DNA of 64,000 nucleotides, taken from positions 1,060,708 to 1,124,707 of the forward strand of contig RHPI01002368.1 of the NCBI GenBank assembly GCA_009103225.1, written 5' to 3'. The notes under the pieces were generated by a model. The model was not told where the DNA came from. It worked only from the letters and a program-made list of their open reading frames with translations, and made no database searches. The stretch is from Chlorokybus atmophyticus (Eukaryota > Plantae > Mesostigma and Chlorokybus algae). This document shows positions 1 through 64,000 of this stretch, one piece after another. Within the stretch, counting starts at the first letter, position 1. Every line of letters starts with the position of its first letter. A program made the position numbers and the translations under genes.

Positions 1-1830
1 ACAAACTGTCTTCCATATTTGTGTCGTTGAGCATGGCTCGAACACGCTCCAAGAGTGTCCTGTTGAGGCGTTCAGCTGCTCCATTCTGCTGCGGGGTGTA
101 GGGTGCCGTTGTCTCGTGGCGTATGCCCTTGCTGGCGAAGAACTCCTTCAACTCCTTGTTGATGTACTCCCCTCCTCGATCACTCCTCATTGCCTTCATC
201 TTGTTGCCAGACTGCGTCTCCAACAAGGCCACGACTGTGCGCACAGCTCCAGCAACTTCTGACTTGAGCGTCAATGGAAAGATGATGGATAGCTTGCTGT
301 AGTCGTCGAGGAATGTAGCAAAGTACCTGGCCCCTCCCTTCGACACAATGCACATAGGGCCACAGACATCCATGTGCACAAGCTCGCAAGGATGCTGACT
401 GCTAGAAGAGGATGATGGGAATGGCATAGCATGCTGCTTTGCAACCAGGCATGGTTCACAAAGTGCACCCGATGCATTCTTGAGTTCTTCTGTGCTGAGA
501 TGGATGCCCTTGACCATTTTAGCGACAAGGCGAGTGAGGTTGACGTAGCTGAGATGCCCGAACCTCTGATGCCACAATGTTGGCGACTCCTTGTCCTTCA
601 CCATTATGGCTTGAATGTCAATGTCCTGAGGGTGCTGCTCCACGTGGTAGAGCCCTCCCGGATCAGCGATTCCAACCCAGTGCACGACCCCATGAAGGAT
701 GACTGTGCAGCCACCCTTCCGAAATAGGATCTCCGCGCCTAAACGCTCCGCAACCCTCACAGAGAATAAGTCCGCAATAGCCTTAGGAACATGCAGGACG
801 TTGCGTAACAACACCTCGCGTAGTGTGTTACCAACCTTGCACTGGAGTCGTACGTTGCCAACTCCCTCAGCCACCAGTATTCGCCACTGAAGCCCGCCAC
901 CTTGATTGTGGACGTCAGCTTTCTGTAGCCCTCCATCACCTCCTTGTTTGGTGTGAGATGACGATTGCAGCCAGAGTCCACCGTACAGAAAGCTGTGCCC
1001 GCCCTCGAACTGGATGCAGTGAAGGCGACTTGTTTCTCCTTGTGTTGGTGCTCGTTGCCGCTGTTGCTGGTGCTTGCTCTAGGTTGCCCCTGTTGTTTCT
1101 TCCTACAATTCTTCACAATGTGCCCCTTCGAACCACACCAGTGGCATGTGAGGTCTTTGTGACGAGGATTGCCCGGCTTGTTGCCCTTGTTCTTCTCTTC
1201 ATGGTTGCTCTTCTTCCCGTTCTTGTTGGTGTAGAAGGCCACGGCATCAGCTTGCTCGTCCTTCTTCATCACCTTCTGCTCCACGGTGAGCAGTTTCGGT
1301 AGTACATCGTCCAGCGTCAGCTCTAATGACGATGTCTCTAGCAGTGTTGCAACGACCTCGTACTCTGCTGGTAGCCCTGCAACAACAGCCAGCACAACCT
1401 CCGTCTCCCCCATATTATGGCCGACGTTGATGAGGTCCGCCCACAGCTCTCTCGCGCGCGCAACATACTTTGTGATGGGTTCTGCTGCCTCCTTCCTGAG
1501 TGCGCTCAGCTGCTTGCGTAGCTGCAATTTTCTGGCGTTGTTCTTGGCTCTGAAAACGGCTGATAGCTTGTCCCAAGCTTGTCTACCATCTTCACATGCA
1601 GTGAGCATGGAAAAGTGATGCGGTTTGTAATTCAACACAAGCAAAGAGTGTGCTTTTGCTGAATGCTCTAACCACACAGTGTTTGCTCCTGGTATTGGTG
1701 GTGGTGCCTTCGGGTCAACATACTTCCACACCTTCTTATGGATGAGCAAGGCCTTCATCTCCACGCACCATGTGTTGTAGTTGACGGTGTCCAGCTTTGC
1801 AATCTGCCCCTTGTCGTAGGTCGCCTCCAT
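1..1830 (-). pseudogene. Copia gag-pol (gag, CCHC knuckle, protease, GAG-pre-integrase, integrase start), frameshifted
   Basis: ORF 757-1851: KLDTVNYNTWCVEMKALL, CHWCGSKGHIVKNC knuckle, VDSGCNRH protease motif. Integrase-type sequence (WHQRFGH, TAPYTPQQNG) continues in shifted frames to base 1. Confidence 0.92.
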
Positions 1831-2179
1831 CTTTGTCGTGCCTGCCTTCACTTGCAGTTGACACCCAAGGCTCTGCTACCAACAAGCTACCGTAGTGTAA
1901 AACTACTATGCACACAAGGTAGTCTCACACTTCTCAAGCGTAGTGTGGGCCCATAACCTATTGAAGGACTAGCATGCACATGTAGCTGAGGCAAGCATGG
2001 ATACACACGGACAGAGCTACCGCCACCATAGCATACACAAGTCACATCACATTCATCTATTACAAGTTGTCCGCTGGTTCTTATACCAGCCAGTTACACA
2101 CACGTCTACGTTTGCAAGCACTGCGTAAGCTATACTTAGCCTTTTGACGCGCTCTAAGCTGTGTTGTCTTCCTTCCAAC
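1..2179 (-). mobile_element. Ty1/copia LTR retrotransposon family A, partial copy (runs off the window start; 5' LTR truncated)
   Basis: Reverse complement closely matches the complete copy at 50128-55092. PBS GGTTATGGGCCC at 1947-1958 (minus). LTR sequence 1959-2179 stops abruptly about halfway through. Confidence 0.95.
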
Positions 2180-2719
2180 GTCAGTCAATCGTGAACTTGA
2201 TGCCGTCCATGCTTGTGACCTTCGTTGCCTCTTGCAACCTACCCACCAAGCAAGCACCTACTCACACGATAACAACTCACTACACCCTACACAAGCATGT
2301 AAGGGTCCATAACCTGTTGAGATGCGTTAACAAACCTACACATGCACATGTGTGCACGCCACCCAACACCAACGCCAAGAGGCTGCAACAACAAGACTAA
2401 GACTAAGACCATCTATTGCCATCATGTCCGCGGGTTTTATACCCGCCAGGAATACACCTGTCTACTCTAGAAGCCACCACGTTCGTTACACTTATTTGAA
2501 TGATGCGTTCAAAGAAGCATCTTGTAGCTACTTTTAAGGGCTATCTACTGAGCTCTGAACGCCCAAATCGGTGCAGTAACCACCGAGTTATGACGATTCT
2601 CGTGCAGGATTGGAAGTCGCCAGACTCCGGACTTGAGTCCTCGCATAGAGCCTTCTCACGGCCATTCCTATTCAGAGGGCAAGCTGACCGTTCGCCTGGA
2701 TGTAGGAATATCTTCAACA
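2180..2719 (-). mobile_element. 5' end of a second copia family (B): LTR 2315-2719, PBS 2303-2314, leader, truncated near the gag start
   Basis: TGTTG...CAACA termini. The LTR matches the solo LTR at 23171-23613. PBS GGTTATGGACCC directly follows the LTR on the minus strand. The internal part ends near ATGGACGGCATCAAGTTC (MDGIKF), where it joins the family A LTR. Confidence 0.85.
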
Positions 2720-3595
2720 TACCTATCGTAGTGGCTTGTTTACTTACAGTGCCACCCTCTTTGCTCAAGTGAGTGCGACGCATTCTGCATCAAATAGTGT
2801 AGTCTGTATCTTTGGATACATCCCGGTGCATTCGTTATGACTGTCATCACATAGTGCGCACACAAGCACTAGTGTGGTGAGTGGTAGCAGCATCAAAACA
2901 GATAGTAGAGCACAAACACTCTACCCTGCATACACTTTCACCTGTGGACTAGTTGTACGAGCAAAACCACCCCGTTCTCTCCAATAGACAAGGGTGACCT
3001 CGACAGCTGGAGCACAACCTCCAATCTTACCTACGAGCGGACCAGCGACGGGAGCAGCGATTGCAGCAGCAGCAGAGGCTCGCATTCTGTATGCACCTTC
3101 ACTCCGTTTTGGTCGACTCCTCGCCATCGAGCTTCCCCACTATCCCCACTATCATCTGACATGGATGACTACGAGATGGAGTCTTCCAGCTCAACCACAT
3201 CCCTGCGTTTCTCCAGATGTGCTGGCACCACCTCTCTGAACGAATTCATCGTCAAGTTCCATTCCAAGATGCGACAGCAAGCTCTTAAGAACAAAGACTG
3301 GTCAGAGGCGATTTTTTTCCACATTGTTGCTCAATATGTAGACCATGAAGCACGCGATGTCTGGAAGTCTGCTACTGAACTGCATCAAGCTAATGGCTAT
3401 GACGAGCTTGCCAGCACCATAGCATCTTCATCATTGCGCAGTCTAGCAGCCGTCGTTTCGCCTGCCACTCCAGCTGCAGTCACCGGCTTGTCCATAGCTA
3501 CAGCCATCGAGAGGGCAAAGGAGGAGGAGCCTGAGTTGGTGATCGTCAACCTGGCCTCTGCAGAGATTGAGATCAAGACGGCCGCGCGACGGGCC

Positions 3596-4004
3596 TGTTG
3601 AGAAGCAAGCATGCAAGTGAAGAGGGCAAGCAATGACACACAGGAGAAGGCAACACACTTCCCATTTCCCATTTGATTACCAACAGACCGCGGGGTTACA
3701 TACCCGCCAGTCAGTACACAGCTTGTACACACTGCTGGTCTACACGCAACAGCGTCCAATATACTGAACTGTATCCTACGCTGTAAGATGTGCCACGTAG
3801 CTAACTTGATCAGCTTTGTAGCAAGCTATGCCACGTCCTATAAGACTGAGTATCCTAGGAGATATAACGATTCTCCTAGGACCCTTCTCTGCAGTCCGCG
3901 CCAGGACGTTCATGTCCGGAGTCTTCGAGGTCCTCCCATCGAGGTCCCTTCTCTTCTCTCTTGTATGCAGGGCAGGCTGACCGGATGTAGGAATATCTTC
4001 AACA
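3596..4004 (-). mobile_element. Solo copia LTR (family C), TSD GGGCC
   Basis: TGTTG...CAACA ends with GGGCC at 3591-3595 and 4005-4009. The 5' end TGTTGAAGATATTCCTACATCCGGTCAGC is shared with LTR families A and B. Confidence 0.92.
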
Positions 4005-4794
4005 GGGCCCGAATCCTGGATCTTTCTGCTGCCAGCCTTGAGGAACAACGAACTGCAGCCGCTGAGGTGGGCACGCCCCTACCTATGGCAACACCTGGCT
4101 CTCGTGCGGGAGGCAGTGCTTTCACCCTTGGGTCAGTTGCACTGCCCGCACCAGCCATCATTGTAGGTGCTGCCATCTCTGACTCTCCACTCAAAGATCT
4201 ATACGCTGCACTTCAGCGCACCTTCCCACCGCAGACCACTAGTAAAGTGGAGGAGTTGAGGCGGTTCCGGCGCAAGCCCAATGAGGACCCCCTACGCCTG
4301 TACTCCGAGTTGTAAGGGCTGTTGAAGGACACTGACTACAAGATCGTCAACGATGAGGCGGCCGCAGTGGAATATGTCAATGAGTTTGATGCCACCATGA
4401 GCGAGTCGACGCGCCTGACCCTGAACTACAGCAGGCCCCTTGGCTACACGCTCAAGGAAGCTTTTGAAACTGCACAAGCCATCCCTAAGCGCTTGGTGTA
4501 TGAGAAGGCAGTGCTGGATACCAACCGCAGCGCCTCACGGCCTGTAGCCAGCACGACTGTCGAGCCTCCGCGCCGCGAACGTGGCCGCGACGCTCCACCA
4601 GCACGCGACAAAGGGAAACAGTCAGCGCATACTGCTCTGTCTGCCCATGTGCTGTGTCATCGCTGTGGACGGCATGGGCACTACCAAAAGGAGTGCACCA
4701 AAGAGTACTCAACTCTGGCCTGCGACTACTGTCACAAGACAGGCCACTTGGAGTCCGTCTGCTGGCTGAAGTTCCCTGAGTTGAGACCCGTCAA

Positions 4795-4965
4795 CAACTA
4801 CAACAGCAACAACACTGGAGGCCACAACGGTAACAACTCTGGTGGTTACAACGGCAACAACCTTGGTGGCTACAACAGCAACAACACTGGAGGCCACAAC
4901 GGCAACAACGCTGGTGGCTACAACAACAATTACACCGGAGGCCATAACAGAACCAACAACTACGC
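4795..4965 (+). repeat. Coding 24-bp (8-aa) imperfect repeat, (GG[YH]N[SG]NN[TSLA])n
   Basis: NNYNSNNTGGHNGNNSGGYNGNNLGGYNSNNTGGHNGNNAGGYNNNYTGGHN in ORF 4322-5392. Confidence 0.9.
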
Positions 4966-7900
4966 CAACGCTCGCAAGGAAGAGCAAGGCTACAGGGGGA
5001 AGAATCGCCCTCCTCAGCGCAAGGGACTGGAAGGACGTCCGCGCGCTGCTGCTGTTGCCGCTAAGGCTCGAGCCAAACCGCCAGCTGATGACCATATGGC
5101 TGCCCTCATGGCACGTATGGCATGCTTGGAGGAAGACAAGGAGCAGGACTACCGCGCCTGTTACTCTGCCCGGTGGGCACTAATGGCTCCAAAGCGCACG
5201 AGAGACACCAGCACTCCGTCGCGTATTCAACCATCCCGGCGAGTTCGAGGGGAAGCCGCAACATCGTCAGTAGCCACCTCCTCTGAAGCCACCAGTGGCA
5301 CTACACCAGCCGCAACGGTCACACCGGCTACGACGTCAACTCCGTCAATGTCAATACAACTATTTGAGTTGCACCAGGTATTGGTACGTTAGTGGGCACC
5401 ATGACGCCAACATCGGTGAGCACAATGGCGACAGCCACTGCTGTCACCGACTCTGCAGCAGTTGATCGCACCGGTCTCACTCCAGCTGCAGGAGCACCTG
5501 TGTCAGCGAGTGTTGAGACCACTCTCACACCACTGCCCGGCACTATCGCAACCACTGCCAGTGCCATCGTCGAGTCCGCTGCCATTGCAACGACGCGCGC
5601 AGCTACGATGCCCGCCCTCGACGCCACTCAGGCTGTCTCGCAAGCTCAGCAAGCTGAGCGCGCGTGGGAGACCATCATGCGTGGAGTAGATCCCACTACC
5701 ATTGCTTTTTGGCGAGGAGGAGAGCGCACCACGCGCGTTGAACGCAATGATTGCGTTTTCCCCCTGCCTGAATATCACACCCTGGAAGAGCAGCCCCAGC
5801 GGCAAGTGGAGGATGAAATCCTCACCGGCACGGCACGCCTCAAAGGCGAGACCGCGTCCTTGTGGTTAAAACATCTGTTGTGCTGGTGTTGGCCTTGCAG
5901 CTGTTTTGGACTCCACATGACAACATGCAGACCGCGCCACGCCAGCCCGCACAAGTCCATCACGAGCCTTTTGAGCCAAGTCCGCTGGACACGCATTGAG
6001 ATTGGCAACCCAGCATGCAGCAGCACATTAGTGATGCCGCTGACATGCCTTTGGGTACCGATGAAGCATCGAGGACCCTCACTAATCCTCGGCTTCAAGA
6101 GCGCTACGCCGCTCTGGAACAAGCGTTCACCTGGCGGCAAGACCAAAACGCCATCAATGCACGAGCGCAAGCCCTTACCCCTGCCCGTGCTTCCGTTCCT
6201 CAATCAACAATAGCTGGTCCATTGTCCAGCATCACACCTCTTACCGTCGAGACCAACATTGACCAGGCGAGGGCGCTGGCCCAACAAACCATGGGGTGGA
6301 TTGCCCCGCTGCTACCCGCCTTGGTGGAAGATTTGCCTGACGAATAACGAGATCCAGGGAGAGGCTATCTTACAGCACAAAGGTATACGCAACGGGATGG
6401 AGCAGGCCTAGTTGGAGAACGGCAAGTTTGCATTGCCCTGTTGCAACAAGCAACCAAGCTACATCAACAAGAAGGCATTGGCCTGAAACAGATGATGAGA
6501 ATGCGAGAAGGTGGCAATGTAGCGCCAGCGAGATTAGTGATTTGGCTTGTCACCAATCACCCCGCAGTCCCTTTGTTCGCATTTGGCACCAGATTGTCAT
6601 GGCTGGACGCTTTCCTTCGCTTGCTATGGCAAGCCTATGACGAGGTGGCCTCGGCAGCCAACAATACTTTAGAAGGAGCTCATGGCGCCATACTGAGGTT
6701 GCATGGAGTGTAAACAGCGCAACAACGCATACGCATTGCAGCTGCTTATAAACAGCATGTCCCACAGCCAGAGATCTACCTCACTGTGCGTGCACGAGCA
6801 ACAACGGAGCTTGAAGTGGGGGTGGTCAATGGCAGATGGGATGCCTACATGCTAGGGATCCTAAGGGTTCCCACCATCACCCACGACACAAGAGCGCGGC
6901 TCCTGCGCGCACTGTATCTTCAGCCCATGCCTCAGAACCATTGCTGGAGGTGATGGTGTCAACAATCCAACAGCCACATGGGAAGGTACACTAGTCAGGG
7001 GAGCGGCTCATGCTGTACGCTGGACATCATGTCACCGGTAGAAATGACCCCCCAACAGTTCGGCCTTGCCCTCAACTTAAATGGAGATCTAGCTATAACT
7101 TATCTTGGGATCCGCATGTAAGCAACGTATTGGATTTTGCATTTTTTCCTGCTGCAGCCACAACTTAGTTTAATATTTAGCTGCCATTAAGGTTAAGTAG
7201 TTGGTGTGCATTAAGTTCGGTATCCGTCTTTTCTTGAACTTAATAATACCCACATCCTGTACTATTTTTCGGTTAAAACAAGTATTAAGGGGATCAGATT
7301 TGATGCGTGATTTAACCAAAAATGTCGCAACGCAGCGGGGTTTGCGATTACATCGACAGGATTTGAACTTGTGCGGATGAAGCCTGTCGAGTTAACAAGA
7401 CGCGACCTATGACCTAACCACCTACCTACTAGTCTACAATGACACAAGACATTTAATATTGCGTTTGCTACTTAAAAAAGTGTGGTCAAGATCAGACTCT
7501 TTGGAAGAGGCGGGACACATAGACAAACACTATTCGAATACGCGGCCTTGTGGATTTGTATCGTGAGAAGGCGGACCGTGATGACAATGCGGGTTAGAGC
7601 AAGCGTCCGCACTTCAAGTAGCACACGGAGGTGTTGAGCGGCAAATTGAAGGTGGTGTGCAAGGCAACACATTCAGCTCAGTCTGGAAGCTCACAAAACC
7701 ATGCGGAGCTGGCGCGTGCCACAAGGTGTCCGCACTCGTCGCACTAGTCGTGGAGAACGCAGCGCTAGCGGGGCTGCACACATAGCCGGCAAGAGAAAGG
7801 TTGTTTGTCATGAAGGATGATGAGGATGGAGGTGTGTACGCGTACTTGTTGTATAGCGCGGTATTGTACAATGTGCGACCCCGTGATGGCTACGGCAACT

Positions 7901-8504
7901 ACTAGCCTATAGTGCATGGAAGGCGCACGCTCTATCAGCATCCACAACGGCGGTCTCTCCTTTAATACGAGGCAACGGGGTCCACATTGCAGCTTCGGAG
8001 GTTTGCAAAAGTGCTGGGGGTCATGAGGAACTATTTATACCAGTTGATGTGCGTCGCCACACGGTATCGGCACATTCGACGGTGATGGTGGGAGGCCCTG
8101 CGCCTGTCACACCTATAGGGCATGGCGTCTCACTCTTAAGTACTTACTTATAGTAGTAAGTCATGCTGTGTGTGAATTCCGCTTCATGTGTAGTGCTTGT
8201 GAGGTGTGCTGATGCACAGTGTCGGGCCTTGCGAACTTATGTGCTCCTCCGAGTCGATCCCAACTATATTGCCTAATGAGAACTTACGACAGTCTTTTTT
8301 CTAATGTATCTTATTTACTTGTGACAATCACATGAAGGTCTGCAATTCAATCGGCACAGTGCTGAAGGCACTGCATACCTCCTGCATGTACATGCTTGTG
8401 TATGGGGAACACGAGTTATGACATGAACAACACATGAATCACCCAGATGATGTGCACACTTGTGCATGCTGACTACTTCAACAAGACACCCTTTCTATGA
8501 ACTT

Positions 8505-9720
8505 GGAGAGTCCCTGTTCTTGTGAGCAGTCTTCAACGGGAGTGAGAAAGACCGTTGATACGCTTGCGGCAGCCCTCACACCGGTAGCCCTCAAATGACA
8601 CTGTCTCCGTTGGAGGGTCGAGACAGTAGTAGTGCATGCCCACCGCTGTTGCAACCATGGCACAGCTTTATGAGTGCGTCGTCATCGGCGCTGCCACACC
8701 TCTCACACTGCTTACTGCGGCTGGGGCGCGGATGGCGTATCACAATGACGCCGAAGCTCGCAACATGCGGCAAGTAACATGGAGCGCGGTTTTTTATATA
8801 ATGTTCTTAGTACGCTCGCCGTCGTTGCCAGTCAAGTCCAGCACTTGTGAACACCTTCAGCACCTTGTAGATGACTCGCTTGACGCTGATCATTGTTATG
8901 ATGTCAAGGGCGTCGTGGGTCTGGGGGTCATGCAATAAACGTCTATTGCATGACCCTCTAAACGTAGTCGCCTGCTTTGAAGGGATGCTTGCGCTGCTTG
9001 TAGACATATACGGAATGTAGAATCCACCACGTATGCGCTCGTAGCTCAGTGTGTTGCGGTGTTGGGTAATGCACAAGTTGCTCATAATCATAGAAATGGC
9101 GTGCGCGAACAAGTATGCGCGCTGTTGCACATCATGCAGCATCGCCACAGGGTTGTTTACATTATCCAACACGCCGCTGCGCTCCACCTTCTTTTGTGCG
9201 TAGAAGGAAAGGAATGGCTCACGGTGGAACAGCAATTGCAGGGCCTGTACATGCGCAACAAGGCCTTGCCATTACATGCAGCCCATCTCGTAGCATTGCG
9301 CATATACAATCCACATTTTAGTGGTGCTACAAGATGATCGGTGGCTTGTGTTAATATGGATTGTATGTAAGCACTGCTATTGAACAACACCATGACATGA
9401 TTGCCGTAATCGCAATATAAAACAATGCGCCGCTCATACATAATACGTTTATATATGAACTACAATTGCAACCCCGATGACCATGCCCACATGGCTTGCA
9501 CCCTGCAAGATCGATTTTTCATCCAATGATATCATTAGATGATTCGCATAGCTGCATGACGCAATCATGCGCACGTGGTGGTCACGAGTGATGAGCAGCG
9601 GACGTCCCACATCTGCGTAACGGCTATATATAACCATATCATCCACTTGGTTATCGGCATCAACACTCCACATTGCACTCAAGGCCACGCCATAACATAA
9701 CATATATTAAAGACGTATTC
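8505..9720 (-). pseudogene. Degenerate gene with a Ulp1/C48-like protease region and a C-terminal PHD finger
   Basis: PHD: CERCGSADDDALIKLCHGCNSGGH then, after a 1-nt shift, YYCLDPPTETVSFEGYRCEGC (8540-8715). Upstream, H-C-F-I-L/CDYGNHVMVLFNS...CGLYM resembles the Ulp1 His/Asp/Cys motifs. PHD call is strong; Ulp1 call is weaker. Confidence 0.6.
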
Positions 9721-11006
9721 GACATTGGCTGTTTAACCCATCTCGATAAGTCTCATATAGCGTCAAAGACACTCACAAAAAGGCTATGTCAAGAAGCTGA
9801 TAGAGCATTGCTTTAGCAAATGCGAGTCTTATACACATCGTACTCACATCTAATGTATGCATTGTACCNNNNNNNNNNNNNNNNNNNTCCCCCCCCCCCC
9901 CCCCCCTCCCCGCAAATATCAATCTACCGTAGTGGGGCTTTATTGGTTAAAGGGATTGTATTGTAACGATACCGTATTACTTTTGGGAATGTGCAATACA
10001 CATCAAGCATTGCAAAGGTAGAGTGAGAGCTGAGTTGTACCACAGCAACTACTTGCTTAGGCAAGTCGCTGGTGCGTGCGCTTGCTAGATTTGGGATCAG
10101 TGGGCTAAAAGGCCGGCACAGTCTTAGAATGAGACGCGACGCGTGCTTGCTTGGCAACGTGCGCCTTGCTCGGTTGTCGGTAGGCGAGACTCAGGCCTAT
10201 GTTGCGCGGTGCTTTTATCCATAGATAGGTGTAGGCTACACCTAACGCAGTTCAGCATACGCAGCTGGAGGCGACGGTCCCAACCCACTTGCAACGGCCA
10301 CCTTGTAATCTAAAGCGTTGCCAGTGTATCTGCATCGCTTCTGTCGTGATATCTCTCAGTCGGTTGTGTCCCTCCGCACGCAGACTTTCTTCCAATTGAC
10401 TTAAGGCAGCATGGCAGGCTACAAGCCTGCCAGGGGCGCAGGGCCCACCGCTTTACCGTTCGATTCGCATCTGCTAGCGGCATAGAAGTTTGTATCGCAG
10501 CGTAGTAAATAACTTCACGGCTCTATCTTCGCGTCGACATGCTCCGGTTCTGTGAAGTCCCGTCGAGTAGGCTTAGCGTAAGCTTAGCGGTTGCGAGTGG
10601 CGACACCAAGCAGGCGACTGCGGGCAAAGCTTGCCGGTAATGTTGTTTGTTCATTACCGGGCGCAGATGAGCTGGCGGCGGCAGCTCAGCCTCAGCGTGG
10701 CAGGCGGTAATGCTCGCCGCAGCACACAGACACGTATGCACGGCATACTGTCGTGCTAGCTAGTCTTAGCTCTTGGTATGCAGCACGTGCAAGGCGGCTG
10801 TTTAGGCCTAGGTCTGCCTTGGTTGCATGCACGCCTTGCTGCTTTGCGCACGTGTATGGCTGTGCGGGGCCTCCATTGTAGCTATATTGTAGCTATAGGA
10901 GTGAAAGCTTGCCGCAGCTCCACGCCGAGCAACACACGGACGCACGTGTTTCATGGCGTGCTGTCGAGCGGTTTTGAGAACCAGGCGGAGTAGCTCAGGC
11001 CAAGGG

Positions 11007-11013
11007 TATAAAA
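11007..11013 (+). promoter_or_regulatory. Probable TATA box of the host gene
   Basis: GGGTATAAAAGC lies just upstream of a GT-AG 5'-UTR intron (11057-11155) and the ATG at 11174. Confidence 0.6.
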
Positions 11014-11173
11014 GCACTGCCGGCGCAACGCCCTTCTTCATACAGCCGCGGGACAGGTAACGCAGCTGCTTGACGCCATTGCATGCCTGCCTGCCTGCCT
11101 ACTTGCTCTTGCGTGTCGTGGACCATCAACCCTTGCTTCTGTTGCGTACTTGCAGGCCTGGGCGGCCGTCACG

Positions 11174-13380
11174 ATGGCTTCCCCCAAGCCGGCATGGCCA
11201 CTGTCGTGCACGTGCGCCATGGTGCTGATGCTGTGCGCTGCGTTCCTCTTGCAACCGGCCGTCTCTGCGCCGTCCAAGGTCGGCGTCGGCCCAGGTGGCC
11301 CCCCGCCACCGGCGAAATCCCGCTACTACTCGGCGAATGTCAAGCGCAGTATTACAGCATCGGACCCCAACGCCACTGTGGTAAGCAATCAGCAACAACC
11401 TGCAGCGGTGGCCAGCGGATGCTTATGCTCACTCTGTTCCTGCGTCTGTGGCAGGTGACCGAGACAATCACGGTGCTGTTCGACTTCGGGGCCTCGTACA
11501 GCCTGTTGATCATTGTGCGCTACGACTTCGGGTCTGACCCCTCGGTGCCCGTGCCAAAGGACTTCCATACGAGCATCAAGTTCGTGTTCGACGACGCCGA
11601 GTTCCCCCTCCCAAAGCTCACCGACCAAGACGTCTTGTTCGTGGAGGGCAGCACGCCCAACATCATCGCCTACGCTCTCCTCTACGACCTCCCCGACGTG
11701 AGTGCCGGCCCTAACACATGCGCATATATAAGCGGCCCATGCATGTACGTGTTGTGCCAGCGCGCGTGCAAAGTCTGAGTGTGTGTTCACGTCTCAGGTG
11801 AAGACGGCAGCGAGCAAGGGGGGAGCCCGTAAGCTGCTTGCCGCGTTGGATTCAGTGCCTGCTCCAGCCCCCGCCGCCACAGAAGAGTACTACACGTTTC
11901 TGACAGGCGTGGAGAAGGAGGCGTACGACTATGCCCTGTACACCCCCGGGTACAGCCCGCTGGCGGCCAAGTTCCTCACCAACTACTTCAATGTGACCCT
12001 GGCCAAGGACGCAAGCTCGCAGACGGCGTCCGCATCTGCCGCGACGGTGGAGGACCACACTACCAACAGGAAAAAGGGGAACAAGGGCAAGACTACTCCA
12101 AAGCCCCCGCCCAAGCAGAACCCCCCTCCCACACCCCCCCAAAAGAAGAATCCCCCACCATCCCCGCCTGACAGCTCCGGCGGATGGTTTTCAAACTTCT
12201 TGAATAAATTTCACTTTCATTATCACTACGGTTACAGTTTCGAATTTGGCGGAGGTGCGTACATCCACCTTTATGCTATCGGGGAATGCATGCACTGCTC
12301 ACCATCTAGGTACACATGTGAGCATCATGTTGTGTTTGCATTGCAGCCGGCTCTGGCAAGAAAGACCCGCACTTTGTGGGTTTCCACGGCCAAGTCTTCA
12401 ACTTCCAAGGCACCAACAATGGCGCATCTGGTTGCGACTACGTGCTCGTCTTTGATCTGCAGACCAACCTGGCCGTAGTGGCGCACTTCTCCGAGCGCGA
12501 CCTCTACCGCGGTGGACGGACCAACGAATTCCGCACGTACATGACCGCGATGGCGGTGCACGCGCCTGGTGTCGACCTGGTTGTTGCACACGACAATATC
12601 GTGGGCTCCCGCAACGAAAGCAGCCAGGGCCTTGTGGTGACCTCACGCGACGGTCATGTGCTGGCGGGTATTGACGCGTGCGCCAATGACGCCTGCGTTG
12701 TATTCCGACGCCAGGTAGGCCATGCAGCAGTTGGGCCTAGGTGGGGCGAAGCAGCTCACGCTCACGCTCATGCTGTCTCTTGGGCAGGGTGATCTGATCA
12801 CGGCGGTCACGATAAAGACGGAGGTCGCGGAGGTGGTGGTGTACGCCAACTTCTACGGGCTGGACTTGGACATCCCCTTCATCCAGGCGTCGCCGGAGAT
12901 CGATGGCGTTCTGGGCCAGACCGCACGCGAGGGCGGCGGGATGGTTGGTGATGGCGAAAACGGTGCCGGCGTCATCCGAGGCTCGCCCAGCGACTATGGT
13001 GAGTGTACACGTAGTTTCCACTATCAGCTCGAGCTTTGTTGTCACTGACAGTACTGTATGCTGCGGTTGGCAGAGGTGCAGGGCCTGTTTGACTACGACA
13101 CCTTTGCCGCGCGCAAGGTAGCTGACCGCAACGCAGCTGCGCTCGGCGACAGTGATGCTGGTGCCTGGGGTGATGATGATGACATCGCTGGCATTGACCG
13201 TCGCAGTATGATGGAAATCAAGCCTGTGGCCCTGCGTGCCTCAGCAGGTGCGCGTGTGCACGTGCAAGTGTGTGAGAATGACATGTGTGTCAGTGGATGT
13301 CTACACGTGCGATGGTGGTGCAGGCGAGTCAGTCAACTGACTACTGCTGTTGCTGCGCAGGATACGCTACTGGTGAGTGA
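11174..13380 (+). CDS. Secreted proline-rich Root-cap/LEA-related (VWD-like) cell-surface protein; exons approx. 11174-11380, 11455-11697, 11798-12254, 12347-12714, 12788-12998, 13074-13247, 13361-13380
   Basis: Hydrophobic signal peptide and PPPP/KPPPK tract. KDPHFVGFHGQVFNFQG (GDPHF-type motif) and IDGVLGQT...DY.V..LF match the plant Root_cap/LEA-related family. GT-AG introns keep the frame open throughout; the last exon is uncertain. Confidence 0.82.
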
Positions 13381-15149
13381 GAGTGGCGGGAGGAGGATAG
13401 AGTACCGCTCAGTGTGCACCTGTGGTGTATTTGACGTAGGTGAATAAGCTGATAATCGGCACCTTCTAGACCCCGTAGACCCGACCCAAGAAAGTAGACA
13501 AGAGCGAGCAGTATTGCTACACCCAAGTTACTTTGCAACAAACTGGTTGGACTTAGGCGAGACATATGCATGCCGGTCCCTAATATAAGATTTGGGTGAT
13601 GATTCCAGCTATTCTAGATACGCATCAGATGCAGGATGTGTTGCTGATACTGCATGCAGAGTAAGCTCAACGTTGTCCTTGTCTTTGCTGGCCTCAAGGT
13701 GCTTCACTGGCAGTAATATGCCATGTGCATGTGGTGACACTGTGCATGGCAAGCTTTAACTTTGTCTTCGTGTTGGCTGGTGCCTTCTTCCATGCATGTA
13801 TTAGCAGACATTGCTCGCTCATGTGTAACTGCTCAAACCACCCTTCGTGACAAGTGTCTTTGCCAGCCATTCCCACGCTGTTGACATTCTTATTCTAGGA
13901 GTTAAGGTCGTGCTAATAATGCTGCACATTTTTAAAGCAAAAGCTACCGACTGCAGGTTGCTGCAGTAAACATCCTACCCAGCAAATTGGGCTGCGATCT
14001 ACACATACACATGCATGCGCTGCATACACACAGGGACTACCTGTGTGAAGGGATAATGCCTTTCACAACACATGTATACAGGTATGGGCGATGCACTTGT
14101 TGAACATACCTACAGACATCCTCAAAGGACGCACATTGTCAACGCGACTGTGCAAATTTACATCACAGCATACTCACCGACATTCATACTTATCACAAAC
14201 TCGCATGCATGCACGCTCGGCAAGCACAGCAGGCACATGCGAACGCGTGCGCGCAGCAGCTTCACATACTCGCCTTGAGTCACTACTCTCAGTACAAGAG
14301 TACAGCGACTGTTTACTTGGACTGCCATGCGCATCCACACAATCTTAGGAACACAGTGTTTGCAAGTAGGCACAGTCTCTTGTTAGAGATCAACATACGC
14401 ATACATACATGCATGTCAGCAAGTTAGCAATCCCTGTCCTAATGTATAGATCATACGCACAGTTCATGTCCGAACTTGCTGCTTTAACTGCCGTCGCTTG
14501 CATGCTCATCTATTTGTTGTGACGCCCCACCCCAACCATTGTGAGCAGCATGGCTAGCTGCTGCATAACTGTCTGTCTCGACTGCATTGCAGCGCATGAC
14601 GTTGATGGTGAGATCTACAGAGCTTCGCCTCAGCAATGGCAGTGGCTTAGATGCTGTCTCTAGCGCTTCTGGCTGCATGCGCCTCCGCCCTCACCGTGAA
14701 GGACTTGTCACGCAAGCGGTCCAGAAGGGGCAACCTTCTCTTTGATGCTTACAGTCAGGCACCATTCCCGCGCTACCAGCATCAGGAGGCATTCCACTCA
14801 GCTATGCCTACAGCCAGGCATCGACCCCGGCTATTAGCATGGGTCTCGCGCGACACTGAGCAGTTGTGAGTCAATCCTAGTAGGTACCTAGTACAAGTCA
14901 TAGCCCGTACTAGCTGATCCGTTGTGAGTTTGACCTAGGCCTTGTTTAGGTCATTGCGTAAACTAGCCGTCGGCTTTAAACTGCACAGTTGTCACTTACG
15001 TGTAGAGGCTTACTACTTAGCCTCTGTACACTTTATTTATTTTCTTTAACCTAAACAAGAGAAATGTATCAAGAAGAAACATGTACGAGTTGGAGGCAAC
15101 AAAAGGGCTAATACATGCTAATCAACAGAGAACACATCACGAACACTAG

Positions 15150-17800
15150 TATCTAGTGCATGCCAGTGTATCCGAGGAAGAGGAGAAGCGCAAGCTGTAG
15201 AGCAGAGGATAGAGCGGCGAGCCCACAAGTCCGTGAAGGCTGTGAAGCGAGCAAGTCAAATGTCTTCCAGCGGCGAGGACGTGACTAGAAGCCACTCCTC
15301 CTTGGCCCGAACTTGAACACTGGAAGCGAGAGAGCACACAATGACAGTCGAGGAGGGGGAGGAACCTGAGTACATCATCGAACGCCTGGCCACCCAGATG
15401 TGCCAGAGAGTCAATGCGCAAAGAGTCGACCACATTGGACAGAGCTGTGTGTGAGAACTAGGAAACGAAGCGTGAAACATGAGCTAGGAAAAGGAGAGGG
15501 GAAAAGGGGAGCCGCCAAGGCGTCTCCATAGAGCAGGGACCCAAGCCCAGACTGCACGAACCAGCGAGCAGCAAAGGAAGAGGTGCTCGAGAGTTTCAAG
15601 ACATTGCAGAGAGCATGACATACACTCCCTAAAAAAGTTCATCTTGGCGCGCCTGTCACCTGTGTGCATAACACTCAGCGGCAAGGATGAAAAGAGAGGG
15701 AGCCAATGGACAGCCCTGTCTCACACTGCGGTGCAGAGCGAAGGGAGAAGACAAGTGGCCGTTCACTAGCACCGAGCTCCAGCTCCCCCCATTCATCGTG
15801 CGTACCCATTGCCGAAAGGTCGGGCCGAAGCCCAAATGCGAGAGCGCGCCGTCTAGAAAGTGCCCGTCTAACCGGTCAGATGCCTTCCCAAAGTCTAGCA
15901 GGAGAGGAGCACCGTGCTGCCCTGTGTGCGCACGCTGCACACACAGGGCAGCGTATAGCGTCCAGGGCCACTAGCACATTGTCCAGGATGTACCTGTGGC
16001 GTACAAAGCCTGCCTGCAACGGGTGGACTGCCGTAGGAAGCACAGGCGCCACGCGAACTGCTAGGGCTTTGGCCAGAATCTTGTAGTGGGTGGGCAGCAG
16101 CGTGATGGGCCGCCAGTTGCGAAGGTCAGACTGTTCTCTCCTTTCTTGTGCAACATGAGGATGACCCCCTCGCGCTGACCTTCACCCAACTGCCCTTCCG
16201 CTAGAACATGTTGAGTAAAGAGAATATTCCTCCCGTAACAGCGGCCATGCAGTCTGCCAGAACGCCGTGGTGAGGCCGTCCTTGCCTGGGGCTTTGTGCG
16301 GGGGCATGCTCTGTAGTGCAGCGTGCAACTCAAGCAGTGTCAGTGGAGACTCCAAGACCTGAGCTTGTTGAGCGGAGACCTTCCTATTCAATGCCTGCCA
16401 ACACTGTCGGGCTGCAGCTGCCTTTGCTGCTGGCGGGGAGGGCGAGGAGGTGTATAGCTTGTGATAGAGCTGCTGAGACCTCGTCCAACATACCACTAAT
16501 GCTGGTCACCGGTGTTGGCAAGGTCTTATGGGCATGAGTGACAAAATGAAGCACGTGCGCATGAGTGTGAAAACGGCCTTGGGAAAGAAGAAGGAGGTCA
16601 TCCGCTCCCCTTCAAGACGTCAGCGGGCGCTTGAGCGTATGGCAGCACCTTTTTGCAGCACCCGAGAGAGTGCACCTAGATTAGTCAGCAGACGGGAGTG
16701 CTCTAGTTGAATGGCTGTGTCTCCAGGACTAGCAGACAACGCCGCATCACATCTGCCCAGCTGGTCCTGCAGATGATGTAGCTGCCTGTTGTGTTGTTGC
16801 CGTACAGTGTGCCAGTGCTTCCGCGCCATCATGGCAACCTTCGCAAGCCCAGCTTCAAACCATCGTATGTAGGCCTGCCTGGAGTGCGGAGAGGTAAGCC
16901 GGTGCAGCTGCCACAGACTTTCCAACTCTGCCATAAAAGAAGAACGCTTGAGAAGAGCGGGGTTGAGCTTCCACAAGCCCGGGCCCTGGTCCACATCCAA
17001 GCCAGAGCGTATAGATAAATGCACTGGCTTATGGTCAGACAGCCACTCCTCCTGCAGGATTGAGGAGCTGTCAAAGAAAGTACTGAGAGTGGCGGAAGCA
17101 TAAAACCGATCAAGGCGCGCAAGCCTGCGGCCTGTCCTCACGCCTGTTGTCTCAAGTGAAGGCGCGAGTGCCAGAGTTGCAGCTGCGCCACACATGCAAG
17201 GCCATCTCCCCCACCATTGCATGAAGACCACCTGCGTCTTCCATGCTAGAGAGTCTACCATGGCGAGAGCGATCCTCATCCACATCCTCCACACAGTTCC
17301 AGTCACCACCCAGCAAGTACCAATCCGTGTGAGGGAGGAGAGAGGGGAGTGTAGAGAAGAAAGCGTCTCTGGCCTCTCGCGTGTCCAAGGGTGCGTACAC
17401 ACTGGCGAGGAGAAGGACTCCACCAAACCAACGAACACGCACCCAACAGCATCTAGCAGGGACGGCCACGCCTGTGTCGATGATATAGTTATGCCAAGCT
17501 GGTGGGCACAGGATTGCCACCCCCCCGCGTGTGCCTTCCGCAGGGCCCACACACTCGTGCCCCGCCAACAACATTTCGCCGTCCATTGGGCAGCTGGTGA
17601 CGTTCCTAGTTTGGTCTCTTGCAACAGAAGGACTCCATCCTTCGACAAAGACCATGAGCGAAAGCGGGTGATTGCCGATATGCGACGCCGACCATGCGAA
17701 GATGCACCTGCCAAGCTTGACTGATTGCCGTTCCTGCCTTGAACATTCCACGTCCACACGGAGAACGTGGACGTGAGACTTGAAGACGCTTGCATCAGTC
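15150..17800 (-). pseudogene. LINE ORF2: APE endonuclease, partial reverse transcriptase, zf-RVT; frameshifted and internally deleted
   Basis: TWNVQG, LLLQETK, GGDWNC, RLDRFY and LSDHKPV (APE); PGKDGL, DFGKASD and RQGCPLAPSLF (RT); then an abrupt jump to CLETLEHLFLCC. No YADD segment found. Confidence 0.88.
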
Positions 17801-20800
17801 AAGGCCCAACACCCGCTCCCAAGAGTATGGCGCGCCTTGAGGAGGGGTTCCGCCAGCCAAAGGCCATGACGGACATGATGAAGGGTGCTGAGCGGAGGTG
17901 TTGGCGGTGACGTGAGAAGCGTGCTCTAACACCTCCAGCACCTGTGCCTCAACGAGGTCGTGGCTGCTTCCCACAACACCCTCAACAAGGAGTGGATCAA
18001 CCCACAGCACATCCTCCGCGCCTGAGGTGGGGGGGGGGGACATTACTTCCTCGTCGTGCCACAACCATGTGTGAACATGGTATGACATGCCGTCTGCAGC
18101 CATGTGCATGAATGAGAGCTCCGGGCTTGGAGTAAAATGTGCAGACTCCGGGACGCCCAGCATGGCCGAAGCCAGCCCCCGCGCCTGCCTATCATGGTCG
18201 GAGGGAGAGGGGTCCGCTGGCAAGGTAGCCGGGATGGTTAGCTTGTCGCCGTTCTGGCGAACCAGACCCAGCCACCAGCACTGGGCCGCATACTTGTACA
18301 CCAGGACTGCCAGAGCATGCGGGTGGGGTGCAAGTCTCTCCGAAGGGGTGGTGGTGATTGCGGGGAGAGGGGGGTGTGACGGGAAGAGCTGCAATTTTCT
18401 TCTTACCGACGGGGGGCCTCCCGGAAGGGTGTGATGGGATGGGGGAGGGAGGCGGGGAACGGAGGAGCTGTCCATTTGGGATGGGGAGGCGGACATTGCG
18501 GGGTGGTGTGGGCGAGGAGTAGTGTAGGGAGACTCCGAGAAGTCCGTGTGTGAGGAGGAGGGGTGAGACGGTGATGATAGCGGAGTGCGTGCATGTTGCT
18601 CCCACCATGTGCGCATCGCGGAGGCTATCATCAAGGGTGTGATGCGAGGCTTGCCGTGCTTGCTGAGTTTGGGGCGGGCCTGGGCTTGCCACTCCGACAA
18701 GGACACCCATTGCTGCTGCGCCGTTGCTTAGTGGCATGCCTCGGCAGGAAGAAGCAGTGGGCAAAGAACGAATAGGCATGGATGCAATGGCGTGCCCCCC
18801 GCGAGTGGGCTTGAGTTTGAGACAGACGACTCAAGCTCAGCGTCCTCCCTGGTGGCGTCTAGTGACACACCGGCCTGCTCCAGCGTTGCCCGCAGTATGG
18901 AGCAACAATGTTGCATGCCGTCAGCCTCACCCTGCGCAGAGGGGAGGAGGTTGCCAAAATGCAGCCCCGTGCTGCGTTGTGTTGTGTCCGTGAGAAGTAG
19001 GGACAAGCAGTCAGAGGAGTCCCCTGCGTTGGCAAGCCCCACGGGGACAATAAACGCCGTCTCCCATGCTGAAGAAGAAGGCTTGAAACCCGCATCCTGA
19101 AGCAGTTCTCCCAACCAGAGACGCTGTTGGGGATGGCGATCAGCCTGGGTTGTGCGAGCAGCTTGCACTGGCTGGTCGTAGGGGACCATCCCACCAGCAG
19201 GCGGGGCTGGCGGGAGGCCATCCTCCTCATCCTGATCGTCACACCACAGCTTTGAGGGTGACGGATACGGAGCCACACGCGGGGAGGGTGCTCTGCGCGC
19301 AGCGGCGGAAGCTTCGTCTCCAGCCAACCTTCCAGCGTTTGCTGCTGGGTTGGGCCATCAGCAGTCATGCGAGGCAGCTGCTGAAGGTCGAGAGCAAGGT
19401 CTGCGCACGAAGCGCTGGCAGAGGGTGTGGGTGGGGTGGGGTGGGGAGACGAGGGGGGGGCCTGCGCAGCTGCCTCGCATGACTGCTGATGGCCCAACCC
19501 AGCAGCAAACGCTGGAAGGTTGGCTGGAGACGAAGCTTCCGCCGCTGCGCGCAGAGCACCCTCCCCGCGTGTGGCTCCGTATCCGTCACCCTCAAAGCTG
19601 TGGTGTGACGATCAGGATGAGGAGGATGGCCTCCCGCCAGCCCCGCCTGCTGGTGGGATGGTCCCCTACGACCAGCCAGTGCAAGCTGCTCGCACAACCC
19701 AGGCTGATCGCCATCCCCAACAGCGTCTCTGGTTGGGAGAACTGCTTCAGGATGCGGGTTTCAAGCCTTCTTCTTCAGCATGGGAGACGGCGTTTATTGT
19801 CCCCGTGGGGCTTGCCAACGCAGGGGACTCCTCTGACTGCTTGTCCCTACTTCTCACGGACACAACACAACGCAGCACGGGGCTGCATTTTGGCAACCTC
19901 CTCCCCTCTGCGCAGGGTGAGGCTGACGGCATGCAACATTGTTGCTCCATACTGCGGGCAACGCTGGAGCAGGCCGGTGTGTCACTAGACGCCACCAGGG
20001 AGGACGCTGAGCTTGAGTCGTCTGTCTCAAACTCAAGCCCACTCGCGGGGGGCACGCCATTGCATCCATGCCTATTCGTTCTTTGCCCACTGCTTCTTCC
20101 TGCCGAGGCATGCCACTAAGCAACGGCGCAGCAGCAATGGGTGTCCTTGTCGGAGTGGCAAGCCCAGGCCCGCCCCAAACTCAGCAAGCACGGCAAGCCT
20201 CGCATCACACCCTTGATGATAGCCTCCGCGATGCGCACATGGTGGGAGCAACATGCACGCACTCCGCTATCATCACCGTCTCACCCCTCCTCCTCNGCTT
20301 GCAGCGGAAGCAGGTGGGAGGTGTCTGGGGGTTGATGATGCGCACCTCCGTGAGGTGCTCCACTCCTCCTGACACGGACTTGATGAGCACGGAAGGGGGG
20401 AGCACTGCCTTGCGTTTGAAGCTAAAGCGCGTAGATGGTGTGGTGAATGAGCGGGGAGCGGAGGCGGCTGAGCGGAGGGGATCGCCAAGCTGACCATACG
20501 GAGAAAGGACTTGAGAGAGAGAGAAAAGGACTTGACGATGCGCTCCCTGGAAGGAGACCCAGAAGTTGTTGTCGTCACCGCCCTCTCTCCAACGAAGCAC
20601 CGTGACTGGCTTGCCCAACAGCGTGGGCAAGCGACGTTGCTCTGCAAGGGCAAGGACGTGCTTTGTGCCGAATGCCGTGTGAAAGAGTGCTTGGATTCCC
20701 CCCGCCCGTGTGTAGTGCACTGAGGCAATCAGTGGGGCAGCCGGGTGGCGTGCACTCAAAGCTTCTATCCATGTCAAGCGTGACTCTAATGTCTGAGACT

Positions 20801-21227
20801 CAGTGTATCTGAATCTAAACACTAGTGCTCGCTGCTCTAAGACTGACTGCCACCGCTCACACGCACGCTCATTTAGTGAGATAGCATATGCGGATGTGGT
20901 GGTGAGGGTGCTAGCAATGATGCCCGGAGCGTGTGCAAGATCAGCCATCAACTTAGCTGTGAGAGTGGGACTCCCTGAGAGAGTCCCCTCGATGCCGTTG
21001 AGAGAATGAAGGGGTGGCTGCCGAGGGGCGCCTGCCACCGCATCCGCCCATGTAGCGGGCTTGAGCACGGGCTCGTCCAGAACTGGAATACCAGGAGACG
21101 CTTCTGGTCGCCGATGAACGACGCCTCCGAGGGGAGGGAAATCCTCCATAGGTAGCAGAGGAGTCAGGGAGACCTGCCCCCGATCACCAGCATCCACCAT
21201 GGCTATGGTCTCCGCGTAGTGCAGCAT
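17795..21227 (-). pseudogene. LINE ORF1 (gag-like, zinc knuckle) with a long C-terminal extension
   Basis: ORF 20205-21227 ends IINPQTPPTCFRCK at the N gap. Minus-strand ORFs 18728-19327 and 17795-18706 lead directly into ORF2. Confidence 0.6.
18552..20295. repeat. 830-bp apparently identical inverted repeat (18552-19381 / 19466-20295) ending at an N
   Basis: Identical ORF translations on opposite strands; the right arm ends exactly at the n at 20296. Confidence 0.93.
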
Positions 21228-21373
21228 TTAGGAGCTGCACCAGAAACAGTCAGCTGCGTTGACCAGCTGCTGCAGCGCAGCGGGCAAACTACCGCCGGAT
21301 CAGACGGGGCTGGAGAGCCCCCCGGCCCAGGGGTAAGGGACCAGCCTTAACCCCCCCCCCACCCCCCCATTCN

Positions 21374-21456
<83 letters not shown>
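21374..21456. repeat. (CA)n microsatellite next to an assembly gap
   Basis: Direct read; n at 21373. Confidence 0.97.
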
Positions 21457-21458
<2 letters not shown>

Positions 21459-21884
21459 CTTCCGTCACCCCCTCCGCCGCCAAGGACGTCCCCTCCTTGC
21501 CGCCGCCGCCCCACCCAGTACGTTCCTCGCAACCACATATTCGCCTCTGTACGTTGATGACATTGTATGTGAGAACTTGGGAATTGAGTAATGAGAAAGC
21601 ACGGACGTTGATCTTTGGATTGATCTGAACTTGCTCTCTAAAGGTTGTGGCTTCATTAAACTGCATCCCCTCGCCGCCCCGGTTGCCAAAACACATTTAC
21701 ACATGAACGAGTCCAGTGTACACACACGTGCATTGCTTGTCATGTGATTGTGGTTGCGTGGATGCACGTTGTGTGGTCCGCATTAGAGTGTGGTATCTAC
21801 ATGTTGCCCCATTCATACACCTCACTTAACAGTGAAATTATCTTGACCTCATGCAAGGAATTGTATAAGCAGCACTACCTCTAG

Positions 21885-22700
21885 TAGTGGCTTGTTAACT
21901 TACAGTATCATCCTCCTTACACAAGTGAGTGTCGTGCATCAGTATTGCTTGCATACTTGCAGTGACATTGGTTGCATCAGTGTTGTGTTATCACTGTCAG
22001 CATATAGGGTAGTTATACGCACTAGTGTGTTGAGTGGCAGCATTGGGGGAGTTGCAGTGGAGCACACTCTACCTTGCATCCTCCTGCGCTCACCGTGCTA
22101 CTTGCATGAGTGAGTCTCGGGCTTTATAGAGACCAATCGTCATCACCGTCTTCCCCTGTTATGGAAGAGAACGCTAGCGACTTCTCCAACTGGTTGGGCT
22201 CAAACCTTTCTTATGGAAGATACGGTGCAGAAGAGAACGACAACAACACCAACAGTCCCCACTCCTCACCAGCACACAATCTAAGACATACTACTTCCCA
22301 TCATCGACTTGAAGACTTCGTCGACCATCTCGACAGTGACGATATGGAGTCGACATGCTCCACCATAATCTCACCTTCTCCGGACGTCCGAGCAAAACAC
22401 CGACGAATGGATCACCAAGTCCGACTCCAAGATGTGCTACCATAAAATTAAGACCCCCCACTGGTCAGATAGGATGTCCTTTCGCATGGCTGCACAGTGC
22501 TTGGATCATGAGACACATGAGGTGTGGAGGTGAGTGGCTGCACATCATGAAGTTGAAGGGTACGGAGTTCTGGCTGGCACCGGAGTTGTGCTTGTTGTTG
22601 CATCAACCCCTGTCACTCCCATTGCTTCAGCTGCTCCACTGGCAGACCCTACCCTTACGGCCCTGGCTGCAGCGCAGTTGACAGCTGAGGCAGACATATC
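21885..22700 (+). mobile_element. Orphan gag-like element copy 2, diverged 5' fragment
   Basis: Leader GTGGCTTGTTAACTTACAGT...GCACTAGTGTG matches 2730-2920. WSDRMSFRMAAQCLDHETHEVW aligns with WSEAIFFHIVAQYVDHEARDVW of ORF 3161-3601. Confidence 0.7.
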
Positions 22701-22916
22701 AACACACCAGTTGATCATGCACTGGTTGGTCGTGAGTTGGCAGCAGCGCAGCGAGCACGTCAATCCCAGGTACAACTGCTGGCATTCAGGCTGATGGCGG
22801 AGCAATAAACGGCGTTGGAAGCAGCTCAAGCATGACATCGAGCCGCTGTGCTTGCGACTCTTATACAGACTCCAGTTCTTCTGGCGGCGGCGGCGCTCGG
22901 CGACGGCGATGGCAGG

Positions 22917-23840
22917 TGTAACGATGCTCGTGCTCACATATGCAGCACACAAATCATACAACACAAGTGTGCAGCTGAGCACAATCTTCACACAGGAACC
23001 TTGCCTTCTCCCTAGCACGCACGCACGCGTTGAGCACACACGCGCACACAAACACTACTACCTCCCACTCCAAGCAAGAACGCAGCAGCATGCCTTAGAT
23101 CACGCCTCTCTCAAGCATACACCAGCACACTCGCAGCAAAGAGCGACAAGCAAAAGTTGGTATTACACAATGTTAAAAATACTCCTACATCCAGGCGGAC
23201 GGTCAGCTTGCCCTCTGAATAGGAATGGCCGCGAGAAGGCTCTAGGCGAGGACTCAAGTCGAAAGTTCCAGGCGCGTGAAGGTTCCAGGCGCGGACTCGA
23301 GTCCGGAGTCTGGCGACTTCCAGGCCTGCACGAGAATCGTTATAACTCGGTGGTTACTGCACCGATTTGGGCGTTCTAGAGCTCAGTAGATAGCCCTTGG
23401 AAGTAGCTACAAGATGCTTCTTAGAACGCAGCACTCAGATAAGTGTAGCGAACGTGGTGGCTTCTAGAGTAGACAGGTGTATTCCTGGCGGGTATAAAAC
23501 CCGCGGACATGATGGCAATAGATGGTCTTAGGTTTGTTATTGCAGCCTCTTGGCGTTGGTGTTGGGTGGCGTGCACACATGTGCATGTGTAGGTTTGTCA
23601 ACGCATCTCAACACACAAGGGTTTCCTTTCCTTTTATACCAGCACAAGGATATAGCAGCCTAAATAGCAAGCATAAATTTACTACAAAACTCAATTCAAA
23701 GGACTCTTATAAGGACAGGTTGCTGCCACTCGCATCATTGTCCTTTTGGCGGCATCTGGCACTGCACAGCGCGGCATCTATTCAGGTGTGATGTCACATT
23801 ATGGCAGTGCCATGGCAGTCACGTCGCCAACTTGGCAGTT
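22917..23840 (-). mobile_element. Diverged gypsy LTR related to the 26143-26785 LTR, interrupted by a copia solo LTR
   Basis: Starts TGTAACGATGCTCGTGCTCACATA, the reverse complement of the gypsy LTR 3' end. Similarity resumes after 23618. No TSD found. Confidence 0.8.
23171..23613 (+). mobile_element. Solo copia LTR (family B), TSD CACAA
   Basis: TGTT...CAACA flanked by CACAA at 23166-23170 and 23614-23618; matches the LTR at 2315-2719. Confidence 0.93.
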
Positions 23841-25407
23841 GACACAGAATCTCAAACTGCCATCTTTTGCTCGATGGGTCCTGCAGAACAAACACGTCTG
23901 CTAGCACTTGACGCCATTCTGTGGTCCAGTCTTTTCGAGCACCAATCCTATCCACCGTTTATAATATGGCAGGCCAGTGTCGATCTCGCCCTCCACAAGC
24001 TTCAGCCTGACCTCGATCACCGGTCTCACGGAATAGCGCGGGCGAGCAAGCATCATCCGATCAATGGGAACATTAAACAAGGTGTTTCCTCCAAAGGTTT
24101 GAACCAAAGGGGGCAGCTTCAACCGATCCAGCAGGCTTGAAACATAAGACAAGCAAGCGACTATCGAGTATCATATGGCAATGCACTTAGTGATTATGCC
24201 TTGAGTTAATGCACACAAAGTAATGACAAGCAGGCCAAAGCCGAATACAATAGCTCACTTTTGTTACTGGTCTCAATGACAGGTGAGTAGCCTGCAGGTT
24301 TGTTTTTATCGGAGTTATTTGAATCATTTGATGTGGACGTGGAAGGCTTTGTTGCCTTGCCCTTGCTGGATGACACGCTGTTATCGGGCATGTCTGCAAA
24401 GTACAACAAGAGTAGTATTGGATTTGTCAAGCCCTTGGCAGTGATGTGGTATGCCATAAGCTACCTCGCAGCCATTCGAAGAACTTTTTGTTCAAGTCGC
24501 CTGTTGGATCCACAAGATGCTTCAGCACCCTTCGGTTGACATTTGCTGCAAGATCCATTAGATTGAGTTCGTGCTCTGCCTCAGCTTCTTTTTACTTGAA
24601 ATTGGAACCCTTTGCTTTGGACAAGATCAGAAGTTCGGCTTTTGGCACAATGACGTCATTGTCGTCGTTGATATTGCTGTAGGGCAACCCGAGACAGTAG
24701 ATGGACTTTTTATCTGAGCACCACGCTCCAAGTAGGGCGTAGGTAGATGTGTTGGCCTGTGCACGGTAAGCTAAGCCGGATCTTGGAACTCAAGTAACCC
24801 AGGATCTTGGAACTCATGTAACCCACGCTTATAAACATAACGCTCACCTTACGCTTTACATTAAACCGGTAATTTCCCTGACCCATGTACCGCAACTTCC
24901 AAACATGTTGGCGCCCAGCTTGACCTATTGATTTTAAATTTGCAACGCTTGGTATGAGGATGACTTTGATTGAATTTTGCTTTTTAGCCCATGGCAATTC
25001 CAGATCGCTATCTGTCAACACAAGCTTGTCACGTACTTGTAAACGTCACACTCATTTCAGATTGGAGACATCTGCTGCACACCCTTAATTACTCACATGA
25101 GTAGATGACGGGTTCATCAACATCACTACTGACGCTGGAATCTTCTTGGTCTTGCTCTTTGTTGTCGCTTGGCTAATTGTTACTGGTGTCTACTTGCTTC
25201 CTGTCCTGCTTGTCATCATCGGAAGAAATCTCAACCGGCTTTTTCAGCTTTTGAGAACTTGTAAGTGTCTTCTGCGAAGGAGTCTTGTCTTGCTTCTTCT
25301 TTGTAGCACTTGTTATTGGCTGCGTGCCTGCAGGCTTTCATTGCGGTCCCTGACCAGGGCTAACAATTGCCAGGGGTTGTCTGCAGTTCATAACGTAACA
25401 AGATCAT

Positions 25408-26142
25408 ACATGTATGAGAAGGCAGTGCTGGACACCAACCGCAGCACCTCACGGCCTAAAGCCAACACAATTATTGAGCCTCCTCGCCGCGAACGTGGCC
25501 GGGACGCTCCATCAGCACGCAATAAAGAAACACGGTCAACTCATGCTGCTTGGCATTGCCATGTGCTGTGTCATCGCTGTGGACGGCATGGGCATTACTA
25601 AAAGGAGTGCACCGAAGAGTACTCAACTCTGGTCTGCGACTATTGTCACAAGACGGGTCACTTGGAGTTGGTATGCTGGCTCAAGTTCCCTTAGTTGAGA
25701 CCTGCCAACAGTTACAACGGCAACAACTACTCTGGTGGCTACAACAACAACAATGGAGGCCACAACGGCGACAACTCTAGTGGCTACAACTGCAACCACA
25801 CCGAAGGCCATAACAACAACAACAACCACGCCAACGCTCGCAAGGAAGAGCAAGGTTACAAGGGGAAGAATCGTCCTCCTCAGCGCAAGGGACTCGAAAG
25901 ATGTTCGCGCGCTGCTGTTGTTGCCGCCAAGGTTTCAGCCAACCCGCCAGCTGATGACCATATTGCTGCCCTCATGGCGCGTATGGCATGCTTGGAGGAA
26001 GATAATGAGCAGGACTACCGCGCTTGCTATTCTGCCCGATGGGCACTGATGGCTCCAAAGCGCACGAGAGACATGAGCACTACGTCACGCGTTCAACCAT
26101 CCCGACGAACACGAGGGGAAGCCGCAACACCGTCAGCAGCTA
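25408..26142 (+). pseudogene. Orphan gag-like element copy 2, zinc-knuckle and N/G/Y-repeat region
   Basis: Closely similar to 4497-5275 (YEKAVLDTNRS, CHRCGRHGHY, ACYSARWALMAPKRTRD) with stops. Confidence 0.88.
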
Positions 26143-26785
26143 TGTAACAGCCTGGGGCATTTTTTGTATTTTATTGTACATAAAGTACTTATTTTGCCTT
26201 TTTTGCTGGCTTGATGAGGGCTTTTATGAGCTTTATTAAGCCCATGTGGCGCCTGCCCCTGCTGCCGCGCGCGACTCGCCTGCGACCTGCTCGACAGCAG
26301 CTAATTTGGCGATGTGACCCACCTGCCACGCGGTTGTGACACAGCCGCTGACTGGACACGCGCTGTGCAGTGCCAGGTGACGCGGACTGCACAGTCACAC
26401 AGCCGCCGAAGGCCCAACGCGCGTGGCGGGGAGCCTGCACTTGGACCTGCCTTTAGATTTGGTAGTGAATAATGAAATGCCTGTTAATTAGGCTATTTCT
26501 TCCTAAGTGCTTGTATAAATAGAAAAACCCTGTGTAATGCAACCAACTTTGTTTTCTGCTCTCTGCTGTGAGTATGCTGGTGCATGCTTGAGGGAGTTGT
26601 AATCCAAGGCACACTGCTGCGTTCTTGCTTGGCGTGAGAAGTAGTAGTGTTCGTGTGCGTGTGCGCGCTCGACGCGTGCGTGCGTGCGCGAGTGAAGGCA
26701 AGGTTCCGGTGTGAAGATTGTGCTCAGCTGCACACATGTGTTGTATGACTTGTGTGCTGTGTATGTGAGCACGAGCATCGTTACA
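26143..26785 (+). repeat. Gypsy 5' LTR (643 bp)
   Basis: Near-identical to the 3' LTR and followed by a Met-tRNA-type PBS. Confidence 0.96.
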
Positions 26786-27389
26786 GTGGTATCGGAGCCC
26801 TTGGAGGGGTTGGGTTTCTTGTTTTAAGGGGATATTAACTATCTCTTTGGTGTGTGAGGTATTTTTCTGTTTATGGACGCTACCATGGATGATGCACGTG
26901 TTGTGGAGCTTCAGCAAGTGCTGGTAGCTGCTCATGAGGAGCTGCAACGTGTCCAAGCATCTGCCTAAGCTCAAGCGGCACAATTTCAACAAGCCATGGC
27001 GCAAGCGCGCGCGTCCACGCCCGTTACAGCTCCTGTGGTTGCCCCATCAGCCTCTCGTCATGTGAAGCTACCAAAACCAAAGCCATTCAAGGGTCAGAGG
27101 GACGGTGACTATGTTGAGGAATGGGTGTTTGCCGTTTCGACATGGTTAAAGCTCACCGAGGTACCTATACATCTCCGTGTCGATGTGGCTGCTACTTTCT
27201 TTGAGGGAGCTGCACTTGTGTGGTGGCGTCATCGTTGTGCTCGTGTGGAAGCTGGTCTTGAGGTTCCTTTCACTACCGTGGCTGAGCTGGCTGCTGAGGT
27301 GAAGAAACAGTTCGTACCGGTGGAGAGTGCGAAGACGGCACGCGACCAGCTCTCTACGCTTGTGCAAACGCAGTCCGTGATGGCCTATA

Positions 27390-27760
27390 CACAGGGCTTT
27401 TTACGCGCGGACCAGTCGTACGCAGCCCGTAGACCACGTCTGGTACGTTGTAGCATACCAGTGCCGCGACTGGTCCGGCATGATCGGACCACCGGTGGTC
27501 CGGCCCCGGAGCCCGCCGATATGGTCCGAACGTCCGGACCAGGGCTGGTGGCGTGTCCCGCGGCTTGTAGACCGGTACAGCACTGGTCAGCACGCGGCCT
27601 GAGCAGTAGGACCAAGGCTGGTCGCATGCCCTGCGGCCTATGAGCCAGGGCAGCACTGGTACAGAATGCATGTACTGTACGGACCAATTATGTCCTCACA
27701 AGCGGGACCAAGCTGCACTGGTACGGTTGCAAGCGGCCCTCATAGACCATGCATGGTTCC
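27390..27760. repeat. Left subterminal repeat field (GGACCA/TGGTCC units, both orientations)
   Basis: More than a dozen GGACC/GGTCC-type units counted by eye; typical of CACTA ends. Confidence 0.85.
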
Positions 27761-28087
27761 GAAACCGAAACAGCACTCAACAACTCAACAGCACTCAACA
27801 ACTCAACAGCACTCAACAACTCAACAGCTCTTTTGAATCATTAATATATTATGATAACCAACGGTGAAGAATGACGTCGGAAGCATACGACACATCTCAC
27901 CTGGTCCATTGCTCCCAAGGTCACGTGCGCCAATGCTAAACAAGTAGCAGGCACTGGGCATGCATGGTCCCCTGTCCATTTGCTAGGGTTTTGGGCTTGC
28001 GCTGCAGTCTCGGCGGCGGCGGCGGCGGCGGCGGTGGCGAAAACCTTTGGAACAGCTGGTTTCGTGGGTACTACGCATGCACCCAGC

Positions 28088-31000
28088 ATGGCGGACCGAA
28101 AAGCAGCTGATATTGCTGAAAGACTCCACCAGTCTATCGGACTCAAGCTACCTGCAGTCAACCTTGCAGCTTTGCGCAAGCGGAAGCAGCGTTCCAAGTT
28201 GGTTGTCAACGCAACGCAAGGTCTCCTACGTCAAAAGGACTTGGAGTTGAGTTAAAGAGAGCAAGCTCTTGCCCGCAGAGAAGCTGAGGTGTCCCAACTT
28301 TTGGCTGATAGCGGCCTCGCTGGTGACAACGCGTCCCCCATGGAGGTGGATGGGCAGGCAGACCCCTCACTCAGGTAACATCCTTGCCCCCACTAGCTAG
28401 CTTTCAAGCCTCATTGCGACACAGCCAGCACATATTTCTTGACAGCAGCTGTTAAGCGCCTTATATGACTCCCTGCAGGCCAGCTTCAGCAACTCAGCCT
28501 GCTGCTCACCCCCCTGCAACCGCTGGCCAGCCATCCACTTCGCATTCCCCTCTGTCACCGGCTGCTGAAGCTGGAGGTGGCTCATTCGCCGACGAGTCGT
28601 CTGATCATGTGGAGAGCCAGCAGCAGCAGCAGCAGCAGCAGCAGAATTGTCAAGTTATCTGCAACTGCAGTTCCAGTGGATGCCGCGGCATGGTAAGCAG
28701 TGCGGTCCATGAGTTATGCAATCTATTGCTCTGACCGAAAGTCTCATAGGCACTGTCCAGTGTCTACGAGTCATGCACTCCATTGCTGTGACCTAAAGTC
28801 TCATAGGCACTATCCAGTGTCTACGACTTATGCGTTCCTTTGCTGAGACCCAAGGACTCGTAGGCACTGGACAGTGCCAGTCTGGTCTATGACACAGCCA
28901 TGCACGCGTGTGTCTTGCTTGTGATTCTTGATAGCGTGGTGATGTGGATTGGTGTTGATCGCTGGCGTGCTAACCAAGATCTGTCATCATAGATGGTGGA
29001 CGAAGCAGTTGCAAGGGCGCACCGTGCACTGAACCTGGCAGTTGCCGCAAGCAGGTGGGCACCACCTATTCCCCATAGTCAACCTCTCGAGCCCAGCCAA
29101 CCACCATCGGAGTCTGCTACGAAGAAGTGGCTGGATATCTACCTAAAGATTGTGACAGCCCTGGAAGATTCTGGTGTCCAGGTTGCTCTCGTCAACGATT
29201 ATGAAGCTCATCTTTTGCCAAATAAATTCTGTGGTCAAGCTGGCCTTGGAGGTTCCTTTTGAACAGGAGCAGTTGCGGGATGACATCGCCAGACTCATAG
29301 GCGACACAATATCGCACAGCCCTGTCGCGGATGAGCTGCCGACAGACATTGCCGCCGTGGATAAACTGTTGGCCGCGCTCGGCATGCCTGTTCCTCAGCG
29401 CCTGACCGTCTGTCCCACATGCAAGTACTTGTTTGATGCACCTTATCCCACACTCAGTGAAGATGACGAAGACTCGGACACGAACGAGACCAAGCAAAAA
29501 ATGATTGCCTTCGCAACACACCATGCGGAGGGGGATGCGGCAGGGTTCGCAAAGAATGTTGCGACTTCTTGTACAATCGTACAGGTGCCTGGCTCAGCGC
29601 CAAGTTAGCTGTCCCTTCAATTGCTCACGACTATCTGGAGGAATGGCGCCACAAAGATGAGTGGTTGCACGTCCCTGTGGAACAAGTACCTGCTGCAAAC
29701 ACTGAGTACTGGCATGGTGCGAAGAAGCAGCATCACTGCATCTTCTGGGACCCTCGCCACAAAATCAAGCTGCCTGTGTCTTGTGCATTCTGCCACCACA
29801 TCGCGGATGTCGATTTGGAGCATCACAACGCAGGCGATCACGTGACATTTGAATGCTCAGGGTGCCACAAAACCAACCATCCAATGGTACAGCAAGCTCT
29901 TGGCGACCCTCGCAACATAGCCCTGCTAATCCATGCCGACGGCTTCAGCTTAACAACCACTGTGAAGCACAGCTGCACCGTTGTCAGTGCCTCTGTGCTC
30001 AATGGCGGGAAGCGCATTTCCTCACAAGAGTCTTCCGTCATGCGTTTGCTCTTTGTTCCCACTGATCAGCTCCCAAACGGTGTGGACAGTCTGGAGCCCT
30101 TTCTAGAACCACTGGTGCGTGACCTGGAGAACCTCTACTTGAACGGCTTCACTGTTCGTTATGGCCTCGATTCCAATCATGTCGACAGCCGCGTGCTTGA
30201 TCGACGACCAGGTAATGACTGGGTTATAACATGTTTTGTCACCTATATCACCCAAAGTCTCATAGGCACTGTCCAGAGTCTACAATGTATGCAGTCCATT
30301 TTTGTGTATGCTAAAGTCTCATAGGCACTGTTCAGTGGCTGCGACTTGGTTATAGCATATCTGCCTTCTTGCGGTCTATAAGACTGTCATAGGCTGCACT
30401 GCCCAGTGCGGCCTATTACAGTCTCTATCAGACTGGTTGTGAGATACTGATGTTGACTTCATTGCAGGTCAAGAGATAACGCTGCGGGTAGTGCTGTGGG
30501 CATGGACGGGTGACCAGCCAGCGCAATGTGAGATAGGTCAGTTTCAAAATGGAGGCCTCGTCCCCTGCCGGCGTTGTCTCCTCAAAGCCACTCAGCACCA
30601 AGTGCCCTGGCGTGCTGAGCAGGGTGAAGATACTACGAGGACACGTACAGACCATTTTTATGGTGACAATCGCTACTACTGCCGCCATCCCCCAGCAGAG
30701 AGAGCAGCAAAGGATGCGTTCGACAACGCGTGCATGGTGGACTCACTCGATGGCCAAAACCGGAAAGAAAAATCAATGGAGTGCGGCATCACAGGGAAAT
30801 CTCCACTCTGGCGGCTGTGGCATCTGTATGAGTTTAACCCTTGCCATGACTTGGTCTATGACACGATGCACCTGTTGCTGGAGGGGCTTTGCAAAAGTTT
30901 CGTGCACAGTACGTTGGGTGCAGACAGTTCAAAGCATGTCGAAGACATTGCCAAGGTGGAGCGGAGGCTGTCTCAGATGCGCATATCACGCCCCATGGAC

Positions 31001-33104
31001 TTGAAGAGCAAACGTTTCCCAAGAGGCATCAGCAAGCACCTGGCTCGGTTCAAGGCCCAGGACTTGCAGATGTTCGTGCAGTATGCTGTGCCATACGCTG
31101 TGTCCGATCTGGTAGACGAAGCAACCAGAGACGTCAGCTTTGCGCTTCACTTGCTCATCCGCATCTTCTTCCACAACTCTCGCCTACATAGCTGGACTGC
31201 GGAGCTGTTGGAACTTGCTGACGCTCTTTTGAAATATTGGAGAGTCTACTCGGAGGACCTGTTTGGCACCAACAAAAGGCCCAACGAGCATGTGGCCGGT
31301 GCCGGTCACATTCTGGAGGACATCATCTGGCACGGGAGTCATGATGTGTACTGGTGTTTTGTGCAAGAGCGCACTGTGTCCAACTATGTCAACACCTTCA
31401 CCAATGGGAAGCAGTTTGAGATCAGCTACATGCGGCGTACACTATAGAGATGGTTTTTGAGGACGCTCAACATCATGCGAGAAGATCAGAGGACTGGAAA
31501 GCTGTTGTGCCACCGAGCTAATGATATAATGGCGCACTCTCAGCAGGTTTACCAGCCTTTGAGTGGAGCATGTAGTGACTGTCATTACGAAGTGCGCACA
31601 CAAAAGCACGCCATGGAGCTCTGGACCCTCGCTGAGAAATTCCCAGACTTGGAGCATGCACGACTGATCAGAGAAAAGGGCATCCTTATTGGCAGCACCA
31701 GGAAGCCTGTCCCTCTTCAGGGACCCTTGGCCTTGGAAATTAAGCGCGTTGAGGACATCACTGGCAACTTGCCCGGAGGCATACGCAAGTTCCGCGCATA
31801 TCTGCATAACGGGGTCATCTACAGGTGTGGTATAGTCTACGAATTTTGCAATCTATTGCTCTGACCTAAAGTCTCATAGGCACTGTCCAGTGTCTACGAA
31901 TTTTGCAATCTATTGCTCTGACCTAAAGTCTCATAGACACTGTCCAGTGTCTACGAATTTTGCAATCTATTGCTCTGACCTAAAGTCTCATAGGCACTGT
32001 CCAGTGTCTACGAATTATGTAATCTATTGCTCTGACCGAAAGTCTCATAGGCACTGTCCAGTGTCTACGAATTACGCATTCTATTGCTCTGCCCGAAAGT
32101 CTCATAGGCACTGTCAGGTGTCTCATAGGCAGTGTCTACTGTCATCTCTTGATACAAAGTGAGTGAGTAAAGCCTTTGGTATTTGCAGACGCAGAGGCGT
32201 TGATAACGTGTAGATGGCGGACCCAACTATCGCACCATGCCGGGTGGATGAGATCTACCTGTTCAATGAGCGGAAATCCACTATCCATGTGCAAGTGCGG
32301 CTTTATACCAAGAAGCGTGATGCCATGGGCAATGACCTGATTGACAGAGACACTGGTGCACAGTGCATTGGGCGTTTGGCAGATGAGTTTACGCTCATCG
32401 GTGGAGACCAGTTGCAACGCAAGCTCTGGGTGTTGCTCAACCGTGATGTAGCAAATCATCAATTGGCGTACGACTATGACAGCACAGAGTTGAGAGTCAC
32501 TGCAGCCGACATCCCCTTGCCGGTGTGGCCAGAAAAGGGCGATGTCCTGGAGATGCGGCACAACAGCAAGTCCATTTTCGACTTCAGACTTCCGCATGAG
32601 CCCCCAGATGAAGATCCTGCTGACCCACCCCCTTGGGTTGTTGTGGTCAAAGAGGTGCGGTCCGACGGTCATATGGTAGTCGACTACCAAAAGAAGGCAG
32701 GGGGGAGGAGGCTAGGCGTCTGGGTGGTTAACACAGCTGCGAGCGACCAGGTGGAGGACCCTTTCTCAGCCAAAACAAAGCTCGACTGGCCAAGGCAAGG
32801 GAGCAGCAGAAGCAGCTGCGCTTGGACTGAGAGAAGTAGAAGTGATGGACGGCGAATGAAATTCAACCAACATCGCATGTATTGGAAGCCAGGACAGCAG
32901 GCAGCAAGTGAGTGTGTTTGCACTTTCATTCACGTGTTTGTGAAGTGCGTGTGTCTGCATCAGTTCGGACAACTGCGCCTTGCAGACAACTATGTGCACT
33001 GTGCGCGTCCTCCGCTTCTAGGTGTTGCTGCATCGAAACACCAAGTTAGAGCACAAACACGAAACAGCGGGGTCATAGACCGAAATGGACAGTGCGGCCT
33101 GTGA
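28088..33104 (+). CDS. Multi-exon CACTA transposase (Transposase_21/DUF4218-like) with BAH-like and Tudor-like C-terminal domains; several stops and frameshifts
   Basis: PRNIALLIHADGF, LEPFLEPLVRDLENLYLNGF, TGDQPAQCE, YDTMHLL and HILEDIIWHGSHDVYWCFVQER parallel the En/Spm TnpD motifs. Start and exon edges are approximate. Confidence 0.85.
28710..28880 (+). repeat. About 3 copies of the 57-bp intronic unit
   Basis: AAAGTCTCATAGGCACTGTCCAGTGTCTACGA units. Confidence 0.85.
31835..32115 (+). repeat. 5 x 57-bp tandem repeat in a transposase intron
   Basis: GTCTACGAA starts at 31835, 31892, 31949, 32006 and 32063. Confidence 0.96.
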
Positions 33105-33126
33105 CGCACAAGTAGCCATAGACTGA

Positions 33127-36100
33127 CTAATGCTGATTTTGGCCAAGGGTTACATGAAGTTGGGGCACTTGCTGTCGGAGGTACTGGACAAAGCCTTCAA
33201 CCAACTTGGCTATATTGCTGGCATTGGCGACTCCTGAACGTGCAGCAGCGATACCGTCTTTTAACTTCTTACGAGCATCGTCGTCACCGTCACCGTTGCT
33301 GTCATCATCGCTGCTTTCATGATCGCTGGGTTCATCACCACTGCCGTCTCCATGATGATCACCTCCAGCAGGTTCATGATGATCACCTCCAGCAGGTTCA
33401 TCACGACCTCCAGCAGGTTCATCACCTCCAGCAGGTTCATTACCGCTGACATGCTGACCCTCAGCAGCACCTCCTGGAGTCCCTGCAGCAGTTTGATGGC
33501 CACGGTCTATGGCATCCTTCTCTGCGCTTCCTTGTGGTGGCCTGTCCGGAAACACTAGAGGAACTGAAGGTCGCCCCGAAACCCCTCCCAATGCTGCAAG
33601 TGCAGCAGCAGCAGCAGCAGAGGCAAGAGCAGCATCAACAGCAGCTTGAGAAGGATTGCTAGAGGTAGCCGCAGCACCAGAAGCAGCACTAGAAGGAGTC
33701 GGACCAGGAGCTGCAGCAGGAATGGATGGCCAAGGATGGTTGCACTCCCACTTGTTGATGAGGTATGCGCGCAAGGACTTGTAATTCTCAGCCCATCCTG
33801 GATCCTGAAAATGGATGGTCTTCATCTGCTCTTCCAGCCAAACTTCTCGCTTCTGTTTCCTCCGATTAGCAATGGCGTTGATGCGTAGCCGGCGTGTCTC
33901 CCACTCCGCCTTGTTGCGTTGCTGCAATTGCTTTTGCTCAGCCTGCCACTGTGCAGTCGTATCTTGGGCGTTTTGAACATTGGTGCGCACGGCAGCTATC
34001 TGCTCCTCAATCAACCAAGGTCGCCTGCTTTCATTCAGACCATTACGCACCATGGACAAAATGGTCTTCTCGATTCTTGACTGATAATCCTGCTCCTTCA
34101 GCCTGTGCTGATTTGCAGCCCGTGTCACCATGGCGCCCTGAGCGGCAATCTCTTGAAGGCCTTTGCGAATTGTAGTCTCTGCCTTACGGAACACTTCCTT
34201 GGTAAGTTTCTGCGGATCATAACCATCAGTTAGAACACGAATTACACACAACTCATTTACGTTTAATAACACAAACATACCCTCTGTTCTTTCTCTTGTT
34301 CTACTTTGGAGTCTATCTGTCTTAACAGCAGGAATAGTCTATCTAGCACGCGTGTAAGCTCAGCGCACTTGCTTTCAGCTGAGTCAAATATCCCTTTTAA
34401 AAGGCGTACAGACGCCTCTCTGACAGTGTGATTGACTGTGTCGTTCTGGTGACACAAGTGCAGTCTATGAATGCACAATGACATGTACGACCATGCACTG
34501 ACGAAGCGTTCTCAACACTTACATTCGGTCTTTGATTTCGGGCGACTTGTGGTCGTTTCAGCACCTTCCATGTGTAGGCGCCTAAAGATTCACCAGCTTG
34601 ACGCGGTGCAGTGCAAGCGGCGAGGTACGCGCCGTCTTCGAGCGCGACGCCATGGCGAGCTGCCATCTCTGTTGCCTCCTTGATAAAATTTTCTCTGGCC
34701 GCCTCGAAAAAGTAAACCATGACCTGAGGTAAGATGGTGATCAGCACATTGTTTGCAATACTGAATGATAAGGTCATAGACCGCACAGCTCTCACAGATG
34801 CAGTCTATAACAGCAGGAGACAGTGTCTGGCAGAGCAAGTGATGTCTATAGGCATGAGCCACAGGCTGCATATACTCACATGGTCTGTAGGTTGCTCGTC
34901 TGGAGGTGGAGGGAAGGGATCGTATTCCATGAGCAGCTCTTCCCCGGCGGCGATGTCACTCTGACTCCTAACCTCAGCTGCCTGCACCGCAGCCTCATCA
35001 ACGGAGTCCATGATGTGGCGATTGGGTTTGTACTGCGTATCGCGGCTGGAGTTGAGGAAGCCAGCTATGTTCCCATATTGAGGGTGGCCATCGATGACAG
35101 GGCTCTGGCGGCGTGGCACGTCCCTGATGACCTGCAGGTGGTATCGCTGGTGGTGCAGGTGCTCCTTCTGAGGGAATGTCTTCTGCATCTCCCGGTAGGA
35201 GTACCACTTGCCGTCAAAGACCATGATGCGGTCACCCTTCTTAATAGGCTGGCAGGTGAACAAGCCGAGCCCTGCGCCAGGGATATTGGAAGGCTTGATG
35301 ACGAACTCTTTGCCAGCAAAATAGAAGAGTTCGCCTATGGGAATTGGACCATTCGTCCACAGCTGCCATGGGTCACCGGTCGCTCTATGTATGCGCTTGC
35401 GGTTGGGAAGCTCTCTGTCACTCTACAAACAACAAGTGACGGTAAGTTGGTGTGAATTGTCATAGGCTGCAACTGAGCAGTGCATGCAGCATGGCGCCCA
35501 TGGTATGTGATCAGCATGCATGATATTATGCGAACAGAGACGCACCCGCAGATGTTCTTTTGATGGCGGTGGCAACTCCACAGCGTCCATCCCCGTCTTG
35601 GTGAATCGATTGACCTCGGCTGCAGCATTGGTCACAGCCAGTTCACGGGCCTGCGCTGATCGGTGTTGCCTTGGCTTAGTAGCCTGTGGGGCATCGGCTA
35701 CAGGTTGGTTCACCCTGCCACCCTGTGTGTAAGACAATGGTAAGGATATCATATACATTTATTGACTCACAGACTGTCTCGGCCTATGACATAAGACAAC
35801 GCGCACATGTCCTGATCAGAGCAGTCTATGAGTATTCGCATGGATACTCACAGGTGTTTGGGGAGTTTTGGGAGAGCCGGCTGCCGATGACGTTCCTATT
35901 TTCATGCCTCGCCAGCTGGCATGCCTCGGTTTCTTTGCAGGTGGCACCACCTCTTCCTCCTCAGACTGCTCCAATTCCAACACCTCCTGCGTAGCCTTCT
36001 GCGCTGACTCCTCCGACCCCTCCTGCATCACATCCTCAAGTTGTTCCTCAAGCTCCTCTGGCTCCCTCGTCTCTATCGCAGCGAAGTCGAACTCGGTTTC

Positions 36101-36875
36101 CTCCGCTGTTGACCCTTCTGCCGCTGAACCTGCAGCGGCAACACCTGAACCTTGCTGCCGCTGCCGCTTTGTCCGCTTTGGTGTGGTTTGCTCCTTCGGG
36201 TAGAGGGGGATGTTGTTGTAATCGTGCTCAGCGTCATCCCAGAATTTCTTGTTCTGTGTAACAAGCGACAAGGTTAGCAACCAAGGCGTTGTAATGGCAT
36301 TTTTTTTCGCTAACAGTTGCATGCTGCATGTGCTTACAAATGCAAAGGCTCCAGTGTGATGCTTTCGCAGATACTCCTCGGTGACTCTCCGCACGTTGTC
36401 GACGGAAACTCTGCTTTGTTTGGGATGATTCAGGGCCTGCACGCCAACATATGCTTCACGTAAGTCAATTTTGCATAGTCTTTTGCCCAGATATCAGTTC
36501 ACTAGCATGCATACAACGTCTATGAGTCTACAAGTCTATAAGAACTAACGCACTTTCACAACATCACACGCACCCGTACTGCTTTGGAGAGAGAATCCCC
36601 CATCCGTCCCTTCAGCTCATCTGCTGTCTCCCTGCCGCCCTGGTTGGTTCGTCTGCGCATGTACCTGCAATATATCTGATGTGCAGGTGCTGCGCGATCT
36701 TTGCAGTCTTGGTGTGTGTGGTTTCTGGAAGCCCGTTGGACTTTAAATGGCCCGCCTTCACATTTGTTCTGCAGTAGGGACAGTGCCAATAGAAAGTCCG
36801 CTGGTGTGAAGGCTGCCTCCGAGTCTCCTCTGAAGTCGACGATGCCGCCGACACGGTAGGGATGTCATCATCCAT
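33127..36875 (-). CDS. CACTA-1 cargo gene: Zn-finger-like N-terminus, acidic region, SET domain, coiled-coil C-terminus (multi-exon)
   Basis: FYWHCPYCRTNVKAGH...H..H...C exon. SET motifs IKPSNIPGAGLGLFTCQPIKKGD, GNIAGFLNSS and GEELLMEY at 34919-35305. ORF 33127-34278 is helical and coiled-coil-like. The joining of exons into one gene is inferred. Confidence 0.78.
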
Positions 36876-37020
36876 GGTGTTTCTCAGCTTGCTGATCTCT
36901 GCAACAACTTGCACTGGATAACACTCTTGTGCAACACAAGCCAGCACTCCGCTACCACACCTCTGCCAGCACCGCCAGAACTACCCTAGGCACACCAAAC
37001 ATCACGCTGCCGGCGGCGTG

Positions 37021-37104
37021 ACAGGCGACCGCATAGGCCGCTCCGACGAACCCTAGGTCACAGGCGACCGTATAGGCCGCTCCGACGAACCCTAGGTCAC
37101 AGGC
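37021..37104. repeat. 2 x 39-bp direct repeat between the divergent cargo genes
   Basis: ACAGGCGACCG(C/T)ATAGGCCGCTCCGACGAACCCTAGGTC at 37021 and 37060. Confidence 0.9.
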
Positions 37105-37331
37105 ACTGGAAGTTGATTCATTTGGAAGTGTTTGTTGTCAGGTTCCGTCATTTAGAAGTTTTGTTCGCTCGCGCGTGCGTTGTGCGCATGTGTTGTGCGT
37201 TGTGCGCAGTATGACTTCGGCACTGGTTATCGCAGCTGCAATAAGTCGCGTGCTGTAGACTCTCGTGCTATAGACTGCTGTGTGAGCCTTTTGTCACCTG
37301 GAAGCTTAGGTGCTTTGTGCATAGTGTAACA

Positions 37332-39616
37332 ATGGTGACCGCAGTGCCTTCTGCCAGCCAAGTGTTCAACTGTGGCAACAACGGCCAGAAAACTGGGGAC
37401 AGGTTCCTGAGGGACAACTTTTCCTCTGTGCACCCCACCCATGTGCGAAACATGGACAAGTTCACCAACAAGCTCAAACAGTGGGAGCAAATCCCTGGTC
37501 CAGGTTGGAAGGAGGTGAATTTCGACAAGCGGAGCAAGGATCATGCAGCGCAGGCCAGCATTGCCAAGCTGGAGAGGTTCTGTGAGGAGTTAGAGCCGGA
37601 GCTGGAGCCTCTAGTGTTTGGGGAAGGCATAGAGCTCCGCATGTCCAGAGGTCAGTTGTTTTCTGTGAAGGTTTGCTCTGAATGCCTTGTGTGTAGATCG
37701 ATAACTGTTCAGGTGAAACTAGCCCATATTCATGCATATAGCAAGCTTTGCTAGCCCTCAAGCTGTTGTTGCTGCTGGTCAGTGTTGCCACTGTTGCAAG
37801 TCAGTTGATATCACGCTACTTGCCAAGTTGTCGCGTTACTTGATGGCTTGCTGTTCAGCTGAATTCAGCTAGTCTTCATGTATATCCAGCTGTTTTTACT
37901 ACTGGTTAGTGGTGCCACTGTTGGTCGGTTACTGTTTGTCAAGCTGGAACACTGGACAGTGCCTATGAGTCCTTAGGTCTCAGCAATGGATGGCATAAGT
38001 CGTAGACACTGGACAATGCCTATAAGTCCTTAGGTCTCAGCAATGGAACGCATACGTCGTAGACGCTGACAACAGTGCCTATGAGCATCTAGAAGCAATG
38101 GATTGCATAAGTAAACACTGGACAGTGCCTATGAGTCTTTAGGTCACAGCAATGGAGTGCATAAGTCGTAGACACTGGACAGTGCCTATGAGTCCTATGG
38201 TCTCAGCTATGGAAATGCATAAGTCGTAGAGTGTCTTGGACGGTGCCACCTTATGAGACCAAAGCAGCTTTTTGGACATGTGGACATCCTTATTACTTTT
38301 GCTTGGCAGAGCACATCCGGGCATATTTCATACAACGCCAATGGACTTATCGGAGGGGCGTTAAAGAAGAACGAGGTGAACGCCAAGGACAGTCCAGGGA
38401 GCAGCGGGTCCAGCTCCGTGCGCATGCTCGAGAAGCAGAGCGAACTGCCAAACATGGCACAGCTGCTCGTCGCCGGTCTGTAGGGTGGGGCAGAGTTTTC
38501 AGCCTTGACGATTACAGCCCTTCGCAAACAGTCGTTCTGTGGTGCCCCTTGAGCGACGGGCCCCTTCCAGATGACGTGCTGCGGGCTACTTGGCTCATAT
38601 TCAGGTAAGGACTGTGTGCGCGCATGTATGATTGCAACCATGAACTGTGACAACTCCACTAGAAGTGAAGCAAGCTGAATGTACAGCTGTTGTGTTGTGT
38701 TATCTAACACGATGCCTTTTCATGAGGTGCAGACATGCAGACGATTACGACCGAGACAAAGTCTTTGACGTCGATATGCAATCCTCAAGTCGTGAAGACC
38801 CATGTGTGCCCGTGGCCATTGCCACCATCCTCGAGATTGCCGAGGTGGATGAGCCCTGCCGCACATACAGCGTGCAGATCATTAATTGGCTGCCAGTGTT
38901 TTGCGTGGAGGACGACAGCGTGCGGCCGTTCATACCTATCAGGTCGCAAAGGCTCATGCATGGCAAGACACCGGATCATTACACACGCGCCGAGCTAGAG
39001 GTAAGTTGGTGATTGTCAGTCACGCACAGTCTATGCTTTTGTCACTGCATGTCATCAAGTGCGAGACGTGCGTCGCGTGTAGTTGGCTAAAGTGTGCACA
39101 TGTGAACCGCCTATGACACTGACAACTGATGAAGTGCAGAGCGTGACAGTTGAGTGGCCACTTATGTTCATGAGCCAGATGGGCACCTGCGTCTGTGAAA
39201 ACGGTGAATGCAGCTTCAATAGGCACGTCCGGATGGGGGAATGCCAGGCGAGAGTACTTGAAGAACTGAACACCAATGCGCAGCAAGATGATCAGGTTTG
39301 TCAGCTATGTGCGCGCAATTTCTTGTTTCAAGTGCTTTCTGGTTGTGCTGATGATGTGCCCATGCAGGACCACGAGGTTTCAGTGGATGATGAGAAGCTG
39401 GAGATGCTGGCGGCTGTGTGCTGTGGCACTGAGCAAACACCTACTAGGGCGCAGGTTGGCCGGCAATGGGAATTCTGGCGGAAGAAGCAGGTGGCGCTGA
39501 TGGAGAGCGTGGCACCTCTTCCCTTTCGAGACCAGGCCCGGATGGACAGCATTCCAACACAGCGTATCATGCAAGCGGTTGTGCAGTTTGCAATGAAGAA
39601 GAAGTGGCTGGGCTGA
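37332..39616 (+). CDS. CACTA-1 cargo gene 3, multi-exon protein of unknown function with a Cys motif
   Basis: Exons near 37332-37650, 38230-38604, 38730-39000 and 39125-39616, each with a protein-level homolog in CACTA-2 at 61432-63000. Confidence 0.7.
37948..38230 (-). repeat. About 5 inverted copies of the 57-bp unit in an intron of gene 3
   Basis: GACACTGGACAGTGCCTATGAG units are the reverse complement of the 31835-32115 unit. Confidence 0.9.
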
Positions 39617-40299
39617 GACCCAACGCAGGGTGGTCAGCTGGGCTGGATAAACACGAGGAAACGGCCAGGTATGTTTTGAGCTTATAGACCGCTCATAGGC
39701 TTGGTAGCTGTGACCAATGCACAGTGTCACAATGCAGTCTATAGGGTATGCTCGTAAGCTGGTAAGCTGTAAGCTAATAGTGCCATGTACGAGCAGTCTG
39801 GTCTCTGTGCATGTGATTTTACACATTCGCCACTCATTGTGCATTCAGGCATGCCGGATGAAGTGAAACGCCTGAGCCCAAGAGGTTCCGCTTCATGGGG
39901 CGATGGGAGCCAAGCAGGACGGCATCCTCCAAATGATAGGTATCAGAGATGTGCAAAGTTGCAACTGTTGCATGTTGCTGCTGTTACGTGTCTATACTTT
40001 AAGAAATGTACATTGTGTTCTACAGTTGCGGTGTTGCTCATATGCAGTGTGCGCAGTGTCTACGACAATCTGTTGTTGGCGCACGCGGCGTGCACTCGTT
40101 CATCTGAAAGGCCGTCTACATTTGCAAGTATGGAGCAGAGTATGGAACAGAAGGAACGTGTGCGTGCAGTGCCGAGATCACGTGGTGTGCGCAGCATGCG
40201 CTCAGTCTCATCATAGGCAGGCTATGAGCGCTGGTGATCTTAGTAGCTATGAGAACACTGCTGTAGTTAGCATAGATGTTTGACACTTTGCAGGTCTCG

Positions 40300-40918
40300 C
40301 TGATTGCCAGACACGCACTATATAATAGAATGGGTTACCGTGAATTGCTGGTGCATGGGTCATAGACCAGCATTGGTGCAGGATGTCAGCGGGTGTCGTG
40401 CACCAATGCTGGTCCCAAATTGCAAGCATGGACCAATGCAGTGAGATTTGGCTGGTATAAAGAAATGGTTGGGTGTGGACCAGGCATGGTCCCGCCAGCA
40501 AAGCCATGGTTGGTCCCACTAGTCGGGACCATCCTTGCAGACCATCTGGGCTAGACATTAAGATACAAGTAGACCATGCATGGTCCCACAGTGCGAACCA
40601 AGGATGGTCCTGCTACTCGGGACCAGTAGTGGTGATGCTTTTGACAGAACTGTGCCAAGAGCGGACCATCCTTGGTGCATGCAGCAACACGCATGGCAGA
40701 CCAGCATTAGTCCCATTGCGCTCGTCATGATAACAGCAACCAGGGCTGGCCCGGTTTTTTGGGGGACCGTGGGACAATTACGTACTGTTTGGACCAGCCC
40801 TGGTCCCCGCGTGCAGACCAAGGCGGGCGACCCTGGCCCGGACCCCAAGCCGCCCGGGCGTTTTGGCCCTGGTCCGTACGTGCGGACCAGGGCTGGTCCG
40901 CGGAAAAAATTCCGTGTG
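40300..40918. repeat. Right subterminal repeat field (GGACCA/TGGTCC)
   Basis: Many GGACCA/TGGTCC units leading up to the TIR. Confidence 0.85.
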
Positions 40919-41471
40919 ATACCTCTGCGTTTCAGCGTCTTGTGCTCTCTGTATCGAACATGACTGAGGAGGAGCAGCTGGACCGCTACACGCGCGGGTT
41001 GAAGACTCTTTGTCGCAAGGAAGTTGAGCTTCATGACGCCAAGACTCTCGCGGAGGCCATTCGCATTGCTGAGCGCACGGACGTGTTGTACTTCAAGGGG
41101 GCTGCCAAAAACACTAATCGTGGACATTACAATCACTTCCGTGGAGGTTCGTATCGCTCATACGCATCTGTTGGGGCTGGTTTGGGAGCTGCAGCAGCTC
41201 AGGGGGCTGGCTTGGGGCCAACTCCAATGGAATTGGGTGCGCTCCACGTTGCTATGAAGGCCCCAAAGGGTCGGGAGGCTGCCAAGGCTGTTCGGAAGTG
41301 CTGGGAGTGCTCTTCTGCTGATCACGCGCGCTCCAACTGCCCTATCTATAAGGCAAAGTCTGCTGCACATGCCCGCAACGCTCGCAGCGGTGGACGCGTG
41401 AACATGGTGGAGGAGGAGATGTTGCAGCCGGGAAACGGCTCACCTCAGTAGCTGGAGAGGCTCCTGCTGAG

Positions 41472-44400
41472 GTGGTGATGCAGCCTCACTATGATGTTGA
41501 ATGTCCAGCGGCTGGCGTGGAAGCGTTGTTGACGGTTGGCGGCATGTGCGCAACGGCAACGCAAAGCGGTATGGTTCGAGTGCCCGACAAGGCGAGGCAG
41601 CTGTTGGGAGTCATGGCTCTGATCCGTGAGGGCAATGGGCCATGGATGGAGTGCAAGATGCTGGTGGATTGCGGCGCGAACAGCAATTTCATGAGTCGTG
41701 AGGTTGCGCGTCGGCACAAGTGGTTGTCATGGGCAAATGCCGGCTCGGTGGCTCTAGCGGACGGCTATGCGCCAGCAGGAGGAGCTTCCAAGCAAAGCAA
41801 AGAGCTTGAAATGCACGTGGGGATGATGAAGGATCGCCTACGGTTTTGCTGCATCGAGCTGAACAACGGCTTTGATGGCATTTTGGGGCTGCCTTGGCTT
41901 TGGTCACATAACCCCGCCATTGATTGGAGGAAGCGGGTGCTCACTACCCCGGAAGCTGGTGGTGAGGTTTTGATGTGCTTCAATGCTTCAATGCAAGGCG
42001 CGTGTGTGGTTCAAGAGCGTGTGAGCTGCGTCGAGGCTGCTAGCAATGTGCTGCATGCGCGTGACGCGCACGACACGACGGCGCGCCAGCAAGCTGCACC
42101 ACAACATGCTTCTAGCTCAAGGGGAGGGGTTCCAGAGCTGGTGTCACAAGTTTCTAAGACCAAGATGGAGCAGATCTGGTCCGGGAACAATGTGAAGGAT
42201 GCATGGCTGTGCATGGTGCGTGAGACACCTCCCAAGTCGGACTTGGAGCTGGTCGGCACTGGTTCGGAGAGTTCGAAGGACCCCGAGGTGCAGAGGTTGC
42301 TTGAAGAGTTCAAAGACGTCATGGTGGATGGGCTACCAGCTGGTCTGCCACCCACGCGAAGTGTTGATCACCGTGTGGAACTGATAGAGGGCGTGCACAA
42401 GCCGCCGTACCGACCAGTGTACAAGTTGTCTCCGGCTGAACTCGAAGAGGCGAGGAGCCAAGTCGAGGACCTTCCACAACGTGGGTACATCAGGCACAGC
42501 AAGTTTCCTTACGGTGCACCTATCCTATTTGTACGTAAGAAGAGCGGAGCCTTGCGCATGTGCATCGACCATCGGCCACTCAACAACATCACCAAGAAGA
42601 ATGTGTTCCCTTTGCCACGCATTGATGAGTTGTTGGAGCAGCTCGAGGGTGCTGAGTTCTTCTCAAGCTTGGACCTAGCCGGTGGCTACCATCAGATCCG
42701 TGTTGCGCTCGAAGACGTTGAGAAGACGGCTTTCAATACTCGCTATGGCCACTATGAGTGGTTGGTGAGGTCTTTTGGTATGACAAATGCTCCGGCAACC
42801 TTTCAAACCTTGATGAATGAGATCTTTGCTGATCTGATTGGCAAGGGCGTGCTAGTGTACCTCGACGACATCCTTGTGTACACAAAGAGCAAGAGAGAGC
42901 ACGTGGCATTGCTACACGAGGTGATGCAGCGTTTACGTACACACAAGTTGTTTGCTCAGCTCAACAAGTGCCGCTTCTTGCTTGAAGAGGTAGAATACCT
43001 TGGCCACATTGTATCCAAGCAAGGAATCAAGGCAGATCCAAGGAAGCTTGCCGCGGTGCGCGATTGGGCTGCCCCGAAGGACATGAAGGGTGTCATGTCG
43101 TTCTTAGGGCTTGCCGGCTACTATCGTAAGTTTGTAAAGGGCTTTTCGCACTTGGCGGCACCATTGACGGCATTGTTGAGGAAGGGGGTGGCTTGGAGCT
43201 GGTCGGAGGCTGCAACAAAGGCATTTTCCGACTTGAAAGAGGCCCTGACATCGGGTCCCGTGCTGCTGCATCCCAACATGCAATTGCCCTTTGTGGTGGC
43301 GTGTGATGCGTCCGACAAGGCTATTGGGGCTGTTTTGCAGCAGGATCACGGTAACGGCTTGCAACCGGTGGCCTATTTCAGCAAGAAGATGAGCGGGGCT
43401 GAGCTCAACTACCCCGTTCATAAGAAGGAATTGCTGGCGCAGGTGCTAGCGCTACGGCAATGGCGTTGTTTCCTTGAAGGCAAGCGGTTCACACTTGAGA
43501 CGGACCACTCGCCATTAAGGTACCTTCAAACGCAGCCTCACCTCTCACGGCGGCAAGCTCGTTGGCTCGAGTTCTTCCAACTCTTCGACTTTGAAGTGAA
43601 GTACAAGCCGGGCTCTTCAAATAAGGTTGCGGACGCATTAAGCCGTCAACTCAACGCGCTTGAAACGGTGGTGCAAGTGCAGCCCAAGTGGCTTGACCAG
43701 ATCCGTGCCTTATTGCATGAGGACGCGGTGGGGGAGAAGACCATTGAGGCGTTGGAGAATGGGACTGAACATAGCGGCCTTTGGGCATTGAAGGACGGGC
43801 TGCTATGGCATGGCGATCGCATGTATATACCCAACATTGCGCACATGCGCGTGGCATTGATGAAGGAAGCGCATGATGTGCCAATGGCTGGTCATCAAGG
43901 GCTGGAACGGACACTAGCCTTGTTGAAACTGAAATTGTTCTGGTCGGAGATGCATCGTGACGTTAAGGACTATGTGGCATTGTGCGACACTTGTCAAAGG
44001 GTGAAGGCGAGCAATCAACGCGCCAGTGGGCTGCTCCAACCATTGCCGATACCTTTGACGAAGTGGGAGCAAGTTGCTCTCGACTTCATCACGGGGCTGC
44101 CACGGACACGTGAAGGGCATGATGCTATCTTGGTGTTTGTGGACAAGACTAGCAAAATGGTGCGATTGGCGCCATGTACGGAGACTTGCACAGCTCCCGA
44201 GGCTGCCAAGTTGTTCATCAAGCATGTGGTGCGCTCTCATGGCCTTCCAAAAAGCATTATCAGTGATAGAGACCCGCGGTTTACTGGCAACTTTTGGAGA
44301 GCTCTCCACGCAACTCTAGGCACGAGCTTGAAGTTCAGCACCGCGTACCACCCCGAAACGGACGGCCAAACGGAGCGCGCCAACCGCGTCATCAAAGACA

Positions 44401-45110
44401 TGCTACGGTGCTATGTGAACAGCCGCCAAAACAATTGGGGAGACATGCTGGAGCTGATTGAGTTCACTATTAACAACCACAAGAGTGCAAGCACGGGCGT
44501 GACACCTTTCCTTATGAACTATGGGCAACATCCATTGACGCCATTGATGGCGTGGGTGCCTAGCATGCAAAGTTCAGATGTGGAGGCCGTGGACGGCTTT
44601 CTTGAAAGGTGTGCCGACATTACCAAGGCAGCTCGAGAGGCTCTGCTTGTGGCGCAAATCCGGCAAAAGCAATACGCCGATGCGCGTCGCAAGGATGTTG
44701 TGTTCGAGGAGGGTGACCTTGTAATGCTTTCAACCAAGCATGTGCAGCTGGTCACGGGGGTGCGCAAGCTGAGTGAGCGATGGTTTGGGCCCTTTAAAGT
44801 GATCAAGGTCATCTCGAAGGTGGCCTACAAGCTGGAGCTGCCCAATACCATGCATGTGCACCCTGTTTTTCATGTCTCGCTTCTTAAAGGTTATCGAGGG
44901 GAGCCACCAGCTCGTCCGCCTCCAGATGTGGTTCGTGAAGGTGAGGCTGAGTGAGAAGTGGAAGCAATTGTCACGGACAAGCTGATCCGAGGCGTGCGCA
45001 AGTATTTAGTGAAGTGGCGTGGTTATCCAATGCACGAGGCGACATATGAGCCCGAGGAGAGCTTTACCAATGCCAAACAGGTCTTGCAAGACTACAAGGC
45101 CAGAGGAGGC
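41472..45110 (+). CDS. Gypsy pol: protease, RT, RNase H, integrase, chromodomain (one in-frame TGA at 44952 before the chromodomain)
   Basis: LVDCGANSNF, YLDDILVY, CDASDKAIG, AH..H/C..C integrase zinc finger, WFGPFKV, and YLVKWRGYPMHEATYEPEE chromodomain. Confidence 0.96.
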
Positions 45111-45153
45111 AGTCGTCAGCTTCGAGGACGAAGCTCCCCCGGGGGGGAAGGGG

Positions 45154-45926
45154 TGTAACAGCCTGGGGCATTTTTTGTATTTTATTGTACATAAAGTACT
45201 TATTTTGCCTTTTTTGCTGGCTTGATGAGGGCTTTTATGAGCTTTATTAAGCCCATGTGGCGCCTGCCCCTGCTGCCGCGCGCGACTCGCCTGCGACCTG
45301 CTCGACAGCAGCTAATTCGGCGACGTGACCCCCCTGCCACGCGGTTGTGACACAGCCGCTGACTGGACACGCGCTGTGCAGTGCCAGGTGACGCGGACTG
45401 CACAGTCACACAGCCGCCGAAGGCCCAACGCGCGTGGCGGGGAGCTTGCACTTGGACCTGCCTTTAGATTTGGTAGTGAATAATGAAATGCCTGTTAATT
45501 AGGCTATTTCTTCCTAGTGCTTGTATAAATAGAAAAACCCTGTGTAATGCAACCAACTTTGTTTTCTGCTCTCTGCTGTGAGTATGCTGGTGCATGCTTG
45601 ANGGAGTGAATAATGAAATGCCTGTTAATTAGGCTATTTCTTCCTAAGTGCTTGTATAAATAAAAAAACCCTGTGTAATGCAACCAACTTTGTTTTCTGC
45701 TCTCTGCTGTGAGTATGCTGGTGCATGCTTGAGGGAGTTGTGGTCCAAGGCACACTGCTGCGTTCTTGCTTGGCGTGAGAAGTAGTAGTGTTCGTGTGCG
45801 TGTGCGCGCTCGACGCGTGCGTGCGTGCGCGAGTGAAGGCAAGGTTCCGGTGTGAAGATTGTGCTCAGCTGCACACATGTGTTGTATGACTTGTGTGCTG
45901 TGTATGTGAGCACGAGCATCGTTACA
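45154..45926 (+). repeat. Gypsy 3' LTR, lengthened by a ~130-bp duplication at the n (45602)
   Basis: Matches the 5' LTR; the segment around the N is repeated, which is typical of a contig overlap. Confidence 0.92.
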
Positions 45927-46411
45927 AGCTACCTCCTTCGAAGCCACTAGTGGTGCTGCATCAGCAGCAACAGCCACACCGGCTACGACGTCGACTCCGT
46001 CAATGTCAATAGCAACTATTTTAGTTGCACCAGGAGTTGGTACGTCAGTGGGCACCACGACGCCAACATCATTGAGCACAATGGCGACAGCCACTGCTGC
46101 CACCGACTCTGCAGCAGTTGATTGCACCGGTCTCACTCCAGCTGCAGGAGCACCTGCATCAGCGAGTGTTGAGACCACTCTCACGCCACTACCCGGCACT
46201 ATCGTAACCACTGCCAGTGCCATCGTCGAGTCCGCTGCTACTGCAGCGACGCGCGCAGCTACGTTGCCCGCCCTCGACGCCACTCAGGCTGTCTCGCGAG
46301 GTCAGCAAGCTGAGCGCGCGTGGGAGACCATCATGCGTGGAGTAGATCCCACTACCATTGCTTTTGGGCGAGGAGGAGAGCGCACCACGCGCGTTGAACG
46401 CAGTGATTGCG
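45927..46411 (+). mobile_element. Continuation of orphan gag-like element copy 2 after the gypsy insertion
   Basis: Matches 5275-5755 up to GATTGCG, then switches to transposase sequence. Confidence 0.88.
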
Positions 46412-47665
46412 CACATACCAGCTGTGATGAAGTTGAAAGCAGAGAAGATCCCAATCGCAAGAAAAAAAAAGCCAAGAAGTATGGCGTCAACGGGCTGTCG
46501 CCTTTGTGGAGGCATTGGCGGATGTACAAGTTTGACCTATGCCAGGACATGGTCTTTGATACCATGCACACGCTAGCCAAAGGACTCGCCAAGAGCTTGA
46601 CAGCCGGCACTCTGATGGATGGTGGCGACGAGCAGGTCAGCAAGGTTGAGATTGACAGTCGCCTAACTGTGATGAGAAATGCACGGCCCAGGGAGTTCAG
46701 GCATGGTAACCGCTGGCCACATGGCCTCAGCAGTCGCCTTGGATGGTGGAAGGTGCAGGAGCACCAGCTCTTTGTGCAGTTTGCTGTGCCTTATGTTTTT
46801 CACAAGCTGCTAAGCGAAGAAAGGAGAGACCTCGTCATGTGCCTCCACATGATAATTCGCTTGTTCCTTGACATCTCGCGCCGCTTGGGTTGGGTTTCCA
46901 GCCGTCTGAAGCTCGCTGATGCATTGCTCAGGTACTAGAAGGTGAACAGTGAGATCTGCTTAAGCACTAACAAGAAGATTCTGGAGCACATTGCGGGAAC
47001 TTGCCACCTGCTTAACAACATCCGTCGACATGGTCACCATGATGTGTTCGGGTGCTACGCCTTTGAGCGCTCTGTGAAGTTGTATGTTAACACCCCATCC
47101 ATCAGTAAAGACTACGAGATCAGCTTCATGAAGCGATCTGTCAGGAGATGGTTTGTGCGACTCTTTGGCGTCATGCGTAATGATCAAAGGTCTGGCCTGC
47201 TGCTCCACCACAGAGTCGTCAATGCACTATCTGCAATTAGTAAAACAGAATTTAACGGGTTCACCTGGTATGAGGTGGCTACAATCAGACACGCAAAGGA
47301 GATATGGGCTTTTGTGGAAGCATATCCCACCTTGGCACACTCTCAGCACATCAAAGAGAAAGGCATATTGATTGGACGAGGCAGCATTCAGTACGTAGGG
47401 AACGACGCCTTGTTCGGACGCATCTGCACACAAGAGAACATTGCCATCCACACCAAGTCGCGGCGGACAGTGCATGACTACAAAGCCTACATGAGGGACG
47501 GTCTGGTATACAGGTACGTGCTGGCATTGACATCCGTAAAGATGTCCACTTTATGCTGTCCACTACACAGTCTCGACTGTCCATATCGCATTGACAGTCA
47601 CACCGACTATCTATGTTGGCATTGACAGTCGCAGACTGTCAACGACTGTCACAGCAACCACTGTT

Positions 47666-47669
<4 letters not shown>

Positions 47670-47724
<55 letters not shown>

Positions 47725-47748
47725 NACACGCACACACACACACACACA
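47670..47748. repeat. (TC)n then (CA)n microsatellites around an N, in a transposase intron
   Basis: Direct read; n at 47725. Confidence 0.95.
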
Positions 47749-48137
47749 TGTGCACTCTCACACAGGCGCGACTGCAAGGATGCTGTGATGCTTGATGGAA
47801 GCAGGCCTGCCATTGTCAGCAAAATCTTCATGTTCTTCCACACAGAGTGCAATGTGTACATTGCCGTCCACACGTACAACCTGCGAAAAGATGCTGCTGG
47901 CAATCAATATATGGACGCGGACTCTGGTGCACTGCATGTGCGCACGTTGGAGGAACCCTACAATCTTGTTCGAGGGCAGCAGCTGCTGCGCAAAGTGTGG
48001 ATGCTGACGGAGAGACCAAGGCTGCACCCCTACATGCTGGCTTACGACATCAACAACCCAGAGCTGCGATTGCTAGCAGCTGATATACCTCTCCCCGTAT
48101 GGCCTAAAGCCGGGGATGTGCTGCTTGTAAGACATTA

Positions 48138-48692
48138 TGTAATGCCGGTTAATGTGGAATAGGCTAAGAAGGGCTTATGAAGCATTGATAAGGAATACAC
48201 AACCTCTCATGGCGGCGACTTTTGCTACCATGGCTTAGTCGGCTAAGCCCCGCGTTACATTGGTAATCGGAGCTCTAAAGGTCGCGGGATCAAATCCCAC
48301 CGGGCGCAAGATGCGCGCGAGTGGGTAGATTTTCGGCGACCGTCGGAAACGATCCAAGGCAGTTAGTGTGACTGGTTAACAATAAGCTGTGAGGTGAAGC
48401 TGACTGAGTCGGCGCGCAGGGTCGCTCCTGCGCGCGGCAACGTGGCAAGTCGCCGCGGAAAACTACGCGGCATGACCGGTAATGGCTAGTCATGACCGGA
48501 CGCGCGCAAGTCCTGCCGGTCATGAAGGGCCAAGATGTGCAGGTAAAATCGCGGTTAAAGCCGGGTTGAATGTAATGCCGGTTAATGTGGAATAGGCTAA
48601 GAAGGGCTTATGAAGCATTGATAAGCAATACACAACCTCTCATGGCAGCGACTTTTGCTACCATGGCTTAATCGGCTAAGCCCCGCGTTACA
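48138..48692 (+). mobile_element. TRIM (miniature LTR element), 555 bp, 122-bp LTRs, TSD CATTA/CATGA
   Basis: LTRs 48138-48259 and 48571-48692 (TGTAA...TTACA). PBS TGGTAATCGGAGC. Non-coding 311-bp interior. Removal restores the transposase reading VRH-EDEKK. Confidence 0.93.
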
Positions 48693-49549
48693 CATGAGGA
48701 TGAGAAGAAGTCGGTCTTTGACTTTCGCGTGCCCACTGACCCACCAATACCTGCATCTTATGATCCTCCACCATGGATCGTCGTTGTTCGACAGCCCCAA
48801 GTTGACGATGAAGGCAACATGTTGGTTGTGGACTACCTGAAGCCTGCTCCTAATCCAGCGAGTGCCCGCCAAGGCCTGGCGCGGTGGGTGGTCAATAAAG
48901 ACTGTCGCAACCACAAGGTGTCACCCATTGCGGTCAAGAGGAAGCTGAACTGGCAGCAAGTTGATCAAGGCAGATGGCAAGAGCAGCCAACAACTGAGGT
49001 GGTGCGCATGTTCTATGACAGACATGTACTACAAGGCAGGAGAGCCCGAGGCATGTATGCACAACGATTTTTGGCAACAGTCCATGCGGCTGTCAAGGTG
49101 ACTGTCGTTGCGGCTGTCAATTGTGCTCATGTGTGGTTTCATGTTGTGAGTGGTTGACAGCCCGCAACAAGGCAATACGTGTCACTTACAGTCCATGCGG
49201 CTGTCAATTGTGCTCATGTGCTCATTTGTGCTTGTTGTGAGTGGTGATTACTGAAAGAAGGCATAAAAACACTGATGTTCATTTTAGGCATTAACACGCT
49301 TGTACTATACACAGATTATGTATACCAAGAAGGTTTAGATGTACCCCAGGATCCGCTGGTAGTACAAAAAGGCAATCGTTCTATGTATCTGCCTAGCGCG
49401 GGCTAAGGTATACATGGTGGGTTCAGACCTTACCGACTTGCGCCTTACCGCCTGAAACAAGCCTGGCGGTATCTTGTCAAGGCGTCCATGCCTTCAGGGG
49501 TATGCAGCCACTGCAATGCAGCTTGGAATACGGTAGGGGTTGTCGCCTG

Positions 49550-49671
49550 TGTAATGCCGGTTAATGTGGAATAGGCTAAGAAGGGCTTATGAAGCATTAA
49601 TAAACAATACACAACCTCTCATGGCAGCGACTTTTGCTACCATGGCTTAGTCGGCTAAGCCCCGCGTTACA
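49550..49671 (+). mobile_element. Solo TRIM LTR (122 bp), TSD GCCTG
   Basis: Same sequence as the TRIM LTRs; GCCTG at 49545-49549 and 49672-49676. Confidence 0.94.
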
Positions 49672-50127
49672 GCCTGCAACACGGCCGGCTGCACACGAAG
49701 CGGAGCCATCCGCCTGTCAAGTTGCTCAAGGAAGTCAAGGAATGATGGCATGGTGAGGAACATCGCTTCAGAGATTGAAGTGATGTTGACTTCACTGATG
49801 ACTTGGGCCTCTCGCAGAATGCCAGTGTAGTGTGCATCCGCGTTACGGTGGAAGTTGAGGAATCCAGCCATCGAATTCTCCCAACCCTCAAATCCTCCCT
49901 GTCCACCTGGTCTGTTGCGCTGATGCAAATTCTTTAGGTGGACTAAACGCTGCATCAAGTGGCGTTGCCATCCCGCACCCTGTGTAAACCTGTTGGTCCA
50001 GCCAGCAACTAAGGCGGTCGGACCACCCGCCAGCACGTCGTCACGCCCGTGACTTCGCAAGTTCACAAAGAGATTCGTCACCTCACGCGCCCATTCCCGA
50101 ATGGTGTTGATGAAGTCATGCGCACGG

Positions 50128-53100
50128 TGTTGAGAGTACCTACATACAATCAGCATCGACCCTCCACACAGGAGTAGAAGGTCGTAAGGACGAGCACTAG
50201 GTCCGGACTTAGCAAGATGGCGTCGTCGGACCAGACTCCGGACTCCAGACTAGAGCCTTACTAACTGCTTTGTATCTCCGCGTATACTTACTCATATTAG
50301 GCATGTAAGAGCTTGTTGGAAAGCTCTAGTTGTAAGGAAGACAACGCAGCTAAGAGCGCGTCAAAAGGTTGAGTATAGCTTACGCAGTGCTTGCAAACGT
50401 AGACGTGTGTGTAACTGGCTGGTATAAGAACCAGCGGACAACTTGTAATAGATGAATGTGATGTGACTTGTGTATGATCTGGTGGCGGTAGCTTTGACTC
50501 TGTGTGTCTATGCCTGCCTCAACTACATGTGCATGCTAGTCCTTTAGCAGGTTATGGGCCCACACAATGCTGGAGGAGTGTGAGACTAGCTTGTGTGCAT
50601 GATAGTTCTACACTACGGTAGCTTGTTGGTAGCAGAGCCTTGGGTGTCAACTGCATATGAAGGCAGGCACGACAAAAACGGAGGCGACCTACGACAAGGG
50701 CAGATTGCAAAGTTGGACACTGACAACTACAACACGTGGTGCGTGGAGATGAAGGCTTTGCTTATCCATAAGAAGGTGTGGAAGTATGTTGATCCGAAGG
50801 CACCACCACCAACACCAGGAGCAAACACTGTGTGGTCAGAGCATTCAGCAGAAGCACACTCTTTGCTTGTGTTGAACTGCAAACCGCATCACTTTCCCAT
50901 GCTCACTGCATGTGAAGATGGTAGACAAGCTTGGGAAAAGCTATCGGCCGTTTCAAGAGCCAAGAACAACGCCAGAAAGTTGCAGCTACGCAAGCAACTG
51001 AGCGCACTCAGGAAGGAGGCAGTAGAACCCATCACAAAGTATGTTGCACGCGCGAGAGAGCTGTGGGCGGACCTTATTAACGTCGGCCACGACATGGGGG
51101 AGACGGAGGTTGTGCTGGCTGTTGTTGCAGGGCTACCAGCAGAGTACGAGGTCGTTGCAACACTGCTGGAGACATCGTCATCAGAGCTGACGCTAGATGA
51201 TGTACTACCAAAGCTGCTCACCGTGGAGCAAAGAATGATGAAGAAGGACGAGCAAGCGGATGCCGTGGCCTTCTACACCAACAAGCACGGGAAGAAGAGC
51301 AACCATGAAGAGAAGAACAAGGGCAACAAGCTGGGCAATCCTCGTCACAAAGACCTCACATGCCACTGGTGTGGTTGGAAGGGGCACATTGTTAAGGACT
51401 GTAGGAAGAAACAATAGGGGCAACCTAGAGCACCAGCAACAGCGGCAACGAGCACCAACACAAGGAGAAACATGTCGCCTTCACTGCATCCAGTTCGAGG
51501 GCGGGCATAGCTTTCTGGGTGGTGGACTCTGGCTGCGATCGTCATCTCACACCAAACAAGGAGGTGATGGAGGGCTACAGGAAGCTGACGTCCACAATAA
51601 AGGTGGCGGGCTTCGGTAGCGAAGTACTGGTGGCTGAGGGAGTTGGCAACGTACGACTTCAGTGCAAGGTTGGTAACACACTACGCGAGGTGTTGTTATG
51701 CAACGTCCTGCATGTTCTTAAAGCTATTGCGAGTCTATTCTTTGTGATGGTTGCGGAGCGTCTAGGCGCGGAGATCCTATTTCGGAAGGGTGGCTGCACA
51801 GTCATCCTTGATGGGGTCGTGCACATGGTTGGAATCGCTGATCCGGGAGGGCTCTACCACGTGGAGCAGCACCCTAAGGACATTGACATTCAAGCCATGG
51901 TGGTGAAGGACAAGGAGTTGCCAACATTGTGGCATCGAAGGTTCGGGCATCTCAGCTACGTCAACCTCACTCACCTTGTTGCTGAGAAGATGGTCAAGGG
52001 CATCCATTTTAGCACAGAAGAACTCAAGAATGCATCAGGTGCACTTTGTGAACCATGCCTGGTTGCAAAGCAGCATGCTATGCCATTCCCATCATCCTCT
52101 TCTAGCAGTCAGCATCTATGCGAGCTTGTGCACCTGGATGTCTGTGGCCCTATGCGCGTTGTGGCAAAGGGAGGGGCCAGGTACTTTGCTACATTCCTCG
52201 ACAACTACAGCAAGCTGTCCATCATCTTTCCATTGACGCTCAAGTTAGAAGTTGCTGGAGCTGTGCGCACAGTTGTGGCCTTGTTGAAGACGCAGTCTAG
52301 CAACAAGATGAAAGCAATGAGGAGTGACCGAGGAGGGGAGTACATCAACAAGGAGTTGAACGAGTTCTTCGCCAGCAAGGGCATACGCCACGAAACAACG
52401 GCACCCTACACCCCGCAGCAGAATGGAGCAGCTAAACGCCTCAACAGGACACTCTTGGAGTGTGTTCGAGCCATGCTCAACGACACAAAGATGGAAGACA
52501 GCTTGTGGAAGGAGGCGGTACTTACTGCCAACTACATCCGCAACAGGTCTTCGGTGAGCTCAGAGCAGAAGACTCCGTGGGAGCACTTCTATGGAGCCAC
52601 ACCAGATGTGAGTGGTATGCGTGTGTTTAGATGCACGGCATATGCACTAGTGCCTAAACAGCTCAGGCACAAGCTGGAGCCGGTCAGCAAAAAGGGCATC
52701 TTCATTGGCCATGAACCGGGTTCCAAGGCTTACATGATCTTGCTCGAGGACACTCAGAAGATCATCGTGAGCAGAGAGATGGTTTTCCATAAGGGATTAT
52801 CACAACCAGAAGCAGGCTTCTTTCCGGGAGATGACGATGAAATACAGCCACAGGAGCACCCTAAGATAGTGGAGGCTGAGGGCGAGGCAGTCATCAACAA
52901 CAAGGGTGAGCGAGACTCAATTGTAGCAGGCCAGAAGGGGCCGCACATCTCCGAGATGCGTGCTCCTGCTGCAGGTGCGGCCCCTTCTGGCCTGCAGCAG
53001 GAGCACGCATCTCGGAGATACCCAGTGAGGGAGAGAAAGGCACCCGACTTCTTACACAAGGCACACGTCGCCAGTGTGCACAATGAGGAGCCAAGCACCT

Positions 53101-55092
53101 ACGAGGAGGCATTGTTAGCACCAGATGCGGAGCAATGGCAGCGTGCTATGGACGAGGAGATTGCGTCACTTTATGCCAACAACACTTGGTCACTAGAGCA
53201 GTTACCGCAAGGAGTGAAGACCATTCCAGTGAGGTGGGTCTTCCAGGCGAAGCGTGATGGTCATGGCAACATAGAGCGCTACGAGGCAAGACTGGTGGCA
53301 AAGGGCTCCTTGCAGCAGGAAGGTGTGGACTTCAACGAAGTGTTTGCACCTGCAAGTAAGCATACCACCTTCCGTGCACTGCTAGCTATGGTTGCTGCTG
53401 AAGACCTAGAGCTGCATCACCTGGATGTGAAGACTACCTTCCTCTACGGAGAGCTGGAGGAGGAGATCTTCATCGAGCAACCACCTGGATATGAAGAAGG
53501 GGAGAGAGGCACAGCGTGCAAGCTGATCAAGGCACTGTACGGGCTGCGACAGGCACCGCGTATGTGGCACATCAAGCTCACCAAGGAGCTGGAGGCACTT
53601 GGCTTCACCGCATCCTCTGCAGACCTTGGGCTCTTCATCCATGCAAACAACAAGGTCTGGCTGCTCGTGTATGTTGATGATATCATCATCACCGCCAGGC
53701 AGGTGCACCACCTGCAGGAGACACAACTTGCTCTACAGCAAGCATTCTCAGTCCGTGATCTTGGAGAGGCCAAGTGGTTCCTTGGCATGGTGATTGAGCG
53801 CGATAGGGCTGCTCGCACAATCGGAATCAGTCAAGAGCAGATGGTGAGCAGACTCGTCACCAAGTTCGGGCTCACTGAAGCGAAGACCAAGACCACACCG
53901 TTGGCACTTGGGACTGCCTTCTGATGAAGGCAAAGGATGAGAAGGTACTCGACAAGGCTCAGTATCCATATGGTGAGCTGGTAGGCAGCATGCTCTATCT
54001 GGCAGTGTGCACACGTCCCGATGTTGCACATGATGTGGGAGTACTTGCTCGCTACATGTCTGCACCGAGCATGGAGCACTGAAGAGCAGCAAAGGGAGTA
54101 CTACGCTATGTTGCTGGGAGCGCAACAATTGGCATCAGATTTGGGAGCGGGAGCATTGAGTTGGAGGGCTACTGCGACTCGGACTTTGCTGGTGACCTCA
54201 GCAGCAGGAGGTCCACTACAGGCTACGTCTTCAAGCGGAACGGAGGCGTGGTGAGCTGGAACAGCAGGCTGCAGCCAACAACAGCAGCATCTACATCAGA
54301 GGCTGAGTACATGGCAGCGGCAGCAGCAGTGAAGGAGGCACTATGGCTTCGCAAGCTCATGGCAGACTTGGAGCACCCCATGGCGTGCATCGTCATCAAC
54401 TGTGACAACCAAGGAGCCATCAAGTTGTTCAAGCACCCTATCGCCTCAGCAAGGACGAAGCACATTGATGTCATGCATTACTTTGTGCGTGACAGAGTCA
54501 CAAGGAAGGAAGTGGAGTTCCAGTACTGCAACATCGAGGGCATGCTAGCGAACTTCATGACAAAGCCATTGTCACCGCTCAAGTTCAAGACTTGTTGCGC
54601 AGGACTTGGCATTTGTGTTTAACAATAAAAGCAAGCGTTGGAGGTCAAGCTGCTCACGTGGGAGTGTTGGAAGTCATTCCTACATACGATCAGCATCGAC
54701 CCTCCACACAGGGGTAGATGGTCGTAAGGACGAGCACTAGGTCCGGACTTAGCAAGATGGCGTCGTCGGACCAGACTCCGGAAGCCAGACTGGAGCCTTA
54801 CTAACTGCTTTGTATCTCCGCGTATACTTACTCATATTAGGCGTAAGAGCTTGTTGGAAAGCTCTAGTTGTAAGGAAGACAACGCAGCTAAGAGCGCGTC
54901 AAAAGGCTGAGTATAGCTTACGCAGTGCAAACGTTGCAAACGTAGACGTGTGTGTAACTGGCTGGTATAAGAACCAGCGGACAACTTGTAATAGATGAAT
55001 GTGATGTGACTTGTGTATGATCTGGTGGCGGTAGCTTTGTCTCTGTGTGTCTATGCTTGCCTCAACTACATGTGCATGCTAGTTCTTCAACA
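50128..55092 (+). mobile_element. Complete Ty1/copia element family A, TSD CACGG
   Basis: LTRs 50128-50549 and 54665-55092. CACGG at 50123-50127 and 55093-55097. PBS GGTTATGGGCCC at 50550. Domain order gag-PR-IN-RT-RH. Confidence 0.97.
50678..54622 (+). pseudogene. Copia gag-pol with start codon ATG>ACG, an in-frame stop at 51415 and frameshifts
   Basis: VDSGCDRH, WHRRFGH, VHLDVCGP, RSDRGGEY, LLVYVDDIII, GYCDSDFAGD and KHIDVMHYFVRD motifs. Confidence 0.95.
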
Positions 55093-55393
55093 CACGGTGA
55101 TGTTCAAGCTGCTGCTGTTGCTGCCAAAGCTGGTTCTGCAGCTGCGTTTGTTGCTGTTGCGCTTGCTGAAGCTGTAGCTGCATATCCTGGAGGTGTTCAA
55201 CAAGTTGTTGCGGTGGCTGCGGGAGCTGTTGTAGAGCCTTTGGAATGGTCTACCCCATCCTGGAGGGCTTTCTCCGTCTTCGCTTGATTGGACTCCCTAT
55301 CTGCGCAGTCGTACTGATTCTGCAGGCTGTCCAGTGCCTCTTGTTTAGGCCGCTCATCGAGTGCAGCGTAGAGCTCCACCGATAGCTGTTCTA

Positions 55394-55847
55394 TGTTGAC
55401 ATACACACGTGCAAGTGACACGCCAACAACATAAACACAAGAGCATGACTGCTACTGCCGCCATAGCATCCGCACACATGCTACATCGTGACCTCTTATC
55501 TTCATTGCAACAAGTCTGGGCTTTATACCCCGCCAGTCTCTACACACGTCTACATTGGTAAGCACCGCGTGCGCTATACTCAGCCGATTGCTGTTTTGTA
55601 AGCTACGCTGTCTAGCTTACAACCAGAGCTTTCCAACAAACTAAGCCACGCTTGCTAAGCTTACGTATACACAAAGCTACGCGGTTTCTCCCAACGCTCT
55701 ACTCAGCATCTGGTCCGGAGTCCGTCCTGGCTCGACCATCTTGCTAAGTCCGGAGTCCACGTGCTCAGCCCATACATTGGACTCTCGACTCTTGTGTAGA
55801 GGGCAAGCTGACCGGATACAAGCATCGCCCATGTGATACCTTCAACA
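55394..55847 (-). mobile_element. Solo copia LTR (family D), TSD TTCTA
   Basis: TGTTG...CAACA flanked by TTCTA at 55389-55393 and 55848-55852. Shares the CGGTCAGCTTGCCCT and TATA-hairpin motifs with families A-C. Confidence 0.9.
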
Positions 55848-58800
55848 TTCTAGCCTGTCAACGTTTCTCTGCGCCTCCCCCAACTGTTGCTGCACCTCTC
55901 CCAACTGCTTCTCTGCATTCTCAGCTCACACTCTCACTTTGTTGACAGCCTCAGTGTTGATTTGCGCGTGCCCCAATTGTTGCTCCAGCTCTCGATTGCG
56001 GGCTCGCACCTCTTCCAACTGCTTCTCTGCTCGCTCAGCTCTCTCTGTCAGTGCGTTGACAGTCTCAGTGCTGACAGCCCCAGTAACAGGTCGTGCCGCT
56101 TGCTGCTGCAGCTTGAGTAGCTGTTCCCTTGTACGGTGCAGCTTTTTACCAACATTGGCCGCCGCACTTGAGGTGGACACCAGCTGCTGCACCCGTTCCA
56201 ACAGACTCGCGTTGCGCTGATGGTACTCGTGAAGCACCGCATCGGTGGAGCGCCAACGGTTCTCTGCGTCTGCCGCCATGGTGGTCATCGATGCGTTTGA
56301 TGCTGCAACCTCCTGCTGTGCCTAAAGCAACTGCCGGCGCAGACTGTCAACCTCCTCAGCATTGGATACCGCCGCCAACTCCCTTTGCTGCAGCTCCTCA
56401 GCATAGAATTTTGCTGCCAACTCCCTTTACTGCAGCTGCTGCCGTAGCAGTTTGTCTTCACGGGTGAAGTTGTCAGCCAGCAGCCTACGCTGCCGGTGTG
56501 ACTCCTCCAGATTGTTGAGAGCACGTTCAAATTGCTTCTTGCGCATCTTATCGAAGTTACGCATGGACTCCTGCAAGACCGTGTCACTGATCTGTGCCCG
56601 CTCGTTGGCATCCTGCAGCAGCAAAATGAAAAGTGAGTCCACACACTGGCCAGCAGAGCATTGCCAACGTATACCAAACTCTGTGACAGTCGTCAACGAA
56701 AAACCATTGAGGACTGTCAACAGTTTGTGCCCATGCGAGCGCAAACTGTATGCTGCAAGCCTTGTTGATAGCCCATGTGTGTATAAACTGTACCTTTGCT
56801 GCAGATGCCAGGTTTTGCACGGCTTGCAATGCAGCGTCGAGGTCCGCGGCGTGCACGCTATCGGCTTCTCGCATCTTCACAAGCGCCTCGGGCTCAGCGC
56901 CGGGAGTCAGATCCCGGGCGACATTTTGCAGAAGTAGAGGCGGCCATGTGGCGTACTTGGTGTTGGCGTATTCGCTGGTGGTGTCGGACCTGCGACAACT
57001 TTTCGCAGACATTCTCTGAACGAAGAGCCTGATAGCTGCAAGGTTGATAGCTGCAAGGTTCCGGTAGGGGTGGACTGTTCAGTTGATGGCGTGGTCGATT
57101 GCGCAGTTCCTTTTGTGGCTGCTGGCAGGTCCTGGCGCTGCTTTTTGGACGGTGGTGGAGTAAGAGGAGGGGGACCTTCTATTCTCCTAGTAGGTAGCTT
57201 GGGACTGTCAACACGTGGAGGGTCTGGGGCTTGCGTACTGATGCCAGCTGGCGTACAAGTAACAGGGGGAGGTGCCGGTGGGCCATGGGGATTGTGAGGG
57301 GGAGGGGACGGTGGGCCATGGGGGTTGTAAGTGGGACTGTGAGGGGGACTATTCTCTGGCCTGTCAGACCGCATGGGCCTTAGACCAGTGGTGGGTGGAC
57401 GCATGTTGGCGCGCTCGAGCCAAGTCCACAGGGGATGCGAATCAATCTCTGTATCACTCATGGGGTTCACAGGTTTAGGCCTAGCAGGCATCGCCTGAGC
57501 CGCAGTGGAAGGCTCCGTCATGGCTTCCAATGCACGTGCTGCATCAGCCTCCTTGTGCTGCTCCTTCTTCTCCTCGTGCTCGATCTGCTCGTTGACGATG
57601 ACACGCAGCGCGTCTTGCATCTCCTCGGAGAGGAGCTTCTTCTTGCATTTTTGAAGAATAGCTGTTATCTTCTTCTCCCAATGCTTTTCCCTTTCCTCCT
57701 GCTGCAGTTCAAGCGATACAGCCTGCCGGGTAAGAGCTTTCTCCCTGGCAGCCAGGCCAAGTGTTTGAGCTTGGTGCGCCTCGACAGACTTGGTGTGGAT
57801 GGCGGCCATTTTCTCCTGCAAACAAAGGTAACAAGTTAGGGCTCTGTGTGGAATGTTTGGTGGCCTACATGGCAACGTACCCTAAGCACATTCTCTTGTG
57901 TAATCCGTAGCTCTAGGTCTTTAATGACTTGTTTGAGGTCGTCTACTTGTCTGTTTGCTGCCTCTTTCATTTCATAGGCAGCGTCATACACAGCTTTACA
58001 GAAGTAAACAGATATTTGGCGCTGAACATGAGCTTCAGGGTCTATCTGTTGACAGAGGTGCATACTCTATTGGTTGTTGGCATGCAATCCGCGGTGCAGC
58101 TCACGAACTGCACGGCGATTTGCATGCCAACAACAGACCGTAAAAAGGGACTGTCAATATACATGCCCTGCTCTACAAGAATACATAACTTGCCATTGAT
58201 CTGGTGCGCTTCAGCTTGACAGCACGGGTGAGCAACCGCCTGGAATACGCCCTAGCACTCTCGCCCGGCTCCCTTAGCGCCTTGCTCGTTACTAGCCACA
58301 TAGCGTCCTCCATGGCCAGCCCCCCAGCCATATACGAACTTCTGCGCAACATCTTCCATTCTCCACAGTTGGGTCTGCAACCAAAAAGGCCACTTGATGT
58401 CCTGTGACAGATTGACAGTCTGCATTGACAGTCTGGCATTGACAGCTGCCTAACAAGCAAGCATTCATGCAACAATGCAACCACTTACTTTGTCTGTCTT
58501 CCCATCAGGTGGCCCACGGAAAGGGTCATAGTCTAATAGTAGCTCCTCTCCTGCCTGTATATCCTTGATTGCATACACAGTGACAGCTGGCTTGCCAGCG
58601 TCATCGAAGTCCGGCCAGAGCATGGCGTTGGGCTCACGCTGTTGCCCGTGTACGGAATTGATGTAGGCTGCCACATTGCCAGTGCGGGGGTGGCCATCGA
58701 TAACAACCTGATATTTGTTTTTTTAGGGGGGGCGGGAACAGGTGGACGTGATATTGTCTGTGGTGTTAAAAGCCGGTTGTTAGCTGGCAACTGCGGAAGA

Positions 58801-60024
58801 CATCCGCTGCTCCTGGTATGTGAACCATTTGCCATCGTATGGCATCAGATATTCCTCTGCAAAGTTGCACACAGGTCATCAGTGATAAGCACAGGTGTAT
58901 ACACAAACATGTCGCGTATACACGTGCACGCACCGTTCGCTATGTCCTAGCGGGCAAACAGTCCCAGTCCAACACCAGTAATTGTGGAGTCCTTGATCTC
59001 CCAGTTGTGCAGGTGATACTTGGAACTTCGCTTTGACCGGAATGCTTGTGGATGCTTTCACATCCTTTAAATAATTCAGCCGCCACAGCTGGTGCTTGTC
59101 TCTCGCTCCACGATGGATGAGCTTCAGGTTGGGAATCTCATTGTCAGTCTGTTTAAAGCAGTGGTCAGTTGCAATGCTGTGAGAGCCACACAGATGACAG
59201 TCTTGCTTGACAGTCCTCTAAGCAGGGGGGGGGTGGGGGTATTCACGACATATGCTTACCCTCAAGACGTCGTCCAACAGGTTGGGTGGCTGTGTGGTGC
59301 CCGTGGAACTGTAGCGTTTCACATTGAACCTCTGCATCTCTTGAAGAGCTGCACGGAACTCTTCTTTGGGATCCTCCGCAGGTTCTTTGCCGCGTTGCTG
59401 TGCGGAGGATTTACACAATGATGGACTTGTTGAGACATCTGCAGTCTCCTCCGAGTCTGCCTCCTCGCTTCCTTCCGGCTCCTGTTGCTGTTGCAATTGC
59501 TGCTGCTGCCGCTGCTGCTGCTGCTGCGCCTGCTGCTGCGCTTGCTCCGCTTGCTCCTCTTCCACCTCCAACTGCGTATTGCGAGGTCAAAAGATATACT
59601 GCCTTGACAGCCGTCCCGCTTCGTCTCACAGTTCTTGCGTCTGTAACCTTGGGTAAGTAAGAATGCCGCGATGATTGGTGTACAAATGCATAAACTCACC
59701 ATCCTGGGATGGCCATGACTTTTGCCATTTGTAGTACTTCAGCAACGCGACATGTGGGTGAGGGTGGGCCGGGAATTGATCCTTCTGCAATACGCTGCTG
59801 GTGAGTTTCTCGTGCAATGGGACATGTCACGCAAATGTAAGTTGATAACTAGGCTGATAGAACAAAACAACATCATGCAAGTGACATGCACAGGATCCCA
59901 GCAGCGACTGTCAATGCGATGCGCGATGCGCCATGGCACAGAGCTGACAGCCCATGCATGTCGTAAACAATCTTGATTGTTGAACGTTCTTACCTTGATG
60001 GCTTGCTGGTATTGAAGCCCCATA

Positions 60025-60454
60025 TGTTGAGAGTCATTCCTACATACAATCAGCATCGACCCTTCACACAGGAGTAGAAGGTCGTAAGGACGAGCACTAG
60101 GTCCGGACTTAGCAAGATGGCGTCGTCGGACCAGACTCCGGACTCCAGACTGGAGCCTTACTAACTGCTTTGTATCTCCGCGTATACTTACTCATATTAG
60201 GCGTGTAAGAGCTTGTTGGAAAGCTCTAGTTGTAAGAAAGACAACGCAGCTTAGAGCGTGTTAAAAGGCTGAGTATAGCTTACGCAGTGCAAACGTTGCA
60301 AACGTAGACGTGTGTGTAACTGGCTGGTATAAGAACCAGCGGACAACTTGTAATAGATGAATGTGATGTGACTTGAGTATGCTCTGGTGGCGGTAGCTCT
60401 GTCTCTGTGTGTCTATGCTTGCCTCAGCTACATGTGCATGCTAGTCCTTCAACA
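60025..60454 (+). mobile_element. Solo copia LTR (family A), TSD CCATA
   Basis: Closely matches 50128-50549; CCATA at 60020-60024 and 60455-60459. Confidence 0.95.
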
Positions 60455-60981
60455 CCATAGCCTTGCACACATCCTGGTCCTCCCTACCGCCCCGGTTGTT
60501 GATCATGCGCACGCATCGGCACACCTGCGTGTTGAAGTGCTGTCCGATTTTGGTGGGCTTGATCTCTCCCCCAGTTGGTTGACCCTTGCATCACGGTGAC
60601 CAGCTTGCACATTGCACATGCAGAACGGGCAGCCCCAGATAAACGGCGCCCCTGTGGACGCCCGCCTTCGTTACATGATGTCCAACTGCCTGTCAATCCT
60701 TCTCCTAGCGACTGTCTTGTACAACTCCTCACAGCTCCGCACACCTCTCCTCGCTTCACCCTGCGCCTTAAGCTACACCCACAACCACACCCACAATAAA
60801 AGCAAACTATACCAGCGAGACCATGCAACGGCTATATACGCCGCCAACCTCCCGTCCCATCGATAATGTCCCATCAATGACAGCCGCCAAGTTGGTGAGT
60901 CCCTAGCCCTAACACTGCTAACCCTTGACAGCCGCATTGTAAATTCTACGCAATTTGTTGCTAGCAGTGCGTTTGGCGTCG

Positions 60982-61030
60982 ATTTGATTTGATTCGATTC
61001 GATGATTCGATTCGATTCAATTCGATTCAA
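60982..61030. repeat. (GATTC/GATTT)n pentanucleotide repeat between the divergent cargo genes of CACTA-2
   Basis: GATTTGATTTGATTCGATTCGATGATTCGATTCGATTCAATTCGATTC read directly. Confidence 0.85.
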
Positions 61031-61431
61031 TGAAGACCCCAAGATATAACAAGTGAGTCTAGGGATCGACAGCCGCGTCGCTAGCTTTGTCAGTTCCATT
61101 GATTGTGTCGCACTGCATTTGGCACTGCACAATTGCGGCTTGTGCGGCGGTCTCAATGCTTGTGCGGTTCGTGCGACTGTCCATATGGAATACAGCAGGA
61201 CTTGACAGTCCTAGTGAGTGAGTAGTGAGTTCGCTTGCGAGTTTGCATGCGCCCTGGTTGTGTATTGCTTGAAAGATTGCACTATTCATTTGTGGTTTGC
61301 TGCTTGAGCTGTCAGCGCTTACTTGAAAGGTGTTTGTTTTGCTTTGAAGCTTGCATGCCTTGTTGATTGCGCGCTGAGTCACTGTCTGTGCACTAAGTTC
61401 GCTTGCTTGTTCAGGTTGTTCAGCTGACATT

Positions 61432-63330
61432 ATGGCTACTAGGGAGGGCAGCCAACTGCCTGCTGCAGCTGATTGCTTCAGGGCCACGGGCAACCATTTG
61501 CTGGGCCAGGTGACAGGTCAGCAGTTCTTGATGAAGGAGGAGTACAAGCATATGCGCACAACGCTGATGGTCAACCTGGAGAAGCTGAAGAAGGAGATGT
61601 TAAGCAAGTGGCCACTACCTCAAGGTATGAAGGGCAAGGACTTTAAGATGAATGCCGAGCACCGACCCAGGAGCTCGACGCAATATGCGAGGCGGTATTG
61701 CAGCAGTCACTTCCACTGGTCTTTAACGCAAACCACACGCTCACGTGGACAAAAGGTGAGCTGCTTTGTTGGTGACATCTGCTGTTTAACAGGAACTTTA
61801 ATTTAGTTATGTTGAAGTGAGCTTTCAAGCATGTCGTTCAGCTTTCAGTTCACTCACTGTCTGCTTAGCTGTCTTGCCGTTGACAGTCCTTGCCCTGGTA
61901 TCTGTGTATGTGCTTATTGAATCATTGACCAGTTGCGATATGCTGTCTTTGAGGCCGTCTTCAGCTAGATGCCATCTTCCAACAGCTGAAAATGATGTAT
62001 TGGAGCTGTCTTGCCGTTGACAGTCCTTGCCGTTGGTACTTTGCTGTACTCTTATCTGCTTGTGTTGCAGCACGAACACACAGCACACAAACAAGCATGT
62101 ACTGGTGCTACAGTACTCCGTTGGCGCGAAGCGCGGCAGTGGTACCGGGAACAGCACCCAAAAACACAATGAGGCCAAGAAGCAAAGGCTTGCCAGCGAC
62201 AGGGAAGCTGCACAAGGCAGCCGCGCTGCTCAAGCTGGAGCTGGCTAGGGCATGACATTTTGTTTGGGAGGGACATGAGGGCCAACCAGCAAGTGGTCAT
62301 GCTTGCGCCTTTAACCGCTCTTCCTCTCACAAACGCTCAGTATCGGGCCACTTGGCTGAAGGAGAGGTAAGCGACCATGGTGCTGTCGGTCGACTGTCGG
62401 TCCTGTTGTACTGTTTTGCTGAGCTGCTGCCTCCATGCATACTGGCTCAAACTTGGTGCCTGCTACTCTGAATGCTCCTCTGCGTGTCACGACAGGGGTG
62501 CGGACGGATATGCTGAAGATCAGGTGTTTGACATTTGCAACAACGTAGTAGTTGTTGGCATCGCCACCATTGATCCCGTATGCAAGCAAGACCAACCAAT
62601 GCGCACGTATCTAATCTCTGTTAACCACTGGATGGCAATGAAAAGTGAGGATGGCAACCTTGCCGTTCAACGACCTGTGAAAGAAAGGCATTTTCTCTAT
62701 GGCATGCCGACAAGCAGCTGCCATGGTGGGCATACTCTGGTGGTACATTGCTTGTTGTGGATATGCACATGCTCCTGCTGTGACTGTATGGTGTAGTGCA
62801 TGAGCATTTCTTGTGTTAAACACAACAACATGCAGAGCAGGGAGATGGAGTGGGCCATGATGTTCTTGGCCAGCGGACGCATCTGCCCCTGTGAGGCATG
62901 CGCTAACGATGAGCGCATTGCGGTGCCGGGTTGCATCAAGGACCGGCTGCCAACGCACGCAGCCAGGCACAACACAGACACAGAGGTTAATAAGGGCTGT
63001 TGTTAGGCTGCTGTCACATGATGAACAGTCGCCAATGCAGCCATTGATCACGCCTTGACAGTCGCAAATTGCATTACATGTTGCAGTTCTTGACTGTCAT
63101 CAACGCATTGCAGACTGTCAATGATATTGACAATCGCCAATGGACTGCACTAACCACTATGGGTCCTATGCAGGTTGCTGGGGCGATCTATGACTGTGAA
63201 GATGAAGAAGCCGCCGCCATGGACTTGCAAATTGCAGCGGGGATTGTGTGCAACACCAAGCCCAACGCCCCACCAGAGAGGAGGCAATGGACATGTATGA
63301 GTACTATGTCATGCGCGAGCATGTAGTGTC
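61432..63330 (+). pseudogene. CACTA-2 cargo gene 3, homolog of 37332-39616
   Basis: LPAAADCFRATGNHLLGQVTGQQFL vs VPSASQVFNCGNNGQKTGDRFL; VVMLAPL..LP....RATWL vs VVLWCPL..PLP....RATWL; DQVFDI/IATI/RTY vs DKVFDV/IATI/RTY; EWAMMF..CPCEAC vs EWPLMF..CVCENGEC. The 3' end is uncertain. Confidence 0.72.
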
Positions 63331-64000
63331 ATGTGCATGATGCCCACGGGGCTGGCGACATGGATGGACCTTGGGATTTTGGCTCTCATAGCCATTTTAC
63401 AGGGTTTATGTGTTGGGTTTTCATTGGGAACTCATGTTTGGGTCCTCATGGACGTGAGGGAGGTGTGTTCGAGGCGTATCTACAGTCAGATACGGAGCTG
63501 ACAGCATATTTGGGTCACTATGGTATCTCGCACAGCTGTTTTCGGAGTTGTGACTTTGAGAAGCCGTAACTTACAGTTGGAGTGGCGGTTTGGCCATGGG
63601 TTGGCGTCAAAAGATGCGTCTTGAAGTGTACTTGAAGAGGATGAGCTTGGATAAGCCTTTCCTAACTGTTTACCGTTACTTATCAACGCCACCATGACTG
63701 TTACTATGCTGGTGCAGATTGACAGTTAGGGTAGTTGGAGAGTTGGTTGGGCTTGAGCTCAACGGTGGTATATAAGGCTTTGCTAGCCTGTTTCCTAGTT
63801 TGGGTTGGATGCAAGTTGGCCTACTGGAGTGCAAGCAACACCTTTGAGAAGAGGTTCTTGGCTGAGCGGATGCGTGTGCACGTGCTTGCATGTATGGCGT
63901 GTGTGCACGTGTTCGTTGCTGTGCATGAAGGGGTGTGTGTCACTGTTGCGACTTTGATGCACCGTATGGGCTGCCTTAGCATGTTCTTTGAGTGAGCATG

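Follow-up and report, generated by a model that had tools for sequence, protein, structure and literature searches.

A CACTA-superfamily DNA transposon of Chlorokybus atmophyticus with a SET-domain gene as conserved cargo

The analysed stretch of 64,000 nt from the green-lineage alga Chlorokybus atmophyticus (the window) contains a structurally complete DNA transposon of the EnSpm/CACTA superfamily at positions 27390-40918. It encodes a transposase, a SET-domain protein, and a third, Cys-rich protein. That the element has this anatomy and carries the SET gene as conserved cargo is highly probable. We propose that the SET protein is a methyltransferase that would act on the element itself and against silencing, and we see about an even chance that this explanation, taken together with the three-gene element, is correct as a whole.

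The element is a true insertion of 13.5 kb in the gag gene of a Gypsy retrotransposon (26143-45926, plus strand). Its 5′ end reads CACAGGGCTTTTTACGCGCGGACCAG, the reverse complement of its 3′ end reads CACACGGAATTTTTTCCGCGGACCAG, and the two align as imperfect terminal inverted repeats of ~26 bp (27390-27415, plus strand, starting with CACAGGG, and 40893-40918, minus strand). The 10-mer CGCGGACCAG occurs twice in the 64 kb, in inverted orientation and 16 bases away from each end of the element, compared with an expected number of 0.04. The triplet ATA is found on either side (27387-27389 and 40919-40921), i.e. a target site duplication of 3 bp. In silico excision of 27390-40918 together with one ATA yielded an uninterrupted gag ORF of 308 amino acids with a CCHC knuckle. 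The original prediction of an element bounded by terminal inverted repeats and a target site duplication is thus borne out. The inverted repeats start with CACAG and CACAC, so that only CAC overlaps with the canonical CACTA. Both subterminal regions (27390-27990 and 40319-40918) are rich in GGACCA/TGGTCC: 26 of the 30 GGACCA motifs lie in the two terminal 600 bp (11 in the first, 15 in the last), and four lie in the 12.3-kb interior. For the extended motif GGACCAG, 25 occurrences were counted in the window versus 8.8 expected. Because the LTRs of the host Gypsy (26143-26785 and 45154-45926) are ~99% identical, we regard the Gypsy as young and the insertion as recent. The window as a whole consists nearly entirely of nested transposons.

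The transposase gene (28993-33104, plus strand) has multiple exons, and its ORF pieces are found at 28993-29259, 29156-29605, 29467-30321, 30443-31444, 31448-31861, and 32214-33101 of the same strand. In a Pfam scan, the protein matched Transposase_21 (PF02992) with 24 bits, under the cut-off of 28.6, and the match was limited to profile positions 25-121 owing to the introns that interrupt the gene. The scan brought up no further transposase family, and the Plavaka model (PF18759) gave no match. The feature neighbours in a protein atlas belong to Transposase_21, DUF4218, and Plavaka clusters, the latter at lower ranks, and the amino acid identity to the transposase of a second element in the window is 34-66%. 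These values agree with the presence of a transposase as predicted, of a Transposase_21-like type. We take the plus-strand motifs LIHADGF (29926-29946), WTGDQPA (30503-30523), and FVQERT (31358-31375) to be its DDE-like motifs, based on general knowledge of CACTA transposases. A TAG codon lies in frame at 31445-31447 (plus strand), within a conserved block and at a position that is Arg in the second element; it had not been noticed before. The stop would cut off the pieces 31448-31861 and 32214-33101, and thus this copy is probably non-autonomous.

The SET gene (33127-36875, minus strand) is arranged tail-to-tail with the transposase gene. We modelled seven exons (36875-36665, 36453-35852, 35722-35546, 35422-34880, 34804-34523, 34445-34281, and 34209-33127), which would encode a protein of 1020 amino acids. 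All introns of the model are GT-AG introns of 71-211 nt, several donors read GTGAGT or GTAAGT, and the spliced frame is open down to the stop at 33127, in accordance with the predicted convergent multi-exon gene. The SET domain (34922-35272, minus strand) is located in one exon and contains GAGLGLF, YGNIAGFLNSS, and EELLMEY. The motifs GAGLGLF, FLNSS, and EELLMEY of a proposed exon at 34919-35305 were recovered, while its boundaries were not, 35422-34880 being likelier. The assignment was also upheld by the Pfam SET profile (PF00856), which 34808-35305 (minus strand) matched over positions 1-104 of 105, i.e. in full length, with 38 bits (cut-off 22.4). The AlphaFold2 model has a pLDDT of 79 overall and of >90 across the core, and its Foldseek matches include SETD8, MLL1, NSD1, and EZH2, with a probability of 1.00. 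In the PDB, 360 structures matched the model at E ≤ 0.001, and the best 50 of the 360 are all SET enzymes. The best PDB match by sequence is EZH2, at a weak E value of 0.001. Fold and sequence matches do not separate the SET subfamilies, since SETD8, MLL1, NSD1, and EZH2 score alike.

The domain is flanked by additional modules. The first coding exon (36665-36875, minus strand) contains a finger-like motif, CPYC...H, which is CPFC in the second element; the exons of the two elements share 32% identity over 68 amino acids (E 1.6e-7 in a within-window search), and no match was found in Pfam or PDB. The last exon (33130-34209, minus strand) encodes a heptad-rich, charged stretch that was judged by eye to resemble a coiled coil, followed by a low-complexity region of Ala, Gly, Pro, and acidic residues. 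An ORF of the second element, 57881-56910, has a composition similar to that of this exon. The protein also has acidic stretches and basic ones that resemble nuclear localisation signals. Pfam scans of the gene revealed no pre-SET, post-SET cysteine, or chromatin-reader modules. The sequence-database runs that contain the sequence do so in DNA contigs only.

The conserved residues were inspected with regard to catalysis. The domain retains GxG, an invariant Asn, and the Tyr of ELxxxY; across 24 SET sequences, this Tyr and the two Gly positions hardly vary. At the NHS motif, both families have Ser instead of His (NSV in the second element), and in the (E/P)Y.G strand, this copy has Phe in place of the Tyr that the second element retains. 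SUV39H1 is inactivated when its NHS His is mutated. The SET protein could therefore be catalytically dead and serve as a binding module (e.g. for histone tails or S-adenosylmethionine), as a scaffold, or as a decoy that blocks host methyltransferases, which would also be compatible with the Phe substitution and with the low similarity to characterised enzymes (E 0.001 for the best PDB sequence match). However, the three retained features (GxG, Asn, and the Tyr of ELxxxY) have survived the deep divergence of the two families, the core of the fold is predicted with a pLDDT of >90, and the nearest relatives of the domain have N-S or N-D in place of the His as well. Because the exchange is common to this whole set, it looks like a trait of the subfamily rather than like decay, and we regard a dead enzyme as unlikely. 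Judged from its sequence, we lean towards an active, S-adenosylmethionine-dependent lysine methyltransferase.

The second element (46349-62895, plus strand) is diverged and decayed, and a Copia element, a solo LTR, and a TRIM are nested inside it. It repeats the order of transposase (46349-48974), SET gene (remnant at 60670-57977, minus strand, with the SET part at 59148-58477), and third gene (62272-62895), with collinear tblastx blocks for all three. The SET exons match with an E value of 3e-24, and the C-terminal SET cores are 46% identical, whereas blastn detected no match between the elements in their non-coding DNA. The N-terminal half of the second SET gene contains stops and a frame change. 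As a diverged family has the same three-gene order, the SET gene is ancestral to this transposon lineage and an integral cargo, as had been proposed, rather than a one-off acquisition. There are several further copies elsewhere: 34 and 38 contigs of two independent DNA data sets map to 32900-38700, and they fall into identity classes of ≥99%, 95-99%, and 90-95%.

Among the changes listed between the window copy and a ~98.5% identical copy from other data sets, 21 in modelled exons are non-synonymous and seven are synonymous. This ratio looks neutral and does not support constraint; it is expected from decay after insertion. On its own, it would also be compatible with an accidental passenger, i.e. 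a single capture of a host fragment as in Pack-MULE elements. Against a passenger, the SET gene has the same position and orientation in the second family despite the loss of blastn similarity in non-coding DNA, and it is no fragment but a complete gene with its own finger and tail. Moreover, a search of 1.84 billion representative proteins did not reveal a close host SET protein, the best match having 50 bits and 38% identity, which argues against a recent capture from the host. An ordinary single-copy host gene as the closest relative, the competing origin named in the original prediction, was thus not seen among these proteins. Taken together, we consider a passenger hardly credible and retain the view of a conserved cargo gene.

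The nearest relatives of the SET domain are 30-38% identical and are encoded on giant-virus-like metagenome contigs (P0004, P0009/P0033). They share YGN[IV]AG[YF][IL]NS with the window SET, and P0004 additionally shares a C-terminal EELL..YDPF. In a tree, both SET domains of the window group with the viral relatives, with support values of 94/88, which are below a strict threshold, and on long branches. JmjC-like genes adjoin the SET relatives on the giant-virus contigs. A search of the IMG/VR viral contigs did not yield any relatives. The SET proteins of giant viruses (NCLDV), for which vSET of chlorella viruses is an analogue, are likewise encoded by a mobile or parasitic genome, and they differ from the element protein in that they have neither the finger nor the coiled-coil tail. 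If the relation is true, it would link the tool kits of viruses and transposons for host chromatin; at present it is a hint.

The third gene (37332-39616, plus strand) is Cys-rich and arranged head-to-head with the SET gene. Its ORF pieces (37245-37751, 38192-38605, 38644-39009, and 39083-39613, plus strand) include three blocks that are 37-41% identical to the second element, and it is these conserved blocks that back the predicted divergent gene. The splice donors are strong (GTAAGT/GTAAGG). None of the pieces matched a Pfam family, 39083-39613 also had no protein-atlas match, and a comparison with the JmjC-like genes beside the viral SET genes revealed no similarity. The divergent intergenic region of ~450 bp between the SET gene and the third gene contains a 39-bp tandem repeat with 2.2 copies (37021-37104).

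A 57-bp unit forms four arrays, which are all internal and non-coding and represent both orientations. Array 1 (28705-28876, ~3 copies), array 2 (30250-30347, ~1.7 copies), and array 3 (31835-32123, 5.1 copies with 95% matches) are on the plus strand, the latter two in modelled transposase introns. Array 4 (37949-38230, five copies) is inverted relative to them, on the minus strand and in a modelled intron of the third gene, and each of its units contains the near-palindrome CACTGTCCAGTG.

The four arrays with their palindromic core are candidate landing sites for the SET protein, which could be guided to the element's own DNA by the finger, the coiled coil, or both. A histone-lysine mark set there would keep the copies expressible or accessible to the transposase and would counter silencing by the host, and transposase from intact copies might act in trans on copies with a stop. 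That the SET protein acts on the chromatin of its own element, and to the benefit of the element, is a tentative proposal with clearly less than an even chance. The most specific version, i.e. a system of a giant-virus-related SET writer that would be recruited by its finger or coiled coil to 57-bp intron arrays and would be independent of the PAG genes of Plavaka elements (see below), is speculative and has a low probability.

An active SET protein could also restrain or aim the element by depositing an H3K9- or H3K27-type repressive mark on its copies or on target regions, so that copy number and damage to the host would be limited, or insertions would be steered to heterochromatin or other transposons. 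The insertion of this copy into another transposon, within a window of nested transposons, and EZH2 as the best PDB sequence match, albeit a weak one, would fit with this. The preference of H3K27me3 for DNA transposons in green-lineage species (PMC11982613) points in the same direction. However, the similar scores of SETD8, MLL1, NSD1, and EZH2 do not discriminate the subfamily, and nesting in repeats also results from purifying selection against genic insertions. Restraint or aiming therefore appears to be improbable, about to the same degree as a dead enzyme.

Several SET enzymes methylate non-histone proteins, and the substrate might be the transposase, the product of the third gene, or a host factor. 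This would be in line with the lack of chromatin-reader, pre-SET, and post-SET cysteine modules in the Pfam scans and with the fact that two other proteins of the element always accompany the SET gene. In contrast, the basic stretches and the finger-like motif suggest proximity to DNA or chromatin, and the JmjC-like genes beside the viral relatives hint at histone chemistry. We consider a non-histone substrate to be quite improbable and tentatively favour histone lysines of the element's own copies.

Epigenetic enzymes on transposons are direct evidence of an arms race at the chromatin level. Retrotransposons with DNA methyltransferases are known, and maize En/Spm TnpA and VANDAL VANC are element-encoded proteins that are thought to act on the chromatin of their own element. 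Neither TnpA nor VANC has an enzymatic domain; they are anti-silencing factors that bind DNA, whereas the protein described here has a methyltransferase fold. The element shares the 3-bp duplication, CAC... termini, subterminal repeats, and probably a Transposase_21-type transposase with En/Spm (TnpA/TnpD) and other plant CACTA elements, and differs in that its termini are CACAG/CACAC instead of CACTA. It is compact, apparently young, and nearly intact, and it offers well-defined ends together with a complete SET gene, a diverged sister family, and candidate cis sites. Fungal KDZ/Plavaka elements, of the same superfamily, and other DNA transposons carry TET/JBP dioxygenases (PMC12730594), and thus also an epigenetic enzyme as accessory cargo; that enzyme acts on DNA bases, whereas the one found here is of the protein lysine methyltransferase type.

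SET genes themselves have been described as cargo, contrary to the earlier view that no CACTA lineage with such a gene was known. The red-algal Plavaka elements of Bostrychia moritziana, which belong to EnSpm/CACTA, encode PAG2, a fusion of an N6-adenine DNA methylase and SET, and the authors of this 2025 preprint proposed that the accessory functions of PAG1-3 are directed at chromatin (10.1101/2025.02.11.637652). According to Repbase Reports of 2014 that are cited in PMC12730594, HarbingerS and Phytophthora MuDR families carry SET genes, and Helitrons with captured SET genes are cited in 10.1101/2025.02.11.637652. As far as these citing papers describe them, they resemble the present element in having a SET-domain accessory gene beside the transposase, and are set apart by their superfamilies (PIF/Harbinger, Mutator, and Helitron) and hosts. 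Since Plavaka, HarbingerS, MuDR, and Helitron elements carry SET, the novelty of a SET cargo had been overstated; new are the lineage and the architecture of finger, SET, and coiled coil without a DNA methylase. An assayed transposon-borne SET enzyme was not found in the literature searched.

The Plavaka PAG cassette is similar in that a giant EnSpm/CACTA element carries several conserved accessory genes, one of them with SET, the likeness of PAG2 and the element SET being one of description rather than of compared sequences. The differences are that PAG2 contains PF01555, which was absent from all ORF pieces of the SET gene at E values up to 1; that PAG3 comprises a ParB-like domain and a 2OG oxygenase, versus no detectable Pfam domain in the third gene; that there are three accessory genes rather than two; that the transposase scores, below threshold, with Transposase_21 instead of the Plavaka model; and that the host is a red alga instead of a green-lineage one. 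Inverted or tandem repeat arrays inside the element, next to an accessory gene, are common to both, here represented by the four 57-bp arrays, with the inverted array 4 lying inside the third gene.

The focal element (27390-40918) is a bounded CACTA-type transposon with a SET protein in its ancestral gene set. Its terminal inverted repeats are imperfect and ~26 bp long, reading CACAGGGCTTTTTACGCGCGGACCAG at the 5′ end and, as the reverse complement, CACACGGAATTTTTTCCGCGGACCAG at the 3′ end. The 64-kb window contains exactly two copies of the 10-mer CGCGGACCAG, which is common to both ends, compared with an expected 0.04 occurrences; these copies are inverted relative to each other, and each lies 16 bases from an element end. 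The trinucleotide ATA is present on both sides as target duplication. In-silico removal of the element together with one ATA yielded an unbroken gag ORF of 308 aa that includes a CCHC knuckle; this empty-site test joins flanks within one window and is the best possible at that scope. The inverted repeats, the flanking ATA copies, and the restored ORF thus bear out the TIR- and TSD-bounded element of the original prediction. The interrupted gag is part of a Gypsy element with LTRs at 26143-26785 and 45154-45926, and the focal insertion is recent because these LTRs are ~99% identical. The GGACCA/TGGTCC motifs are concentrated in the outer 600 bp of the element's ends (26 of 30), a subterminal crowding that is typical of the layout of En/Spm-type elements.

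The SET gene is encoded on the minus strand and converges on the transposase gene, the two stop codons being 22 bp apart. One ORF piece (35422-34808, minus strand) contains the full SET domain: it matches Pfam PF00856 with 38 bits (cut-off 22.4) over profile positions 1-104 of 105. An AlphaFold2 model of the SET region has a pLDDT of 79, and in a Foldseek search of this model against the PDB the best 50 structures listed are all SET enzymes, including SETD8, MLL1, NSD1, EZH2, and SET7/9, with a probability of 1.00. The full-profile Pfam match and the fold comparison confirm the domain that had been proposed from motifs. A simple splice-site search joined seven ORF pieces via GT-AG introns of 71-211 nt, several of which have GTGAGT or GTAAGT donors, and the predicted gene has a single open frame of 1020 codons that starts with an ATG at 36875 and ends with the stop codon at 33127. 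In the model protein, an N-terminal CPYC...H finger-like motif, which is conserved in a second element (see below), is accompanied by stretches of basic and of acidic residues. The SET domain occupies residues ~370-497 and is followed by a post-SET block, also conserved, and by a tail consisting of a long charged heptad-rich region and low-complexity sequence. The first exon had no match in the PDB.

A tblastx comparison of the focal element with the rest of the window revealed a second, diverged element at ~46.3-62.9 kb, in which all three genes are collinear. The transposases of the two elements share 34-66% identity and the third genes 37-41%, and the SET genes are 46% identical in the SET core, with further similarity in the finger exon and the post-SET block. 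The second element is old. A self-blastn of the window gave no match between the non-coding DNA of the two elements, and the second element holds a nested Copia, a solo LTR, and a TRIM. Its transposase is interrupted by a stop, and stops and a frame change also disrupt its SET in the N-terminal half. The C-terminal SET motifs (V)IDGHP, GN[IV]A..[IL]NS, AGEELL..YDPF, and PPD are retained in both elements, which argues that the common ancestor of the two families already had a SET gene and that this gene was long kept under constraint. A Pack-MULE-like one-off capture of the SET gene is ruled out by the second family, which repeats all three genes and so substantiates the view that SET is an integral part of the transposon family. 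The structural reading of the focal element is therefore supported, and the second family adds further weight to it.

Two independent DNA data sets from differently labelled organisms each contain dozens of contigs over the SET-gene region. The matching contig sets were all of DNA type, and no splice joints appeared when they were aligned to the window. Their identity classes (99% and above, 95-99%, and 90-95%) indicate several copies of this region. Between the window copy and a ~98.5% identical copy in the other data sets, the modelled exons differ by 21 non-synonymous and 7 synonymous changes, a ratio that matches neutral decay after insertion and says nothing on selection in active lineages; dN/dS between near-identical copies is uninformative because copies decay neutrally once inserted. 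In the last SET-gene exon, a CAG/GCA-rich low-complexity stretch (33597-33645) reaches a contig depth of up to ~390 in two runs, and this extreme depth is a simple-repeat artefact rather than a copy-number signal.

The transposase gene (28993-33104, plus strand) is represented by a chain of ORF pieces. One of them matches Pfam Transposase_21 with 24 bits; the domain is split by introns, which keeps the score under the cut-off. The protein-atlas neighbours of the transposase core are Transposase_21, DUF4218, and Plavaka clusters, and the motifs LIHADGF, WTGDQPA, and FVQERT presumably correspond to the DDE pattern of CACTA transposases. The reading frame is interrupted by a TAG at 31445-31447 (plus strand); it lies in a block conserved between the two elements, and the second element has Arg at this position. 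Judged from the sequence, the focal copy probably cannot make full-length transposase and would be non-autonomous, although its SET gene model is open. The TAG is the single in-frame stop of an otherwise well-preserved, recently inserted element. Relatives of the transposase core comprise one 283-aa match on a 1.7-kb contig and three short metagenome contigs, all too short to show neighbouring genes. The beta-rich C-terminal region (32214-32822) is the best-conserved block between the families, with up to 66% identity to 47767-48135 and 48696-49010 of the second element, where the TRIM insertion splits this domain. The domain, a candidate chromatin reader of BAH plus Tudor-like type, had no sequence match in Pfam or the PDB, and an AlphaFold2 model from a three-row alignment was unusable (pLDDT 42).

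The third gene (gene 3; 37332-39616, plus strand) is arranged head-to-head with the SET gene, separated by a spacer of ~450 bp that contains a 39-bp tandem repeat. It has strong donor sites, and no domain was detectable in Pfam searches or, for the piece 39083-39613, in the protein atlas. Four arrays of a 57-bp unit are found inside the focal element, three of them in direct orientation (28705-28876, 30250-30347, and 31835-32123) and one inverted (37949-38230), all of them non-coding, be it in modelled introns or elsewhere. Every unit holds the near-palindrome CACTGTCCAGTG. The unit had no blastn match in the second element. By analogy with the repeat arrays of red-algal Plavaka elements, the arrays may be candidate landing sites for a protein.

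When the SET exon was searched exhaustively with phmmer against 1.84 billion representative proteins, only 31 matches fell below 1e-3 and none was a close homologue. The best match has only 50 bits and 38% identity, which argues against an ordinary host SET gene close to that of the element, an origin that would have weakened the original prediction. The most similar SET domains are those of P0004, P0009/P0033, and P0025, proteins of the representative library. These nearest relatives and both window SETs have the signature YGN[IV]AG[YF][IL]NS in common, which in P0004 extends to EELL..YDPF, and they group together in a maximum-likelihood tree (support 94/88, long branches). P0004 and P0033 are encoded on metagenome contigs that resemble giant-virus genomes, with genes for an NCLDV major capsid protein, DVNP, and an EsV-1-7-type protein. 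At both loci (L001, 8668-10498; L002, 8749-11401) a JmjC-like gene is located at most 3 kb upstream of the SET gene. On the basis of sequence, the window SETs may share ancestry with viral SET genes, which we regard as a lead and not a demonstration. The JmjC-like and TnpB-like neighbours of the viral SETs showed no similarity to either element, i.e. none beyond SET itself, and a scan of viral contigs with the SET subfamily alignment gave no confirmed relative. The gene directly upstream of SET in L001 is TnpB/Fanzor-like (Cas12f1-like_TNB), an arrangement reminiscent of the SET cargo that has been mentioned in association with Fanzor in bangiophyte red algae. L003, the locus holding P0025, was rejected as a related transposon, with only SET matching and a GC content of 32%. 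A further library protein, P0031 (2440 aa), is a Ty3/Gypsy polyprotein with gag, protease, RT, RNase H, and integrase parts and a C-terminal SET domain (residues 2227-2344), and SET capture by mobile elements is therefore recurrent.

As a working hypothesis, the SET protein would be a nuclear lysine methyltransferase that is brought to the element's own copies, with the four 57-bp arrays as candidate cis sites, and would set a mark there that favours expression or transposition. The element SET retains GxG, the invariant Asn, and the ELxxxY Tyr. In both families Ser takes the place of His in the canonical NHS motif; since the nearest SET relatives have Ser or Asp at this position, the replacement looks like a subfamily trait rather than decay. 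That the domain is a dead enzyme used as a scaffold is improbable in our estimate. We consider it equally improbable that the protein, rather than favouring expression or transposition, has a repressive or targeting role. Neither sequence matches nor fold matches assigned a substrate class, and a non-histone substrate is rated as less probable still than either of these alternatives to a self-directed methyltransferase.

DNA transposons with SET-domain accessory genes are already known, also within the EnSpm superfamily. The original prediction knew of no described CACTA lineage with SET cargo; this is contradicted by a 2025 preprint on Bostrychia moritziana, in which giant Plavaka elements, members of the EnSpm/CACTA superfamily, are reported to be conserved across florideophyte red algae and to carry three accessory genes (PAG1-3). 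PAG2 has an N6-adenine DNA methylase domain as well as a SET domain. In PAG3, a ParB-like domain is joined to a 2OG oxygenase, and arrays of repeats adjoin this gene. HarbingerS and Phytophthora MuDR families with SET genes appear in Repbase Reports, according to the citing passage of PMC12730594, and Helitrons with captured SET genes are cited in a passage of the Bostrychia preprint. The focal element differs from the Plavaka elements in several respects. Its host belongs to the green lineage instead of the red algae. The Pfam score of its transposase, below the cut-off, is for Transposase_21, with no hit to the Plavaka model (PF18759) and Plavaka clusters only among the lower-ranked atlas neighbours. 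The DNA methylase domain of PAG2 is missing from its SET protein, which instead carries a finger-like motif and a coiled-coil-like tail, and its gene 3, unlike PAG3, has no ParB or oxygenase signal. A literature search found no paper on SET cargo in green-algal CACTA elements. The novelty of the focal element is thus moderate, as it represents another version of SET-carrying DNA transposons.

The window as a whole is a stack of nested transposons, in which the young Gypsy (26143-45926, LTRs ~99% identical) holds the focal element. The best named relatives of the Gypsy pol are from Closterium and Haematococcus (41-52% identity); a DNMT-bearing Gypsy has been described in Klebsormidium nitens (PMC5890265). 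The Gypsy is itself inserted in another repeat, which is related to 4497-5755. In the second element, the Copia (50128-55093) has ~96% identical LTRs, the solo LTR (60025-60455) belongs to the same Copia family, and the TRIM (48137-49671) has three 122-bp repeats. Upstream of the Gypsy, 18552-20295 is a 1.7-kb perfect-register palindrome with a 97% match to its own reverse complement.

Follow-up and report, generated by a model that had tools for sequence, protein, structure and literature searches.

Genes at 46412-64000

We analysed a window of 64,000 nucleotides of Chlorokybus atmophyticus DNA, in which the stretch 46412-64000 (family 2) carries the remnants of a transposase gene, a SET gene and a gene for a Cys-cluster protein (gene 3), all with relatives in another element of the window, family 1 (27390-40918). 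Six-frame pieces from 46401-64000 served as tblastn queries against family 1, and the reciprocal search was also run. The features are as follows.

46447-49157, plus strand: transposase remnant, about the C-terminal two thirds (tblastn to family 1)
46447-46896, plus strand: transposase block, matching family 1 30749-31198 (40%, E 1e-36)
46936-46938, plus strand: in-frame TAG in the transposase, TGG (Trp) in family 1, both copies read directly
46939-47514, plus strand: transposase block, matching family 1 31241-31825 (40.5%, E 4e-41)
47752-48135, plus strand: transposase block, matching family 1 32178-32561 (39.5%, E 1.5e-28)
48708-49109, plus strand: transposase block, matching family 1 32568-32957 (33%, E 5e-12)
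55926-60670, minus strand: SET/coiled-coil gene remnant (tblastn and Pfam SET; 3' limit approximate)
60670-60596, minus strand: upstream Cys motif exon of the SET gene (52%, E 4e-7)
59148-58972 and 58848-58798, minus strand: SET-gene exons homologous to family 1 (tblastn)
59010-59050, minus strand: frameshift from frame 0 to frame 1 between QLW and EIKD..GVGLGLF, position approximate (three-frame reading against family 1)
58947-58949, minus strand: in-frame TAG in the SET domain, CAG (Gln) in family 1
58857-58933, minus strand: 77-nt GT..AG phase-1 intron inside the SET domain (minus-strand reading), none there in family 1
58704-58477, minus strand: SET core exon (49%, E 3e-16)
58355-58188 and 58063-57878, minus strand: SET-gene exons homologous to family 1 (tblastn)
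57875-56907, minus strand: Pro-rich/coiled ORF after the SET exons, non-conserved
61432-63003, plus strand: gene 3 remnant, Cys-cluster protein (tblastn and pairwise BLASTP)
61450-61701, plus strand: gene 3 block (pairwise E 1e-6)
62494-62703, plus strand: gene 3 block (tblastn E 2e-8)
62824-62895, plus strand: gene 3 block homologous to family 1
46652-63121, both strands: 18 copies of the family 2-specific word GACTGTCAA, mostly between coding blocks

The best transposase match was a single family 1 piece covering 46483-47142 (44%, E 1e-53), and two reading frames of this gene, of 311 and 228 codons, are still open. Pfam gave no match on the family 2 transposase pieces, as the part bearing Transposase_21 (Tnp2) would lie in the missing stretch; in family 1, 29569-30324 scored 24 bits against PF02992, under the cut-off of 28.6. 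With the 311-aa piece as query, a word-indexed search found no relatives. As a lead only, ESM Atlas features of the transposase resemble the tails of DUF4218/DUF6830-type transposases. We also considered that the transposase tail might contain chromatin readers; the AlphaFold model, built from a 3-row alignment, had a pLDDT of 36 and was too poor to use.

The SET domain itself was recovered in both families, as Pfam SET (PF00856, cut-off 22.4) matched 58468-58722 of family 2 with 34.7 bits and 34808-35422 of family 1 with 38.1 bits, the latter match covering the whole profile. Both proteins keep the GxG motif (GAGLGLF in family 1, GVGLGLF in family 2) and the Tyr of the EELLxxY motif. In the NHxC motif of both, aligned to FINHSC of ASH1L, Asn is kept, Ser takes the place of His and there is no Cys (FLNSS and YINSV). 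The change from His to Ser could mean that the enzyme is weak or inactive; the NHxC His is required in SUV39H1, while PR/SET proteins without the motif can still be active. Foldseek placed a low-confidence model of the domain among the SET domains of MLL1, ASH1L, SETD8 and NSD1, and its mean pLDDT of 54 allows a generic SET fold to be recognised and no subfamily to be assigned.

Splicing out 58857-58933 leaves exactly 14 residues between GLGLF and DGKW, matching family 1. We asked whether the TAG at 58947-58949 and the frameshift might likewise be artefacts of introns; they are not explicable in this way, and 58857-58933 is the only true intron among the three. The segment 58710-58793, with two TAA codons, may be either an intron or an exon in decay. 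A clean GT-AG intron present in family 2 only is consistent with a gene that was spliced and functional over a long time, as judged from the reading of the two copies. Gene 3 pieces of both families gave no Pfam match, and the ESM Atlas likewise returned no relative.

Collinearity and divergence of the two families

Results showed that the transposase, the SET gene and gene 3 are collinear and on identical strands between 46447-62895 of family 2 and 27390-40918 of family 1, all significant tblastn matches between the families being on the same strand and in the same order. In both, the SET gene stands tail to tail with the transposase and head to head with gene 3. The earlier note had claimed that the proteins of the three genes align, with matching gene order and orientation, while similarity at the DNA level is little, and both parts were borne out. 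On the protein side, E values went down to 1e-53 in tblastn and matches were found in all three genes; for gene 3, tblastn E values were 2e-8 and 0.003, and those of pairwise BLASTP were 1e-6 and 1e-4. On the DNA side, blastn gave no match between the families at E 1e-10 and at least 150 nt, and the sole trace was a stretch of 52 nt with 71% identity within the SET core.

The SET motifs quoted in that note were also found in both families, which share the unusual VIDGHP..GN[IV]A..NS and EELL..YDPF..PPD, except that family 1 has FDGKWY and not YDGKWY. The families differ in the intron of the SET domain, which family 1 does not have, and in the C-terminal tails of the SET genes, which are unrelated, the C-terminal ORFs giving no alignment.

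Divergence between the families is about equal in the three genes, with amino acid identity of 41% in the transposase (589 aligned codons), 39% in the SET gene (261 codons) and 34% in gene 3 (172 codons). At codon positions 1/2/3, identity was 0.53/0.64/0.40, 0.56/0.60/0.35 and 0.45/0.59/0.43, respectively, so that in each gene the second position is more conserved than the first and the first more than the third, a pattern that is partly built in, since the blocks were picked by protein similarity. Considering this pattern together with the frames of 311 and 228 codons that persist despite the loss of DNA similarity, most of the divergence took place under selection on the proteins. Moreover, the shared order and orientation and the near-equal divergence fit one ancestral cassette inherited by both lineages rather than two captures, and equal divergence, codon positions and long frames together suggest that the cassette is older than the split and was kept coding for most of that time.

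Alternatively, the SET and gene 3 module could have been gained separately by the two CACTA lineages, or swapped by recombination, the cassette being then younger than the transposase split. Accessory cassettes have been reported to move between transposon families of red algae (bioRxiv 10.1101/2025.02.11.637652), and our comparison is one of just two sequences. However, a later transfer predicts a cargo distinctly more alike than the transposase, whereas the cargo is at 39% and 34% against the 41% of the transposase, and order, orientation, junctions and the N-terminal Cys motif are identical in both families. We therefore consider such a history quite unlikely.

The two families also resemble each other in their dispersed words. 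The word GACTGTCAA has 18 matches in the window against 0.73 expected, all in 46652-63121 and none in the nested insertions, and the family 1 word CACTGTCCAG has 10 copies with none elsewhere in the window. The core ACTGTC is common to both words and occurs at 2.75 per kb in family 2, 1.70 per kb in family 1 and 0.44 per kb in the remaining window. The arrangement differs, as the word lies in 57-bp arrays in family 1 and is scattered in family 2.

Family 1 is the closest relative, complete and young, with all three genes inside CAC...GTG termini (CACAGGG.. and ..CCGTGTG) and an ATA duplication on both sides, whereas family 2 is 5'-truncated, interrupted and dead. As family 1 is inserted in a Gypsy element with 99% identical LTRs, the transposon group was recently mobile. 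The putative assignment of 46412-64000 to a CACTA family comes solely from its homology to family 1. In our judgement, this region is probably what is left, after decay and 5' truncation, of a second lineage of the SET-carrying CACTA/EnSpm-like group to which family 1 belongs, one that diverged long ago.

Ends, insertions and decay of the family 2 copy

Three unrelated nested insertions, a TRIM, a Copia and a solo LTR, are also contained in 46412-64000; they are given here with the left breakpoint and a further TRIM repeat.

46412-46446, plus strand: left breakpoint of the family 2 remnant (three-way DNA alignment)
48137-48692, plus strand: TRIM-like insertion in the transposase coding block, 123-nt terminal direct repeats with 98% identity, repeat family D12
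49549-49671, plus strand: solo TRIM terminal repeat, third D12 copy (96% identity), nested and foreign to family 2
50128-55093, plus strand: Copia LTR retrotransposon between transposase and SET gene, LTR pair 95.9% identical, 5-bp target duplication CACGG
60025-60455, plus strand: solo Copia LTR in the 5' part of the SET gene, 95-96% to the Copia LTRs, target duplication CCATA

At the left end, a gag-like retroelement piece (45917-46411) directly adjoins the interior of the transposase gene. Identity with copy 1 of this piece (5690-5755) ends at 46411, and similarity to family 1 begins at about 46430-46447; the family 2 copy is therefore truncated at 46412, with its 5' end and the N-terminal third of the transposase missing. 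A position of the missing part upstream of the Gypsy element or of the gag-like piece was rejected, as family 1 27390-30748 had no homologue elsewhere in the window. For the 3' terminus, 62900-64000 was read for an end of the CAC..GTG type or for subterminal repeats like the GGACCAG of family 1, and none was convincing. The window holds no second copy of family 2, and exact-product look-ups of two of its ORFs gave no match.

Where the TRIM splits the transposase of family 2, the frame of family 1 runs uninterrupted from 32561 to 32568. The nested Copia has an 801-aa gag-integrase-RT ORF and is 94% identical to the Copia at 1-2179. The empty site of the solo LTR was found in contigs from two runs of related organisms, which join 60019 to 60455 with 5 letters shared. 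In these two runs, the family 2 region is present with 95-97% identity at a depth of about 11-16, while the Copia LTR reaches about 1000, contig depth not being a copy number. Both runs are of genomic type, and no RNA run was among those listed for the SET exons.

Disabling changes in the family 2 copy are two nonsense codons and one frameshift, and the copy of the related strain has one additional stop. Among the differences listed between the two (40 of 231), 19 were replacements and 9 silent. This family 2 copy is dead, and its change relative to the related strain is apparently neutral. The earlier note had proposed selection at the level of the element and not accidental capture of a host gene, which agrees with the shared layout, the equal divergence and the codon-position pattern, but not with this copy, dead and changing in a near-neutral way.

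These data also bear on whether the region could be a host or domesticated cluster of paralogous genes, or a segment duplicated from an old element and now in host use. Neither a TIR nor a target duplication was found for family 2, the 5' end being lost and no terminus found in 62900-64000, and its 95-97% identity at ordinary depth in the related runs would fit a single, possibly orthologous locus. On the contrary, coding frames disrupted by stop codons, one frameshift and the TRIM, near-neutral replacement and silent changes among the differences listed, the further stop in the related copy, the loss of the 5' third of the transposase at an abrupt retroelement junction, and an element-wide, family-specific word paralleling that of family 1 all speak against host use, which we regard as very unlikely.

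It is harder still to believe that family 2 is a very old copy of family 1, diverged by neutral decay after insertion. The copy is indeed older than the insertion of the Copia, the LTRs of which differ by 4%. Yet neutral decay should give a stop about every 20 codons, and frames of 311 and 228 codons persist, with merely two or three disabling changes per gene, third positions the least conserved and an intron with intact GT-AG ends that differs between the families.

Preferring the relic of a second lineage, we propose that the common ancestor of both lineages already had the transposase, the SET gene and the Cys-cluster gene, the SET gene probably encoding a protein with a Cys motif at its N-terminus, followed by a SET domain and a tail of variable, coiled or low-complexity sequence. 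All three genes would have been under protein-level selection while the lineages diverged beyond DNA similarity. The transposase presumably mobilises the element by cut and paste. For the SET protein, the most likely role is methylation of a lysine on histones or on some other chromatin protein, at element copies or close to them, and this may adjust how the element itself is silenced or targeted. The family words, GACTGTCAA in family 2 and CACTGTCCAG in family 1, may be bound by the Cys-rich product of gene 3 or by the conserved tail of the transposase, and the protein bound to these words might recruit the SET protein to the element.

SET genes in other mobile elements

SET cassettes borne by transposons are already published for Plavaka/EnSpm, HarbingerS, MuDR and Helitrons. 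In florideophyte red algae, Plavaka elements (EnSpm/CACTA superfamily) carry the accessory cassette PAG1-3, in which PAG2 combines an N6-adenine DNA methylase with SET and PAG3 combines ParB-like and 2OG-oxygenase domains, the latter two identified by HHpred; internal repeat arrays were proposed as binding sites for an accessory protein (bioRxiv 10.1101/2025.02.11.637652). The likeness lies in a large element of the EnSpm superfamily with a conserved accessory set, including a SET protein, kept over long evolutionary time. Compared by domain architecture, Plavaka has three accessory genes in a red-algal host, while the Chlorokybus elements have two in a streptophyte alga. The N6-adenine methylase of PAG2 (PF01555) was absent from the SET-gene pieces of both families (Pfam, E up to 0.1), as were the ParB-like and 2OG-oxygenase domains of PAG3 from the gene 3 pieces of both (Pfam, which remote homology may escape).

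SET genes as cargo are also described for the Phytophthora HarbingerS and MuDR families and for Helitrons (Kojima and Jurka 2014, as cited in PMC12730594 and the Bostrychia preprint). According to these citing accounts, which allow a comparison by description only, such elements also encode a SET-type lysine methyltransferase, with other transposase superfamilies and hosts. In the same citing sources, the VANC protein of Arabidopsis VANDAL (MuDR) elements is presented as anti-silencing through family-specific short motifs. By analogy, VANC may be taken as a working model for an element-encoded protein acting on the chromatin of its own family; it differs, as there described, in not being a SET protein and in causing loss of DNA methylation.

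Against 1.84 billion representatives, the SET profile gave 13 weak matches, none a Chlorokybus element; the best (E 9e-6) was on a giant-virus-like contig and no cellular SET family was close. The best-matching SET proteins, P0001 on L002 and P0005 on L001, both giant-virus-like metagenome contigs, have 30-35% identity to the element SETs (pairwise E 2e-16 to 1e-12) and share with them YDG.W[YF], EELL..YDPF and VIDG.P..YGN[IV]AGYINS, in which Ser replaces His. They lie next to genes for JmjC, TnpB/Fanzor-like and capsid proteins, with no CACTA transposase, and the remainder of contigs L001 and L002 had no match to the element. When viral and metagenome contigs were scanned with the SET alignment, four loci came up, each short or partial and lacking transposase context, and a search from P0005 returned itself and one 79% relative only.

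A more speculative reading, which we think unlikely, is that a mobile SET clade with Ser for His circulates between algal giant viruses and streptophyte CACTA transposons, with JmjC and TnpB/Fanzor-like neighbours in the viral contigs. In the transposons it would form one arm of a self-addressed chromatin system, in which gene 3 or the transposase tail would read the ACTGTC-core family words in the element's introns and bring SET to mark the copies of the family.

The family 2 locus is a fossil, and its worth lies in the comparison between family 1 and family 2. Experimental handles are provided by a SET variant without the canonical His, a conserved gene for a Cys-rich partner and family-specific words as a possible address. 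Streptophyte algae now join red-algal Plavaka, oomycete Harbinger/MuDR and Helitrons as cases of DNA transposons with chromatin enzymes. As two lineages so far apart share the layout of transposase, SET gene and gene 3, the SET gene has long been inherited as a working part of a green-lineage CACTA group and is not a one-off passenger.

Two diverged copies of one cassette

We compared the cassette of family 1, the SET-carrying CACTA element of 13.5 kb at 27390-40918, with that of its diverged relative, family 2, at 46412-64000 (homologous span 46447-62895). The cassette consists of a transposase (+ strand), a SET gene (- strand) and gene 3 (+ strand, encoding a Cys-cluster protein). Six-frame pieces were compared by tblastn in both directions and by pairwise BLASTP, and all protein matches were collinear and on the same strand. 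The transposase gave four blocks with tblastn E values from 5e-12 to 4e-41, one family 1 piece going down to 1e-53, and the SET gene gave five, with the SET core at 49% identity (E 3e-16). Upstream of the SET blocks, the Cys motif W.CP[YF]C..NV.AGH was matched between the families, as were three blocks of gene 3; the weakest blocks are not significant singly and lie collinear with the strong ones. Pfam SET was above cut-off in both copies, and blastn found no DNA similarity between the families. These results bear out the earlier note, which had reported protein-level alignment of the three genes in shared order and orientation with little similarity in DNA; the SET motifs it quoted are present, and the pairwise protein alignments it proposed are those given here.

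Self-comparison of the window sequence gave the layout of repeats in and around the two elements:

4497-5755: copy of X, a gag-like retroelement piece with a CCHC zinc knuckle and YNGNN-type repeats
25411-26140 and 45917-46411: second copy of X, split by the Gypsy insertion
26143-45926: Gypsy LTR retrotransposon, LTRs ~99% identical, pol ORF at 41472-44954
48137-48692: TRIM-like element inside a transposase coding block, not family 2
49549-49671: solo TRIM terminal repeat
50128-55093: Copia, target duplication CACGG, LTRs 95.9% identical, not family 2
60025-60455: solo Copia LTR, target duplication CCATA, not family 2

Family 1 is complete and nested within the Gypsy element, whose 3' LTR is internally duplicated over ~130 bp. 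Its termini are CACAGGG.. and ..CCGTGTG, with ATA on either flank. As the LTRs of the host Gypsy are ~99% identical, family 1 must have moved very recently. We also noticed one in-frame TAG in its transposase (31445-31447; AGG in family 2), so that this "intact" copy may not encode a full transposase.

In a three-way alignment, identity to X extends as far as 46411, and family 1-like sequence sets in at ~46430-46447; the family 2 start at 46412, as previously placed, is therefore a true breakpoint. At 46411, X is fused to the family 2 transposase in a single uninterrupted frame of 311 codons. No homologue of the first 3.3 kb of family 1 (27390-30748, the 5' terminus and the N-terminal part of the transposase) was found elsewhere in the window. 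Family 2 is 5'-truncated. Once nested insertions are subtracted, the homologous span measures ~10.5 kb in family 2 versus 8.5 kb in family 1.

Two further inverted repeats were observed in the window. The first, at 18552-20295, has arms of 830 nt that are 100% complementary, with 84 nt between them and an N at 20296, and could represent either a fold-back element or an artefact of assembly. The second is a pair at 2315-2720 and 23170-23613 (450 nt, 85% identity, 20 kb between arms), each arm lying ~1.8 kb upstream of an X copy, in opposite orientations.

Divergence of the cassette and its dispersed words

Amino-acid identity between the families was 41% for the transposase (589 codons), 39% for SET (261 codons), 50% for the Cys motif (46 codons) and 34% for gene 3 (172 codons). 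This near-equal divergence of the three genes counts against the cargo having been captured or exchanged later, as a comparison of two sequences rather than a tree test. Nucleotide identity at codon positions 1/2/3 was 0.53/0.64/0.40 for the transposase, 0.56/0.60/0.35 for SET and 0.45/0.59/0.43 for gene 3, positions 1 and 2 being somewhat inflated since the blocks were picked by protein similarity. Frames of 311 and 228 codons survive in family 2, and no alignable non-coding DNA was found between the families. The codon-position pattern, the surviving frames and the lack of non-coding DNA that can be aligned are most simply explained if all three genes kept evolving as functional genes through most of the period after the families separated, and the family 2 copy died later.

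Each family also has its own dispersed word. The window contains 18 copies of the family 2 word, GACTGTCAA, where 0.73 would be expected, always within 46652-63121 (family 2) and never in the nested insertions, and the family 1 word, CACTGTCCAG, has 10 copies, all in family 1 and absent elsewhere in the window. Both contain the hexamer ACTGTC, whose density of 2.75/kb for family 2 and 1.70/kb for family 1 compares with 0.44/kb for the remaining window, a 4-6-fold excess in the two elements (27390-40918 and 46412-64000). The common core suggests a conserved DNA-binding specificity that may have co-diverged with the cassette.

Decay of the family 2 copy

The following lesions were found in family 2:

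46936-46938: nonsense TAG in the transposase (family 1 codon TGG)
58947-58949: nonsense TAG in the SET gene (family 1 codon CAG)
near 59010-59050: frameshift in the SET gene

Two TAA codons lie within the SET-gene stretch 58710-58793, ambiguous between a weak intron and an exon that has decayed. A GT-AG intron of 77 nt at 58857-58933, a site without intron in family 1, is real, as its removal gives exactly the family 1 spacing.

Contigs from X1 and X2, public sequencing runs of related organisms, span 57300-63299 at ~95-97% identity to family 2 and show an unoccupied site where the solo LTR sits in the window (60019-60455). The relic thus predates the strain or species split, and the LTR insertion is younger. 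Among the 40 listed of 231 differences from the related copy, those in coding blocks comprise 19 replacement and 9 silent changes, about a neutral ratio, which is indicative only given this sample; one of those listed is a further stop in the related copy. No RNA run for the SET exons was among the runs listed, and searches with the transposase piece, two window ORFs and the SET sequences retrieved no further family 2 copies. The earlier note had taken retention of the whole cassette as selection at the element level. This holds in part: there is good support, from the near-equal divergence, the codon positions and the frames, for an ancient cassette that was under selection, but the family 2 copy itself is a fossil.

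Relatives of the SET gene and known SET-carrying transposons

Alignments with ASH1L and between the families showed that the SET domain of both keeps GxG, the Asn of the NH motif and the Tyr of EELxxxY, while in NHxC the His is replaced by Ser and the Cys is missing. An AlphaFold model (mean pLDDT 54) falls among the SET domains of MLL1, ASH1L, SETD8 and NSD1, at a level where the subfamily is not assignable. The structure model of the transposase tail was unusable, and no relatives of gene 3 were recognisable in Pfam or the ESM Atlas.

A profile of both SET cores gave 13 hits among 1.84 billion representatives (best E 9e-6). The two best, P0001 and P0005, are SET proteins from giant-virus-like JGI metagenome contigs (L002 and L001, respectively); they have the odd SET motifs in common, including the Ser, and are 30-35% identical to the element SET (pairwise E 2e-16 and 1e-12). 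L001 carries an NCLDV major capsid gene, Bro-N and T5orf172, and L002 carries EsV_1_7_cys, DUF5901 and a TnpB/Fanzor-like gene (Cas12f1-like_TNB, 65 bits) with the SET gene directly downstream. No other content of these contigs resembles the CACTA element. These relatives are a lead towards a virus-associated mobile SET clade, with transfer not proven. On both contigs the His-less SET lies near a JmjC gene (L001:2548-5200 and L002:6158-10498; Pfam 32 and 29 bits), and the two may form a pair of writer and putative eraser that is itself mobile.

Transposons with SET cargo have been described in red algae: the giant Plavaka elements there, members of the EnSpm/CACTA superfamily, have a conserved accessory cassette of three genes (Bostrychia preprint, 10.1101/2025.02.11.637652). 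In that study, PAG2 combines a DNA methylase with a SET domain, the repeat arrays are proposed to be PAG3 binding sites and the association of Plavaka with the cassette is estimated at ~781 million years; SET capture by Helitrons is also cited there. The principle is therefore already known. The Chlorokybus cassette differs from that of Plavaka in its domains, as it is without methylase, ParB and 2OG-oxygenase domains (Pfam), and in its host, a streptophyte alga instead of red algae.
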